Part shown: one piece after another, positions 1-64,000 of the stretch
Position numbering within the stretch: position 1 is the first letter of the stretch
How the letters are laid out: each line of letters opens with the position of its first letter
Source: an uncultured Thermoleophilia bacterium
GTDB taxonomy: Bacteria; Actinomycetota; Thermoleophilia; UBA2241
Direction: 5' to 3'
Assembly (NCBI GenBank): GCA_963715985.1
Contig: CAVQSP010000014.1
Coordinates: forward strand, 416,001-480,000
DNA length: 64,000 bases
The notes under the pieces: model-generated
What the model was told of the DNA's origin: nothing
What the model saw: only the letters and a program-made list of their open reading frames with translations
Databases searched by the model: none
Program-made: the position numbers and the translations under genes

Positions 1-46
1 GCCGCGGCTTCCCCGCCACAACCTCCAGTTGGGTATTGGCGGGGGC

Positions 47-160
47 CAGCAGGCTGCTCGTCAGGTAGCAGCGACGGACAGCGAGACACGGGCCGCGTGC
101 CCTGGGCGGCCCGTGAGCGACGGCGGCGGGGCCGGCAGTCAGCCGGCCCCGCCGCTTTTC
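47..160 (+). repeat. Copy 1 of a ~113-nt triple-hairpin element ending in an intrinsic terminator
   Basis: Near-identical to 2394-2506. Stems 53-62/73-82, 87-96/106-115 and 122-136/142-156, followed by a short T-tract. Confidence 0.85.
122..160 (+). terminator. Rho-independent terminator
   Basis: GGCGGCGGGGCCGGC-agtca-GCCGGCCCCGCCGCT-TTTC: 15-bp GC-rich stem plus T-run. Confidence 0.75.
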
Positions 161-469
161 GCAAGGGGGCGGCGGCTCGGACGCCGCCGCCGTGACGCTG
201 CAGCCCCGCACCGCACCGCCGCTCGTGGGCCTGACCGGCGCGTCGCGGGTGGCCGAGCCGAGCGCGGGGCGCTGCCGGGAAGAGATGCGTCGGGGGCGTC
301 GAGAACACGACGGAGAACGGCTCATGGCGCTGCTGGCGCAGGAGCGCGCGTGCCGGGGGACGAATCTGTGTGTGGAGCCTCGGCTTCGCAGCGGTTGCCA
401 GGTTGCGTGGACTATTTCGCCCGCTGCGGGTAAGGTGACGAAGACAAACCCAGGAGGAGGTCGTGAGTG

Positions 470-2380
470 ATGAGGAGTTCAAGCAGCTCCGGTAGCGTGA
501 AGCGGTTGTGGCGCATCGGTGCCTTCGTCCTGCTGATCGCACTGCTCGCCGCCGGCGCCGCGTTCGCGGCCCCGGCCGCGCAGGCGCTGGGCAGCATCGA
601 GGGCACGCTCACGGCCGCCTCCGGTCCGGGCACCGGCAATGCGCTCGAGAACATCAGTGTCTACGCGTTCGACCCCGCCGACGTCTCCCCTACCGCGCTG
701 CCCAACCTGGCGCTTGCGGTCGACTCGGCCATGACCGGCGTCGACGGCAGGTACCATCTCGACGTCGCCAACGGCACCTACGCCGTCTGGTTCAGCGACG
801 GCCTCATGCAGCTGCCGCCGGTGCCGACGGTCAACGACTACGTCGCCCAGTGGTACCTGGGCGCGTCGCCGTTCGACGCCGCCAACCCCGGCTGGACGCC
901 GGTCGTCGTCAACGCCAACCTGAACACCCCCAACATCGACGACAGCCTCTACCAGGCCTGCATGATCTCGGGCACGGTCACGCCGAGCGTCGCCGGCATC
1001 GAGGTCTACCTCTGGTACCCCGAGATCGGCTGGACCTACAAGAACTGGGTCGAGAGCATCCAGAACGGTGCCGCCGGTGCGCCCATGCCCGCCGCGGTCA
1101 CTGACAGTGCCGGCTACTACCGATCACCCAGCTGAACCCGACCGGTGGTCCAGCCGGCCCGTCGGCCTACTGGGTCTACTTCCATGATCCCAGCGGTATG
1201 TACGCGCCCATGTGGCTCGGCGGGAACGCTCCGTGGGCTGGGCGGCACCGGCATCATTCAGCCCTTCGGCACAGGCCACGTCATCGGAGCAAGACGCCGC
1301 TCTGGCGCTCGGCGAGCTCCATCAGCGGCGCCGTGGACGGCGACCTCGGCTACGGTGGCCTGCAGGTCGACCTGGCGGGCGTCACGGTGCACGTCTTCGC
1401 GGACCCCTCTTTCATGATGGGCACGACGACGACGGACGAGTTTGGCAGGTACACCATCGGTGGTCTCCCGCCCAACGCCCAGGGATACAAGGTGAAGTTC
1501 GATGTTGATCCACCACATGCGTACACCGGCGAGTACTACAGCGAGTGGTGGAACAACCACCCCACTGGGGCGACGGCCGACTTCATCCCGATCGCCCACG
1601 GCGGCATCAACATCGCGGGGATCTACGCCCTCCTCCAGCCGAAACCGTGGCTGAGTTGGATCCATCCCGAGTCGGCCGCCAACGACGGCCCCAACCGCTT
1701 CGCGACCGAGGTCACGATGGGCGGCTGGGGTTCGGACTTCATCAGCAGCATCTGGCTCGAGCAGCAGGCCAGCCCCAACCGCGTGATCTACGCGTACGAC
1801 TGGTGGTACGAGGTCGGGGACATGGGCGAGGAGACGGTCCACGCCCTCTTCAACCTCGCCACGCCGCTGGCCCCCACCGGCATGTACCGCCTGGGCTGGT
1901 CGCACTACGACCCGTGGGACAATCACTGGAGTTACTGCGACCGACAACGCCTTCTGGGTGCTGAGCAGCTACGTGCCCATGCCGCCGGTGACGCCGACCC
2001 CGCTGCCGGCCGTGCCGGTCCCGGCCGTGCCCGCCGCCCCGGCCCCGGCTCCGGCCCCGGTCGTCACCCCGACCCCGGCCCCGCAGCCGGTCGCCGGTGA
2101 CATCACCACCGTGGCCTACGCGGCCAGCGTCAAGAAGGGCAAGATCGCGACCCTCAAGTATCGCGTCAACGAGGCTGTCCTCGGTGGCACCGCTGCCGTG
2201 AAGATCCAGGTCACGAACGCTGCCGGCGCCGTGGTGAAGAACATCACGGTCGCTGCTGCGCCGATGAACCAGGACAACAGCGTCGCCTTCAAGTGCAACT
2301 TCAAGAAGGGCACCTACAAGTACACCGTGACCGCTGCGAACGGTAAGAACGTCGCTTCGGCCACGCTGAAGGTCAAGTAG
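470..2380 (+). CDS. Secreted/surface protein: signal peptide, about three carboxypeptidase-regulatory-like (Cna-B-type) beta repeats, Pro-rich linker and basic C-terminal beta domain; split by about 4 frameshifts
   Basis: SD AGGAGG upstream. Signal peptide ...LLIALLAAGAAFAAPAAQA. Repeated GSIEGT/ISGTV/ISGAV, DGRY/AGYY/FGRY and Y-x-x-x-W motifs across ORFs 467-1135 and 1198-2100. ORF 1958-2380 has a PVTPTPLPAVP linker and a Lys-rich terminal domain. Confidence 0.75.
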
Positions 2381-2393
2381 GATACACGGCCTC

Positions 2394-2506
2394 CAACAGG
2401 CTGTCCGTCAGCCAGCAGCGACGGACAGCGAGGCGCGGGCCGCGCGCCCTGAGCGGCCCGTGAGCGAGAGCGGCGGGGCCGGCGTGAGCCGGCCCCGCCG
2501 CTTCTC
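2394..2506 (+). repeat. Copy 2 of the triple-hairpin element, 13 nt after the surface-protein stop codon
   Basis: Stems 2400-2409/2420-2429 (perfect), 2434-2443/2453-2462 and 2469-2483/2488-2502. Aligns with 47-160. Confidence 0.85.
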
Positions 2507-2507
2507 G
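2469..2507 (+). terminator. Intrinsic terminator-like hairpin of the surface-protein gene
   Basis: AGCGGCGGGGCCGGC-gtga-GCCGGCCCCGCCGCT-TCTC; the U-tract is weak. Confidence 0.65.
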
Positions 2508-2930
2508 TGTGAGGCGGAGCACGCGTGCCGCGGCCGTCACGCCTCGTACTCTTCATCGCGCCGCCGGTGGTCGCATCAGCGGGGACGGCCTTGTCACCCC
2601 GGCTCACTTCGCCTGATCGAGCGCGAGGAGGGGCGCAGGCGAGGCTCGGGCGGCGCGGCGGAGCGCCCCCTCTCGCTCGCGTCCCGGTTCCTGGCGACTG
2701 TCTCTTGCCGACGTCGCCAGCGGTCAATCAGGTGTGGTGGCCCAAGGGAACGAGGAGGGGCGATGTCTGGGCGGCGTTCCTCGTCTACGGGGTGTCGGGC
2801 CCCTTGAAACTGCGACCGTCCCCGCGGATTCGCACTACCCTGTCCGGGTACGCGTGATCCTCGCGTGAGGGGGTGGATCAGGGCGCTGCGCAGGGTTAGG
2901 CACTCCAAGACGGCGGGTAGAAGCTTGCCG

Positions 2931-3801
2931 ATGGAGCAGCCGGACGACACCCTCGAGACTCCCGCGTCCTCAGAGGCCACCCTCGCAGAGGCTGGGCCGG
3001 CTGCCGTCTTTGACCGTGTGGCTGCGGCCCTCGACGCGCACGACAAGCCCACCGCCGTCCGCACTGCCGTCGAGGCGGTGACGTCCGGGTACATCACGAT
3101 CCCCGAGCTCTACCGCGACGTGCTGACGTCCATCCTGGCCGCGACCGGCGCCGCCTGGCAGCGCGGGACGGTGGCCATCTGGGAGGAGCACCTGGCCAGC
3201 GCCACGGTGCGGACGATCGTCGAGATCCTGTATCCCGGCGTGCTCAAGGCCAAGGCCGAGGCCCCCGACGTCGGGCGCTCCGTGCTCCTCGCCTGCCCGC
3301 CCGAGGAGTCCCACGACCTCGGGCTGCGCATGGTCACCGATCGCTTCGACATGGCCGGATGGACAACGTACTTCCTCGGCCCGGACACGCCCGTGGAGGA
3401 GATCGCGGACGCGGCGGGGCGCCTCGGCGTGCACGCCATCGTCATGAGCTCCTCCACGCACTTCCACCGGCTTGCGGTGCGCCACGCGGTGGACTACCTG
3501 AAGCATGTGCTGCCCAACGTAGACGTGTGGGTGGGCGGCCCGGCCTTCGTGGGCGCGGTCACCGGGTGGCTGCCTCAGGAGATCGTGGACCTGGACGAGC
3601 TGCTCGGCGACCAGGCGCCCCGGGAGGACGTCGCGATGCGCCGGCGAAGACGCCGATCTCGCGAGCGAGGCGACCGAGGAGACCGGAGAAGAGGCCGCCG
3701 AGGACGGCACCGCGCCGGCCGCGGACGAGGCCGCGCCTGAAGCCCCTGAGGGCGTGGCCCCCGGGGACGCGGCCGCTGACGAGCCTGTCGCGGAGGACTG
3801 A
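2931..3801 (+). CDS. Stand-alone cobalamin (B12)-binding protein (B12-binding_2 + B12-binding domains) with acidic C-terminal tail; frameshift near 3640
   Basis: W-x9-EH (WQRGTVAIWEEH), ExHxxG (ESHDLG), SxT and VWVGG motifs. The shifted frame reads GEDADLASEATEE...VAED* and ends 3 nt before the next ATG. Confidence 0.8.
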
Positions 3802-3804
3802 CCG

Positions 3805-4945
3805 ATGCTCAGTTTCAGCATCGCCGTCCGCTTCCTGCGCAAGAGCCCCGTGCAGTCCATCCTCATCGCCGCCGGTATCGCCGTGGGCATCGGCGTGCAG
3901 GTCTTTCTGGGCTCGCTGATCATCGGGCTGCAGGACAGCCTGGTGGACCAGACCATCGGCAGCAGTCCCCAGGTCACCGTGCAGGCGAAGGCGCAGGGGA
4001 GTCCGGTCGACTACACGACACAGGTCAAGGACGCCATCGCGGCCCAGTCGCAGATCACCACCCAGGTCCCCGTGCGCCAGTTCTCCGCCATCCTCAAGCA
4101 GGGGGCAGACACCGTGCCGCTGCAACTCACCGGCGGTGACCTCGCGCAGCTGAACACCATCTACGACTTGAGCGGCAAGGTCGTGAGCGGCACGGCGAGC
4201 CTCACCGGCCCGGACATCGTGCTGGGCAACGACCTCGCCGAGAAGTACGGCCATCAAGCCGGGTCAGACGGTGTCTCTGGTGTTGCCCAACGGGAAGCCC
4301 ATCGACGAGAGGCTCGCCGCCACCGTGGACTTCGGCTCGTCGCAGGCCAACCTCAGCCTCGGGTTCACCTCGGCCGAGGTGGCGCAGCAGGTGCTGGGCT
4401 ACACGGGCGACCAGTACTCCGAGATCCAGACGCAGGTGACCAACGTGTTCGACTCGGTGCAGGTCGCAGACAGCCTGCAGGCTGAGCCGGCCCTGCAGGG
4501 ACTGAAGGTCACCGAGTGGCAGGCGGAGAACCAGGACCTGCTGTCGGCCCTGCAGTCGCAGAGCAGCTCGAGCTACACGATCCAGTTCTTCGTGCTGGTG
4601 GCCGTGGCGCTGGGCATCGCCTCCACGCTCGCCATCTCGGCCGTGCAGAAGACCCGCCAGATCGGCATCCTCAAGGCCATGGGCATGCGCGACCGCCAGG
4701 CCGGCCGCATCTTCCTCTGGCAGGCCGCCCTCCTGGGTCTGTGTGGCGCCGGGGCCGGGGTGGTCGTGGGTGTCGGGCTCATCAGTCTGTTCTCGCTCAC
4801 GGGCGGCAGCTTCACCTTCGGTCCCAAGCCCGGCTTCACAGCCATCTCCTTCGTCGTCGGCGTGCTCGTGGCGCTGGCCTCGTCGCTGATCCCGTCGCGC
4901 CGCACGTCGAAGCTCGACCCCATCGAGGTGATCCAGGGTGGCTGA
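3805..4945 (+). CDS. ABC transporter permease, MacB/FtsX/LolE family; frameshift near 4260
   Basis: N-terminal TM (GIAVGIGVQVFLGSLI), extracytoplasmic domain, QKTRQIGILKAMG and C-terminal IPSRRTSKLDPIEVI motifs. Confidence 0.85.
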
Positions 4946-5646
4946 CGTCCTTCTGCAGGCGGAGGGCATCGGGAAGACGTATGGCACCGCGGTGCAGACC
5001 GTGGCGCTCAGCGACGTCAGCTTCGAGCTCCACGGCGGCGAGTTCGCCTCGGTCATCGGCCAGTCCGGCTCGGGCAAGTCGACGCTGCTGAATCTCATCG
5101 GCCTGCTGGATACTCCGAGCGCCGGACGCGTGGTGCTCAACGGCCACGACACGGCGGCGGCCACCCGCAAGCAGCGGGCCGCCCTGCGCAACGACTTCAT
5201 CGGCTTCGTCTTCCAGTTCCACTACCTGCTGCCGGAGTTCACGGTGCTGGAGAACGTGATGATGCCCGGCCGCATCGCCGGCGTGAACGTGTCGGAGCTC
5301 AAGCCGAGGGCCGAGGAGTCGCTGGCGCTGCTCGGCCTGGAGGGCCTGGAGAAGAAGGGCGCCAACGACCTCTCCGGCGGGCAGAAGCAGCGCGTGGCCA
5401 TCGCTCGCGCGCTGATGAACCGGCCCGCCCTCCTGCTCGCCGACGAGCCCACGGGCAACCTCGACACGGTCAATACCAAGGCCGTGTACAAGCTCTTCCG
5501 CGGAGCTCAACGAAGAGCTCGGCACGGCCTTCGTGATCGTCACGCACGACCGCAGCGTCGCCCAGCAGACCGACCGCATCCTCGAGGTCCAGGACGGCCG
5601 GCTTCAGCAGGACGTGCGCAACGGGTACATCGCGCCGCAGGCCTGA
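4938..5646 (+). CDS. ABC transporter ATP-binding protein, LolD/MacB type; frameshift near 5500
   Basis: Walker [36 protein letters not shown]-loop VTHD is in the shifted frame, stop at 5644-5646. Confidence 0.9.
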
Positions 5647-5722
5647 GCCGGCGGGCAGCGGCGGCACAGGCTTCGCCCAGATCGCCGCGCCGGATCGCCC
5701 GTGTGACTGCCGCAAACGAAGG

Positions 5723-5731
5723 TGGTATCCT
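5723..5731 (+). promoter_or_regulatory. Extended -10 promoter for the tRNA-tig transcript
   Basis: TGGTATCCT matches TGnTAnnnT about 60 nt upstream of tRNA-His. Confidence 0.55.
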
Positions 5732-5789
5732 TTGACGTCGCCGCACGGCCGAGGCGCGTGCGTGTCCGGGGGGTGCGGCGCAGACCGGT

Positions 5790-5866
5790 GGTGGACGTAG
5801 CTCAGTTGGTAGAGCTCCAGGTTGTGGCCCTGGCGGTCGCGGGTTCAAGTCCCGTCGTTCACCCCA
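5790..5866 (+). tRNA. tRNA-His (GTG)
   Basis: Cloverleaf with acceptor GTGGACG/CGTTCAC, G-1 and C73, anticodon arm CCAGG-TTGTGGC-CCTGG, T-loop TTCAAGT and encoded CCA. Confidence 0.97.
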
Positions 5867-5917
5867 TCCACGCGATGCACCGGCCGGCGCGAGCGCCGGC
5901 CGTCGACGTTAACGCGT

Positions 5918-6003
5918 GCGGGTGTGGCGGAACTGGTAGACGCGCTAGACTTAGGATCTGGTGAGCTCTGCTCGTGGAGGTTCAAGTCCTCTCACCCGCA
6001 CCA
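5918..6003 (+). tRNA. tRNA-Leu (TAG)
   Basis: Acceptor GCGGGTG/CACCCGC, anticodon loop CTTAGGA, long variable arm, TTCAAGT, discriminator A plus CCA. Confidence 0.97.
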
Positions 6004-6087
6004 CAGGCTCAAGCCTGGACCCCCGCACGGACCATAGAGCGGGCGGCGCGCGGCTCAGCCGCCCGGCCAACAGACGGAGAACACACA

Positions 6088-7521
6088 GTGAAGACGAAGG
6101 TCGAACCCACAGGCGAGAACGAGGTCCAGCTCAGCGTCGAGGTCCCCGCCGACGACGTGAGGAGGGCCTACGACCGCGCGGTGGCCAAGGTCCGCAGCGA
6201 GCTCCAGCTGCCGGGCTTCCGCAAGGGCCGCGTGCCCGTCACGCTGGTCGTACAACAGTTCGGCGTGGACTATCTCCGCGCCGAGGCGCTCGAAGACGCC
6301 ATCCCCGAGTGGGGCGACGAAGCCTTGCACGAGGCGGACCTGTACGAGAACGCCGTCGGCACCTCGGACCTCCAGGCAGGACCGCTGGATGAGGCGGCCG
6401 ACTACACGTTCACCATCAAGGTGCAGACGATGCCGGTGCCCGAGCTCGGCGCGTACAAGGGCCTGCGCGTGCCCAAGCGCGCGGTCGAGGTCACGGACGA
6501 GCAGGTGGAGGCGCAGCTCGCCATGCTGCAGGAGCGGCTTGCCAAGCTGCAGCCGGTCGAGGACCGCGCCGTGCGCAAGGGCGACTTCGTGCTCATGGAC
6601 TTCGCCGGTACGCAGGACGGCGAGCCCATCGAGGGGGCCGAGGGCAAGGACCAGATGTACGAGATCGGCAGTGGCAACCTCATCCCGGGCTTCGAGGAGG
6701 CCGTCCAGGGCGTCATGCACGGCGAGGAGAAGATGTTCGACATCACCTTCCCGGACGACTACCACGCCGAGGACCTCGCCGGCAAGGCCGCCAGCTTCAC
6801 CGTGACCGTCAAGGAGATCAAGGAGAAGATCGTCCCCGATCTGGACGACGCCTTCGCCGTCGATGTGAGCGAGTTCGAGACGATGGACGAGCTGCGCGCG
6901 GACGTGCGTGCGCGCCTCGAGGCGGCCATACAGGCCGGCGTGCGCCGCGAGTTCCGCGCCGCCGCCGTGGACAAGGCGGTCGAGAACGCCACCGTCGAGG
7001 TGCCGTCCACGATGATCGACCGCGAGGCCCACCACCTCTACCACGAGCTCGAGGAGAACGTGGGCGAGCGCGGCCTCACCATGGAGGTCTACCTCGGCGT
7101 GCTCGCCAAGAGCCCCGAGGACGTGGAGCAGGAGCTGCGCCCGCAGGCCGAGCACGCCATCAAGAGGCGTCTCGTGCTGGAGTGCATCGCCGAGGCGGAG
7201 GGCCTCGAGATCGGCGACGATGAGATGCTCGAGTTGATCAAGACCGACGCCGCCGCCCTCGGCCGCGACCCGCTGCAGCTCATCGCCGATCTGCGCGAAT
7301 CGGGCAGGCAAGAGGCCGTACGCGCCGAAATGCTACTGGCCAAGACCGTCGACCTGGTGGCCGACGCGGCGGTGCCGGTGCCGCTCACGGAAGAGGAGGA
7401 GGCGGCCGAGGAGGACGCCGCCGACGCGGCCGAACCGGACGACGCCGAGCCTGAAGAGGCGGCGGCGGCCGAGGCCGCCGAAGAGGCGGCCGCAGACGAC
7501 GCAGACCCGGCCGCCGGCTGA
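6088..7521 (+). CDS. tig: Trigger factor
   Basis: [10 protein letters not shown] ribosome-binding loop and FKBP domain ([19 protein letters not shown]). GTG start after GGAGA; acidic tail. Confidence 0.95.
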
Positions 7522-7577
7522 CGTTTTGGCGCGGGAAACACCAGTGGGACAGTATCGATACCGGGAAGGGTGAGCAC

Positions 7578-8163
7578 GTGACACCACTTGTACCGTTCGT
7601 GATCGAACAGACCAGCCGCGGCGAGCGCTCGTTCGACATCTTCAGCAGGTTGCTCAACGAGCGCGTCATCTTCCTCGGCACGCCCGTCAACGACGACGTG
7701 GCCAACCTCATCGTGGCGCAGCTGATCCATCTGGAGTCGGACGACCCGGACAAGGACATCAGCCTGTATATCAACAGCCCCGGCGGTTCCGTGTACGCCG
7801 GCCTTGCCATCTACGACACGATGCAGTTCATCAAGCCCGACGTCAGCACCATCTGCGTCGGCAGCGCCATGAGCATGGGGGCGCTGCTGCTCGCCGGCGG
7901 GCGCCAAGGGCAAGCGCTTCGCGCTGCCCAACGCGCGTATCCTCATCCACCAGATCATGGGCGGCTACGAGGGCCAGGCCACCGACATCGAGATCCACGC
8001 CAAAGAGGTCATCGACCTGCGCAAGCGGCTCGACGAGATCCTCGCCGACCACACCGGTCAGCCGCCCGAGCAGGTGCGCAAGGACACGGAGCGCGACAAC
8101 TTCATGTCCGCGGCGGAGGCCAGAGAGTACGGCATCATCGACGACGTCATCGCCCACAGGTAG
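7578..8163 (+). CDS. clpP: ATP-dependent Clp protease proteolytic subunit; frameshift near 7900
   Basis: [20 protein letters not shown], catalytic Ser in AMSMG. ILIHQ and ERDNFMSA...YGIID are in the shifted frame. Confidence 0.93.
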
Positions 8164-8197
8164 GCGGGCGAGGCGCGGCAGCGAGAAGGAGCGAGAG

Positions 8198-12018
<3,821 letters not shown>

Positions 12019-12031
12019 GGAGAGCTCCACC

Positions 12032-12220
12032 ATGGGTGAAGAACACAACCATCAGACGCCTGGTTCCACCGAGGAGCCCGGTGTCGATGCCGGCACCGGC
12101 AAGCTCGAGCCGCACTGCTCGGCGTGCGGCACCACCATCGAGGGCTCGGACGAGTTCTGCCAGGTGTGTGCCATCGAGGCCAGCGGCGGGGAGCTGCCGC
12201 CCGAGGAAGACGAGAAGTAG
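12032..12220 (+). CDS. Small acidic zinc-ribbon protein (62 aa)
   Basis: SD GAGGAG before the ATG; CSAC-x10-CQVC; followed by a strong hairpin. Confidence 0.7.
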   Translation: MGEEHNHQTPGSTEEPGVDAGTGKLEPHCSACGTTIEGSDEFCQVCAIEASGGELPPEEDEK

Positions 12221-12260
12221 GACCGCGCGCGGCCCTGGAGGCCGCCGGGGTCTTCTGCTG

Positions 12261-12306
12261 TGAGACGGGGGGCGGCGACGCGTATGCGTCGCCGCCCCCC
12301 GTCTCA
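12261..12306. terminator. Perfect 21-bp hairpin between convergent genes (likely bidirectional terminator)
   Basis: TGAGACGGGGGGCGGCGACGC-gtat-GCGTCGCCGCCCCCCGTCTCA. Confidence 0.8.
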
Positions 12307-12343
12307 TTCAGCGCCGCTCGCGCCCTCACGGCCCGCGCGCTCG

Positions 12344-12913
12344 TCAGTCGCTCGCGTCCGTCACGTCGTCGCCGTCGTCCGACTCCTGCGCCAGCGCCGC
12401 GCGCACGCCGGCGATCCTGTCGTGCGGGCCGAGCCAGCGGCGCGGCTTGTCCGGGTCGGCCTCGGTCCAGGGGCGTTCCGCGCGCATCGGTAGGGCGTCG
12501 CGCGTGGCGTCGCGGTCGACCATGGCCAGTACACCGTGCGCGTCGTGCGCCAGCTGGATGCGCCGCGCGTACCCGTTGGACAGGCGCGGTCCGGGCACCG
12601 CGACCGCCTGCTCGGCCCAGGTGCGGGCGAAGGCGAGCATGGCGGTCGCGAGCTCCAGGCGCGCCTCGTCCAGCGTGGCGCCGGAGACGTGCAGGCCGAT
12701 CTCGGGCAGCCAGAGCTCGGTGGCGCTCTCGCCGACGGTGGCCGTGGGCCGGAAGGGGTAGCAGCCGCCGAGCAGGTCGATGAGCTCGTCCACACCGGCC
12801 ACCACGGCGTCGCCGCGCTCACCGTGCCCGACGAGCTGCCACTCGCCGCGCTGCGCGCCGTCGTAGAGCACCTGGAAGTGCCTGCCGGCCTCGCCTGTCT
12901 CCCATACCTCCAC
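12344..12913 (-). CDS. Antitoxin-like protein (Phd/YefM-like N-terminus plus HicB-like domain), no adjacent toxin
   Basis: The only credible minus-strand gene. SD GAGGAG then GTG; TACAAT -10 at 12978-12983 (minus). LWLPEIGLHVSGATLDEARLEL resembles a HicB-like fold. Confidence 0.6.
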   Translation of the reverse strand: MEVWETGEAGRHFQVLYDGAQRGEWQLVGHGERGDAVVAGVDELIDLLGGCYPFRPTATVGESATELWLPEIGLHVSGATLDEARLELATAMLAFARTWAEQAVAVPGPRLSNGYARRIQLAHDAHGVLAMVDRDATRDALPMRAERPWTEADPDKPRRWLGPHDRIAGVRAALAQESDDGDDVTDASD

Positions 12914-13061
12914 GGGCACTCCTCACTGTGCGGGGACTGTTCTCTCCGCCCACGGGCGGGCGGGTCGTGCGCGACGGATTGTACACGGACGGGACGGCTC
13001 TGCGGAGCAGCTGCGCATCGCGCGCCTGCTCCGTGGTTCGGCAGTGCCGCTCCCCGCTCGG

Positions 13062-13067
13062 TATACT
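13062..13067 (+). promoter_or_regulatory. -10 element for valS
   Basis: TATACT about 90 nt upstream of the valS ATG, divergent from the TACAAT of the minus-strand gene. Confidence 0.55.
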
Positions 13068-13155
13068 GGCGCGTGGCCGCGGGCGGCGGAGCCGGCCGCG
13101 GCCCGGACAGGCGTGAGCGCCGTCCGGACGCTCAGCCCTGGATTGCCGAGGCCTC

Positions 13156-15855
13156 ATGACCGACCACGCAGACAACGCCACACCGCCGGCCGGAGACACC
13201 TCCGCCCACCCGCCGGTCGGTCCCGACTACCTTCGCGAGACCACCCGCTTCGAGCCCGGCGCTGTGGAAGCACGCTGGACGGAGGAGTGGCTCGGCTCGC
13301 ACCTCTTCCACGCCGAGCCCGATGCGGACCGCCGGCCGTACTCCATCGTCATCCCGCCGCCCAACGTCACCGGCAACCTCCACATGGGCCACGCCCTCAA
13401 CGGCACCATCCAGGACGTCCTGACCCGCTACCACCGCATGCTCGGCGAGAACGCCTGCTGGCTGGTGGGCACCGACCACGCCGGCATCGCCACGCAGAAC
13501 GTGGTCGAGAAGCTGCTCCGCACGGAGGGCCTCACCAAGGAGGACCTCGGTCGCGAGGAGTTCGCCAGGCGTGTGTGGGCCTGGCGCAAGGAGTACGGCG
13601 GCACCATCATCCGCCAGCTCAAGAGCCTCGGGTGCTCGTGTGACTACGAGCGCGAGCGGTTCACCTTCGACGAGGGCTACGTCCGCGCCGTGACCAGGGT
13701 GTTCGTGGCGCTGTACGAGAAGGGGTACATCTACAAGGACTCCTACCTGGTGAACTGGTGCCCGCGCTGCGGGACGGCCATCAGCGACCTCGAGGTCGCC
13801 TACAAGGACATGCCGGGCACGCTGAACTACATCCGCTACCCCGTGGACGGCGGCGGCTCCGTGACCATCGCCACCACGCGTCCGGAGACGATGCTCGGCG
13901 ATACGGCTGTGGCCGTGCACCCCGACGACGAGCGGTACAAGGATGTCGTCGGCAAGACGGCCACCCTGCCGCTGCTGGACCGCGAGCTGAAGATCGTCGC
14001 CGACGAGCGTGTGGACCCTGCCTTCGGCACGGGCGCCCTCAAGATCACGCCGGCGCACGACCTCACCGACTTCGACATCGGCCGCACGCACGGGCTCGAG
14101 GCCGTCCAGGCCATCGGCCAGGACGGCCGCATCACCGCGGCCGGCGGCCCCTACGCCGGGCTGGAGGTCGAGGTGGCCGCGGAGCGCGTGGTCGAAGACC
14201 TCCGTGCGCTCGGTGTGCTCGAGAAGGTCGAGGACTACCCGCACAGCGTGGCCACCTGCGACCGCTGCGGCACGCCCATCGAACCGCTCATCAGCGAGCA
14301 GTGGTTCATGCGCATGGACGAGCTCAAGGCGCCCGCCACGGACGTGGTGCGGGACGGCCGGGTCACGTTCACGCCCGAGCGCTGGGGCCGCGTCTACATC
14401 GACTGGATGGAGAACCTGCGTCCCTGGTGCATCAGCCGCCAGCTCTGGTGGGGGCACCAGCTGCCGGTGTGGTACTGCGAGAGCGAGGCCTGCCGCGAGA
14501 CCATCGTGGCCGAGACGGAGCCGGGCGCCTGTCCACGCTGCGGCGGGACGGCGCTGCGCCGCGAGACCGACGTGCTCGACACGTGGTTCAGCTCCGCCCT
14601 CTGGCCGTTCGCCACGTGGGGATGGCCGGACGAGACGGCCGACCTCGCGTACTTCTACCCGACGAACCTGCTCAGCACGGCGCGCGAGATCATCTTCCTG
14701 TGGGTGGCGCGCATGGTGATGATGGGCCTCGAGTTCCTCGAAGAGGTGCCGTTCCACGACGTCTACATCCACTCGGTCATCCAGGCGCCCGACGGTCGCC
14801 GCATGAGCAAGAGCCTGGGCACCGGCATCGACCCGCTGGAGATGATCGACAAGTACGGTGCCGACGCCACCCGCTTCGCTCTGCTCCTCATGAGCAGCAC
14901 GCAGGACGTGCGCTTCAGCGAGGAGAAGATCGTCATGGGCCGCGGCTTCGCCAACAAGCTGTGGAACGCCTCGCGGCTCGTGCTGCTGGCCAGCGAGGGG
15001 TACGCGGCCGAGCGCAGCGAGGCGCACCAGGTGGACCGCTGGATCACGAGCCGCTTCCAGCGCTGCCTGGCGGAGGTGGAGGCGGCGGTCACCAGGTACG
15101 ACTTCGCCGCCGCCGTCGACGCCCTGTACCACTTCGTGTGGGACGAGTTCTGCGACTGGTACCTCGAGCTCGTGAAGGTGCGCCTGTACGGCGAGGACGA
15201 GGTGCAGAAGGCGCAGGCCGCCGGCCACGCGCGCTGGCTGCTGTGCCAGGTGGTCCGCCTGCTCCACCCGTTCCTGCCGTTCGTCACGGAAGAGGTCGCG
15301 GCGCAGTACGGCGAAGCGCCGCTGCTCGAGCGAGACCACCCGCTGCACGACGAGGCGCTGCTGGCGCCGGCCGACGAGGCCGCCGTCGGTGAGCTGCAGG
15401 CCGTGGTCGAGGCCCTGCGCAGGTTCCGCGCGGAGGCGCAGGTGCCGCCCGGCAAGGTGCTCGCGGCCGTCTTCGTGGGCGAGGAGGGGGCGGCCGCCGC
15501 TCAGGACGGCGCCGCGGTGCGCTACGCGCCGTACGCCGGCGCCTTCCGCGCCCTGGCCCGCACCGAGATCAGCTTCGACGGCTCGCCCGAGGCCGGCGCC
15601 ACCGTGGTGCTCGTGCCCGGCGGCCGCCTCGAAGTGGCGGCCGCCGTGGACAAGGCCGAGGAGATGGCCCGTCTCGAGCAGCAGCTCGCCAAGGTACAGG
15701 CCGAGGTCCAGCGCGGCGAGGCCAAACTGGCCAACGAGGGCTTCACCGGGCGCGCCCCCGAGGCCGTGGTGGCCAAGGAGCGCGACAAGCTCGCCGGCTA
15801 CGTGGCCGACCGCGCCGAGCTGGCCGCGCGGCTCGCCGAGCTGCGCGAGGGCTGA
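13156..15855 (+). CDS. valS: Valine--tRNA ligase
   Basis: PPPNVTGNLHMGHA (HIGH), WCISRQLWWGH, DVLDTWFSS, RMSKS (KMSKS), C-terminal coiled coil. Confidence 0.98.
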   Translation: MTDHADNATPPAGDTSAHPPVGPDYLRETTRFEPGAVEARWTEEWLGSHLFHAEPDADRRPYSIVIPPPNVTGNLHMGHALNGTIQDVLTRYHRMLGENACWLVGTDHAGIATQNVVEKLLRTEGLTKEDLGREEFARRVWAWRKEYGGTIIRQLKSLGCSCDYERERFTFDEGYVRAVTRVFVALYEKGYIYKDSYLVNWCPRCGTAISDLEVAYKDMPGTLNYIRYPVDGGGSVTIATTRPETMLGDTAVAVHPDDERYKDVVGKTATLPLLDRELKIVADERVDPAFGTGALKITPAHDLTDFDIGRTHGLEAVQAIGQDGRITAAGGPYAGLEVEVAAERVVEDLRALGVLEKVEDYPHSVATCDRCGTPIEPLISEQWFMRMDELKAPATDVVRDGRVTFTPERWGRVYIDWMENLRPWCISRQLWWGHQLPVWYCESEACRETIVAETEPGACPRCGGTALRRETDVLDTWFSSALWPFATWGWPDETADLAYFYPTNLLSTAREIIFLWVARMVMMGLEFLEEVPFHDVYIHSVIQAPDGRRMSKSLGTGIDPLEMIDKYGADATRFALLLMSSTQDVRFSEEKIVMGRGFANKLWNASRLVLLASEGYAAERSEAHQVDRWITSRFQRCLAEVEAAVTRYDFAAAVDALYHFVWDEFCDWYLELVKVRLYGEDEVQKAQAAGHARWLLCQVVRLLHPFLPFVTEEVAAQYGEAPLLERDHPLHDEALLAPADEAAVGELQAVVEALRRFRAEAQVPPGKVLAAVFVGEEGAAAAQDGAAVRYAPYAGAFRALARTEISFDGSPEAGATVVLVPGGRLEVAAAVDKAEEMARLEQQLAKVQAEVQRGEAKLANEGFTGRAPEAVVAKERDKLAGYVADRAELAARLAELREG

Positions 15856-15856
15856 C

Positions 15857-17197
15857 GTGGCCGCTGCGGGCGGCGCCGGCTCCGCCGGGTGGGCGGCCTA
15901 TCTCGAGTCGCTCGCGGTCTTCGGCATGCGGCCAGGTCTGGAACGCGTCGCCGCGCTTCTGGAGCGCCTGGGGCGCCCACAGGACGCGTACCGCGTCGTT
16001 CACGTCGTGGGCACCAACGGCAAGTCGTCCACCACGCGCTACTGCGAGGCGCTGTTGCGCGCCCACGGGTTGCGCTCGGGCGCCTACCTCTCGCCGCACA
16101 TCTCGGGCTGGGCGGAGCGCATCGTGGTCGACGGCCGGCCTGTGGACGCCGGCCTCTTCGGGCGCTGCGTGGAGTCCGTGCGCGAGCAGGTGTGCGGCCT
16201 TCCCGCAGAGCTCGGCGCGACCACGCAGTTCGAGGTGCTCACCGTGGCCGCGCTGCTGGCGCTGGCGGAGAGCGGGGTGGAGGGCGTCGCGCTCGAGGCC
16301 GGCCTGGGCGGCCGTCTGGACGCCACCAACGTCGTCACGGCGCCGGTCGTCGTGCTCACCAACATCGCCCTCGAGCACACCGAGGTACTCGGTGACACGC
16401 GCGAGCTGATCTTCGCGGAGAAGGCGGCGGTCATCAAGGGCGGCGACGCCGTGTTCGGGCCGCTGGACGGCCTCGAGGACGAGGCGCGCGTCGCGTGCAC
16501 CGCCACCGGCGCGGGGCCGCACTTCCTGCGCGCCGCGGACCATGCTGTGCTGGAGGCCGGAGATCTCCGTGCGACCGGCACCCCGGCGGACTTCACCGTG
16601 ACGCTGGAGACCGATGCCGGTCCCGAGCAATGGGCCGGCCTCGCTGTGCCCACGCCCGCGCTCTACCAGGTGAGCAACGCGGCGCTGGCCGTGGCCGCGG
16701 TCCGGCTCCTGCTCGGACGGCTCGACGGATCTGCGGCGCGGCGAGCCCTGGCCGGCACCGCCGTGCCCGGGCGCCTCCAGAAGGTCGCCGAGCATCCGCT
16801 GGTGCTCGCCGACGGCGCCCACAACCCCGACGGCGTGCGCGTGCTTGCGCAGAGCCTGGCCGCCGTCGAGCTCCCGCGGCCCTGCGTCGGCGTCCTGGCC
16901 ATCATGCGCGACAAGGACTACCCGGCGATGCTGGAGCGCTTCCTGCCCCTGCTGGACGAGGTGGTGTGCACGCAGGCCCGAGAGCCGCGGAGCCTCGCGG
17001 CCGAGGACCTGGCCGCCGCGCTGCGCGCGGCGGCTCTCCGCCTCGGCCGCGCGGAGCCGCCGGTGCACGTGCGTGCGGACCCTCACGCCGCGCTGTCGCG
17101 GGCGAGGGAGCTCGCGGGACGCGAGGGTTCGGTGCTCGTGGGCGGCTCGCTCTACCTGCTGGAAGACCTCAGCGATGTGGTGACGCCGGCTCCCTGA
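15857..17197 (+). CDS. folC: Folylpolyglutamate synthase/dihydrofolate synthase
   Basis: HVVGTNGKSST, SPH, LEAGLGGRLDATNV, DGAHNPDG, GSLYL; classic valS-folC adjacency. Confidence 0.95.
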   Translation: MAAAGGAGSAGWAAYLESLAVFGMRPGLERVAALLERLGRPQDAYRVVHVVGTNGKSSTTRYCEALLRAHGLRSGAYLSPHISGWAERIVVDGRPVDAGLFGRCVESVREQVCGLPAELGATTQFEVLTVAALLALAESGVEGVALEAGLGGRLDATNVVTAPVVVLTNIALEHTEVLGDTRELIFAEKAAVIKGGDAVFGPLDGLEDEARVACTATGAGPHFLRAADHAVLEAGDLRATGTPADFTVTLETDAGPEQWAGLAVPTPALYQVSNAALAVAAVRLLLGRLDGSAARRALAGTAVPGRLQKVAEHPLVLADGAHNPDGVRVLAQSLAAVELPRPCVGVLAIMRDKDYPAMLERFLPLLDEVVCTQAREPRSLAAEDLAAALRAAALRLGRAEPPVHVRADPHAALSRARELAGREGSVLVGGSLYLLEDLSDVVTPAP

Positions 17198-17264
17198 GGG
17201 CGCTCGGGCTCGGTTGTGAGGCCTACCCCGTCGGATATACTGGCGCAAACTCGTGGAGGGTGGA

Positions 17265-17411
17265 ATGGCACAGAAGAGAGCGCACCCGGCGGTGCGGTTC
17301 CTCGTCGCGTTCCTGATCGTCATCGCCGTCGCGTTCGTCGCTTTCTTCGTCGGGTACCTCCTCGGTATGCGACTCGCCGTGCTGCCCCTGGGGGCCCTGG
17401 GTCTGCTCTAG
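17265..17411 (+). CDS. Small membrane protein (48 aa), below the ORF-track cutoff
   Basis: TATACT at 17236-17241 and SD GGAGG. Reads MAQKRAHPAVRFLVAFLIVIAVAFVAFFVGYLLGMRLAVLPLGALGLL*. Confidence 0.75.
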   Translation: MAQKRAHPAVRFLVAFLIVIAVAFVAFFVGYLLGMRLAVLPLGALGLL

Positions 17412-17460
17412 AGGTCCGGCTCGCGCCGGACGACCGTGCCACAGGCCGCGGGAGGCGCAC

Positions 17461-18940
17461 ATGAACTTCGCCGGCTCCATCACCACGCCCGCTCGCCGGC
17501 AGGACGATCCTCGTCACCGGCGCCACAGGCTACGTGGGCGGGCGCCTCGTGCCCCGTCTGCTGGCCGCCGGCCACCACGTGCGCTGCCTCGTGCGCGACG
17601 CATCCCGCTTGCAGGGCCGCGACTGGCTGCCGCACGTGGAGGTGGTCACCGGCGACGTGCTGCGGCCCGAGGGGCTCGCGGGCGCCATGGCGGGCGTCGA
17701 CGTCGCCTACTACCTCGTCCACAGCATGGCCGCCGGTGGTGACTTCCACGAACGGGACGTCGAGGCGGCGAGGGGCTTCGCCCGCGCCGCCGCCGACGCC
17801 GGTGTGACCCGCCTGGTCTACCTCGGCGGCCTCGGCGACCCCGCCACGGACCTCTCCGAGCATCTGCGCTCGCGCCAGGCCACGGGCGACGCGCTGCGCG
17901 AAGGCGGCGTGCCCGTCACCGAGTTCCGCGCCGCCGTGGTGGTGGGCTCCGGGAGCATCTCCTTCGAGATGATCCGCTACCTCACGGAGCGGCTGCCGGT
18001 GATGATCTGCCCGCAGTGGGTGTACACGCGCGTGCAGCCCATCGGCGTGGACGACCTGCTGCGGTACCTCGTCGCCACGCTGGACGTGCCGGACAGCGCG
18101 GGCACGGTGGTGGAGATCGGCGGCGCCGACGTCCGCACCTACGGCGACATGATGCTCGGCTACGCCGCCGTGCGCGGCCTGCACCGCCGCCTGCAGCCGG
18201 TGCCCGTCCTCACACCGGTGCTCTCGTCGTACTGGGTGCACCTCGTGACGCCGATCCCGTCCACCATCGCCCGGCCGCTCATCGAGGGTCTGCGCAGCGA
18301 GGTGGTCGTGCGCGACGACACCGCTCGGCGTCTGTTCCCCGGCATCCACCCGGTCGACTACGCCACGGCCGTCCGCGCCGCTGTGGCCACGCTGGAGGAC
18401 GGCGAGGTGGAGACCTCCTGGGCAGACGCCCTGGCGACCAGCCGTCGCGGCGCGGCGCCGAAGGTGTTCACGCAGGAGGCAGGCATGCTCATCGAGCGCC
18501 GCCGGCAGCACGTCGCGGCGGCGCCCGAGGACGTGTTCGCGGTCTGCCTCGGCATCGGCGGCGAGCGCGGGTACGGGTACGGTGACTGGCTCTGGGAGGT
18601 GCGGGGCGCCATGGACCGGCTGGCCGGCGGTGTCGGGCTGCGCCGCGGGCGCCGCGACCCGCGCGACCTGCGCGTGGGCGACGCCCTCGACTTCTGGCGC
18701 GTGGAGGCGGTGGTGCCGGCGCGCCTGCTGCGCCTGCGCGCCGAGATGAAGGTGCCCGGGCGCGCCTGGCTGCAGTTCGAGACCCTGCCCGAGGGCGACG
18801 GCACCCTGCTCGTGCAGACCGCCTACTTCGCGCCCAAAGGCCTGCCCGGTCTCGCGTACTGGTACGGGCTCTATCCTGTCCACGCGCGGATATTCTCGGG
18901 TATGATTGCCGCGCTGGCCGTCGGGGCCAGCCGGCCGTGA
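17461..18940 (+). CDS. Atypical SDR/NAD(P)-binding protein, YbjT-like with C-terminal DUF2867; frameshift just after the start
   Basis: SD GGAGG then ATG at 17461. ILVTGATGYVGGRL Rossmann motif, YYLVHSM, SEHLRSR, LRAEMKVPGRAWLQF. Confidence 0.85.
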
Positions 18941-19038
18941 GCGCGCCCCGGGGGCGAAGCTTCGTGCAGTCCGTGACCGGCCGTCATCGTGCAGAGGCGC
19001 CGCGTGCGACCTCGTCGACGAGCGCCTGAGGAGGTACG

Positions 19039-19560
19039 GTGCCTCACTGGATCATCGCTGCGGCGGCCAGCAGCGACAGCGCCAACCCGTTCCAGTTCGT
19101 GACGGACTTCTTCAAGTCGCCCACCTGGCACTTCGTCACCCTGATGTTCTACTTCCTCGTCGTCGTCCTCTGGCTGGCTTGCGCCTACTGGGTCTTCAAG
19201 GACGCCCGGCGCCGCATCGACGACAAGATCATCCTCACCGTGGCCGTGCTCACCGGTCTCGTGTTCGGCCCGCTCGGCCTCATCATCTACGCGATCGTGC
19301 GCCCTCCCGAACTGCTCGCGGACCGCGACTCGCGCGAACTCGAGATGCAGATGATGGAACAGCGCATCCAGGAGGAGTCGCGCTGCTCCTTCTGCAAGAC
19401 GCCGGTGCGCGACGACTATCTGGTGTGCCCCACCTGTGGCCGCCGCCTGCGCTCCACCTGCGCACAGTGCGGCAGGCCCCTCGAGCCGAACTGGCGGGTG
19501 TGCCCGTACTGCGAAGCCGACGTGCGGGGCGCTCCCTCGGCCGTGTACGACCGGCTCTGA
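19039..19560 (+). CDS. Membrane-anchored double zinc ribbon (DZR) protein
   Basis: SD GAGGAGG, two TM helices and four CxxC pairs (CSFC, CPTC, CAQC, CPYC). TATGAT -10 at 18901. Confidence 0.85.
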   Translation: MPHWIIAAAASSDSANPFQFVTDFFKSPTWHFVTLMFYFLVVVLWLACAYWVFKDARRRIDDKIILTVAVLTGLVFGPLGLIIYAIVRPPELLADRDSRELEMQMMEQRIQEESRCSFCKTPVRDDYLVCPTCGRRLRSTCAQCGRPLEPNWRVCPYCEADVRGAPSAVYDRL

Positions 19561-19668
19561 CCCGGTACGCGGGACCCTCCCGACGGGTCCTGTTCGCGGC
19601 CGGGCGCTCCGCTCCGCCGTCGTTGAGTCGCGACGCCTCGGCGCCGCCTTGATCCTGGAGGTCTCTTC

Positions 19669-20082
19669 GTGGAACGCACGTTCGTCATGGTCAAGCCCAA
19701 CGGTGTCACTCGCGGGCTTGTGGGCGAGGTCGTCGCCCGGTTCGAGCGGCGCGGCTTCGTGCTGCGGGGTATGAAGGCGCTGCGCATCGACCGCGCGCTC
19801 GCCGAGCGCCACTACGCCGAGCACGTCGGCAAGCCGTTCTTCGAGTCGCTGGCCGCCTTCATCACCTCCGGGCCGGTCGTGGCCATGGTGTGGGAAGGCC
19901 GCGACGCCGTGACCGTGGCCAGGGCCATGATGGGCGTCACCGACTCCGCCGAGGCCGCGCCCGGCACCATCCGCGGCGACTTCTCCCTGAGCAAGGAGGA
20001 GAACGTCGTGCACGGCTCCGACGGGCTCGAGAGCGCGGCCCGCGAGATCGCGCTGTTCTTCGATGAGAGCGAACTCGTCTGA
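19669..20082 (+). CDS. ndk: Nucleoside-diphosphate kinase
   Basis: [30 protein letters not shown]. Confidence 0.97.
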
Positions 20083-20143
20083 CGGCGACGCGTGCGGCGG
20101 GGCCGTTGGCCCGTCGCGCCGGTCGGCGCCGGCCGGCGCCGCA

Positions 20144-20746
20144 GTGAAGCTCGTGCTCGCGTCCCGCTCGCCGCAACGGGACGCGCTGCTGCGGCAGCTC
20201 GGCGTACCCTTCCGCGTGATCGTCAGCGAGCACGACGAGGACCTCCACGACGGCGATCCCGTGCGCACCGTGGAGCGCAACGCCGAGGGCAAGGCCGCGG
20301 AGGTGCTCGGGCGCGTGCGCCTGCACCCCGGTGAGCTGGTCCTCGGCGTCGACACCGTGGTCGTCATCGGCGGCCGCGTGCTCGGCAAGGCGGGCGGCGA
20401 GCAGGAGGCGGCGGAGTACCTGCGCCTGCTCGCCGGCCGCCGCCACGAGGTGTACAGCGGCCTGCACCTGCGCGACCGTGAGCGCGGCGTCACGGCGCAC
20501 GCGGTCACCGGCGTCTCGTTCCGGCCGCTCGATGAGGCGGACATCGCGCGCTATGTGGCCGCCGGCGAGTGGCGCGAGCGCGCCGGCGCCTACGCCATCC
20601 AGGGCATCGGCTCGGCGCTCGTGGCCGGGGTGGACGGTGACTACTTCAACGTTGTCGGCCTTCCGGTGGCCGAGCTCGTCACGGCGCTGGCCGCCTTCGG
20701 CGCCGCGCCGTTCTCCTGGCTCGGCCGCCCGGCGCACGACGGCTGA
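20144..20746 (+). CDS. maf: Maf-family nucleoside triphosphate pyrophosphatase
   Basis: LVLASRSPQR, GVDTVV, LGK, AGAYAIQG, NVVGLP. Confidence 0.93.
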   Translation: MKLVLASRSPQRDALLRQLGVPFRVIVSEHDEDLHDGDPVRTVERNAEGKAAEVLGRVRLHPGELVLGVDTVVVIGGRVLGKAGGEQEAAEYLRLLAGRRHEVYSGLHLRDRERGVTAHAVTGVSFRPLDEADIARYVAAGEWRERAGAYAIQGIGSALVAGVDGDYFNVVGLPVAELVTALAAFGAAPFSWLGRPAHDG

Positions 20747-21950
<1,204 letters not shown>

Positions 21951-21969
21951 CCCCGCCGCTCGCTGATTC

Positions 21970-22800
21970 GTGAATCGCCGGCGAGTACTCCGGCGGCGGA
22001 TCGTCGTTGCGGTCCTGCTGCTGCTCTGCGTCGCCATGCTCACGCTGTACTTCCGTGAGTCGGACAGCGGTGTGGTGCACGGCGTCCAGGGTGTCGTGCT
22101 GCGCGTGTTCGCGCCTCTCCAGAACGGCACCGCCCGTGCCACCAAGCCGTTCCGCGACGCCTGGAACTGGACGGGCGACCTGTTCAGCGCCAAGTCGGAG
22201 AACGCGAAGCTGAAGAAGGAAGTCGAGCAGCTTCGCGCCGGCGTCGCCCAGGAACTCACGACGCAGGACGAGAACACGCAGTTGCGCGCCATCGTAGGGC
22301 TGCAGGACGACAGGATCTTCCCGATCGACGCGCAGCTCGTCACGGCGCGCGTCGTGGCGCGGTCCACCACCGCGTGGTACTCGACGGTGACCATCGACCG
22401 CGGCAGCAGCAGCGGCATCGGCGTGTACGACGCGGTGGTCAACGGCGCCGGGCTCGTGGGCCGCGTCACCAACGTGGAGCCGGATGCCTCGCAGGTCACC
22501 CTGATCACCGACCAGCAGAGCTTCGTCGACGCGATGGTCATGCCCGGCGGCGCCCAGGGCATCGTCTCCGGGAGCGTGACCGGCGACGTCACGCTGGATT
22601 ACGTGGACAAGAACGAGAAGGTGAAGGTCGGCCAGTACGTGGTCACCTCGGGGCGCAACGGGTCCGTGTTCGTGCGCGGTATCCCCGTCGGCCAGGTGGT
22701 GGGCGTCGGCACCCAGGAGGTCGAGCTGTACCAGAGCATCGCTGTGCGCCCGTTCGTGGACTTCCGCAAGCTCGACCTCGTGCAGGTGGTCGTTCGATGA
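21970..22800 (+). CDS. mreC: Rod shape-determining protein MreC
   Basis: N-terminal TM, coiled coil (KSENAKLKKE), GLVGRV, VVTSG, GIPVG. Confidence 0.92.
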   Translation: MNRRRVLRRRIVVAVLLLLCVAMLTLYFRESDSGVVHGVQGVVLRVFAPLQNGTARATKPFRDAWNWTGDLFSAKSENAKLKKEVEQLRAGVAQELTTQDENTQLRAIVGLQDDRIFPIDAQLVTARVVARSTTAWYSTVTIDRGSSSGIGVYDAVVNGAGLVGRVTNVEPDASQVTLITDQQSFVDAMVMPGGAQGIVSGSVTGDVTLDYVDKNEKVKVGQYVVTSGRNGSVFVRGIPVGQVVGVGTQEVELYQSIAVRPFVDFRKLDLVQVVVR

Positions 22801-23358
22801 GGCTCACGCGCACAGCCGTGGACGCCGAGCCCCTGCACTGGCCGAGCCTCGCCGAGATCGCGCGTCTCGCGGTGACGCTCCTGCTCGCCCTGCGTGCTGC
22901 AGACGACGGTGGCGCCGAACATCCGCATCCTCGGCGCCAACCCCGACTTCGCGCTCATCATCGTGGTCTGCGTCGCTCTCCTGCGAGGCTCGGAGACGGG
23001 TGCCGTGTTCGGTTTTCTCACCGGCACCCTCGTGTCCATCGCCCTGATGGAGCCCTTCGGTCTCAGCGCCTTCGTCTTCGTGCTCGTCGGCTTCCTCGCG
23101 GGCCGCTATGCGGAGACCGCCGACCTCTCCGCCGGCATCGCTCCGCTGCTCAGCGTGTTCGCGGCGACCCTCATCGCGGGGGTGCTTCTCGCCATGGCGC
23201 AGTTCCTGCTCGCCCGACAGGTGCCGCTGGGGTTCTTCGTCGGGCGCGTCCTCGTGCCCTCGCTCATCCTCAACACCCTGCTGGCGGCGCCGTTCTTCCT
23301 CGTCGTGCGCTGGTGGCTCAGAGGGGCAGGTGATCTGCGTGCTGCTCGGGCCCGCTGA
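22797..23358 (+). CDS. mreD: Rod shape-determining protein MreD; frameshift near 22890
   Basis: Polytopic protein with LQTTV...PDFAL, GAVFGF and PFGLSA; lies between mreC and PBP2 with an ATGA overlap. Confidence 0.85.
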
Positions 23359-25373
23359 CGGCGGCGGTCGCCGCGACCGGCCGATCCGCACCGGTCGCCG
23401 CGACAAGCCCATCATCCAGCTGCCCTCTATCGCCCTGCGCGCCGCTGTCATCATCGGCCTCGCTCTGGTGCTGTTCGGCATCATCTTGTTCCGTCTCTGG
23501 TTCCTGCAGATCCTCAGCGGCGAGCAGTTCGAGGCGCAGGCCAACGACAACCGCCTGCGTTCGGTGAAGATCGTGGCGCCGCGCGGCAGCATCACGGACC
23601 GCAACGGCGAGGTCATCGTGGCCAACCGTCCCGGTCTGGCCGTCGGCATCCGCCTCATGGACGTCCCTGCAGACCAGCTCGACGGCGAGGTCGTGCAGCT
23701 CTCCCGCGTGCTCAAGATGAAGCCGGGCAAGATGCGCACGGAGATCGTCGACCACCTGCGCCCGAGCTGGCCGATCAGCGATCCGCCACTGCCTGTCGGC
23801 TGGTCCGCGGTGACGGCGGGCAAGGTCCCTTCTCTGGACCTGGTCGTCGTCAAGGAGGACGTGGACCGCAAGGTGGTCTCCTACCTCCTCGAGCACTCCC
23901 AGTCGTTCCCCGGCGTGGAGATCCAGAAGAGCTACCTGCGCGACTACGTCCACGGCGACCTGGCGGCGCACCTCCTCGGCAACATGGGCGAGGTCACCCG
24001 CGAGGAGCTCAAGATGCCGCGTTTCAAAGGGTATGCGGCCGGCGACGTGGTGGGCCAGGGCGGTCTGGAGTGGACCTACGACCGCTGGCTGCGCGGGCGC
24101 GACGGCGTGGCCAAGGTGGAGGTCGACGCGTTCGGCCGGCCCAAAGGCCACGACCCCGTGCCGGGCGGGCGTCTGCCCGAGCCCGGCGACACGCTGGTCA
24201 CCACGCTCGACGCCAAGGTGCAGGCGCGCGCCCAGGAGGCCCTGCAGTATGGCATCCACCTGGCGCAGACCGGCGGCTCCGTGGCCGCCAACGGCGGCGC
24301 GGCTGTGGTGCTCGACGCGAACAACGGCCAGGTGCTGGCCATGGCGAGCTACCCGACCTTCGACCCGGCCGAATGGGTGGGCGGCATCAGCAGGAAGGAC
24401 TACAAGAAGTACCGCGACCCCCACAACAACACACCGCTGCTGAACCGCGCCGATCCAGGAGTCCAAGGCCGTGGGGTCCACGTTCAAGCCCATCGACGCC
24501 ATCGCGGCGCTCGAAGAGGGCGTCATCACGCCGGGCACCTCGTTCTTCTGCCCCGGCAGCTACGTGGCACCCAACACGCTGGACAATCACAAGTTCCGCT
24601 GCTGGGCGCTTGATGGCCACGGTACCCTCGACCTGGTGCAGGCCATCACGCAGTCGTGTGACGTGTACTTCTACAACGTGGGCTACCTCTTCTATCAGCG
24701 CAAGGGCACCGAGCTGGAGGACTGGGCCATGCGCATGGGCATGGGCGAGCCGACGGGCATCGACGTCCCCGGTGAGGTCGCCGGACGCATCCCCACGCCC
24801 GAGTGGAAGCAATCGTACTTCGAGACCGAGATCGACAAGATCTGGAAGCCCGGCGACTCTATCCTCCTGGCCGTGGGCCAGGGCAACATGGAGGCCACGC
24901 CACTGCAGCTCGCCGTCAGCTACGCCGCCATCGCCAACGGCGGCAAGCTGGTCACGCCGCACATCGGCCTCAAAGTCGTGGACCCGCAGGGCGACACCGT
25001 GCGCACCCTGGGGACGGCCAAGCCGCGCAAGGTGGACATCTCGCAGGCTACGCTCGACACCGTTCGCACGGGTCTCGTGGACGCGGCCAACTCCGCGAGC
25101 GGCACATCGGGGGGCGTCTTCGGCGGGTATCCCGTCACGGTGGCGGGCAAGACCGGCACCGCCGAGGTCTACGACTCCTCCGTGATGCACAACGTGAACT
25201 ACGCCTGGTACGCCAGCTACGCGCCGGCCAACGACCCCAAGTACGTCGTCGTGGTCATGATCGAGAAGGGCGGGCACGGCGGCGCCACCGCGGCGCCCGC
25301 GGCCCGCCTCATCTACGACCAGCTCTTCGACCTCCAGAGCGACAGGTCCGGCGGGGTCACGAGGAGCGACTGA
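23339..25373 (+). CDS. mrdA: Penicillin-binding protein 2; frameshift near 24460
   Basis: RLWFLQI, APRGSITDRNG, SxxK (STFK), SCD, KTG. Confidence 0.92.
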
Positions 25374-25376
25374 CGC

Positions 25377-26522
25377 GTGGATTGGCGCTCCTACCTGCGA
25401 CACCTGGACTACATCCTGCTGGCCGCCACGGCCGGGATCATCGCCTACGGCGTGTCGCTGGTGTACTTCGCGACGCGCCACGACATCGCCGGCCAGTCGC
25501 TGTACTACGTGGCGCAGCAGCTGCAGGCGATGGCCGTGGGCCTCGTCGCGGCCATCGCCATCACCATCCTGGACTACGAGCTCTACCGGCGCTTCCAGTG
25601 GCTCGTGTACGCGTTCGCGGTGTTCATCGTCGCGGCGGTGCTGCCGCTGGGTGAGGTCGTCAACGGCGCGCGGCGCTGGATCGACCTCAAGGTCACGAGC
25701 TTCCAGCCGTCGGCGCTGGTGCTTCTGCTCATCGCCCTTGCCATCGGCGCCTACCTCTCCGACCGCATGGACCTGCTGGGGGCCAAGCGCGTGACCGCCG
25801 TGGCCCTGGCCATGGCGGCCGTGCCCGCGTTCCTCGTCTACCAGGAGCCCGACTTCGGCTCCGCCATGGTCATCGTGGCGCTGACCCTGGGGATGCTCTA
25901 CTTCTACGGGACGCCGTGGACCCACTTCGCCGTGCTGGCCGGGGGCGCGGTCGGGGTCTTCGTGATCGCCCTGAAGGTCCTCCCCATGGCCGGCGTCCAC
26001 GTGATCCAGCAGTATCAGGTGGACCGGCTCTTCGTCTTCCTCAACGCCGGCGAGAACCCGAGCGGCTCCGGCTACAACATCATCCAGTCCATGATCGCCG
26101 TGGGGGCCGGGGCGCTCACCGGTCGCGGCGACCTGGCCACGCAGACTACGCTCGACTTCCTGCCGGAGCACCACACCGACTTCATCTTCGCGGTGCTCAG
26201 CGAGCGCAACGGGTTCCTGGGTGCCGTGCTGCTGCTGGCCCTCTACGGAGTCATCATCTGGCGCTGTCTGCGCATCGCCACACTGTCGCGCGACATGTAC
26301 GGAAGCATCCTTGCGGGGGGCATCGGCGTGATGATCTTGTTCCAGGTATTCGTGAACATCGGGATGACGATTGGTATCATGCCGGTAACGGGCATCCCGT
26401 TACCGTTCGTGAGCTACGGCGGCACCGCGATGATCGTGTTCCTGATGTTCGTCGGACTGCTGCAGGCCATCCACCTGCGCGCGACCGTCGAGCCCGGCGC
26501 CGGAGGGCCGCTTGTCCCATAG
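25377..26522 (+). CDS. rodA: Rod shape-determining SEDS glycosyltransferase RodA
   Basis: NGARRWI, FQPS, EPDFG, LPEHHTDFIF, PVTGIPLPFVSYGG. Confidence 0.94.
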   Translation: MDWRSYLRHLDYILLAATAGIIAYGVSLVYFATRHDIAGQSLYYVAQQLQAMAVGLVAAIAITILDYELYRRFQWLVYAFAVFIVAAVLPLGEVVNGARRWIDLKVTSFQPSALVLLLIALAIGAYLSDRMDLLGAKRVTAVALAMAAVPAFLVYQEPDFGSAMVIVALTLGMLYFYGTPWTHFAVLAGGAVGVFVIALKVLPMAGVHVIQQYQVDRLFVFLNAGENPSGSGYNIIQSMIAVGAGALTGRGDLATQTTLDFLPEHHTDFIFAVLSERNGFLGAVLLLALYGVIIWRCLRIATLSRDMYGSILAGGIGVMILFQVFVNIGMTIGIMPVTGIPLPFVSYGGTAMIVFLMFVGLLQAIHLRATVEPGAGGPLVP

Positions 26523-26523
26523 C

Positions 26524-27436
26524 GTGAGCATCTCGAAGATCTACAAAGCCTTCACCGAGGCGCGCACCGACGAGGACCATATCGCGCGCCTCTGCGTGGT
26601 CGGGTGCGGAGCCCGAGCTGACGCGAGTCGTCGGTCACCTCTCGGCCGGGGCGGTCGACGGGCACGGCGGCGTGAGCGCCGCCCTCGACGCGCTCTCCCC
26701 GGCCGACTTCCCCCGTGACGCAGCGCTCGTCTCGCGCTGGGACATCGTCGTGGTCCTGGCCACCGGCGCCGACGCGGACGAGCTCGAGCCCGTGGTCGCG
26801 ACGGCGCGTGCCGGCGGCCGCCAGGTGGTGGCGCTGGTGCCGACGCCGCACGGGCCCTGGGCCGATGCCGCCGGCGTGACCGACGATGAGGTCGCTCACC
26901 ATCTGGCCGACGAACACGGGACCTCGCCCACGCTGGAGAACCGCATCGTGCACGCCGCGGGGGACGCGGGGGTGTCGCTGGCCGTCCAGCTGCCGTCGCT
27001 GCGCCGCGCGTACTGCGACCGCGTGGTGCTCGCCAACGCCACGCAGAACGCCGTGATCGGCGCCGTCGTCATCATCCCCGGCGCCGACATGCCCGCGATG
27101 ACGGCCAACCAGGTCCGCATGGTGCTCAAGATCGCCGCCGTCTACGGGGAGCAGGTGGGTCTCGACCGTGCCGTCGAGATCGCCTCCGTGGTCGGCACCG
27201 CTTTCGTGTTCCGCGCGCTCGCGCGCCAGGCGCTCGACTTCGTGCCCGGATTCGGCTGGGCCCTCAAGGGGGGCGTCGGCTTCGCGGCCACCGTAGCTCT
27301 GGGCGAGGCCGCCATCGCGTATTTCGAGGCTGGGGCGCCGCTCCAGGTCTCGCACATGCAAAGGATTAGTCAGCAACTTGAACGAGCACGCTCGAAGCTG
27401 CCGGGATTCCTGCAGCAAAGGATCGGCCCGAGATGA
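26524..27436 (+). CDS. DUF697/EcsC-like protein; frameshift near 26620
   Basis: C-terminal NATQNAVIGAVVIIPGADMPAMTANQVRMVLKIAAVYG...VPGFGWALKGG pattern. Confidence 0.65.
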
Positions 27437-29160
27437 AGTAGAGAGGCTGCTGGCGCGCGTCACGCGCCCCGGGCGCTACGTGGGCGGCGAGTTCAACCTC
27501 CGCCTCAAGCCCGGCGCGAGACCGCGTATCGTACTGTCCTACCCGGACGTGTACGAGATCGGCATCTCCAATCCGGCTCTGCAGATCCTCTACACGCAGC
27601 TGAACGACGATACGTCTGCGGGGGCGGAGCGCGCCTACTGCCCGTGGCCGGACATGGCCGGGCTGATGCGCTCTGCCGGCGTCCCCCTCTGGACGCTCGA
27701 GAGCATGGAGCCGGTCGCCTCGTGCGACCTCTGGGGCTTCACGCTGCCGCACGAGCTCACGTACACCAACGTGCTGGAGATGCTCGACCTGGCCGGCGTC
27801 CCTCTCCACGCGGCGGAGCGGGGCGAGGGTGACCCCATCGTCCTGGGCGGCGGCCCCTCGGTGGCCGATCCGTGGCCGCTCGCTCCGTTCTTCGACGCGT
27901 TCTTCGTGGGCGAGGTCGAGCCCCGGCTCGCGGCCATCGTCGCGGCGCTGGACGCACCCACGCGTGCCGCCCGCCTGGCCGCCGTGGCGCAGGTGCCGGG
28001 CGTGTGGGCGCCGGGCCTGAGCGCCGGGCCGGCCTGCCGCCAGATCTTCATGGAGTTCTCGCGGACCCTCCCCGTCGTGCGACCCGTCGTCCCCGTGTTG
28101 GAGGCGGTCCACGACCGGGCCGTGGTGGAGGTCATGCGCGGGTGCACGGCCGGCTGCCGCTTCTGTCAGGCCGGCATGTGGTACCGGCCGGTGCGCGAGC
28201 GCCCGGTGGACCTTGTGGTGGAGGCGGCGGAGCGTCTCCTGGACGAGACAGGCTGTGACGAAGTCTCGCTGCTCTCGCTGAGCTCCTGCGACTACTCCGG
28301 GGTGGAGGAGGCGCTGACGCGCATCCGCAGGCTGCGCCCGGGCCTGCGCGTCTCTCTGCCGTCCCTGCGCATCGACTCGGCGGCGGACCAGCTGCGCAGC
28401 TTTGCGGAGGACCAGCGCGGCTCGGTCACGCTGGCGCCCGAGGCCGGCACCCAGGAGTTGCGTGACGCCATCAACAAGGGCGTGGACGAAGCGCAGTTCG
28501 AGGAGGCCGTGCGAGCGACGTTCTCAGGCGGTTTCACCGGCCTGAAGCTCTACTTCATGGCGGGGCTGCCCGGGGAGACGGACGCAGACGTGCTGGGCAT
28601 CGCCCGCATGACGGACACGGCCGCGCGGCTGTCGCGCGAGATCGCGCGCGGCCGCGCGCGGGTGTCGGTCTCGGTGTCGTCCTACGTGCCCAAGCCGCAC
28701 ACGCCGCACGAGCGTGAGCCGTTCGCCGGCGCGGACGTGCTGCGCCGCCGGCAGGCGCTGATCCGCGAGGCGATGCCGCGCGGCGTGCGCGTTGCCTTCC
28801 ACGACGTGGCCGCCTCCTGCGTGGAGGCGTATCTGGCCCGCGGCGGGGAGGGCAGCCACAGGCTGGTGGAGGAGGCTTGGCGGCGCGGGGCCCGCTTCGA
28901 CGGCTGGAGCGAGCACTTCCGCTGGGACGCGTGGGCGGACGCCGCAGCAGCGCTGAGTCTGGACCTCACCGCCGCCGGCGTGCCCGCGGCAGGCCCACTG
29001 CCCTGGAAGCTCGCGGTGGACAGCCGGTCTGGACCCGGACTTTCTGCTGGCGGAGGCCGAGCGCGGACGGCGCGGCGAGCTGACGCCGGACTGTCGCGAC
29101 GGGTCGTGCGCCGCCTGCGGCGTGTGCGCGGGCGACGTCCAGATGGACGTGCTCGCATGA
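27433..29160 (+). CDS. B12-binding radical SAM protein (TIGR03960-like); frameshifts at the start and near 29030
   Basis: PGRYVGGE, YPDVYEIG, RGCTAGCRFCQAG (CxxxCxxC), SLPSLR, PKPHTP, C-terminal CRDGSCAACGVC. ATGA overlap with the upstream gene. Confidence 0.88.
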
Positions 29161-29838
29161 CCTGGTGGCTGCTGACGTTCGCCCGGTGCGGCCAGGCGCG
29201 GTACCTCTCGCACCTCGACACCTCGCGGGCGGTGATGCGCACGTTCGCGCGCGCCGGCGTCCCGCTGGCATTGTCCCAGGGTATGCGCCCCAAGCCGCGT
29301 CTGTCGCTGCCCCTGCCGCTGCCTGTGGGCGCGGCCGGCTGCGACGAGCTTGCCGTACTTGAAGTACCGGACGGCGCGCCGGCCGGGGCGGACGTGCTGC
29401 GGCGACTACAGGCGGCTGCGCCGCCTGGGCTGGAGCCGCGTGCGCGTCATCGTCGCCGGCGACCGGCACCCGCGACCGCAGGCGCTCGAGGCCGAGTACA
29501 GCTGCCTGCTGGAGGGGGACGCAGGCGCCGTCCTCGCGGCCGTCGAACGCTACAACGAGGAGTCCACGGTCGCGTGTGAGCGCGTCTCGCCCAAGGGCAG
29601 GCGCTCCCTGGACCTGAAGAGATATGTGGCTCACGTCACCGTCGTGCGGGAGGCGGGGGGAGCGCGCGTGCGCTTCGCCATCTGCAACCGTGACGACGGT
29701 TCGGCACGGCCACAGGAGTTCATCGACCTCGTCGCCGGTTGGGCGGGGGTCGTCGCGGCGATGCGCGATCTGCAACGCGGGCGCATCGTCTGGAAGGATC
29801 TGCCGCGGGGCGCTGCCCTGCGGCCGGAAGGAGTGTGA
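29157..29838 (+). CDS. Radical SAM-linked protein (TIGR03936/DUF2344); frameshift near 29440
   Basis: RYLSHLD...RAGVPLALSQGMRPKPRLS...PLPVG; the usual partner of TIGR03960. Confidence 0.85.
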
Positions 29839-29842
29839 CAAG

Positions 29843-32735
29843 GTGAGCCCAGCGAAGAAGGCGGCGACCGGCGGAGAGCCGGCCGAGCCGAAGCAGGGCC
29901 GGCCCGCGGATGAGGCGACACCTCGGGACGCGGCCGGGACGCCCACAGAGAACAGCGGCCCGGAGGCGGGCGCGCGGCGCCGCCGCGGGTCGCGCGGCGG
30001 ACGCGGGCGGCGCAAGTCGCCGCCGCAGGCCATGGCGGCACAGGGGCGCGCCGCGCAGGCCGCGGAGGCACAGGGGCGCGCCGCGCAGGTGGCGGACGCT
30101 CCTGGGGACGCCGCGAAGGACGCGCCGCCGCGGGCGGCGCGAGGAGGCGGTCAGGCACGTGGGCGCGGAGTCAAGTCACCGGCCGCACCCGTGGAGACCG
30201 CCTTCGCGCTGCCGACGGCTCCGCTCGTGCCCATCGCCGCATCAGACGCGGCAGCGCCGCCCGCGCCTGCGCGCGGGCCTGCGGCGCCGTCGGCGACGGA
30301 CGTCGCGGCCGAGCCGCCGGCGCCCTCCGGCGGCGCCTCCAAGAGCCGGCCGCGCCGGCGCGGGTCCCGCCGCCGCGGCGCCGGTGAGGGGGCGGCCGCG
30401 GAGCGTGAGGCGGTAGCGACAGGATCCGCGCAGGGGAGCGGCGAAGCCGCCGGCGGGCCGCCGCCTGCGGCCGGCCCTGCCCAGGCCTACAGGTCCGTGC
30501 CCGCCGTCGCGCGAGGCGCCGGAATCGGCATCGCCGGCGGCGTCTGCCGCGCGAGACGGCGAGAGCGCGGCCGCCGCTGCCGACACGGCCGAGGGCGAAG
30601 GCTCGTCCGCGCGCCGCCGCCACCGCGGCTCCCGCGGCGGCCGGCGCCGTCACAAGGCGGCCGACGCGGCCCATGACGAGGTCGTGCGCGAGGCCGAAGA
30701 AGCGGTCGGCGAGACCGTCGAGCCTCAGGAGGCCGAGGCCGCCCCTGAGGCGGCCGGTTCGGAAGAGGCAGGAGCGGCCGCCGACGGCGCCCTCGCGGCC
30801 AAGCGCCGCAAGCGCGGCACGCGCCGGCGCGGCGCCGCAGTCCGCGCCGATGGCGGCGCCGACGAGGCCGCGCCCGCCGACGAGGCCGCGCCGACGTCCT
30901 CCCAGACCCGGACCGCGCCGGCCAAGGAGTCCGCGCGCGGCACGCGCACGCGGACGCGCGATCGTCGCCGGCCCAAGGCCATCGTCCGCCAGGACGAGGG
31001 CAGCGGCCTGGACACCACGGTGGCCGCGACACCGGTGAAGCGCTCCGAGGTCGCCGTGGAGCAGCCCAAGCGCAAGCTCATCCTCGTCTCTGACGACGGC
31101 CAGGAGCTGCGCGTGGCGCTGGTCGAGGACGGGCGCCTGGCGGAGATCTACATCGAGCGCCCGGACAAGAAGTCGTACCTGGGCGACATCTACCAGGGCA
31201 AGGTGGAGAACGTGCTCGGCGGCATCGACGCCGCCTTCGTGGACTTCGGCCTGGAGAAGAACGGCTTCCTCTACGTGGACGAGGTCACGGCGCCGGAGGG
31301 CGAGAAGCGCGCCCGGCGCATCGGCGACGCGCTCAAGAACGGCCAGCAGGTGCTGGTGCAGGTGACCAAGGACCCCATGGGCAGCAAGGGCGCGCGGTTG
31401 AGCACCAAGATCTCGCTGGCCGGCCGCTACCTGGTGTACGTGCCGGGCGGCAGCGGCGTGGGCGTGTCCCGGCGGCTCGGGCAGAGCGAACGCGACCGCC
31501 TGCGCGACATCTCCAAGGAGCTCAAGCCCAAGGACGCCGGCCTCATCGTGCGCACCATCGCCGAGGGCCACGGGCTCGAGGACCTCAAGCGCGACCTGCG
31601 CTACCTCGCGCGTCTGTGGTCGCGCCTCAAGAAGAAGTCCGAGACGGTCAAGGCGCCGGGGCTCGTGCACAAGGAGGTGGACATCTCCATCGAGGTGGCC
31701 CGTGACCTCTTCAACGACACCTGCGAGAGCCTCATCGTGGACGATGTGAAGCGGCACAAGGCCATCGTCTCCTTCCTCGACAAGGAGGCGCCCGAGCTGC
31801 TTCCCAAGGTGCATCAGCACACGGGCGCGGAGCCGCTCTTCGAGGCGTACGGCATCGAGGACCAGATCGCCAAGGCGCTGGAGCGGCGCGTGCCGCTGCC
31901 CAGCGGCGGCAACCTCGTCATCGACCACGCCGAAGCCCTCACCGTGATCGACGTCAACACCGGTCGCTTCACGCGCGGCAAGGGCCTCGAGGACACCATC
32001 ACCAAGACCAACCTCGAGGCCGCGCACGAGGTGGTGCGCCAGCTGCGCCTGCGGGACATCGGCGGCATCATCATCATCGACTTCATCGACATGGCGCACG
32101 CCGCCAACCGTGAGATGGTGCTGGCCACGCTTGAGGCCCAGCTCGAGACGGACCGCACCAAGACGTATGTGGTCGAGCTCTCTCCGCTGGGCCTCGTCGA
32201 GATGACGCGCCAGAACACCACCGACGGCGCCCGCGGCATCCTCACGCGCAGCTGCCCGGTGTGTGCGGGCAAGGCGCGGGTGTTCAGCGACGAGACCATG
32301 GCACTCAACGTGGAGCGCCGCGTGCGCGCGCTGGCGCGCAAGTCGCAGGCCAAGGCCTGGCTCATCGAGATCAACGGCGGCGTGGCCGAGCGGCTCATCG
32401 GTCAGCGCCTCAAGAAGCTCGAGAAGCAGACGGGGCGGCGGATCTTCTTCGAAGGCGCCGCCGCCCTGCCCGTGGACACCTTCCGCGTGATCGCGGAGGG
32501 TACGGCCGCGCACGTGCAGGAGCAGCGCGTGCCGGTCAAGGAGGGCCAGGAGGTCGAGCTGGAGCTCGAGTTCAGCCTCACGTACAGCCCGCGCGACGCG
32601 GTGGGCTACATCGACGGGTACATGGTGATCGTGGAGGGCGGGCGCCAGTTCCTCGGCCAGCGCCGCAAAGTGCGCGTCACCGGGACGGCTCGCACGGGGG
32701 CTCAGGCCACCGCGCTGAAGCAGGGAGCGAATTGA
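29843..32735 (+). CDS. rne: Ribonuclease E/G family with long N-terminal disordered region and C-terminal TRAM-like domain; frameshifts around 30500-30560
   Basis: S1 domain (AAFVDFG, VQVTKDP...KGARL), VIDVNTG, RQLRLRDIGGIIIIDFIDM, GLVEMTR, CPVC zinc link. Confidence 0.9.
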
Positions 32736-32760
32736 CGGCCCACGCCTGATTGGCTATCAT
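32732..32760 (+). promoter_or_regulatory. Sigma70-type promoter of rplU-rpmA-obgE
   Basis: TTGACG-17 nt-TATCAT. Confidence 0.8.
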
Positions 32761-32788
32761 CAACGGCCGTTGTCTTCAGGGAGTTGAA

Positions 32789-33131
32789 ATGACCAAGTCC
32801 GACGCTACATACGCGGTCATCCGCGTGGGCGGGCAGCAGTACAAGGTGAGCGCCGGCGACAGCATCGTCGTCGACCGCGTGGACGCCGAAGAGGGCAAGC
32901 ACGTCACGTACCCCACCCTCGCGGTGCGTACCGACAGCGGCACGTTCGACGCCGACGCCGCCAAGCACGCCAAGGTCAAGGCCAAGGTCGAGGAGCACCT
33001 GCTCGGCGAGAAGATCAAGGTCTTCACCTACAAGCCCAAGAGCACGTTCAAGAAGACGAAGGGTCATCGCAGCCGTCTCAGCAAGCTGACGATCGAGTCG
33101 ATCACCCTCAGGGAGTCCAAGGAGAAGCCTG

Positions 33132-33142
<11 letters not shown>
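32789..33142 (+). CDS. rplU: 50S ribosomal protein L21
   Basis: [28 protein letters not shown]. Confidence 0.96.
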
Positions 33143-34692
<1,550 letters not shown>

Positions 34693-34756
34693 GCGTCGGC
34701 AGCAGGGCCTCGGGCCCGCCTTGGGCCGGTCGCCGCCGGGGTCCGGCGGGCCGCTT

Positions 34757-34765
34757 TGCTACAAT
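34757..34765 (+). promoter_or_regulatory. Extended -10, leaderless proB
   Basis: TGCTACAAT 6 nt before the GTG start; no SD. Confidence 0.7.
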
Positions 34766-34771
34766 CAGCGC

Positions 34772-35878
34772 GTGAAGACCATCGTCGTCAAAGTCGGCTC
34801 GAGCACCGTGGCCGACGATCAGCTGCACCTGCGCCGCCGCCTGCTCGCGGCGGTCGTGGCCGACATCGCGGGGCTCGTACACAGCGGGCGCCGCGTCGTG
34901 CTCGTCTCCAGCGGCGCCATCGCCTGCGGGCAGTTCGTGCTCGGCGTGGAGGAGCGCCCGCGCCAGGTGCCGGCCCTGCAGGCCGCATCCGCCGTGGGCC
35001 AGGGCCGCCTGTTCGCGCACTACGAGCGCCTCTTCTCCGACCACGAGCTGGTCGCCGCGCAGGTACTCCTCACGAGCGACGACTTCGCCCGGCGTCCCAG
35101 CTACGTCAACGCCCGCAACACGCTGCGCCGCCTGCTCGGCTGGGGCGTGGTGCCGATCATCAACGAGAACGACACCACCGCCACCGACGAGCTGCGCTTC
35201 GGCGACAACGACGTGCTGGCCGCGCAGGTGGCGATCATGCTGCGCGCCAACCTGCTCGTCCTGCTCACCGACCAGGACGGCTTGTACACCACCGACCCCC
35301 GCGAGGACGCACACGCGCGCCTCGTCGCGCGGGTCGAGCACCCCAGCGAGTTGGTCGCGCTGGACGTGGGGGAGGCGTCGCGCCGCGGTGCCGGAGGCAT
35401 GCGCGGCAAGGTCGCGGCGGCGGTCATGGCTACGGCCGCCGACGTGCGCACCGTGATCGCCAACGGCTCGCAGCCGGGCGTGCTGAGTGCGGCTGCCGCC
35501 GGCGAGCCCGTCGGCACCATGATCGCGCCGCGGCCGTCGGGGGTGTCCGCGTTCAAGCTGTGGCTCCGCTACGCCAAGCCGGTGCGTGGTACGCTTGAGG
35601 TCGACGAGGGAGCCGCGGCGGCCGTCGCCTTGCGCGGCGGCAGTCTGCTCCCCGTCGGTGTGAAGGCTGTGCACGGGGGGTTCGCGGCAGGGGACGTGGT
35701 CGCCATCGTGGGCCCCGACGGTGTCGAAGTCGCGCGGGGGATGTCCACGATGAACGCCCGCGACCTGAGGCGCGTGCGCGGCCTTCGCAGCGAGCAGCTG
35801 CGCGAGGTCAACCCGCAGCTCGAGGACGAGGTGGTGCACCGGGACGCCCTGGTGCTCGTGGGCGAGGAGGTCGAGTGA
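34772..35878 (+). CDS. proB: Glutamate 5-kinase with PUA domain
   Basis: IVVKVGSS, LVSSGAI, PIINEND, FGDND, GGMRGK. Confidence 0.95.
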   Translation: MKTIVVKVGSSTVADDQLHLRRRLLAAVVADIAGLVHSGRRVVLVSSGAIACGQFVLGVEERPRQVPALQAASAVGQGRLFAHYERLFSDHELVAAQVLLTSDDFARRPSYVNARNTLRRLLGWGVVPIINENDTTATDELRFGDNDVLAAQVAIMLRANLLVLLTDQDGLYTTDPREDAHARLVARVEHPSELVALDVGEASRRGAGGMRGKVAAAVMATAADVRTVIANGSQPGVLSAAAAGEPVGTMIAPRPSGVSAFKLWLRYAKPVRGTLEVDEGAAAAVALRGGSLLPVGVKAVHGGFAAGDVVAIVGPDGVEVARGMSTMNARDLRRVRGLRSEQLREVNPQLEDEVVHRDALVLVGEEVE

Positions 35879-37122
35879 CCGTCGAACAGATATGTGCCGC
35901 GGCGCAGCGCGCGTCGCGCGTGCTCGCCGGCCTGACGCGGGCGCGCAAGGACGACGCCCTGCTTGCCGTGGCCGACGCGCTGGCGCGCCGCTCGGCCGAG
36001 ATCCTCGCGGAGAACGAAGAGGACCTGCTCATCGCCCGCAAGGAGCGGCTCGAAGCCTCGCTCATCGACCGCCTGCGCCTGGACGAGGACCGTCTGGCCG
36101 AGGTGGCCGTCGGCGTGCGCACGCTGGCCGCGCTCCCCGACCCGGTCGGCCAGCTCACCGACGGGTGGCGGCTGGACAACGGCGTCGAGCTGCGCAAGGT
36201 CCGCGTGCCGCTGGGCGTCGTCGCCGTGATCTACGAAGCCCGGCCCAACGTCACCGTGGACGCCGCCTGCCTGTGTCTCAAGACGGGCAACGCCGTGATC
36301 CTTCGTGGCGGCAGCGCCGCGCTGCACTCCAACCGCATCCTCTCCGAGGTGGTGCAGGGGGCCATGCTCGAGGTCGGCCTTCCGCGCGAGGCCGTGTCCT
36401 ACCTCACGCCGGACCGCCGCGAGCTGGACGAGCTGCTGCAGCAGCGCCGCTACGTTGATCTCGTCATCCCGCGCGGCGGCGAGCAGCTCAAGGACTACCT
36501 CATGGAGCACAGCAAGGTGCCGGTCATCTACGCCGCCGGCGGCAACTGCCACGTGTACGTGGACGCCTCCGGCGACATCGACAAGGCCGTGCCCATCATC
36601 GTCAATGCCAAGTGCCAGCGGCCGGGCGTCTGCAACGCGGCGGAGACGCTGCTGGTGCACCGCGACGCCGCCGTTGCGCTGCTGCCCCGCGTCGCGGAGG
36701 AGCTCCGGCGCCGCGACGTCGAGCTCGTGGTCGACAAGACGGCAGCAGAGATCATCGGCGACCCCGCGCTCAAGCGCGCCAACAAGACGCACTACGAGAC
36801 CGAGTTCCTCGCGCTCAAGCTCGCCGTGCGTGTGGTGGACTCGCTGGAGGAGGCGCTCGAGCACATCGCCACGTACGGCACGCGGCACTCCGAGGCCATC
36901 ATCACCGAGGACCTGGGCGCAGCACGTCGCTTCACCGCGGAGGTGGACGCGGCCTGCGTGTACGTCAACGCCTCCACGCGCTTCACCGACGGGGGGCAGT
37001 TCGGTCTCGGCGCCGAGATGGGCATCTCCACGCAGAAGCTTCACGTGCGCGGCCCGATCGCCCTCCAGGAGCTCACCTGCATCAAGTACGAGCTCTGGGG
37101 GGACGGACAGGTCCGCGGATAG
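35875..37122 (+). CDS. proA: Glutamate-5-semialdehyde dehydrogenase
   Basis: IYEARPNVT, IPRGG, GNCH, VCNAAE, NASTRFTDG, ISTQKLHVRGP. Confidence 0.96.
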   Translation: MTVEQICAAAQRASRVLAGLTRARKDDALLAVADALARRSAEILAENEEDLLIARKERLEASLIDRLRLDEDRLAEVAVGVRTLAALPDPVGQLTDGWRLDNGVELRKVRVPLGVVAVIYEARPNVTVDAACLCLKTGNAVILRGGSAALHSNRILSEVVQGAMLEVGLPREAVSYLTPDRRELDELLQQRRYVDLVIPRGGEQLKDYLMEHSKVPVIYAAGGNCHVYVDASGDIDKAVPIIVNAKCQRPGVCNAAETLLVHRDAAVALLPRVAEELRRRDVELVVDKTAAEIIGDPALKRANKTHYETEFLALKLAVRVVDSLEEALEHIATYGTRHSEAIITEDLGAARRFTAEVDAACVYVNASTRFTDGGQFGLGAEMGISTQKLHVRGPIALQELTCIKYELWGDGQVRG

Positions 37123-37126
37123 TCCA

Positions 37127-37735
37127 GTGGGAGCCTCGCGGCCGCGTCTGGGCGTGATCGGTGGCAGCTTCGACCCGCCGCACATCGCACACCTCGTCAT
37201 CGCCTCCGAGGCCTGCTCCCAGCTCGGCCTCGAGCGGGTGCTCTTCGTGCCCGCCGCGGCGCCGCCTCACAAGACGTCGTCGCCCGTCTCCTCCGCGGAG
37301 GTCAGGCTCGACATGACGACGCTGGCCGTGGAGGACGACCTGCGCTTCACCGAGTCGGGTCTGGAGGTCGAGCGCGACCTCGTGTACACGCGCGACACGC
37401 TCGACGCCGTCGCGCAGCGGTTCCCCGGCCGCGACCTGGTGTTCATCATGGGCTCGGACTCTCTGGCGCAGATCGACTCGTGGCTCGACCCTGACGGCAT
37501 CTTCGAGAGGGCGACCGTCGCGGTCGCGCCGCGTCACGTGGACGCGGAGGACGTGATCAAGGCGGCGCAGAAGCGCTGGCCGGGCGGCCGCATCGTGCAT
37601 CTCGAGGCGCCACGCATCGCACTCTCATCGACCATCGTGCGCGAGCGCGTGGCAGCCGGCCGGCCGATCCGCTACCTGGTGCCGCCCGCGGTGGAGGCGT
37701 ACATCGTGGGACACCAGCTGTACGGGCACCGGTGA
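37127..37735 (+). CDS. nadD: Nicotinate-nucleotide adenylyltransferase
   Basis: GGSFDPPHIAH, PPHK, FIMGSDS, LSSTIVRER. Confidence 0.93.
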   Translation: MGASRPRLGVIGGSFDPPHIAHLVIASEACSQLGLERVLFVPAAAPPHKTSSPVSSAEVRLDMTTLAVEDDLRFTESGLEVERDLVYTRDTLDAVAQRFPGRDLVFIMGSDSLAQIDSWLDPDGIFERATVAVAPRHVDAEDVIKAAQKRWPGGRIVHLEAPRIALSSTIVRERVAAGRPIRYLVPPAVEAYIVGHQLYGHR

Positions 37736-38295
37736 TGGGCCGCGACGAAGCCGAGCGTCTCATCGCGGCGCGGCTCTCGGAGCGCCGCCGCGCGCATTCG
37801 CACAGGGTCGCGGCCGAGGCCGTGGTGCTGGCGGCGCGGTTCGGGGCTTCGGCGGAGGCGGCCGAACTGGCGGGCCTGCTGCACGACTACTGCCGCGAGC
37901 TGAGCGACGAAGAGATGCTGGGCGCCGCCGCCCGGTACGGCATCACCGTAGGACCCGTGGAGGCGCGGCGCCCCAAGCACATCCTGCACGGCCCGGTGGC
38001 CGCCGCCGAGCTCGCGGAGGCCGGCCTGCAGCCGGACGTGGCGCGGGCCATAGCCCTGCACACCGTCGGCGGCGCCGGCATGACCGTGCTGGACAGGTGC
38101 GTCTACCTGGCCGACTTCCTCGAACCGGGGCGCGACTTCTCGGGAGTTCAGGAGGTCCGCGCCCTGGCCCTGACGTCGCTGGACGACGCCGTAGCGGCAG
38201 CCACGCGGATCACGCTGCTCGACCTCATCGAGCGGGGGCGCGGGGTGGTTCCCGAGGCTCTGGCGATGTACAACGAGAGCCATGCCGCACGCTAA
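37732..38295 (+). CDS. yqeK: HD-domain Ap4A hydrolase
   Basis: RRAHS, GLLHD, LHGP, HTVG, YLADFLEPGR; follows nadD. Confidence 0.9.
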   Translation: MMGRDEAERLIAARLSERRRAHSHRVAAEAVVLAARFGASAEAAELAGLLHDYCRELSDEEMLGAAARYGITVGPVEARRPKHILHGPVAAAELAEAGLQPDVARAIALHTVGGAGMTVLDRCVYLADFLEPGRDFSGVQEVRALALTSLDDAVAAATRITLLDLIERGRGVVPEALAMYNESHAAR

Positions 38296-39451
38296 GCAGG
38301 GGTACCGCGTCGATCGACTGCGCCGCCGGCGCAGCGGCAAGACGCGGCGGGTGCAGTCCTGGGTCCTCTACGTCCTCGCCGCGGTCGTGGCCTTCGGCGC
38401 CGTGCTGGGCGCGTGGTACGTCGCCACCACCTGGCTCGGGTCGTCCCCTCCGGCGAGGCCCGCGGGCTATCTCACGCTGCTCACGCTGACGGCGCCGGAC
38501 TCCGGCAAGCCGGAGGCGGCGGCGCTGGTGGTCAAGGACCCGTCGAGCGGGACGAGCGCCCTCTACGTGGTGCCCCGGGACCTCCTGCTCGAGGGGCCCA
38601 ACGGCGAGTACGTCTTCGCCGAGGATGCCATGGCAGCCGGCACACTTCAGGCCGACCTCGAGCGCGTGATCAAGGCGCCCATCGATGCGGCGTACCGGCT
38701 GCCGGCGCGAGCGCTCGGTGAGCTGGCCGGCGCGGACACGCTGCGGCTCGCGTTCACCGACCCCGCGAGCGTGCAGGCGGACGGCGCGGAGCGCAGCTTC
38801 GAGGACGGTTCCATGGTGACGACGGCGGAGCTCCCTGCGCTGTTCGCGGCCGACGGCGCCACGGGGTTCGACGCGTCGCGCGTGCAGGAGGCCCTTTGGT
38901 CGGCCGTTCTCGAAGCGGCGGCGCTGCGCCCCGAACAGGCGCTGGCGAAGGCAAGGACCGCGGCCGCGGCGCGCGCCACGGGCGACGCCGACACGTGGTA
39001 TCTGGACGAGTCGCTCAAGGCACTCACGTCCGGCGACGCCCCGGTGGCGCGCTTCCCCTCGGACTCTCGTGTGGCCGAGGGCCAGTTCGCGTTTCTCCCC
39101 AACGGCGACCAGGTGATGGCCCAGCTCACGCGCAAGGCTCCCAGCTACGCCAGCAAGTACACGGTGCAGGTGCAGAACGGCACCGGCCAGGTGGGCGTCG
39201 GCCGGGCCGTCGCCGACAGGCTCGCGGTGCTCGACGTCAACCTGCCCCCGGTGGTGAACGCGGACACCTTCGACTACCGGCAGACGCGGATCCTGGCCGG
39301 CGAGGACGCGCTGCCGGTGGCCCAGGAGGTCCGTGCTATACTCGGCCGCGGTGTCGTCCTGGACGGCGCCGACCTGCCGGCGGACACCATCGTCGTGATC
39401 GTCGGTGCCGACACCAAGCTCACTGAGCCTCCGGCAAAGGACGAGCAGTAG
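38282..39451 (+). CDS. LCP-like membrane protein with LytR C-terminal domain
   Basis: Basic N-terminus plus TM, VVPRD remnant, C-terminal VQVQNGTG...VIVG. Located in the nadD-yqeK-LCP-rsfS position. Confidence 0.7.
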   Translation: MPHAKQGYRVDRLRRRRSGKTRRVQSWVLYVLAAVVAFGAVLGAWYVATTWLGSSPPARPAGYLTLLTLTAPDSGKPEAAALVVKDPSSGTSALYVVPRDLLLEGPNGEYVFAEDAMAAGTLQADLERVIKAPIDAAYRLPARALGELAGADTLRLAFTDPASVQADGAERSFEDGSMVTTAELPALFAADGATGFDASRVQEALWSAVLEAAALRPEQALAKARTAAAARATGDADTWYLDESLKALTSGDAPVARFPSDSRVAEGQFAFLPNGDQVMAQLTRKAPSYASKYTVQVQNGTGQVGVGRAVADRLAVLDVNLPPVVNADTFDYRQTRILAGEDALPVAQEVRAILGRGVVLDGADLPADTIVVIVGADTKLTEPPAKDEQ

Positions 39452-39468
39452 CACTCGAGACTGAGCTC

Positions 39469-39814
39469 ATGACGGCCGAGATGCTGGCGCGAGAGATCGC
39501 CGCCCGCGCCGCCGACAAGAAGGCCGACGACCTGGTCGTGCTCGCCATGGGCGACGCGGTGAGCTACACCGACTTCTTCGTGCTCGCCACGGGCGCCAAC
39601 GTGCGTCAGACGCGGGCCATCGCCGACGAGATCCAGCTCAGGCTCAAGCCGCGCCGTCCCGGCACGCGTGGAAGGCGAGCGTGAGGGCGAGTGGATCCTG
39701 CTTGACTTCATCGACGTGGTCGTGCATGTATTCACACCTGCGGCGCGGGACTTCTACAGGCTCGAGGCCCTTTGGGGCGACGTGCCCCGTCTCGCGCTGG
39801 AGGTGCAGGGTTGA
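39469..39814 (+). CDS. rsfS: Ribosome silencing factor; frameshift near 39660
   Basis: [15 protein letters not shown]; shifted frame [14 protein letters not shown]...[10 protein letters not shown]. Internal TGCTATACT promoter at 39334. Confidence 0.92.
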
Positions 39815-39870
39815 GCGGCCCGGTGACGAATCCAGAGCACCAACGTCCCACGCGCCAGGAGCGGAGCGGC

Positions 39871-40374
39871 ATGCGAAGCAGACTCGTCAGGATCTTCGTG
39901 CTGGCGGCGGTGGTGCTTGCCGTCGCCGCGGCGACGGCACTGCCGGCGGCCGCCTCGACTCGCGACGACTACCGGGCCGCGATCCTGAAGCTCATCGCCG
40001 CGGAGCGGGCCCAGCACGGCCTTCCGGCCCTGCACGTGGACGCGGCTCTGAGCCGGGCGGCCCTCGGTCACGCCCGCGACATGGTCCGCCGCGACTACTT
40101 CTCGCACACGTCCCCCGGAGGGGCAGGGTGCGGCGACCGCGCGCGCCGGGCCGGGTACCGCGCCTCGGCGGTGGGCGAGGTCATCGCCGTCGGGGGGGAT
40201 TGGAAGGGCACGCCGGAACAGGTGTTCAAAGGGCTGATGAACTCTCCTTCCCACCGCGCCGTGATCCTCTGCAGCCGCTGGCGCGATGTGGGTGTGGCCG
40301 CCGTGCAGGGTCGCTACCGCGGCTTCGACGGCGCGCTCATGTACGTCGTGGACTTCGGGCGCCGCTCGCGCTGA
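39871..40374 (+). CDS. Secreted CAP/SCP-domain protein
   Basis: Signal peptide, ER..GL..L, H..DM....FSH, GE.I, MNSPSHR. Confidence 0.88.
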   Translation: MRSRLVRIFVLAAVVLAVAAATALPAAASTRDDYRAAILKLIAAERAQHGLPALHVDAALSRAALGHARDMVRRDYFSHTSPGGAGCGDRARRAGYRASAVGEVIAVGGDWKGTPEQVFKGLMNSPSHRAVILCSRWRDVGVAAVQGRYRGFDGALMYVVDFGRRSR

Positions 40375-40459
40375 GACGTCCCGGCGCGGCGTGGCGCAGC
40401 CCGCCGCCGCGCCTCCTTCCGCGTCCGTCCCGCGGTGCCCTTCACTCCCGCTCCGGTGA

Positions 40460-40507
40460 TTGCGTGTGCGTCCGCTGCGGGAGTACAATACGAACATATG
40501 TTCGTAT
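40460..40507 (+). promoter_or_regulatory. dinB promoter with LexA (SOS) box overlapping the start codon
   Basis: TTGCGT-18-TACAAT. Perfect 20-bp palindrome ATACGAACATATGTTCGTAT (40488-40507) contains CGAAC-N4-GTTCG and the ATG at 40498. Confidence 0.85.
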
Positions 40508-41742
40508 CACAGAGAGCCATCCTGCACCTCGATATGGACGCCTTCTTCGCCTCGGTCGAGCAGGCGCGGCGCCCTGAGCTGCGCGGCCTGCCGGTCGTCG
40601 TCGGCGGCGAGCGCGGCGGCCGCGGCGTGGTCTCCGCCTGCTCCTACGAGGCGCGCGTCTTCGGCGTGCACAGCGCCATGCCCATCTTCCAGGCCGAGCG
40701 CCTCTGCCCGCGCGCCGTCTTCCTGCCGGTCGACATGAAGGCCTATCTCGCCGTGCACCGCGGCGTGGTCGGGCTGCTGGGGCAGTACACCGACCTCGTC
40801 GAGGTCGCCTCCATCGACGAGGCCTACCTGGACGTCACCGGCAGCCGCCGGCTCTTCGGGCCGCCGCGGGCCATCGCCCACCGCATCCAGGAGCAGGTGT
40901 ACGACGCCCACGGCGTCACCTGCTCCATCGGCCTCGGGCCCACCAAACTGCTGGCCAAGCTGGCCGCCGGCCTCAACAAGCCGGCCGGCATCGGCGAGCT
41001 CACGGACGCCGATGTCCACGGCCGCCTGCGCGAGCTGCCCGTGGGCGAGGTCTGCGGCATCGGCCCGGTCACGCAGGAGCGGCTCGCCGCCCTGGGCCTC
41101 ACCACGGTCGGCATGCTGCAGGACGTGCCCTTCCCGCTGCTCGCGGCGGCGTTCGGACGCGGCGCCCACGGCCTGCGCCAGCTCTCCCTGGGGCGCAGTC
41201 TCTCGCCGGTGCGCAGCGAGCGGCCGCTGCCCAAGTCGGTCGGCCGCGAGGTCACCTTCGCCGACGATACCAACGACCTCGATCTGCTGCGCGCCACCCT
41301 GCTCTCACTGGCCGACAGCGCCGTCGACGAGCTGCGGCGCAAGGGCCTGGCGGCGCGCACGGTGGCGCTCAAAGTGCGCTTCAACACGTTCCACACCGTC
41401 GGCCGGCGCCGCACGCTGGCGCGCCCGGCCAGCGCCACGCGTCCCATCCACGAGGCGGCCACGGAGCTCCTCGACGAGCTCGCCGTCGGCGCCCGCTGGG
41501 TGCGGCTCGTGGGCGTGAGCCTCAGCAACCTCACGCACAACGCCTTCCAGCTCACGCTGGACGAGGGCTGGCGCGAGGTCGCCCTCGGCGAGGCGGTCGA
41601 CCGCGTGCGCGCCAAGTACGGGTTCAAGGCGCTCACCCTGGCCGGCGGCGCCCTCTCAGGGGGCCGCTACGCACACCCCAGCCCGGCTCTCGCCTTCCAC
41701 CCCGGCGGGCCGGGCTCGGTCGCGCTCACGCACGGCACGTAG
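40498..41742 (+). CDS. dinB: DNA polymerase IV (Y family)
   Basis: ILHLDMDAFFASVE, SYEAR, SIDEAYLD, KLLAKLA, KP.G. Confidence 0.95.
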   Translation: MFVSQRAILHLDMDAFFASVEQARRPELRGLPVVVGGERGGRGVVSACSYEARVFGVHSAMPIFQAERLCPRAVFLPVDMKAYLAVHRGVVGLLGQYTDLVEVASIDEAYLDVTGSRRLFGPPRAIAHRIQEQVYDAHGVTCSIGLGPTKLLAKLAAGLNKPAGIGELTDADVHGRLRELPVGEVCGIGPVTQERLAALGLTTVGMLQDVPFPLLAAAFGRGAHGLRQLSLGRSLSPVRSERPLPKSVGREVTFADDTNDLDLLRATLLSLADSAVDELRRKGLAARTVALKVRFNTFHTVGRRRTLARPASATRPIHEAATELLDELAVGARWVRLVGVSLSNLTHNAFQLTLDEGWREVALGEAVDRVRAKYGFKALTLAGGALSGGRYAHPSPALAFHPGGPGSVALTHGT

Positions 41743-41754
41743 ACGGGGCCCCTG

Positions 41755-41763
41755 TGCTAGACT
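41755..41763 (+). promoter_or_regulatory. Extended -10 for the EF-G paralogue
   Basis: TGCTAGACT; SD GAGGAG before the ATG at 41846. Confidence 0.6.
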
Positions 41764-41845
41764 TCATCCTTCCGACAGGAGACGACCGGTCTCTCGCGCG
41801 CCCGCGCGCGCGTCGCCGGCGAGACGACACACGAGGAGATCCCGG

Positions 41846-43915
41846 ATGAACGACCCAGCCAAGATCAGGAACATCGCTCTCGTCGGCCATCGCGGCACCG
41901 GCAAGTCGTCTCTGTTCGAGGCGCTGCTGTTCGACGCCGGTGCCGTCACGCGTCTGGGTTCAGTGTCCGACGGGTCCACGGTCTCCGACTGGGACGAGGA
42001 CGAGAAGAAGCGCCAGATGAGCCTCTCGGCCGGTCTGGCGCATGTGGACCGCGGCGGTCTCTCGTACAACCTCATCGATACCCCCGGCGACTCCAGCTTC
42101 CTCGCCGACGCCATCGCCGCCCTCCAGATCGTGGAGACGGCGCTCGTGGTCGTGAACTCCGTGCAGGGCGTCGAGGTGCAGACCGAGCGTCTCTGGGCGC
42201 GCGCGGAGGAGCGCGGTCTGGCCCGCGTGGTGTACTGCAACATGCTGGACCGTGAGCGCGCCGACTTCGACCACGCTCTTGACCTGCTGCATCAGTCGTT
42301 CGGCGCCCAGGTGGTCGCCGCGCAGCTGCCGGTCGGCAAGGAGCACGATTTCAGCGGCGTCGTCGACCTGCTCTCCATGAAGGCGTACATGTACCAGGGC
42401 GGCAAGGCCACGCAGACCGACGTGCCGGCCGACCTCGCCGAGGCCGCCGCTGTGGCCCGCGACAAGCTCATCGACGCCGTCGCCAGTACCAACGACGACC
42501 TTGCCGAGAAGTACCTCATGGAAGAGGAGATCACGGAGACGGAGCTCAACGCCGCCTTCGCCGCCGCCGTCGCCGCCGGCCAGCTGTTCCCCGTGGCCTG
42601 CGGTTCGGCCACCGCCAACATCGCCGTCGACCACCTCTTCGACGTCCTCGCCCTCGCCCCGTCCCCGGCCGACGAGCCGGTCCCCATGGCCATGGCCGGC
42701 GAGTCCGAGGCGCAGCTCGAGTGCGACCCGGCCAAGCCCGCCGTCGCCTTCGTCTTCAAGACGCTCGCCGACCCCTTCAGCGGCCATGTCAACGTGTTCC
42801 GCGTGTTCCAGGGCACGGTGAGCAGCGACTCGCAGCTCGCCGTGGCGCGCGACGGCCACAAGGAGCGCCTGGGCCAGCTGCTCAAGACCATGGGCAAGGA
42901 GAACAAGCCCACGGACAAGCTCGTGGCCGGAGACATCGGCGCCATCGCCAAGCTCAAGGACGTCGTCACCGGCGACACCCTCTGCGAGAGCAGCTTGATC
43001 AGCTTCCCCGCGATCGCCTTCCCGGCGCCGCTCATGAGCTTCGCGATCACGGCCAAGAGCAAGGGCGAGGAGGACAAGGTCATCACCGCCCTCCGTCGCC
43101 TCTCGGAAGAGGATCCCATGCTCGAGGTGCACCGCGATGACCAGACCGGCGAGATGATCGTCGGCGGCATGAGCCAGGTGCACGTCGAGGTCACCGTGGA
43201 GCGCATGAAGCGCCGCTTCGGCGTGGAGGTCGAGCTCAAGCCGCCGCGTGTGCCGTACCGCGAGACCGTCAAGGCCTCGGCCAAGGCGGAAGGCAAGCAC
43301 AAGAAGCAGACCGGCGGCCGTGGCCAGTTCGCCGACACGTGGATGGAGGTAGGCCCGCAGCCGCGCGGCGTCGGGTTCGAGTTCGTCGACAAGATCGTCG
43401 GCGGTGCCATCCCGCGCAACTTCATCCCCGCCGTGGAGAAGGGCGTTCGCGCCGCCATGGCCGAGGGCTTCCTCGCCGGCTACCCCGTGGTCGACGTGCG
43501 GGTCGAGCTGTACGACGGCAAGTTCCACCCCGTGGACTCCAGCGACATGGCCTTCCAGATCGCCGGCTCCCTCGGCTTCAAGGCCGCGGCCGAGAAGGCC
43601 CAGCCCGTGCTCCTCGAGCCCATCATGAACGTGGAGATCACCGTGCCGGAGGAGAGCGTCGGCGACATCATCGGCGACCTCAACTCGCGCCGCGGCCGGG
43701 TGCTCGGCACAACGCCGCGCGGCCACTCCAACGTGGTCGGCGCCGAGGTGCCGCTCGCCGAGATGCTCAGCTACGCCCCGGACCTCACCTCAATGACCGG
43801 CGGACGCGGCGACTACCACATGGAGTTCCTGCGCTACGAAGAAGTGCCGGCCCACATGGCGCAGAAGGTCATCGACCAGGCCAAGGCCGAGAAGGAAGAG
43901 GCGCAGAAGAGCTGA
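41846..43915 (+). CDS. fusA2: Elongation factor G paralogue (EF-G2 type)
   Basis: IRNIALVGH, DTPG, VPYRET, KKQTGGRGQF, HPVDSS, LLEPIM. Outside the str operon; RGITI replaced by RQMSL. Confidence 0.9.
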   Translation: MNDPAKIRNIALVGHRGTGKSSLFEALLFDAGAVTRLGSVSDGSTVSDWDEDEKKRQMSLSAGLAHVDRGGLSYNLIDTPGDSSFLADAIAALQIVETALVVVNSVQGVEVQTERLWARAEERGLARVVYCNMLDRERADFDHALDLLHQSFGAQVVAAQLPVGKEHDFSGVVDLLSMKAYMYQGGKATQTDVPADLAEAAAVARDKLIDAVASTNDDLAEKYLMEEEITETELNAAFAAAVAAGQLFPVACGSATANIAVDHLFDVLALAPSPADEPVPMAMAGESEAQLECDPAKPAVAFVFKTLADPFSGHVNVFRVFQGTVSSDSQLAVARDGHKERLGQLLKTMGKENKPTDKLVAGDIGAIAKLKDVVTGDTLCESSLISFPAIAFPAPLMSFAITAKSKGEEDKVITALRRLSEEDPMLEVHRDDQTGEMIVGGMSQVHVEVTVERMKRRFGVEVELKPPRVPYRETVKASAKAEGKHKKQTGGRGQFADTWMEVGPQPRGVGFEFVDKIVGGAIPRNFIPAVEKGVRAAMAEGFLAGYPVVDVRVELYDGKFHPVDSSDMAFQIAGSLGFKAAAEKAQPVLLEPIMNVEITVPEESVGDIIGDLNSRRGRVLGTTPRGHSNVVGAEVPLAEMLSYAPDLTSMTGGRGDYHMEFLRYEEVPAHMAQKVIDQAKAEKEEAQKS

Positions 43916-44033
43916 CGGCAGCCCGGACGCTGCACAAAACTCCCCGCAAAGGTGAGCATTCCGCGGGGTCCGTACGCTGGTGGACCTGTGTCGCCGAGCG
44001 GTAGAATCAACGCAGTATCAGACGGAGGTCCCA

Positions 44034-44918
44034 GTGGCTGACATCGGCACGATGCGTGTGAAGAGCGGCCTCGCCGACATGCTCAAGGGCGGGGTCATCA
44101 TGGACGTCACCAACGCCGAGCAGGCCAAGATCGCCGAGGACGCCGGGGCCTGCGCGGTCATGGCGCTGGAGCGCGTGCCCTCCGACATCCGCGCCCAGGG
44201 CGGCGTGGCGCGCATGGCCGACCCTACGAAGATCCGTGAGATCCAGGAGTGCGTCTCCGTCCCGGTCATGGCCAAGGCCCGCATCGGTCACTTCGTCGAG
44301 GCGCAGATCCTGCAGTCTCTCGAGGTCGACTACGTCGACGAGAGCGAGGTGCTCACGCCGGCGGACGAGGCCAACCACATCAACAAGTGGAAGTTCAACG
44401 TGCCGTTCGTGTGCGGCGCCGTCAACCTCGGTGAGGCGCTGCGCCGCATCAGCGAGGGCGCCGCCATGATCCGCACCAAGGGTGAGGCCGGCACCGGCGA
44501 CGTCGTCGAGGCGGTGCGCCACATGCGCACCATCATGGGCGAGATCCGGCGCCTGCAGACGCTGGACGAGGACGAGCTCTTCGTCGCCGCCAAGACCCTG
44601 CCGGCGCCCTACGAGCTCGTCAAGTGGGTCGCCGAGAACGGCAAGCTGCCCGTCGTGAACTTCAGCGCCGGCGGCATCGCGACCCCTGCCGACGCCGCGC
44701 TCATGATGCAGCTCGGCGCCGAGGGCGTGTTCGTGGGCTCCGGCATCTTCAAGAGCGAGGATCCGCAGAAGCGCGCCAACGCCATCGTCAAGGCGGTCAC
44801 CAACTACCGGGACGCCGCCATCCTCGCCGAGGTCTCCGTGGGTCTCGGCGACGCCATGCCGGGTATCGACGCGGCGCGCCTGCCCGCCGAGGCCAAGATC
44901 CAGCATCGCGGCTGGTGA
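44034..44918 (+). CDS. pdxS: Pyridoxal 5'-phosphate synthase lyase subunit
   Basis: [49 protein letters not shown] -10 at 44002. Confidence 0.97.
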
Positions 44919-44930
44919 GAGAGAGCCCCC

Positions 44931-45671
44931 ATGAACGCCGGTAGCGGCACCCGCCGGCTCGACTGGATCCTCTCTCCCGAGCCCAGTCACGACCCGCGGG
45001 GTCCGGGCGCCGGCCTCACCGTCGGCGTGCTCGCCCTCCAGGGCGACTTCCGCGAGCACCGCGTGGCCCTGGAGAAGCTCGGCGTGCTCACCCGCGAGGT
45101 GCGCCTGCCGGAGCAGCTGGTCGGGCTGGACGGTCTGGTCATCCCCGGCGGCGAGAGCACCACCATGAGCAAGCTCATGCACGCATACGAGCTGGCCGAC
45201 CCCATCGCCGCCTTTCACGGCGGCGGCGGCGCCGTGTTCGGCACCTGCGCGGGTCTCATCATCGTGTCCCGCGACACGGTGGAGGGCATGCCGCCCACGC
45301 TGGGCCTCCTGGACGTCGTCGCGCGGCGCAACGCGTTCGGGCGCCAGGTGCGCAGCTTCGAGGCCGACCTGGAGGTCCAAAGCGTGGACGGGGGGCCCGT
45401 GCGCGCCGTCTTCATCCGCGCCCCGTGGATCGAGAGCGCGGGGCCGCAGGTGGAGGTCCTCGCGACGTGCGAGGGCCGCGCGGTCGCCGCTCGCCAGGGG
45501 CGCGTGCTGGTCACGGCGTTCCACCCCGAGCTCACCGCCGACACGCGAGTGCACGAGCTGTTCATCGAGCTGATCCGCCGGCAGGGCGTGGCGGGCGACC
45601 CGGAGGGTGCGGCGCGGCCGCGCGCTGCCGGCGAGCCCGGCCGGACTGTCGCGGCGCCAGTCAACTGCTGA
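44931..45671 (+). CDS. pdxT: PLP synthase glutaminase subunit
   Basis: GVLALQGDF, PGGEST, GTCAG, RNAFGRQ, FIRAP, FHPE. Confidence 0.96.
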   Translation: MNAGSGTRRLDWILSPEPSHDPRGPGAGLTVGVLALQGDFREHRVALEKLGVLTREVRLPEQLVGLDGLVIPGGESTTMSKLMHAYELADPIAAFHGGGGAVFGTCAGLIIVSRDTVEGMPPTLGLLDVVARRNAFGRQVRSFEADLEVQSVDGGPVRAVFIRAPWIESAGPQVEVLATCEGRAVAARQGRVLVTAFHPELTADTRVHELFIELIRRQGVAGDPEGAARPRAAGEPGRTVAAPVNC

Positions 45672-45687
45672 GAGAGGAGGGGTCCTC

Positions 45688-46437
45688 GTGTCCGGGCACT
45701 CCAAATGGGCCACCATCAAGCACAAGAAGGGCAAGACCGACGCCAGGCGCGGCAAGCTGTTCTCCAAGCTCTCGCGCGCCATCACAGTAGCCGCCCGTGA
45801 GGGCGGGTCCGACCCGACCATGAACATCTCGCTGGCCAACGCCATCGAGAAGGCCAAGGCCGAATCCATGCCCAAGGACAACATCGAGCGCGCCATCCAG
45901 CGCGGCGGCGGCGGCGCCGACGGCGAGACCTACGAGCACATCCTCTACGAGGGCTACGGCCCGGCCGGCGTGGCCATCATCGTCGAGGTGCTCACCGACA
46001 ACAAGAACCGTTCGGCCGCCGAGGTGCGCAATATCTTCTCCAAGCACGGCGGCCAGCTCGCGCAGCCGGGCGCGGTGGCCTGGGTCTTCGAGCGGCGCGG
46101 CTCCATCATGGTGGACGGCAGCAGGTTCGCCGAGGACGACATCATGACGGCCGCCATCGAGGCGGGCGCCGAGGACGTCGTGCAGGACGGCGACCAGTTC
46201 GACGTGCTCACGCAGCCGGCCGACTTCGCGGCCGTGCGGGACGCCATGGCGGCCGCGGGCATCGAGTTCGAGCAGGCCGAGCTCACGATGATCCCGAAGA
46301 ACACCGTCAAGCTCGAGGAGAACGACGCGCGCAAGACCATGAAGATCGTCGACGCGCTCGAAGACAGCGACGACGTACAGGAGGTCTTCGCCAACTTCGA
46401 CATCCCCGAGGACGTCCTCGAAAGCCTGGCCGAGTAA
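45688..46437 (+). CDS. yebC: YebC/PmpR-family protein
   Basis: SGHSKWATIKHKK, YEGYGPAG, TDNKNR. Confidence 0.95.
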   Translation: MSGHSKWATIKHKKGKTDARRGKLFSKLSRAITVAAREGGSDPTMNISLANAIEKAKAESMPKDNIERAIQRGGGGADGETYEHILYEGYGPAGVAIIVEVLTDNKNRSAAEVRNIFSKHGGQLAQPGAVAWVFERRGSIMVDGSRFAEDDIMTAAIEAGAEDVVQDGDQFDVLTQPADFAAVRDAMAAAGIEFEQAELTMIPKNTVKLEENDARKTMKIVDALEDSDDVQEVFANFDIPEDVLESLAE

Positions 46438-46482
46438 CACGGCAGCGGCCGGCCACAGGCGCGGACGACGGGGGGAGCGCAC

Positions 46483-46998
46483 ATGATCGTCCTGGGGTTC
46501 GACCCCGGCACGGCGAGCACCGGCTGGGGCGTCATCGAGCAGAACGGCAACCGCCTGCGCTCACTCGGCCACGGCTGCATCGTCACGTCGGCCAAGGACC
46601 CCACGCACACGCGCCTGCGCCAGATCCACGACCAGGCGCGCGGGCTCATCAAGCGCTTCTCCCCGGACATCGTGGTGCTCGAGGAGCTCTTCGTGAACGT
46701 CAACGTCAAGACGGCGCTCGCCGTCGGCCAGGCCAAGGGTGTGCTGTACCTGGCCGCCTCGGACCTGCCCGCGGCTCCCGCCGAGTACTCACCGCTGCAG
46801 ATCAAGCTCGCCGTCACCGGGTACGGACGCGCCAGCAAGGTGCAGGTCCAGGAGATGACCAAGGTCATCCTGGGGCTCGAGCGCATCCCACAGCCGGATC
46901 ACGCCGCGGACGCCCTGGCGGTGGCCATCACCCACACCCACCACAACAGCGAGGCGTTCAACGCGGCCCTGCGGCGGGCCCCGGGCAGGCGGCCGTGA
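46483..46998 (+). CDS. ruvC: Holliday junction resolvase
   Basis: LGFDPG, TGWGVI, GYGRASK.QV, DHAADALAVA. Confidence 0.95.
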   Translation: MIVLGFDPGTASTGWGVIEQNGNRLRSLGHGCIVTSAKDPTHTRLRQIHDQARGLIKRFSPDIVVLEELFVNVNVKTALAVGQAKGVLYLAASDLPAAPAEYSPLQIKLAVTGYGRASKVQVQEMTKVILGLERIPQPDHAADALAVAITHTHHNSEAFNAALRRAPGRRP

Positions 46999-47600
46999 TC
47001 GCCTCCGTGCGCGGCGCGCTGCGGCAGCTGGACGGCGAGCGCGCCGTCATCGAGGTCGGCGGCTTCGGCATCGAGGTGCTCGCCTCGGGGCGCACTTTGG
47101 GCTCGCTCTCCGGTCGCCTCGGGGATGAGGTGGCACTGCAGACGTACCTGCACGTACGCGAGGACGCCCTGCAGCTCTTCGGGTTCACGTCCGCGAGGGA
47201 GCGCACCTTCTTCCTCTGGCTCATCGGCGTCAGCGGAGTGGGGCCCAAGGTCGCGCTCGCGGTGCTGTCCGGGTACCCCGTGGAGGACCTGGAACTGGCG
47301 GTGGCGCGCGACGACGTCAAGAAGTTCGAGAGCATCCCCGGCATCGGCAAGAAGCTCGCCCAGCGGCTCGTGGTGGAGCTCGGCGACAAGGTGGGGGAGC
47401 TGCCGCCGGTGGGCGCCGCTGAGGCCGGCGGTACCGGCGGTCCGGCTCCGTCCGACTCCTTCCTCGCCGCGCGCTCGGCGCTCCAGAACCTGGGCCTCAC
47501 GTTGCGCGAGGCCGAAGAGGCTCTGCGCGGCGCGCCCGAGGGCGCGTCGCTTGAAGACCTCGTCAAGTTCGCGCTCACGCGGGACGGGGGCAAGACGTGA
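46995..47600 (+). CDS. ruvA: Holliday junction branch migration protein
   Basis: [27 protein letters not shown]. Confidence 0.95.
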
Positions 47601-48634
47601 GCCCGCGCCCGGACCGCATCGGCGACCCGGTGGAGCGCGCCGACGACCGCGACCTCGAGCTCGGCCTGCGGCCGCGCCGCTTCGCCGACTTCGTCGGCCA
47701 GCGCGCGGCCAAGGAGCAGCTCGAGATCTTCGTGCAGGCGGCCCGCAACCGCGGCGACACCCTCGACCACGTGCTCATCGCCGGACCTCCGGGCCTCGGC
47801 AAGACCACCCTCGCCGGCATCATCGCCACCGAGCTCGGCGTGGGCATGCACACCACCTCGGGGCCGGCGCTGGAGCGCAAGGTGGACGTCGCCGGGCTGC
47901 TCACCAATCTGCAGGAGGGCGACGTCCTCTTCGTCGACGAGATCCACCGCCTCAACGCCGCGGTCGAGGAGGTCCTCTATCCGGCCATGGAGGACTACGA
48001 GATCGACATCATGATCGGCGAGGGCCCCGCGGCACGCAGCATCCGCATGCAGGTACAGCCGTTCACGCTCATCGGGGCCACCACGCGCACCGGCCTGCTC
48101 ACCACACCGCTACGCGACCGCTTCGGCGTCTGGCAGCGCCTCGAGTACTACGAGATCGAGGAGCTCGCGCGCATCGTCCGGCGCTCCGCCGGCATCCTGG
48201 GCGTGACCATCGACGACGAGTCCGCCCTCGAGATCGCCGGGCGCTCACGCGGCACACCGCGTGTCGCCAACCGTCTGCTGAGGCGCGTGCGCGACTACGC
48301 CGAGGTGCGCCATGACGGCGTCATCGAGGTCCCCATCTGTCTGGACGCCCTCAAGCTCTTCCAGGTGGACGCAGAAGGGCTGGACAAGCTCGACCGCGAC
48401 ATCCTCTGTGCCATCGCGCAGAAGTTCGACGGCGGTCCGGTGGGTCTCGACACGCTCGCGGTCGCGCTCGGCGAGGAGGCCGACACGGTGATGGACGTCT
48501 ACGAGCCCTACCTGATCATGCAGGGCTTTCTCAAGCGCACGCCGCGCGGGCGCGTGCTCACGCGCTCGGGCTTCGCTCACTGCGGTCTCACTCCGCCGAC
48601 GGGTGCGGCCGGCACGTTGTTCGACGAGGCATAG
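47597..48634 (+). CDS. ruvB: Holliday junction DNA helicase
   Basis: [38 protein letters not shown]. Confidence 0.97.
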
Positions 48635-48645
48635 GCCGGCCGGTC

Positions 48646-49221
48646 GTGGACGACCTGCTTCTGCACGTGTGCTGCGGGCCTTGTTCCACGGTGGCAGTGC
48701 CGGCCTGGCGCGAGCGCGGCCTCGAGCCGGTGGCCTGGTTCCACAACCCCAACATCCAGCCGGCCGCGGAGCTGGAGCGCCGCCTCGAGACCATGCGGCG
48801 CTTCGCCCGCGCGGCCGGCCTCGAGCTCGTGGAGGAGCCGAGAATGGCCACCGCGGACGCCACCGCCTGGGCGGCATGGGCGAGCCGCCAGGTCACCGCG
48901 GCGCCGGATGTCCGGTGCGCCGCCTGCATCAGCTCGCGTATGGAGGCGGCCGCGGCGGCCGCGGAGCGCCTGGGCGTGCGCCGCTTCTCCACCAGCCTCA
49001 GTGTGAGTCCATACCAGCGGCACGACCTCATCGTGGCGGCCGGGGAAGAGGCGGGGTCCCGGCACGGCGTGGACTTCGCCTACCTCGACCTGCGCGCGGA
49101 CTTCCGCGCCAGCTACGCCGAGAGCCGGCGTCTGGACCTCTATCGCCAGTCGTACTGTGGGTGCGCCGCCAGCAAGTGGGAGGCCTGGCACGGGCGCCGG
49201 GCGCGGCGGGGGGCGGGATGA
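48646..49221 (+). CDS. queH: Epoxyqueuosine reductase QueH (DUF208)
   Basis: LLHVCCGPC, NPNI.P, RCAAC, SP, YRQSYCGC. Confidence 0.9.
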   Translation: MDDLLLHVCCGPCSTVAVPAWRERGLEPVAWFHNPNIQPAAELERRLETMRRFARAAGLELVEEPRMATADATAWAAWASRQVTAAPDVRCAACISSRMEAAAAAAERLGVRRFSTSLSVSPYQRHDLIVAAGEEAGSRHGVDFAYLDLRADFRASYAESRRLDLYRQSYCGCAASKWEAWHGRRARRGAG

Positions 49222-50297
49222 CCGCTTCCGGCGCCGCCGCGCTGCGCCTCGAGGACCTCGACTACGACCTGCCGCCGGAGCTTGTCGCGCAGCATCCGGC
49301 CGACCCGCGCGACTCGTCGCGACTGCTGATCTGGGACCGGCAGGCATCACTGCTCGCAGACCGCCGCTTCAGCGACCTGCCCGCCCTGCTGCGGCCCGGC
49401 GACGTGCTGGTGCGCAACGACACCCGCGTGTTCCCCGCGCGGGCCTTCTTCCGCCGCGCCACGGGGGGGCGCATCGAGGCGCTCTTCCTGCGGCCGGCGG
49501 GCGCAGCCGGCCCGGCCGGTCCGGAGGCCGCTTCCGGCGTCTGGGAGGTCCTTCTGCGAGGGCGCCCGCGTCCCGGCGAGACGCTCACCAGTGAGGCGCT
49601 CGGCGACGCCTGGCCGCTGGTCTGCCGGGAGCCTCTCGGCGACGGCCGCTGGACGGTGACCAGCGGCGCCTCCCGCGACGTCTTCGACCTCCTCGAGGAG
49701 GCGGGCGTCACTCCACTGCCGCCGTACATCCGTGAGGAGCTTGACGACCCCGGCCGCTACCAGACCGTGTACGCCCGCGTGCGCGGCTCCTCCGCCGCGC
49801 CCACCGCCGGCCTGCACTTCACCCCCGAGCTGGACGCGGCCCTCGCGAGCGCCGGCGTGACCATCGAAAGCGTGACGCTGCACGTGGGCCTGGGCACGTT
49901 CAAGCCGCTGCAGGAGGACGGTCTCGCGTCCGCGGAGCTGCACGCCGAGGTCTACGAGCTGCAGGCGGACGTCTGGAGCAGGCTGCTCGGCGCGCGCGCC
50001 GACGGCCGCCGCGTGGTGGCGGTGGGCACCACGTCGCTGCGCGTGCTGGAGCACGTGGCGGCCGCCGCCCTGACCGGGGAGGCGCCGCTGTGCGGCGAGA
50101 CCCGGCTCTTCATCCGCCCCGGCCACGAGTTCCTCGCCGTGGACGGGCTGGTGACCAACTTCCACCTGCCGCGCACCAGCCTGCTCGCCCTCGTCATGGC
50201 CTTCTGCGGCGTGGAGCAGACGCGCCACCTGTACGCGCACGCGGTGGAGCGACGCTACCGCTTCTACAGCTTCGGCGACGCCATGCTGGCCTTGTGA
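49218..50297 (+). CDS. queA: S-adenosylmethionine:tRNA ribosyltransferase-isomerase
   Basis: [49 protein letters not shown]. Confidence 0.96.
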
Positions 50298-50344
50298 GCC
50301 GGCACGGTTACAACGCGCGGCCGGGCGCCCAGCCCGGCGCCCCC

Positions 50345-51464
<1,120 letters not shown>

Positions 51465-51469
51465 GCCGC

Positions 51470-51913
51470 ATGGGCGGAGGCGCGGCCATCATCATCTGGA
51501 TCCTGGTCTTCTTCGGGATCTTCTACTTCCTGGCCATCAGGCCTCAGCGCCGCCAGAAGGCGCAGCACTCCGAGATGGTGCAGATGCTCAAGCGTGGCGA
51601 CGAGGTCGTCACCATCGGCGGTATGTTCGGCACCGTCACCAAGATCGGCGACGACTGGGTAGAGCTCGAGATCGCCAAGCGCACCAAAGTCCGGTACCTC
51701 AAGCGCGCTGTCTCGTCGATCACCAACATCGTCGAGGACGACGAGGACGAGGACGAGTACATCGAAGCGGGCGAGGACGACGTCGTGGACGAGACGGAGG
51801 GCACCGCTGAGGTGGCCGACGAGGTCGACGAAGAGCCCGTCGCCGAGGCGGAGGACGAGGTGGTGGACGAGGTGCCGGACGCACCCGTCCCTCCCAAGGA
51901 GCCGTCCGCCTGA
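51470..51913 (+). CDS. yajC: Preprotein translocase subunit YajC with long acidic tail
   Basis: [21 protein letters not shown]; SD AGGAGG; internal promoter TGCTAAGAT at 51367. Confidence 0.92.
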
Positions 51914-51951
51914 TTGCGCCGCCTCGAGCCTGGCAGTCATGAGTACTGAAC

Positions 51952-51984
51952 CGACGAGCCCTGCAGGCCCTGCAGGGCTCGTCG
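51952..51984 (+). terminator. 15-bp hairpin after yajC
   Basis: CGACGAGCCCTGCAG-gcc-CTGCAGGGCTCGTCG; no clear U-tract. Confidence 0.6.
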
Positions 51985-52062
51985 CATTCGGGAGATGCAG
52001 GGATTCTTGCCTGCGGCCCGAACTGCGTTCTGACGTGGTGTCGACACAGGGGTAACGCTTTC

Positions 52063-52821
52063 ATGGCGCATGTCATCGCCTTCGCGAACCAGAAGGGCGG
52101 CGTAGCCAAGACCACCTCCACAGTGAACCTGGGGGCCGCCCTGCGTGAGCACGACCTGAGGGTGCTGGCCGTGGACATGGACCCCCAGGGCAACCTGACC
52201 ATGAGCCAGGGCATCGACACCGAGGGGCTCGAGAAGAGCATGTACGACGTCCTCGTGCACCGTCTGCCCATCGAGGACGTCATCTACGAGCGCGAGCTGG
52301 ATGTGGCGGCCGCCACCATCGACCTCGCCGGCGCCGAGATGGCGCTCGCGCAGATGATCGGCCGCGAGCGCGCCCTTCAGCGCGCCCTGGACCCCGTGCG
52401 CGAGCGCTACGACTACATCCTCATCGACACGCCTCCGTCGCTGGGGCTGCTCACCATCAACGCCCTCACCGCTTCAGAAGGCGTCATCGTGCCGGTACAG
52501 TGTGAGTACCTGTCGCTGAGGGGCCTGCTGCAGCTGGAGAGGACGCTGGAGATGATCCGCGAGAACCTCAATCCCGAAGTGCGTATCAAGGGCATCCTGC
52601 CGACGCTGTTCGACGCCCGCACGAGCCACGGCAGGGAGTCCATCGAGGTGCTGCGCGACAACTTCGGCCCGCTCGTGTTCGACACGGTGGTGCGCAAGAC
52701 CATCAAGTTCGCCGAAGCGCCGGTCATCGGGGCCTCGGTGCTCAAGTACGACCCCCGCGGCAGGGGGGCCGAATCGTACCGCGCCCTCGCGCGGGAGGTG
52801 CTGAATGGTCGATCGTCCTAG
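52063..52821 (+). CDS. parA: ParA/Soj-family ATPase (orphan, no parB)
   Basis: [10 protein letters not shown] deviant Walker [32 protein letters not shown]. Confidence 0.93.
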
Positions 52822-54001
52822 CATGAAGGATGGACTGAGCGAGCTCTTCCGGCGCACGGACAGCGCGGGGCCGCCGCCTGAGGCCGCCCAGGATGCGGTC
52901 GTCAAAGGGCGGCCGTACGTGACCACCATCAAGGTCGTGGGTGTGGGCGGCGCCGGCACCAACGCCGTGAACCGCATGGTCGACTCGGGCGTGAAGGGCG
53001 TCGAGTTCATCGCCATCAACACCGACGTTCAGCAGCTCGGGATGTGCGACGCCGACGTCAAGATCCACATCGGCCAGGAGCTCACGCACGGCCTCGGAGG
53101 CGGCGCCAACCCGGAGGTCGGGCGCGAGGCCATGGAGGCGTCGCGCGACCAGCTCAAGGCGGCGTTGCGCGGCGCCGACCTGGTCTTCGTCACGGCCGGC
53201 GAGGGCGGCGGCACAGGCACCGGCGGTGCGCCCGTGGTCGCCCAGGTGGCGCACGAGCTCGGCGCCGTCACCATCGCCATCGTCACCAAGCCGTTCGGCT
53301 TCGAGGGCAACCGCCGGATGCACCAGGCGCTGGACGGCATCGACGTCATGCGCAGCATCGCCGACACCGTCATCAGCATCCCCAACGACCGCCTGCTCGA
53401 GGTCGTGGAGCGCAACACCAGCGTGGTCGAGGCGTTCAAGCACGCCGACGACATCCTGCGCCAGGGCGTGCAGGGCATCACCGACCTCATCACGGTGCCC
53501 GGCCTCATCAACCTGGACTTCGCCGACGTGCGCACCATCGTCAAGGACGCCGGCACGGCCCTGCTCGGCATCGGCGTGGCCGGGGGCGAGAACCGCGCCC
53601 AGGCCGCCGCCGACGCGGCCATCCATTCGCCGCTCCTGGAGACCTCCATCGACGGCGCCCGCGGGCTGCTGCTCAACATCACCGGCGGCGAGGACCTCAC
53701 GCTCTTCGAGGTCAACGAGGCCGCCGGTGTCATCGGCGAAGCCGCCGACGACGACGCCAACATCATCTTCGGCGCCGTGGTGGACGAGCGGCTCAAGGGC
53801 AAGATCTCCATCACCGTCGTGGCCACCGGCTTCGGCGACGCAGCGCCGCGCCAGTCCGCAGAGGCGGCGCCCGACCGCGCCCGTCCGCTCGCCGAGACCG
53901 TGCGCGAGGCTCCGGCCCCGTCGAAGCCGTTCGGCAGTGCGCCGACGTTCGATTCCGGGGACTTCGAGATCCCGTCCTTCGTGCGCCAGCCTGAGGAGTA
54001 G
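52805..54001 (+). CDS. ftsZ: Cell division protein FtsZ with N-terminal extension
   Basis: [26 protein letters not shown]7 loop NLDFAD, C-terminal EIPSF peptide. SD GGAGG 6 nt before the ATG, inside parA. Confidence 0.95.
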
Positions 54002-54034
54002 CCCGTTTGACTGCGCATCCCGGAGGCGACGACC

Positions 54035-54802
54035 GTGCCTGCTGACGCGGCCGTCGCCGCACCTCCGGTAGCCCTGGAGCTGGACCTCGACGTCTTCGAC
54101 GGGCCGTTCGACCTCCTCGTCACGCTCATCCTCAAGGACGAGATCGACATCTGGGAGGTACGCGTCTCGAGCATCATCGCCGAGTACGTCCTCAAGCTTG
54201 CCGACAGCGGCGAGTTCGACCTCGACGCCACCTCGCAGTTCGTGGTGCTGGTGGCGGCGCTGCTGGAGATGAAGTCACGTCTGCTCCTCGAGGAGGACGT
54301 CGAGGAGGAGCTCGAGGATCTTGACCCGGACGAGGCGGCCGCGCGGCTCCTCGAGCGCCTGGTGCGCTACAGCCAGTTCAAGAACGCCGCCGTCGCGCTG
54401 CGCGCGCGGTGGGAGGAGCACAGCGGGCGCCTGTACAGGACGGCGCCGGTACCGGCGTCGCTGCTGCGCCGGCCGGCCCCCGAAGGGGCCCTGCCGGCGC
54501 GGGCCCTGGCCGCCGCCCTCGCGCCGCTGCTGCGCGAGCCTCCGGTCCCCGACACGAGCCACCTCGCCGATCTCGCCGTGTCGCTGGTCAAGGAGCTCCG
54601 CCGTCTGCGCCTCATCCTCGGCGACACCGGCGAGTTCACGTTCTCCTCGGTGGCGCCCGACGACCGTCTGGAGCGTGCCGTCACCTTCTTCGCGCTGCTC
54701 GAGCTGCATTCGGGAGGCGAGGCGACGCTGCGCCAGCGGCGGCACTTCGGCGACATCACGGTGACCCGGCTGCCCGAGCTCGCGCCGGCCGTCGCCGGGT
54801 GA
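54035..54802 (+). CDS. scpA: Segregation and condensation protein A (kleisin)
   Basis: FDGPFDLLVTLI, LLEMKSRLL, FFALLEL, FGDI. Confidence 0.92.
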   Translation: MPADAAVAAPPVALELDLDVFDGPFDLLVTLILKDEIDIWEVRVSSIIAEYVLKLADSGEFDLDATSQFVVLVAALLEMKSRLLLEEDVEEELEDLDPDEAAARLLERLVRYSQFKNAAVALRARWEEHSGRLYRTAPVPASLLRRPAPEGALPARALAAALAPLLREPPVPDTSHLADLAVSLVKELRRLRLILGDTGEFTFSSVAPDDRLERAVTFFALLELHSGGEATLRQRRHFGDITVTRLPELAPAVAG

Positions 54803-54864
54803 CGCCGGGCGCCGGACTGCGGTAGCATCGGTCTCACCAGTTCACTGGCCGACCCCGGGATCTC

Positions 54865-55441
54865 ATGCCGACACTCACCCAGCGCCTCGAAGCGCTCCTG
54901 TTCATCTCCCCGCGTCCGCTTCCGCCTGCCGAGATGGCGGCGGCCTGCGCGGCGTCCGCGAGAGGAGGTGGAGTCGGCGCTGGTTGCGCTGCGTGAGGAG
55001 TACGCCGCCGGGCGTCACGGCCTGGTACTGAGGGAGGTCGCGGGTGGTGTGACCATGGCCGTCGCCCCCGAGTGCGAGGACGACGTGCGCCGCCTCACCG
55101 GGGCCGAGCGCCCGGACGACCTCACGCCGGCACTGCTCGAGACGCTCGCGGTGGTGGCCTATCTGCAGCCGGTGACGCGCGCCGACGTGGCCGAGGTGCG
55201 CGGCGTGTCCTCGGAGTGGGCCCTCTCCTCGCTCGAGGAGCGTGGCTTGGTGGTGCAACAGGGCCGCGCGGACAGTCCCGGCTCGCCCATCCTGTACGGG
55301 ACGGGCGAGCGCTTTCTCAAGCTGTTCGGCCTCGACGCCTCTACGGCGCTGCCCCCGCTCGAGGAGTTCGCTCTCCAGCCGTCGGACGTGGACGAGATCC
55401 GCGCCCGGCTCTTCGCCAATGCCGAGAGGAGACGGGTGTGA
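54865..55441 (+). CDS. scpB: Segregation and condensation protein B; frameshift near 54950
   Basis: LEALLF, LETLAVVAYLQPVTR, RGV, YGT..FL..FGL. Confidence 0.9.
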
Positions 55442-56548
55442 GTCAGCCCATGAACCTTGTGGTCTACCTGGCGCGCGCCGGGGTCGGATCGCGTCGTACG
55501 TGTGACGAGCTCGTGCGCGACGGAGCGGTCACCGTGAACGGCGAGGTGGTCACGTTCCCGCGCCAGAAGATCGGCGAGGAGGACGTGGTAGCCGTGCGCG
55601 GTGACACCGTCGAGCCGCGCGAGCTGCGCTACCTGCTCGTCAACAAACCGCGAGGCGTGGCGAGCACGCGCAGCGACCCCCACGCCGACCGCGTGATCGT
55701 GGACCTGGTCCCGAACGGCCGCATGCTGTTCCCGGTCGGCCGACTGGACGTGGACACCACCGGCCTCATCATCCTCACCAACGACGGCGTGCTGGCCAAC
55801 AGGCTGATGCACCCACGCTACGGCGTGCCCAAGACCTACGCGGCGCGTGTCAAAGGCAAGGTCAGCAGGCGGGCGCTCGGTGCACTTCGCCAGGGCGTCG
55901 AGCTCGAGGACGGCCTTACGGCGCCCGCGGAGGTCAACCTGCGCAAGCAGAGCGCCAAGACGGCCCTCGTCGACATCACCATCCACGAGGGCCGCAAGCG
56001 CCAGGTGCGGCGCATGTTCGCGTCGGTGGGCCTGCCGGTGGAGGAGCTCCACCGGCGCCGGTACGGCCCTATCGCCGACAAAGGCCTTGAGCCGGGCGGC
56101 TTCCGCGAGCTGGCCGGGGACGAGGTGGAGGCGCTGCGCCAGGCCTGCGGAAGAGGTGGCCGACGCGGTGGGCCAGGAGTCAGAGGGCCAGCCACTGATG
56201 CTCGCGGCCGAGGCACAGCCCGTCCTGTCGGACGCGAGCCTGGTCGCACCCGATGCCGAGGTCGCGGAGGCGACCATGCTGGCGCCGGCCCCCGAGTCCG
56301 CGCCGTCTCCACAGACCGCGCCGGCCTCCAGGGAGCCTGCAGCCGCGGAGTCCGCGGCGGGGACTTCCGCGCCGTCTGCTGAGCTCGGCGACTCCTCCGG
56401 CGCCGAGCCCGGACCCGAGCACACCGCCGGCGACGCGCCGGAGCCAGACGATGGTCCCGGCGAGGATCCGGAGCCAGACGACGCCCCCGGCGACGAGGCG
56501 AGGTCCGACGCCGCTGCCGGGGAGCCCGGCGCGGGAGAGGACGGCTGA
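55438..56548 (+). CDS. rluB: rRNA pseudouridine synthase (RsuA/RluB family) with acidic tail; frameshift near 56150
   Basis: S4 domain, NKPRG, PVGRLDVDTTGL, EGRKRQVRRM. The acidic low-complexity tail is in the frame ending at 56548. Confidence 0.88.
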
Positions 56549-56576
56549 TGCCCGCGAAAGCGAGTCCGCTCTGAGC

Positions 56577-57593
56577 ATGCTCGTCGTCATGCGCGAGGGC
56601 GCGACGGAGGGCGACGTGGCCCGCGTCGTGGCGCGCGTGGAAGAGGTCGGGGCGAGCGCCCACATCTCGGTCGGGGAGCGCGTGACCATCGTCGCCGTGC
56701 TCGGCGACCGCGAGTCCATCACCCAGCTGCCGCTCGAGGTCATGCCGGGAGTGGACCGCGTGGTGGCCATCCTGCGCCCGTACAAGCTCGTCAGCCGCGA
56801 GTTCCAGCAGCACGACACCGTGATCGACGTGCGCGGCGCCAAGATAGGCGGCGGCCACTTCGCGATCATCGCCGGACCCTGCTCGGTGGAGACCCCGGAG
56901 CAGGTGCTCGCCGCAGCGCGCGCCGTCAAGGCGGCCGGCGGCCACATGATGCGCGGCGGCGCCTTCAAGCCGCGCACCTCGCCCTATGCCTTCCAGGGCC
57001 TGGGCGAGGAAGGCCTGCAGATGCTCGCCGCCGCCCGCGACGAGACCGGCCTCCCGATCGTCACCGAAGTGATGGATCCGCGCGACCTGGACGTGGTGTG
57101 CGAGTACGCGGACGTGCTCCAGATCGGCGCCCGCAACACGCAGAACTTCCTGCTCCTGGCGGAGGTGGGCAGGATCGCCAAGCCGGTGCTCCTGAAGCGT
57201 GGTCCGTCCACCACGATCGAGGAGCTGCTCATGGCGGCCGAGTACATCGTCAAGGAGGGCAACCGCGAGGTGATCCTGTGTGAGCGCGGCATCCGCACGT
57301 TCGAGCCGGCCACGCGCAACACGTTCGACGTCAGCGCGGTGCCGGTGATCAAGCTCGCCAGCCACCTGCCCGTGGTGGTCGACCCGAGCCACTCCGCCGG
57401 CCGGCTCGACCTCGTCCTGCCGCTCTCGCTGGCCGGCGTCGCCGCCGGGGCGGACGGTGTGCTGGTGGAGACGCATCCCAACCCGGAGCACGCCCTGTGC
57501 GACGGTCCGCAGTCGCTGCCCACGGCCGTGTTCGGCGAGTACGCCGGCCGCGTCCTGGACCTGGCACGCTGGGCCGGCAAGACGGTGAAGTGA
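56577..57593 (+). CDS. aroF: 3-deoxy-7-phosphoheptulonate (DAHP) synthase, class I-beta, with N-terminal regulatory domain
   Basis: IAGPCSVE, GGAFKPRTSPY, QIGARN, LCERG, DPSH, CDGPQ. Confidence 0.95.
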   Translation: MLVVMREGATEGDVARVVARVEEVGASAHISVGERVTIVAVLGDRESITQLPLEVMPGVDRVVAILRPYKLVSREFQQHDTVIDVRGAKIGGGHFAIIAGPCSVETPEQVLAAARAVKAAGGHMMRGGAFKPRTSPYAFQGLGEEGLQMLAAARDETGLPIVTEVMDPRDLDVVCEYADVLQIGARNTQNFLLLAEVGRIAKPVLLKRGPSTTIEELLMAAEYIVKEGNREVILCERGIRTFEPATRNTFDVSAVPVIKLASHLPVVVDPSHSAGRLDLVLPLSLAGVAAGADGVLVETHPNPEHALCDGPQSLPTAVFGEYAGRVLDLARWAGKTVK

Positions 57594-57597
57594 GGCG

Positions 57598-58710
57598 GTG
57601 AGCGACGTGGCCGTCAGGACCGTTGCCGTCATCGGCGTCGGCCTCATGGGCGGTTCGCTGGGGCTGGCGGCACGCGAACGCGCCGGGGTGACCGAGGTCC
57701 GTGGCTACAGCCAGACCCGGGCGACACTCGACCTCGCGCTGGAACGCGGTGCCATCACCACCGCGTGTGCGAGTCTCGAGGAGGCTGCCACGGGCGCCGA
57801 CCTCGTCTTCGTGTGCACGCCGGTGCGCCTCGTGGTGAAGCACGTCAAGGCGGCGCTCGCGGCGGCGCCGCCGCACGCCGTGATCAGCGACGTGGGCAGC
57901 ACCAAGGGCCCGCTGATGCGGGCGCTCACTCCCGAGGAGCAGGAGCGCTGTGTGGGAGGGCACCCGCTGTGCGGCTCGGAGACGGCCGGCGTGGCCAACG
58001 CCCGCGCCTCCCTGTATGAGGGCGCCACCTACTTCGTCACGCCCGGCGACCACGTGTCCACCGAGGCCTACCAGCTCCTGTACGGCTTCCTCGGCGACAT
58101 CGGCTCGCGGCCGGTCGCCGTGGACCCGGAGGAGCACGACCGCCTGATGGCCGTGGTCAGCCACCTCCCTCACGTGCTCGCCAACGTCCTCATGACGCAG
58201 GCCGGGCTGCACACGGGCTCCCGCGACGCGCTTCTCTCGGCGGGCCCCAGCTTCCGCGACCTCACGCGCGTGGCCGGCAGCAACCGGCGCGTGTGGACCG
58301 ACATCTTCCTCGAGAACAGGGCGGCTCTGCTGGCCGCCCTCGCGACCTTCCAGCAGGGCCTGCAGGAGGTGCTGGAGGCGCTCGCGGCCAACGACGCCGA
58401 GCGCCTCGGCGACACCATCCGCAACGCGGCCTCGCAGCGCGAGCGCATGCTCGCCGCCGGCAGCCTCACGGCCCGCGAGCTGCATCGCCTCATCGTGCGC
58501 GTGCCCGACAGGCCCGGCGTGTTCAGCGAGATCATGGTGGCCCTCGGCGACGCCGGCATCAACATCGAGGACCTCTCCATGCACCACATGAGCGCCGAGC
58601 TCGGGGGCACGCTCACCGTGTACGTGCTCGGCGAGGACGCGAGCCTGCGCGGCCTGCACATCCTCGCCGGCCTGGGCTACGACGTGATCACCGGGAGCGA
58701 GCTGGAATGA
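57598..58710 (+). CDS. tyrA: Prephenate dehydrogenase with C-terminal ACT domain
   Basis: [20 protein letters not shown]...[18 protein letters not shown]. Confidence 0.93.
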
Positions 58711-59367
58711 CGGTCGTGGCGGTGGACGGTCCCGTAGGCTCGGGCAAGAGCACGGTGGCCCGCCGCGTGGCCGTTCGCCTCGGCTACGTCTACTTGGACA
58801 CCGGGGCCATGTACCGGGCGGTGGGGCTGCTCGCCACGGAGGCGGGAGTGTCGCTGGACGACGAGGCCGCCGTGGTGGCCGTGGCCGGCGCCGCGCGCCT
58901 GCGCTTCGACGGCGACGGCCGCCTCTTCGCCGGCGAGCGCGACGTGAGCGAGGCCATCCGCACGCTGGAGATGGGCGCGGCGGCCTCGCGCGTCTCTGCG
59001 CTGCCCGGCGTCCGCTCGTTGCTGGTGGAGCGAGCAGCGGCGCCTCGCCGGGTCCTCCGACATCGTCATGGAGGGCCGCGACATCGGCACCAACGTGTTC
59101 CCGGGTGCCGAGGTCAAGGTGTTCCTGACGGCGCGCCCGGAGGTGCGGGCGGCGCGCCGTGCCGCCGAGCTGCTCGCGAAGGGAGAAGACGTCGACGAGG
59201 CCACGGTGCTGGCGGCGCTCCTCGAGCGCGACGAGCGCGACTCCACCCGCACGGTGGCGCCGCTGCGCAAGGCCGATGACGCCGTGGAGGTGGACACCTC
59301 CGAGCTGACACTCGACGAGGTCGTCGACGCCGTGGTGGCCATCGCTCGGGAGAGGACCGCGCCGTGA
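58707..59367 (+). CDS. cmk: Cytidylate kinase; frameshift near 59033
   Basis: [35 protein letters not shown]. Confidence 0.93.
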
Positions 59368-60006
59368 AGCTCTGGGGACTGCCGCTCGTCGGGTACGGGG
59401 ACAGCGGCCTCTACACGTTCTGCCGCTTCCTCGCCGTGCCCCTGTTCGGCGGCGTCTACGGCTGCCGCGTCACGGGCGCCGGGAACCTGCCCCGCACCGG
59501 CCCCGTGATCGTGGCCTGCAATCACAAGGCCAACATCGACCCCGTGATCGCCGGCATGGTCTGCGACCGGCCGCTGCGCTACATGGCCAAGAAGGAGCTG
59601 TTCCGCCACGCGCCCTTCCGCAAGCTCATCGTGAGCCTGGGCGCCTTTCCCATCGATCGGGGCGCCGGCGACCGCGAGGCCCTGCGCACGTCGCTGGACA
59701 TCCTCGGGGAGGGCGGCGTGCTGCTGATGTTCCCGGAGGGCCACCGCCAGCACGACGACGCCATCCACGACTTCATGCCCGGTGTCGGCATGCTCGCCCT
59801 GCGCAGCGGCGCCCCCGTGGTGCCGCTGGCCATGGACGGTACGCAGCGCATGATGCCGGATGGGCGTCCGCACCTCACCGGTGCTGCGTACCGCCATCGG
59901 CCCGCCCATCGACATGGGCGACCTCACGGCGCGCAACAGCAAGACCTACCAGGAGGCGGCGCGGCGCATGCAGCAGGCCCTGACCGATCTGTATGCGGGG
60001 CTCTGA
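59364..60006 (+). CDS. plsC: 1-acyl-sn-glycerol-3-phosphate acyltransferase; frameshift near 59880
   Basis: NHxxxxD (NHKANID), MAKKEL, FPEG.R. Confidence 0.9.
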
Positions 60007-60097
60007 CCCGGCGCCGCGCGAGACCGGCGAGCAGCGCCCCGACGAGGTCGTCGAGCCGGAGCGGCGCGCCGAGCTCCGCCAGGTGCGCACCGGCACC

Positions 60098-60944
60098 GTG
60101 GAGATCGTCGTGGCGCGGTACGCGGGCTACTGCTACGGGGTCGAGAGAGCACTGCGCACCACGGAGGAGGCCCTCGAGGGCGCCGTGGGTCCGGTCGCGA
60201 GCCTGGGCCCCATCATCCACAACCCTACGGTGGTCGGGCAGCTCGAGGCCCGTGGTGTGGCCGTGGTGGACGATGCCGAACACATGGAGAGCGGCACGCT
60301 GATCGTGCGCACCCACGGCGTGGCGCCCGCACGTGGTCGAACGCGCCCGGGAGCGCAACCTCGCCGTGGTCGACGCCACCTGCCCGTTCGTGGCGGTGGC
60401 GCAGCGCAAGGCGGCGAGCCTGCGCGAGGCGGGCTACGCGGTCGTGATCCTGGGGGAGCGCGACCACCCCGAGGTGGCCGGGCTGCAGGGCTTCGCGGGA
60501 GAGGGCGCCGTGGTGGTGGAGGACGCCGCCGGTCTGCCGCTGGAACGGCTGCGCGGCAAGCGCGTCGGCCTCGTGGTGCAGACCACGCAGACGCGCGCCA
60601 ACCTCGCCAGCGTGGCCGCGGCCGTCGCGCCGGTGGCGCGGGAGATGCTGGTGTACAACACCATCTGCGACGCCACCGAGAAGCGCCAGGACGCGGCCTG
60701 CGAGCTGGCCGCGGAGGTGGACGCCGTGGTCGTGGTCGGCGGCCGCAACAGCGCCAACACGGCGCGGCTGGCCCAGCTCTGCCTGGCCATCGAGCCGCGC
60801 ACCCACCACATCGAGTCGGCCGCCGAGCTGCGCCCGGAGTGGTTCGCCGGCGCCGCGCGTGTGGGCGTGACCGCCGGGGCCTCGACCCCGGACGAGGAGA
60901 TCGAGGCCACCGTGGTGGCCCTGGTGGACCTCTGTGGCGGCTGA
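60098..60944 (+). CDS. ispH: 4-hydroxy-3-methylbut-2-enyl diphosphate reductase; frameshift near 60330
   Basis: AGYCYGVERA, IIHN, RTHG, DATCP, QTT, TICDAT, SAN, AGASTP. Confidence 0.94.
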
Positions 60945-62215
60945 CGCGGCCGGCGGCCTGCCGGTGGCCGCGGTCCAGGACGCCGCGGCGCGGGCCGGCC
61001 TGCGCGCCGGCGACTGCATCGCGCGCATCGACGGCGAGGTGCCCGTGGACGTCCTCGACCTCGAGATGGCCGCCGCCGACGAGGTGTTCACCCTGACCGT
61101 GCTGCGCGACGGGCATCCGCTCGACGTTGCCGTCGCGCAGCGCCCCGGCGAGTGGCACGGCATCTCTCTGGGCCACGACGGCCTCGGCGACGAGCCGCGC
61201 GTGTGCCGCAACCGCTGCCGCTTCTGCTTCGTCGACCAGGTGCCGCCGGGCCTGCGCGCCGCCTTGTACGTGAAGGACGACGACTACCGCCTGTCGTTCC
61301 TGCACGGCAACTTCACCACGCTCACCAACCTGGCCGAGAGTGACGTGCGAGCGCATCCTCGCGCTGCGGCTCTCGCCGCTCTACGTGTCGCTGCACGCCT
61401 GGGACGACGCGGCGCGCGTGCGCCTCATGGGGCGCGCCGCGGCGGGCTCGCGGGAGACGCTCGAGCGGCTTGCCGCCGCCGGCCTCGAGCTCCACCTCCA
61501 GGTGGTGCTGTGCCCGGGCTGGAACGACGGCGACGTGCTCGCCGGCACCGTGGAGGGCGCCGCCTCGCTGGCCGCCGTCGCCGATCTCGGCATCGTGCCG
61601 GTGTCGCTGGCCGAGGAGGGCGACCTGCGGCGCGTGACCGGCGCCGACGCCGAGGCCGTGCTGGCCGCCGTCGAGGCCTGGCAGGAGCGCTTTCGCGCCG
61701 AGCGCGGCGCGGCCTTCGTGCACGCCGCCGACGAGTTCCACCTGCTCTGCGGACGCACGCCGCCGGCGAGCGACGCGCCCGACCAGTACGAGAACGGCAT
61801 CGGGATGTCGGCGCAGCTGCTGGAGGAGGCGGAGGACCTCGGGAGGGACGACGTGCCGGGCGGCCCGGCCGACCGGGCCGGAGCGGTGGCGCCGTGCGCC
61901 TGCTGACCGGCACGCTGGCGGCGCCGGTGGTGGCGCGCGCGGGCGACGCCCTCGGCGCGCGCCTCGGCGTAGCCGTGCGGCCGTTCCCCGTGGCGAACCG
62001 CCTGTTCGGCGACCACGTGACGGTGACGGGCCTTCTGGGGGGGCGCGAAGTGCTCGCGGCGCTCGGCGCCGACCCGCTCGCCGAAGGCGAATGGCTGGTC
62101 GCGCCGCGCGTGTTCGTGCCGGCGGACTCTCGGGCGCACGCTCGACGACGTCGGCGAGGACGACCTCGCGGCCGCCTGCGGCGGCCGCCTCATCCTCGCA
62201 ACGGTCCCTTCGTGA
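60934..62215 (+). CDS. PDZ + radical SAM protein (DUF512); several frameshifts, 3' end uncertain
   Basis: CRNRCRFCFVDQ, KDDDYRLSFL.GN, QVVLCPG.NDG, ADEF, QYENGIG, VTGLL; upstream of der. Confidence 0.85.
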
Positions 62216-62221
62216 CGCGTT

Positions 62222-62230
62222 TGCTAGACT
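62222..62230 (+). promoter_or_regulatory. Extended -10, leaderless der
   Basis: TGCTAGACT 6 nt before the ATG; no SD. Confidence 0.7.
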
Positions 62231-62236
62231 GTCCTG

Positions 62237-63544
62237 ATGGACCCTCTTCCCATCGTCGTCGTCGTCGGCTCACCGAACGCCGGCAAATCCACCTTGGTGA
62301 ACCGCCTCGCGGGCTCGCGCCAGGCTGTGGTCCACGAGACCCCCGGCGTGACCCGCGACCGCAAGGAGTTCGAGGTGGAGTGGGAGGGCCGCCTGTTCAC
62401 GATGGTGGACACCGGCGGCTACGACACCACCGAGGACGCCCCGTACGCCGTTCACATCCGCGAGCAGATCGAGCTGGCGGTGGCCACGGCCGACGTCGTG
62501 CTGTTCGTGGTCGACGGCCGTGCGGGTCCACTGGCCGACGACTTCGAGATCGCAGAGGTGCTGCGCCGCGCCAGGGTGCCAGTGGTGCTCGCCGCCAACA
62601 AGCTCGACGACCCGGCCGCGGTGAGCGCCGCTCAGGAACTGTACCAGCTTGGCCTCGGTGAGCCGCTGATCGTCTCGGCCACCCACGGGCTGGGGACGAG
62701 CGAGCTCCTGGACCGGCTGGTGGAGACGACCGGGGCCGAGCGCCCGGCCGAGGACCTGCCGGAGGCACCGGCGGAGATCCCCGTGGCCATCGTCGGCCGG
62801 CCCAACGCCGGCAAGTCGTCGCTGTTCAACGCCATCGTCGGCGAGCCGCGCACCATCGTCAGCGAGATCGCCGGCACCACCCGCGACGCCATCGACACGT
62901 GCGTCATCACGGAGGACGGTACCTTCCGCTTCATCGACACCGCCGGCATGCGCAAGGCCGCCAAGGTCAGCGGCGTGGAGTACTACTCCTACCTGCGCAG
63001 CGTGCAGAGCCTGGACCGCGCCCACGTGGCCATCATCGTCGTCGACGCCACCATGCGTTTCGGCGAGCTCGACCTCTCCATCTGCACGGAGGCGGCGCGC
63101 AACCACTGCGCCACGGTGATCGCCGTCAACAAGACGGACCTGGCCGAGGCGGACCTCGTGGAGATCGGCGGCATCGCGCGCCGCAAGCTGCGCCAGCGCC
63201 CCGAAGTCCTGGCCGTCTCCGCGGAGACGCATCGCGGCGTGGCTCAGCTTCTGTCCCTGGTCGCCTCCCTTGAGGCTCGCTTCGCCGCCCACATCCCCAC
63301 CGGCGAGCTCAACCGGGCGCTCGCCGCCCTGAGCACCGAGAGGGCCATGCCGCAGAAGCACGGCAAGCGCCTCAAGATGTACTACATCGCCCAGTTCGGC
63401 ACGTCGCCGCCGCGCTTCGCCATCGAGGTCAACGACCGGACCCTGGTCACGCGCGACTTCGGCTTCTTCGTGGAGAACCGCCTGCGCGCCCGGTTCGGCC
63501 TGGACGGCGTGCCCCTGGTCATCGACTTCAAGGGCAAGAAGTGA
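62237..63544 (+). CDS. der: Ribosome biogenesis GTPase Der
   Basis: Tandem G domains: GSPNAGKST/PGVTRD/DTGG/NKLD and GRPNAGKSS/GTTRD/DTAG/NKTD. Confidence 0.96.
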   Translation: MDPLPIVVVVGSPNAGKSTLVNRLAGSRQAVVHETPGVTRDRKEFEVEWEGRLFTMVDTGGYDTTEDAPYAVHIREQIELAVATADVVLFVVDGRAGPLADDFEIAEVLRRARVPVVLAANKLDDPAAVSAAQELYQLGLGEPLIVSATHGLGTSELLDRLVETTGAERPAEDLPEAPAEIPVAIVGRPNAGKSSLFNAIVGEPRTIVSEIAGTTRDAIDTCVITEDGTFRFIDTAGMRKAAKVSGVEYYSYLRSVQSLDRAHVAIIVVDATMRFGELDLSICTEAARNHCATVIAVNKTDLAEADLVEIGGIARRKLRQRPEVLAVSAETHRGVAQLLSLVASLEARFAAHIPTGELNRALAALSTERAMPQKHGKRLKMYYIAQFGTSPPRFAIEVNDRTLVTRDFGFFVENRLRARFGLDGVPLVIDFKGKK

Positions 63545-64000
63545 TGGTGGTGCTGGGCGTCATCGCCTTCGTCGTCCTGTTCGTGCTGGCGTACCTCTGC
63601 GGGTCGATCCCCTTCGGCCTCGTGGTGGGCAAGCTCTTCTACCACGTGGACGTACGCCAGTACGGCTCGGGGAACGTCGGCACCACCAACGTGTTCCGCG
63701 TGCTCGGCAAGAGGGCCGGCGTCGCTGTGCTCATCTGCGACATGCTCAAGGGGTACATCCCGGCGATCCTCGCCGTGTGGCTGTTCGGTCCCTGGCCGAC
63801 CATCTTCATCGCCGCCGCCCCGGTGGTGGGGCACATCTACTCCATCTTCCTGAAGGGAAAGGGCGGCAAGGGTATCGCCACGGGCGCGGCCGTCGTGCTC
63901 GCCCTCGTGCCGCTCGTGTTCGGCATCATCCTGCTGGTGTGGATCCTCCTGCTGCTCACCACGCGGTACGTCAGCGTGGCGTCGCTGGCCGCCTCGTTCC
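63544..64000 (+). CDS. plsY: Glycerol-3-phosphate acyltransferase (partial, runs off the window)
   Basis: YLCGSIPFG, DVRQYGSGNVGTTN, DMLKG, GH, GGKGIAT. Confidence 0.93.
   Translation, partial: MVVLGVIAFVVLFVLAYLCGSIPFGLVVGKLFYHVDVRQYGSGNVGTTNVFRVLGKRAGVAVLICDMLKGYIPAILAVWLFGPWPTIFIAAAPVVGHIYSIFLKGKGGKGIATGAAVVLALVPLVFGIILLVWILLLLTTRYVSVASLAASF

Follow-up and report, generated by a model that had tools for sequence, protein, structure and literature searches.

A parA-coupled second FtsZ paralogue of Thermoleophilia with a conserved N-terminal motif, a candidate docking peptide for ParA

The window, i.e. the whole 64-kb stretch of DNA analysed here, contains a parA-like gene that overlaps the start of an N-terminally extended ftsZ gene, followed in the same direction by scpA and scpB (Table 1). 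The true start of scpB is probably located further upstream, in the frame that is open at 54803-55441. A scan of positions 51400-55600 for sigma-70-type promoters and simple intrinsic-terminator patterns revealed none.

Table 1. Features of the parA-ftsZ region, with positions in the window.
Feature	Position	Strand	Basis or remark
parA-like gene, 252 aa, deviant Walker A ATPase, P-loop KGGVAKT	52063..52821	+	Pfam AAA_31 204 bits, CbiA 90 bits
Shine-Dalgarno-like GGGAGGTG within the last parA codons (R-E-V-L)	52793..52800	+	sequence
ftsZ paralogue, N-terminally extended, 398 aa	52805..54001	+	TIGR00065; Pfam Tubulin and FtsZ_C
Overlap of ftsZ start and parA end, 17 nt, translational coupling	52805..52821	+	parA stop TAG 52819-52821
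N-terminal extension, 41 codons ahead of IKVVGVGG	52805..52927	+	translation, 123 nt
Conserved motif R4-T18, 15 residues, predicted helix 7-17	52814..52858	+	conservation, AF2 model
Alternative in-frame ATG, M7	52823..52825	+	start in some database gene calls
Variable Pro/Ala/acidic linker, D19 to P37	52859..52915	+	alignment
Alternative GTG, V39	52919..52921	+	no other start would exclude the motif
FtsZ conserved C-terminal peptide region, retained	53957..53998	+	36-row alignment
scpA, next gene, same direction	54035..54802	+	Pfam SMC_ScpA
scpB	54968..55441	+	Pfam SMC_ScpB, match begins at profile position 31

Among the related loci, parA-ftsZ is neighboured by yajC and scpA-scpB in class A. 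In class B neither yajC nor scpA-scpB is adjacent, and one locus (L035) has acVLRF1 downstream. As the flanking genes differ between lineages on both sides, parA-ftsZ is the only conserved pair. Class C comprises dcw-type ftsZ genes, which encode short N-termini and are located behind murC (29/33 loci), murG (26/33) and ftsQ (21/33). Both FtsZ copies were found in at least five assemblies among the 80 loci, and one such pair (L015 and L051) resides on a single contig. Judged from gene order, the window ftsZ is a second paralogue alongside a canonical dcw copy (murC-ftsQ-ftsZ), a point that goes beyond the sequence-only reading.

The open reading frame of the window ftsZ is complete and its translation displays the FtsZ core from IKVVGVGG onward. 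By profile match and conserved residues its product is a true FtsZ. The TIGR00065 match of 407.9 bits exceeds the NCBIfam cut-off of 295.2, with an alignment that begins at residue 39, corresponding to profile position 17, and Pfam assigns PF00091 (Tubulin) with 157 bits and PF12327 (FtsZ_C) with 116.8 bits. Residues G134-G140, N236, D238 and D241 are invariant in an alignment of 36 rows; we take the former to be the glycine-rich GTP-binding loop (GGGTGTG, G-box) and the latter three to be T7-loop residues. The protein ends with FEIPSFV behind a variable linker. In the same 36-row alignment the C-terminal peptide reads [FL][DE]IP[SP]F in class A as well as in the sole class C row (L051); the pattern of most class B rows is [LF][DE]VPEF.

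Translation signals place the start of ftsZ within parA. The GGAGG at 52794-52798 ends 6 nt ahead of the ATG at 52805, and in 36 of 37 related loci GGAGG is found 6-9 nt ahead of the equivalent M1 ATG; the exception (L041) has AGAGG at 12 nt before the ATG. The two genes overlap by 17 nt in class A and by 8, 14 or 17 nt in class B. An overlap of 22 nt occurs in locus L006, but the parA gene is frameshifted there. The ATG of M7 (52823) is conserved too, and M7 or an equivalent Met serves as start in 22/120 and 15/120 of the matches listed in two database searches. Gene calls including the motif make up 118/120 and 115/120 of the matches listed, and a single one of 120 matches listed (P0119) starts with MTTIKVV. 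Use of the GTG at 52919 as start is argued against by the coding conservation upstream of it.

Translation of 52805-54001 bore out what the sequence-only reading had described, namely 41 residues ahead of IKVVGVGG that consist of a short motif followed by a Pro/Ala stretch, as quoted there. Its statement that the extension is longer than usual also stands, since the dcw-type FtsZs of related genomes have only 11-13 residues before IKV. Two Thermoleophilia lineages, represented by 35 sequences, share nine motif residues without exception (R4, S6, M7, G10, L11, L14, F15, R16 and T18). Position 8 is either K or R, so that the basic positions R4, K/R8 and R16 are kept throughout these 35 sequences, and position 9 is D or E in all of them. 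The class B motif harbors an additional Pro (G-P-L), which moves the first hydrophobic residue by one. The sequence-only reading had proposed a comparison of motif and linker conservation, and the expected pattern was found: with nine positions of the motif invariant (n=35), the linker behind it ranges from about 20 to 190 residues among relatives. Its sequence varies inside class A, and class B has 100-190 residues instead, including two more conserved islands. Class A and class B consensus sequences are identical at 9/15 motif positions, at 191/304 positions of the GTPase core and at 4/39 positions of the C-terminal linker.

The codon usage of the motif points in the same direction. Across codons 7-18 of 25 class A sequences we counted 18 synonymous codon variants vs 3 amino-acid variants, and the codons for Ser12 in this set include both AGC and TCN. 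On this codon evidence, residues 4-18 are under protein-level selection. An AF2 model displays pLDDT values below 50 across residues 1-38 and a lone helix at 7-17. The helix calculation gave a hydrophobic moment of about 0.65 for the motif, with a negative mean hydrophobicity of -0.15 to -0.36 and a net charge of 0 to +1. The prediction for residues 4-18 is a short, flexibly tethered amphipathic helix. A regular expression for the motif matched once when all six frames of the window were searched. A profile search with the extension retrieved 870 representatives of sequence clusters at E<=0.001, and the motif resides at or near the N-terminus in all of the best 150 of these 870 matches. A second FtsZ paralogue, found in Thermoleophilia, bears this extension as an added stretch that is translated and under selection.

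The motif and an adjacent parA go together. The motif is encoded by every parA-linked ftsZ whose 5' end is intact (39 loci), and in all 39 motif-bearing loci parA is located directly upstream of ftsZ and overlaps it. The regular expression matched none of the 33 dcw-type loci and none of the 5 outgroup loci, and parA was absent from the flanks of dcw-type ftsZ in all 33 loci. The conservation in FtsZs encoded behind parA that the sequence-only reading had called for was therefore seen, at 39/39 parA-linked vs 0/33 dcw-type loci. The association of parA and motif may stem from a single evolutionary event, and for this reason the contrast of 39 with 33 does not represent 39 independent observations. 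A quick tree and a careful tree, the latter calculated from 40 of 75 rows, both placed class B outside A+C with weak support (87; 86/89). Rows of truncated or frameshifted sequences (L011, L014, L018, L024, L037 and L042) were left out of the trees. The grouping of classes A and B as one clade was not rejected by the AU test (p-AU 0.378).

The product of the upstream gene was compared with ParA proteins of known structure. Among solved structures it matches best with 8ray_B, the ParA of M. xanthus (222 bits), then with 4pfs (199 bits) and Thermus Soj (1wcv/2bek), and the P-loop KGGVAKT is common to the window protein and the solved chain 4pfs. K11, K16, D38, D40 and D122, i.e. the signature lysine, the P-loop lysine, the Motif 2 aspartates and the Walker B aspartate, are invariant in 35/35 sequences. 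In M. xanthus ParA a hydrophobic pocket for ParB binding is described that consists of V116, L150, L152, L155, L187 and L192 (PMC12462528). The equivalents in the window ParA, mapped by hand from the printed M. xanthus alignment with an offset of 19 that was confirmed by the D60A substitution, are M93, L127, L129, I132, M164 and L169, and these positions are hydrophobic in 35/35 sequences. Class A has M at position 93 and class B has I or L, a difference that represents two or three lineages only. Exchange of R238 for Glu abolishes non-specific DNA binding of M. xanthus ParA, and the aligned position 215 of the window ParA is K or R in 35/35. Residue by residue in these alignments, the window ParA retains the hydrophobic pocket as well as DNA-binding basic and catalytic residues. 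A search for homologues retrieved near-identical ParAs only, plus three Gaiellaceae entries with internal duplications, which look like assembly artefacts, and yielded nothing further on partners.

The sequence-only reading had started from the premise that ParA partners act through short N-terminal peptides. This agrees with the accounts in PMC12462528 and PMC7993993, in which the N-terminus of the partners is unstructured and contains both aliphatic and basic residues, and in which the ATPase is stimulated by a synthetic peptide alone. The ParA-binding motif of M. xanthus ParB is described as L11, L15, L18 and I19, plus R13 (PMC12462528). M7, L11, L14 and F15 of the window FtsZ are spaced in the same manner (i, i+4, i+7, i+8), and a Gly precedes the second hydrophobic residue in both. 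As reported for ParB, the motif occupies the very N-terminus, in an unstructured region with basic residues and a predicted short helix, and the window FtsZ is encoded immediately after ParA. In contrast to M. xanthus ParB as described, the basic residue is found at i+1 and an acidic residue at i+2, where Arg/Lys would be expected and ParB has R13, and class B contains the additional Pro. Moreover, the carrier is FtsZ rather than a CTPase clamp on parS, so that multivalency would arise via FtsZ polymerisation instead of clamp dimerisation. A second point of comparison is PomX, for which a conserved charged N-terminal peptide of 22 residues is reported to be necessary and sufficient for ATPase stimulation (PMC7993993). 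By its description in this source, the PomXYZ system of Myxococcus xanthus resembles the present one in that a nucleoid ParA/MinD ATPase is involved and the FtsZ ring is placed; the PomX peptide resides on a scaffold that recruits FtsZ (PMC7993993), whereas the motif described here is part of FtsZ.

Taken with the retained pocket of ParA, these comparisons favour the reading that the motif docks on the ParA encoded upstream, to which we assign a probability of roughly 0.55. FtsZ itself would then carry the adaptor or activator peptide for the ParA ATPase, with the helix of residues 4-18 binding ParA and stimulating ATP hydrolysis. An FtsZ filament would display many such peptides and could act as multivalent cargo of nucleoid-bound ParA, which would set the position of FtsZ with respect to the nucleoid or hold FtsZ at a distance from it. 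As the peptide would reside on FtsZ itself, no separate adaptor such as PomX/PomY or ParB would be needed, unlike in PomXYZ. Binding, ATPase stimulation and all cell-biological consequences are what we infer from the comparisons above, and a ParA-type ATPase may directly determine where in the cell the extension-bearing FtsZ is located. A bolder version of this proposal is conceivable, although we would not bet on it. FtsZ polymers that bear many copies of an activating peptide would be direct cargo of a nucleoid ParA gradient, and parA and ftsZ would make up a two-gene division module that positions itself. Either the Z-ring or a second, specialised assembly of FtsZ could then take its position from the chromosome without Min, Noc, MipZ-ParB or PomXY-type adaptors. 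Solirubrobacterales may have no FtsZ other than the one with the motif and the coupled parA, and orphan ParAs of the PldP/Rv1708 type in other actinobacteria would be relatives of such a system.

The likeness to ParB is one of pattern and not of detectable homology, given that no PDB chain similar to the peptide was found at E<=10, either with the single sequence or with a profile, and that ParB was absent from the best 150 of the 870 extension-profile matches. Among ESM Atlas look-alikes of residues 1-41 the best score was 0.84, with none >=0.9, and these matches fall short of what counts as meaningful in that comparison. Short amphipathic helices are generic, and other roles of the motif have to be weighed.

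Instead of contacting ParA, the motif could bind another partner, such as a divisome or SMC-ScpAB component, or tune FtsZ self-assembly, in which case the adjacency of parA would reflect co-expression only. We regard this as unlikely, though it has several points in its favour: class A ftsZ adjoins scpA-scpB, the two conserved islands in class B linkers point to several binding sites, and the N-terminal peptide of FtsZ in Anabaena, a heterocyst-forming cyanobacterium, is reported to be needed for normal polymerisation (PMC6175996). By this description, the cyanobacterial and the window FtsZ share a lineage-specific, conserved N-terminal extension with a functional role, but the role given there is polymerisation, and the account of the peptide in this source does not mention a linkage to ParA (PMC6175996). 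Against this reading, class B keeps the motif although scpAB is not adjacent, the AF2 model leaves the helix undocked from the FtsZ core, and the motif is absent from the dcw paralogue, a protein that encounters the same divisome.

The motif might also be a membrane-targeting amphipathic helix that provides FtsZ with its own membrane anchor. The layout would be that of SepF, a division protein for which an N-terminal amphipathic membrane helix (residues 1-12), a linker and a core are described (PMC8178401), and the helix predicted at 7-17, its hydrophobic moment of about 0.65 and the disordered tether are in line with such a terminal helix, flexible linker and folded core. In addition, a Peregrinibacteria FtsZ without a nearby parA also begins with an amphipathic stretch (KSNLRNLFS). 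We nevertheless consider a membrane anchor rather improbable. Whereas the SepF helix is reported to bind lipid, the FtsZ motif is weakly hydrophobic (mean -0.15 to -0.36) and near-neutral (net charge 0 to +1), and its invariant polar or small residues S6, G10 and T18 together with the acidic position 9 fit a specific protein contact better. Moreover, the C-terminal peptide used by canonical anchors is still present, and the strict coupling to parA would not be explained.

Hardly any credence can be given to an annotation artefact in which the real start, as the sequence-only reading had allowed, would be located beyond the motif at GTG 52919 (MTTIKVV) and the upstream frame would be open by chance, for although this GTG is in frame, P0119 was called from an equivalent position and long chance ORFs occur in high-GC DNA, codons 7-18 show 18 synonymous vs 3 amino-acid variants, the motif is kept in lineages with an FtsZ core only 52-57% identical to that of the window, a Shine-Dalgarno sequence is found ahead of M1 in 36/37 loci, and 118/120 and 115/120 of the database gene calls listed contain the motif.

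Docking on ParA, the reading we prefer, can be set against other systems in which ParA-like ATPases are tied to cell division. ParA/MinD ATPases position plasmids, chromosomes, carboxysomes and, via adaptors, the division ring, and in each such system that we know of, a short activating peptide resides at the N-terminus of the partner. The window FtsZ bears the peptide-like element itself, and its gene overlaps parA. In the mycobacterial order Rv1708-Rv1709-Rv1710, which we take to be a parA-like gene followed by scpA-scpB, the window ParA would hold the position of Rv1708, a point not raised in the sequence-only reading; scpA directly follows parA there, whereas ftsZ lies between the two here. 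On the basis of this synteny we liken the window ParA, as a putative relative, to the PldP/Rv1708 orphan ParAs, for which no activating partner is known to us. MipZ acts directly on FtsZ and is itself positioned by ParB, and we know of no N-terminal FtsZ peptide involved in that system. PldP of C. glutamicum and Rv1708/MSMEG_3743 of mycobacteria are described as orphan ParA-like ATPases linked to cell division (bioRxiv 10.1101/2025.07.02.662783; PMC10482377), and like the window ParA, by these descriptions, they have no adjacent parB. The partners reported for the mycobacterial counterpart in PMC10482377 are ScpA and ParB, not FtsZ, and the function of PldP is called enigmatic in the 2025 preprint (10.1101/2025.07.02.662783). 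MipZ of Caulobacter is described as a ParA-like ATPase that regulates Z-ring placement (PMC10482377; 10.1101/766287) and resembles the proposed system in this respect.

If the contact between the motif and ParA is real, a ParA gradient and the division protein would be connected by the shortest route known, and orphan ParA ATPases of the PldP/Rv1708 class would gain a concrete candidate partner. Such a contact would also account for class A Thermoleophilia keeping two FtsZ paralogues. The literature searched, which was thin in subscription journals, contained no published description of a parA-coupled, motif-bearing FtsZ, and the system would be an apparently undescribed variation on ParA/partner-peptide systems. 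With 870 profile-matched clusters the arrangement is common in nature and not a curiosity of one genome. Thermoleophilia are reported to be abundant in soil (PMC6544083), and the motif is also carried by a cultured species, Baekduia alba.

The G+C content of the window is 71%. Its + strand carries ruvC-ruvA-ruvB-queA-tgt-yajC followed by a parA-like gene, ftsZ, scpA and scpB and, beyond scpB, a pseudouridine synthase gene, aromatic amino-acid genes, cmk and der. Judged by its domains, ftsZ encodes a complete FtsZ: TIGR00065 scored 407.9 bits (cut-off 295.2), the Pfam domains Tubulin and FtsZ_C were found, and G-box, T7 loop and C-terminal peptide are all kept. The FtsZ family profile first matches at residue 39, and translation of the ORF bore out the 41 residues that the sequence-only reading had counted ahead of the FtsZ core. 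Because of the late profile match and the open frame, the true scpB start probably lies upstream of the listed GTG.

Coordinates of the parA-ftsZ-scpAB genes in the window
Gene	Position	Strand	Remark
parA-like gene	52063-52821	+	
ftsZ	52805-54001	+	
scpA	54035-54802	+	
scpB	frame 54803-55441, listed start GTG 54968	+	ScpB profile matched only from position 31

Elsewhere in the window, mreB (20747-21950) is split between frames 20747-21736 (N-terminal part) and 21249-21950 (C-terminal part), and the dimerisation and transpeptidase domains of PBP2 (23048-25370) lie in two overlapping frames, which points to frameshifts or assembly indel errors. Frameshifts also occur in related ftsZ loci (parA of L006 and L010; ftsZ of L037 and L042).

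A scan with one genome per species yielded 80 related loci, from which three classes were assigned by tblastn synteny and reading of the N-termini. Class A (26 loci with intact 5′ end and two truncated ones), all from uncultured Thermoleophilia, has the order yajC-parA-ftsZ-scpA-scpB, only L026 with its short upstream flank being without yajC, and its FtsZs begin with M[AVG][DNSE]RPSM[KR]. Class B (13 intact loci, one truncated) comprises Solirubrobacterales (Conexibacter, Paraconexibacter, Baekduia), whose ftsZ of 459-559 residues is overlapped by parA; the N-terminus ..KRASMREGPLA[ADE]LFR[KSR]T is followed by a 100-190-residue linker rich in Pro/Ala/Glu. Here scpAB is not adjoining, and in L035 the acVLRF1 gene lies downstream. 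The 33 class C loci have a short N-terminus (M.D.S.NYLAVIKVVG) and are without parA. tblastn placed MurC (29/33), MurG (26/33) and FtsQ (21/33) upstream in class C versus 0/39 in classes A and B, and Pfam detected murG, murC and ftsQ upstream in L051. Since five assemblies combine a class A with a class C locus (L015/L051, which share a contig, L020/L031, L026/L062, L034/L065 and L018/L056), the window ftsZ is, on gene content, a second paralogue alongside the canonical dcw copy. A clade of A and B was not rejected in the AU test (p-AU 0.378), so that the association of parA and motif may go back to one event; free trees weakly favour A+C. Class A ParAs, mostly 90-95% identical to that of the window versus 77-87% for the coupled FtsZs, are the more conserved partner.

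A motif at residues 4-18 of the extension was recovered by regular expression in all class A (26/26) and class B (13/13) sequences, in none of the 33 class C and five outgroup loci, and exactly once in the six-frame translation of the window. R4, S6, M7, G10, L11, L14, F15, R16 and T18 are invariant in 35 aligned N-termini, all of which have K or R at position 8 and D or E at position 9. The sequence-only reading had called for a conserved motif beside a varying linker, and this pattern was found: the consensus sequences of classes A and B agree at 9/15 motif positions, close to the 191/304 of the GTPase core, versus 4/39 in the C-terminal linker. The motif is thus under as much constraint as the folded core; the tether, by comparison, varies freely.

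Searched against 1.84 billion representatives, the extension profile matched 870 proteins at E<=0.001. The best 150 of these all bear the motif at their N-terminus or close to it and include no ParB; 24 are long enough to include the FtsZ glycine loop, and most are short fragments. Three database entries among them (P0159, P0167, P0194) run on into unrelated-looking sequence and are possibly chimeric contigs. A third motif group, MARKRASMREGPLAELFR[AKR]TEAAQ.., occurs in P0138, P0139, P0150, P0163, P0177 and others. Its coding frame overlaps the ParA tail ..KEVL(D/N)GA.AR.HA typical of Gaiellaceae ParAs; the group seems to belong to this family, and the arrangement thus probably exists in Gaiellales too. 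An internal duplication of ~120 residues in the Gaiellaceae ParA entries P0271-P0273 (374-387 aa) and P0119, a 627-aa FtsZ read-through into ScpA starting MTTIKVV, look like assembly or gene-calling artefacts.

The closest solved relative of the window ParA is 8RAY (222 bits), M. xanthus ParA 21-274 D60A with ATP. According to that study (PMC12462528), ParB binds via an unstructured N-terminal motif (residues 11-19) in which L11, L15, L18 and I19 are each needed, the central R13 being required for stimulation and dispensable for binding; the ParA pocket consists of V116, L150, L152, L155, L187 and L192, and R238E abolishes non-specific DNA binding. Read off the alignment with an offset of 19, which D60A confirmed, the pocket corresponds to M93, L127, L129, I132, M164 and L169, hydrophobic in 35/35 ParAs. 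K215 aligns to R238 and is K or R in 35/35, and the catalytic residues are invariant. Given these conserved features, the window ParA appears to be a functional ATPase that binds DNA and retains its peptide pocket. As in M. xanthus ParB, M7, L11, L14 and F15 of the FtsZ motif show the same hydrophobic spacing, with a Gly ahead of the second hydrophobic residue. In contrast, the basic residue lies one position earlier, an acidic residue replaces R13, and the class B motif has an extra Pro. Peptide and profile searches of PDB chains (E<=10) detected no sequence-level similarity to ParB peptides.

The best-supported and most likely reading of the extension is ParA docking and activation. With a probability of about 0.55, the N-terminal peptide would dock on and activate the co-translated ParA, a contact that we infer, and FtsZ would act as its own adaptor, as the sequence-only reading had proposed. 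Because FtsZ polymerises, a filament would present many peptides, much like ParB partition complexes or the scaffold protein PomX, which stimulates PomZ through a 22-residue N-terminal peptide that is both required and enough for this effect (PMC7993993). ParA/MinD ATPases with a partner peptide are known; the new element would be FtsZ itself as partner. A literature search confined largely to open-access papers found no published work on a ParA-linked FtsZ N-terminal peptide or on FtsZ of Thermoleophilia. Orphan ParAs probably related to the window ParA show division phenotypes; one of them is Rv1708, encoded immediately upstream of scpA. Rv1708/MSMEG_3743 has an effect on division and binds both ScpA and ParB (PMC10482377), and PldP is termed enigmatic (bioRxiv 10.1101/2025.07.02.662783).

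The motif could instead serve another partner or self-regulation of FtsZ assembly, for which a cyanobacterial FtsZ N-terminal peptide sets a precedent (PMC6175996); we regard this as unlikely. AlphaFold2, run on a 36-row alignment, predicted a normal FtsZ core and, within low-confidence residues 1-38 (pLDDT <50), a lone helix 7-17 unpacked against the core. The helix is amphipathic (moment ~0.65), which would suit membrane targeting as in SepF (PMC8178401). However, its hydrophobicity is weak (negative mean), its charge is near-neutral (0 to +1), its polar positions are invariant, the C-terminal anchor peptide is retained and the parA coupling would be left unexplained, making a membrane helix slightly less probable still.

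Translation of the extension is backed by GGGAGGTG, which lies 6 nt ahead of ATG 52805 and is made of the last parA codons (R-E-V-L); this ATG and the parA stop codon overlap by 17 nt. GGAGG precedes the equivalent ATG by 6-9 nt in 36 of 37 related loci (AGAGG at 12 nt in L041), with parA/ftsZ overlaps of 8, 14 or 17 nt. The in-frame ATG 52823 (M7) is likewise conserved and was chosen by gene callers for 22/120 and 15/120 of the matches listed in two homologue lists, the 15 of the second list including the Baekduia alba entry P0432. The motif, downstream of both ATGs, is retained with either, and the sole start that would delete it is GTG 52919. Across 25 class A sequences, codons 7-18 contain 18 synonymous codon variants versus three amino-acid variants, and Ser12 is preserved via both AGC and TCN codons. 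Such coding conservation upstream speaks against GTG 52919, and a wrongly called start with an untranslated extension is hardly credible.

Two islands stand out in the class B linkers (L035 4536-6008, L021, L022, L032, L033, L038, L040, L041, L045, L053, L060, L061): HPRE(T/S)G(Y/L/V)PHP(S/A)L, and (V/I)P(T/S)PQERLR(H/N)AFS(A/S)(D/E)(I/L)P, which is missing in L022, L041 and L061. Both are absent from class A and may be additional binding sites. The Candidatus Peregrinibacteria loci L017 (ftsZ 3159-4367, after ftsA) and L019, in neither of which a parA was found, encode an FtsZ that starts with MANGKSQKSNLRNLFSS.., an amphipathic stretch resembling the motif and separated from the core by ~30 further residues.

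Follow-up and report, generated by a model that had tools for sequence, protein, structure and literature searches.

Thermoleophilia carry a gene for a ParA-type ATPase that overlaps a second, complete ftsZ gene (ftsZ2), an arrangement recognized here in a 64,000-nucleotide stretch of DNA from an uncultured member of the class (the "window") and retained across the class. It is very probable that parA-ftsZ2 is a conserved functional module. On balance, the comparative sequence evidence favors a translationally coupled two-gene module of Thermoleophilia in which FtsZ2 would be the direct partner, or cargo, of ParA. The chances appear evenly divided on a more specific proposal, namely that a tubulin-family FtsZ serves as the ATPase-activating partner of ParA because ftsZ was swapped into an adaptor gene of the PldP/Rv1708 type, with the ribbon-helix-helix domain replaced and the docking peptide kept. 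Division-site positioning as the output of the module is suggested more tentatively, at somewhat below an even chance.

The parA gene (52063..52821, on the + strand, as are all features described here) encodes 252 amino acids, and ftsZ2 (52805..54001) encodes a complete FtsZ paralogue of 398 amino acids. The open reading frame coordinates bear out the 17-nucleotide overlap of a ParA-type ATPase gene with a complete ftsZ that the initial annotation had described, and its placement of the ftsZ Shine-Dalgarno sequence inside parA agrees with a GGGAGG at 52793..52798, within the parA coding sequence and 6 nucleotides 5' of the ftsZ2 ATG at 52805. Strings of GGAGG or GAGAGG were seen by eye, and not counted, at most orthologous parA/ftsZ2 junctions. 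An alternative in-frame ATG for ftsZ2 is found at 52823, 1 nucleotide past the parA stop. The overlapping start is favored because 2 of the 21 orthologous loci have leucine in place of the internal methionine, and because a start codon overlaps the end of parA by 4 to 71 nucleotides in all 21. Some FtsZ2 open frames reach up to 860 codons, and a ParA-FtsZ fusion was considered; it was rejected because ParA and FtsZ2 occupy separate reading frames in the locus with the 860-codon frame (L010), and because ParA stops before or within the first ftsZ2 codons in 21/21 loci.

The FtsZ2 polypeptide begins with a peptide of 19 residues (52805..52861), proposed to dock on ParA and activate its ATPase, and a variable linker (residues 20-37; 52862..52915) that is short in the window locus. 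The FtsZ core follows (52928..53833), with the GTPase domain at residues 42-201 and the FtsZ_C domain at 250-343, and then a C-terminal peptide, DFEIPSFVR (residues 386-394; 53960..53986), of the kind recognized by membrane anchors of FtsZ.

Directly 3' of ftsZ2, as initially noted, are scpA (54035..54802; Pfam SMC_ScpA, 8.8e-20), which begins 33 nucleotides past the ftsZ2 stop, and scpB (54968..55441; Pfam SMC_ScpB, 1.4e-38; TIGR00281, 105.9 bits). The profile match of the scpB frame as listed begins at model position 31, and the true scpB start may lie upstream of 54968. Past the yajC stop (51913) and ahead of parA lies a perfect 15-bp hairpin (51952..51984) with a predicted RNA fold of -36.2 kcal/mol (z = -5.1; 0 of 200 shuffles equally stable), which is probably a terminator lacking a T-tract, behind which a new transcription unit would begin. 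A consensus promoter and terminator scan of 51700-55600 gave no match. Pfam scans of the main + strand open reading frames from 45607 to 61096 detected no parB, ftsQ, sepF or mur gene, in accord with the isolation of the pair from such genes claimed earlier, and the sole FtsA-like match in the window (21372-21851) reaches 53 bits against a cut-off of 175.85. A frameshift was also seen in the tgt gene near parA-ftsZ2.

The parA product matches Pfam AAA_31 (2.2e-60) and CbiA (1.8e-25) and reaches no NCBIfam equivalog cut-off. Its Walker A motif is deviant (K11GGVAK16TT), and K11, K16, D38, D40 and D122 are invariant in the orthologue alignment. The basic residues that the initial annotation had matched to the DNA-binding positions of Soj are present in the protein: R186 of the FDART motif is nearly invariant among the orthologues, K212 of VVRK is invariant, and R211 is also found. 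It is from these conserved basic positions that DNA binding by ParA is predicted. No amphipathic tail was read by eye at the C-terminus, consistent with the absence of a MinD-type membrane helix that had been claimed, and ParA scores 45.6 bits with the MinD profile TIGR01968 (cut-off, 212.9). The match to the MipZ profile is likewise weak (37.3 bits, versus 204.1 bits for the general ParA domain), and the closest solved relatives are ParA/Soj proteins, with E values from 7e-65 to 3e-47. The genome carries a separate Soj-ParB pair on contig C10, where the only ParB_N matches adjoin that other ParA; this Soj is 43% identical to the window protein, and ParB-linked ParAs comprise a clade apart from the ftsZ2-linked ParA (SH-aLRT 99). 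MinC (MinC_C) found no match in the genome, a metagenome-assembled genome (MAG) that is 88.8% complete. Judged by its sequence, the window ParA is a ParA/Soj-type deviant Walker A ATPase without a parB gene beside it.

FtsZ2 is matched by Pfam Tubulin (9.1e-46) and FtsZ_C (5.5e-34), and its TIGR00065 score of 407.9 bits is well over the curated cut-off of 295.2. The GGGTGTG motif (G134-G140), the T7 loop (NLDFAD, residues 236-241) and the IPSF-containing C-terminal peptide, all three reported earlier, are present; N236, D238 and D241 are invariant in 20 orthologues, and the catalytic and polymerization motifs read as intact in the sequence. The initial annotation had called this gene a non-dcw ftsZ. 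Its location outside the dcw cluster stands, to which is now added that it is a second paralogue: a canonical ftsZ1 occupies the dcw position, at the end of the mraW...murC-ftsQ cluster, on the same contig (C14:256866-257822), 212 kb away. Two SepF paralogues are also encoded in the genome. The two proteins are 64% identical, and in the FtsZ tree the ParA-linked FtsZ2 proteins form one clade (SH-aLRT 94). Tandem ftsZ pairs of two other Actinomycetota families (f35 and f56) were considered as the origin of FtsZ2 and rejected; they fall in separate clades and lack the N-terminal motif described below.

Conservation of the pair was assessed in a draw of 76 Thermoleophilia genomes from 10 families and 44 genera, with ParA counted at E <= 1e-85. 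ParA is present in 74, and in 72 of these an ftsZ lies directly 3' on the same strand and contig (row tables compared by hand). In the remaining two (G273 and G255) the contigs end inside ftsZ2, with the motif present just past parA, and the two genomes without ParA have a single ftsZ each. All 20 of the fetched loci, from 7 families, show the adjacency. Its flanks differ: yajC and scpAB in the window's family (f1), a gamma-glutamyltranspeptidase gene on the 3' side in single loci of f2, f3 and f5, a divergent dnaA-dnaN-recF in f6, and other genes in f4. The association with scpAB that was pointed out initially thus holds for the window's own family, with linkage in 4/4 same-genus loci and about 26 close relatives, and fails in 16 of 16 loci of six other families.

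The same junction is found in about 25 named public MAG contigs; among the loci on named genome contigs, those with ftsZ2 (L025-L051) are all of the same family and the other 53 are FtsZ1-type. Between 0.46 and 0.69 of the sampled words of the stretch are contained in 15 wetland metagenome runs. The hosts of ParA-linked FtsZ2 are uncultured soil and wetland actinobacteria. In one RNA-library run (X16), two contigs (52712-52840 and 52731-52840) span the parA/ftsZ2 junction at a depth of about 3, at most a weak hint of co-transcription because RNA libraries can contain DNA. These metagenome and metatranscriptome runs consist of short contigs, and the parts of the stretch left uncovered by them are uninformative.

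An assembly chimera or one-off rearrangement could be entertained for a MAG with 7.3% contamination and a frameshift in the nearby tgt gene, but the recurrence of the junction in 72/76 genomes of the class, in public MAG contigs and in wetland sequence data has refuted that explanation, which is now given almost no probability. Synteny of the pair across the class, which the initial annotation had proposed to check, is therefore established with changing flanks, and its suggestion that FtsZ occupies the partner slot of ParA in a two-gene module receives strong comparative support: the pair is kept while its surroundings vary, and FtsZ2 bears an N-terminal peptide characteristic of the protein encoded after the related scpA-linked ParA in other classes. 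A literature search turned up no account of parA and ftsZ as a module, nor of a pair of FtsZ proteins in Thermoleophilia.

The consensus of the FtsZ2 peptide is [KR][KR]AS-M-[KR][ED]G(P)L[AS][ED]LFR.T. All 21 FtsZ2 orthologues, drawn from 7 families, carry a motif of this form, and FtsZ1 lacks it; M1, L11, L14 and F15 are invariant, and R4, S6, M7 and T18 are conserved at 90% or more. In six-frame open reading frames of the window's own genome (7.45 million residues) the motif pattern has 1 match, which is FtsZ2. In other Actinomycetota classes, a closely similar peptide forms the N-terminus of a small protein encoded right after the "orphan" ParA linked to scpA. In loci from outside the Thermoleophilia, 566,000 residues yielded 22 matches to the pattern in 13 genomes (3 of them unpublished), and all 22 head the open reading frame directly after a ParA of the scpA-linked clade. 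The pattern is post hoc, written after both sets of sequences had been seen. It is relied upon because profile HMMs of a peptide of 20 residues are not significant in either direction: with the partner-peptide HMM, the FtsZ2 N-terminus was not in the 12 best matches of its own genome, and the reverse search gave E values of about 2-30.

In the small partner protein, which is 114 to 175 amino acids long, a disordered linker joins the charged N-terminal peptide to a C-terminal domain modeled with pLDDT > 90. Pfam matched no domain in it. Of the 50 matches listed by VIA-align for the model, most bear ribbon-helix-helix or antitoxin names, at Z scores of only 3.6-6.5, and in a Foldseek search of the PDB the best matches were NikR and Arc at E >= 1, with none at E <= 0.001. 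The modeled domain is probably a ribbon-helix-helix fold, and the ancestral partner of ParA was probably a DNA-binding protein. Small-partner genes occur in 48/201 genomes of the phylum (6 unpublished) and were not found in any of 15 Thermoleophilia genomes; the family comprises hypothetical proteins with 570 database matches and, from its gene position and peptide, probably partners the scpA-linked ParA of actinobacterial classes other than Thermoleophilia. A literature search for a Streptomyces ParA-like "ParH" with an adjacent partner returned nothing relevant; the family may already bear a name in the literature.

ParA is the only neighbor shared by the two kinds of peptide-bearing genes at every such locus, and it is judged probable that ParA contacts the N-terminal peptide of FtsZ2 directly. 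ParA/MinD ATPases are usually encoded beside their cargo, and their partners dock via a charged, disordered N-terminus (10.1101/2022.06.09.495121). In keeping with an A/D positioning system, the gene adjacent to parA encodes a protein, FtsZ2, with a conserved N-terminal peptide that contains basic residues. Complex prediction with a ParA dimer, 2 ATP and FtsZ2 residues 1-37, from custom alignments, gave scores of 0.32, 0.00 and 0.00 in three runs without controls, which count neither for nor against a contact.

It could be argued that the two proteins are co-expressed without contact, ParA acting on the chromosome or SMC-ScpAB, FtsZ2 being co-transcribed so as to be timed with segregation, and the peptide binding something else. 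The reported binding of Rv1708 to ScpA and ParB (PMC10482377) would fit such a scheme, as would scpAB after the pair in the window's family and the position beside dnaA in f6. Yet the overlap of parA and ftsZ2 is retained in the 16/16 loci of six other families that lack scpAB, and apart from FtsZ2 the peptide is seen only on the protein encoded after a related ParA; co-expression without contact is accordingly rated as quite unlikely.

Whether the FtsZ2-linked ParA is an orthologue of the scpA-linked one is not settled by ParA phylogeny alone. The best tree places it beside a third orphan ParA clade (SH-aLRT 92-93) and not with the scpA-linked clade; joining it to the latter costs 1.23 lnL and is not rejected (AU p = 0.46). 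Members of the third clade have no such peptide gene downstream. As to gene order, the position upstream of scpA-scpB-rluB is found in the window and 4/4 same-genus loci and in 0/16 loci of other families.

In the preferred explanation, in which FtsZ2 is the direct partner of ParA, a duplicate of ftsZ would have replaced the DNA-binding domain in a ParA adaptor gene. ATP-bound ParA dimers would sit on the nucleoid and bind the N-terminal peptide of FtsZ2, which would stimulate ATP hydrolysis and release ParA, much as ParB, ParG, MinE and McdB stimulate their own ATPases. Given peptide-triggered hydrolysis and release, FtsZ2 assemblies would be positioned by the resulting ParA gradient relative to the nucleoid, either at mid-nucleoid or between nucleoids. 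FtsZ2 might then mark the site of the Z-ring via its C-terminal peptide, possibly by co-assembly with FtsZ1.

Sequence comparisons show FtsZ2 to be a duplicate of the dcw FtsZ that is specific to the class and evolves faster: mean core identity between families is 60% for FtsZ2 versus 74% for FtsZ1, and FtsZ2 is the lower in 184/184 pairs. No core column (0) is fixed differently between them, and the only consistent difference is the N-terminal peptide with its variable linker; from start codon to core, this stretch spans 36 to about 167 residues in other families. Six of the 7 families retain the C-terminal anchor peptide, which in most families closely resembles its FtsZ1 counterpart; all 4 loci of f2 lack it, and what FtsZ2 connects to downstream may therefore vary from family to family.

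These observations can also be read as nucleoid occlusion or sequestration, in which DNA-bound ParA-ATP holds FtsZ2 over the chromosome via the N-terminal peptide and FtsZ2, a negative regulator, caps or poisons FtsZ1 so that ring formation is confined to zones free of DNA. This reading draws on the same structural evidence as the preferred explanation, and the faster evolution of FtsZ2 than of FtsZ1 fits a regulatory paralogue. An overexpressed Agrobacterium FtsZ paralogue is reported to inhibit division (10.1101/2025.09.29.679267), and the ParA-like protein MipZ is cited as regulating FtsZ negatively (PMC10482377). Against this, FtsZ2 keeps all polymerization and GTPase motifs, most families keep the anchor peptide, and the core has no position fixed differently from FtsZ1; a pure FtsZ2 poison is disfavored because such features would more likely be lost. 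Occlusion is considered unlikely, if the least so of the alternatives.

FtsZ2 might instead have left cell division to form a different ParA-driven cytoskeleton, e.g., one for DNA or nucleoid organization or for a developmental division. The long branches of FtsZ2, the variation of its N-terminal linker and C-terminal tail, the loss of the anchor peptide in family f2 and the probable DNA-binding nature of the ancestral ParA partner would all be compatible with such a departure, but FtsZ2 scores above the curated FtsZ equivalog cut-off and in most families has an FtsZ1-like anchor peptide, which makes a function outside division highly improbable.

To our knowledge, Actinobacteria have no MinCDE and no Noc or SlmA. 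The placement of their division site is a long-standing gap; the sole ParA-like candidate, PldP/Rv1708, is associated with a division phenotype, and neither a partner nor a mechanism is known for it (PMC3989709; 10.1101/2025.07.02.662783). The class-wide occurrence of an FtsZ with a partner peptide after this type of ParA amounts to a natural experiment, from which a direct ParA-FtsZ interface is predicted, and it points to a new way of placing the division machinery. If ftsZ was indeed swapped into the adaptor gene, a ParA gradient borne on the nucleoid would directly position a Z-ring protein in Thermoleophilia, and the "orphan" division-linked ParA of actinobacteria would have a dedicated, unnamed partner family that can be recognized by RASLPGA[DE]ELFR. 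This would provide a handle on site choice in actinobacteria without Min and Noc, and would clearly exemplify how ParA systems gain new cargo by swapping an adaptor domain.

Among known systems, PldP (Cg1610), Rv1708 and MSMEG_3743 have been linked to septum placement (PMC3989709, PMC10482377). For ParAs of this type division phenotypes are described, and a known partner is said to be lacking (PMC3989709, PMC10482377, 10.1101/2025.07.02.662783); the function of PldP is called "enigmatic" and its partner lacking (10.1101/2025.07.02.662783). Like the window ParA, each is a second chromosomal ParA beside a canonical ParAB with conserved ATP-binding residues and basic surface positions, and the location of the window's family, before scpA-scpB-rluB, recurs in 7 of 12 loci outside the class. 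The window ParA differs in being coupled to an FtsZ paralogue that bears the partner peptide.

MipZ-ParB of Caulobacter and MinCDE also employ ParA/MinD-family ATPases to control where FtsZ assembles, and MinD is reported to bind FtsZ directly (PMC10482377). However, MipZ and MinCD take their cue from ParB or the membrane, act by inhibiting the sole housekeeping FtsZ, and have genes located apart from ftsZ. A second FtsZ is kept beside the dcw copy in other lineages as well, including FtsZ1/FtsZ3 of Hyphomicrobiales, FtsZ of Bradyrhizobium and archaeal FtsZ1/FtsZ2, along with the tandem pairs of two other Actinomycetota families; none is described as coupled to ParA or as bearing a ParA-partner peptide. 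Plastids, too, have an FtsZ1/FtsZ2 duplication.

PomXYZ of Myxococcus and McdAB of carboxysomes use a ParA-like ATPase to position a protein cargo on the nucleoid, and the PomXYZ cargo then promotes Z-ring formation. The proposed mechanism resembles these in that a nucleoid-bound ATPase would position a self-assembling, activating cargo; PomX/PomY and McdB are separate adaptors, whereas FtsZ2 would be adaptor and cargo in one. In systems of the ParF-ParG, delta-omega and pCXC100 type, a small ParA works with a ribbon-helix-helix adaptor that has a flexible, activating N-terminal tail, and the likely ancestral module of other Actinomycetota classes has the same architecture. The Actinomycetota module differs in being chromosomal, and in Thermoleophilia a whole FtsZ would have replaced the DNA-binding domain.

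The ParA-type ATPase gene at 52063-52821 (+ strand; 252 aa; Pfam AAA_31, 2.2e-60) runs directly into ftsZ2 at 52805-54001 (+ strand), whose 398-residue product matches the FtsZ equivalog model with 407.9 bits against a cut-off of 295.2. The 17-nt overlap of the two genes described in the initial annotation is confirmed by the coordinates, as is the FtsZ Shine-Dalgarno sequence inside parA (GGGAGG, + strand, 6 nt 5' of the FtsZ2 start). The window ParA reaches none of the curated NCBIfam cut-offs. Upstream are yebC-ruvCAB-queA-tgt-yajC and, between yajC and parA, a hairpin whose 15 bp pair perfectly (-36 kcal/mol, z = -5.1); downstream are scpA and scpB, then rluB, DAHP synthase, prephenate dehydrogenase, cmk, plsC and lytB. 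The tgt gene (50090-51464) lies in two frames that meet near 50735-50745, the frame of ORF 50090-51913 matching Pfam TGT profile positions 2-116 and ORF 50742-51464 matching 119-355; the split reflects an assembly indel, or else tgt is a pseudogene.

The adjacency of parA and ftsZ2 extends across the class. Among 76 Thermoleophilia genomes (10 families, 44 genera; ParA counted at E <= 1e-85), 74 carry this ParA, and in 72 of them row-by-row comparison by hand showed ftsZ as the next gene downstream, sharing strand and contig with parA; the genomes compared here and below are mostly MAGs. Contigs of the remaining two (G273 and G255) end within ftsZ2, and the FtsZ2 N-terminal peptide is encoded between parA and the contig end. 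Both genomes that lack the ParA, one 92% and the other 95% complete, contain a single ftsZ. ParA is also directly 5' of the second ftsZ in 20 of 20 fetched loci from seven families, and the order yajC-parA-ftsZ2-scpAB is repeated in about 25 public MAG contigs of the window's family. A chimera or one-off rearrangement confined to this assembly is excluded by these three sets of loci. In two of the MAG contigs (L030 and L032) parA appears frameshifted, with two tblastn segments in different frames, probably through assembly indels. Each of 15 wetland metagenome runs contains roughly half, or more, of the words sampled from the stretch. The parA-ftsZ-scpAB synteny considered initially holds for the pair but not for its neighbors: ScpA and ScpB lie downstream in all 4 loci from the same genus and, even at E 1e-3, in 0 of 16 loci of other families. 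One locus each of Thermoleophilia families f2, f3 and f5 has a gamma-glutamyltranspeptidase gene downstream, the f4 pair is flanked by unrelated genes, and in f6 dnaA-dnaN-recF lies divergently beside parA-ftsZ2 (L009, G029:C3, around 4294-8005), presumably at the replication origin.

The genome has two ftsZ genes, both on one 810-kb contig. The dcw-linked copy, whose existence had been raised as a question, ends a canonical mraW-ftsI-murE-murF/mraY-murD-ftsW-murG-murC-ftsQ cluster, and its product, FtsZ1, is 64% identical to FtsZ2. A SecD/SecF gene follows ftsZ1 (L004, G000:C14:256001-266000), and yajC (51400-51913) lies just 5' of the window parA; yajC usually precedes secDF, and the separation hints at a past rearrangement between the two ftsZ neighborhoods. 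At least two ftsZ matches occur in 39 of 41 relatives. Among 201 genomes drawn from the phylum, two were present in the window's own genome, in all 14 others of its class and in 7 of 186 from other classes. The copies are tandem ftsZ-ftsZ pairs in all five examined of those seven, which belong to the Actinomycetota families f35 (G083, G124, G137, G162) and f56 (G221; loci L125-L134). In G076, also one of the seven, the best match is weak and probably a split gene.

Both copies were placed on an FtsZ tree (72 rows; like the 57-row ParA tree, a quick-search tree with SH-aLRT as its only support). The ParA-linked FtsZ2 sequences form one clade (SH-aLRT 94) among Thermoleophilia FtsZ1 sequences; tandem copies of f35 and f56 form clades of their own, which points to a duplication separate from the Thermoleophilia one. 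FtsZ2 evolves faster than FtsZ1, mean between-family core identity being 60% versus 74%, with FtsZ2 the lower of the two in every one of 184 pairs; the paralogues show no fixed difference at any core column. FtsZ2 of f2 (L005, L010, L015, L020) lacks the C-terminal anchor peptide that the other six families have. As for other division genes, a Soj-ParB pair is on contig C10, separate from the window ParA, and no further close ParA was found in the genome (88.8% complete), nor was MinC, nor an FtsA over cut-off. There is one DivIVA gene and there are two SepF-domain genes, at G000:C14:595673-595888 and G000:C17:119584-119796, one adjoining DivIVA and the other within a 521-codon open frame; the two SepF proteins could be separate anchors for FtsZ1 and FtsZ2.

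FtsZ1 starts a few residues ahead of its core. In every one of 21 loci, FtsZ2 opens with a conserved peptide, [KR][KR]AS-M-[KR][ED]G(P)L[AS][ED]LFR.T[ED], followed by a linker, the distance from start codon to core being 36 to about 167 residues. The peptide is kept in the protein while its codons differ, and most of it is encoded past the parA stop, so that overlap constraints do not explain it. The real ftsZ2 start is the codon overlapping the parA end, since the internal Met is replaced by Leu in two loci; the overlap ranges from 4 to 71 nt across all 21 loci, and its 68-71 nt in f6 follow from a ParA tail about 18 aa longer.

A similar peptide opens a different protein in other Actinomycetota classes. 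The gene right after their scpA-linked ParA encodes a putative small partner, 114-175 aa long and starting with M.[KR]RASLPGA[DE]ELFR.T (L188-L198, e.g., L193:3755-4168:+ and L196:3758-4285:+), in which a disordered linker joins the N-terminal peptide RASLPGA[DE]ELFR.T to a C-terminal domain. A pattern covering both peptides, written post hoc with both sets already seen, has a single match, the FtsZ2 start, among the six-frame ORFs of the window's genome (7.45 million residues). Non-Thermoleophilia loci (566,000 residues) give 22 matches (13 genomes, 3 unpublished), every one of them at the small gene after ParA; with published genomes alone, this is so in 10 of 10 motif-bearing genomes. The pattern finds nothing downstream of ParB-linked ParAs or of the further orphan ParA clade described below, and nothing in tandem FtsZ loci, and profile HMMs of the short peptide gave no significant match. 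Of 201 phylum genomes, 48 (6 unpublished) yielded the small-partner family, and of 15 Thermoleophilia genomes none did; its match adjoins the ParA match in the rows with coordinates compared. It contains no Pfam domain and has 570 database relatives, of which the 120 listed are named "hypothetical protein" except for one "cobyrinic acid a,c-diamide synthase." Its C-terminal 60 residues give a confident structure model. Foldseek alone returned nothing significant for the model; a wide structural search with the C-terminal domain returned mostly ribbon-helix-helix DNA binders at modest Z (3.6-6.5), including the pCXC100 centromere-binding protein, omega and ParG, and the modeled domain is probably of this fold.

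In the ParA tree, ParB-linked ParAs (SH-aLRT 99), FtsZ2-linked ParAs (98) and scpA-linked ParAs of other classes (91) each form a clade. A further orphan clade from other classes (L192, L199, L206, L208, L211, L213), with DUF5319 and DEAD-box helicase neighbors and no peptide-bearing gene 3' of its ParA, is sister to the FtsZ2-linked clade in the best tree (SH-aLRT 92). A tree constrained to unite the FtsZ2-linked with the scpA-linked ParAs is worse by only 1.23 log-likelihood units (AU p = 0.46), and the ParA tree therefore does not settle orthology. The best other-class relatives of the window ParA are 47-56% identical to it, and in 7 of 12 loci lie 0.5-3.1 kb 5' of scpA-scpB-rluB.

In the part of the source available to us, partners of ParA/MinD ATPases are described as docking via a charged, disordered N-terminus while the partner's remaining portion binds cargo, and the ATPase gene as usually lying beside the cargo genes (10.1101/2022.06.09.495121). 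From this principle we infer an adaptor swap. The ancestor would have had ParA together with a ribbon-helix-helix adaptor close to scpAB; on the stem lineage of Thermoleophilia, a duplicate of ftsZ would have taken the place of the adaptor's DNA-binding domain, making FtsZ2 adaptor and cargo at once. The ParA matrix is likely the nucleoid, as judged from the protein sequence, because ATP-binding residues and the conserved basic R186 and K212 are kept and no membrane helix is read at the C-terminus. A ParA gradient may positively position FtsZ2 assemblies, which would then seed the ring via the anchor peptide. The main rival to positive positioning, which we favor, is sequestration of FtsZ2 of the nucleoid-occlusion type.

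Supplementary tables aside, no published account was found of a parA-ftsZ module or of two FtsZ in Thermoleophilia, and the accessible part of a preprint on FtsZ duplication covers Alphaproteobacteria only. A named Streptomyces counterpart of the small partner was likewise not found in the literature. In the portions of the reports at hand, PldP (Cg1610) and Rv1708 are homologous orphan ParA-like proteins with division phenotypes and no known partner, PldP being seen at the nucleoid and septa (PMC3989709; 10.1101/2025.07.02.662783), and Rv1708 reportedly binds ScpA and ParB (PMC10482377, likewise in part). If the small protein is a real partner, the scpA-linked ParA of these other classes, the PldP/Rv1708 type, would not be an orphan.
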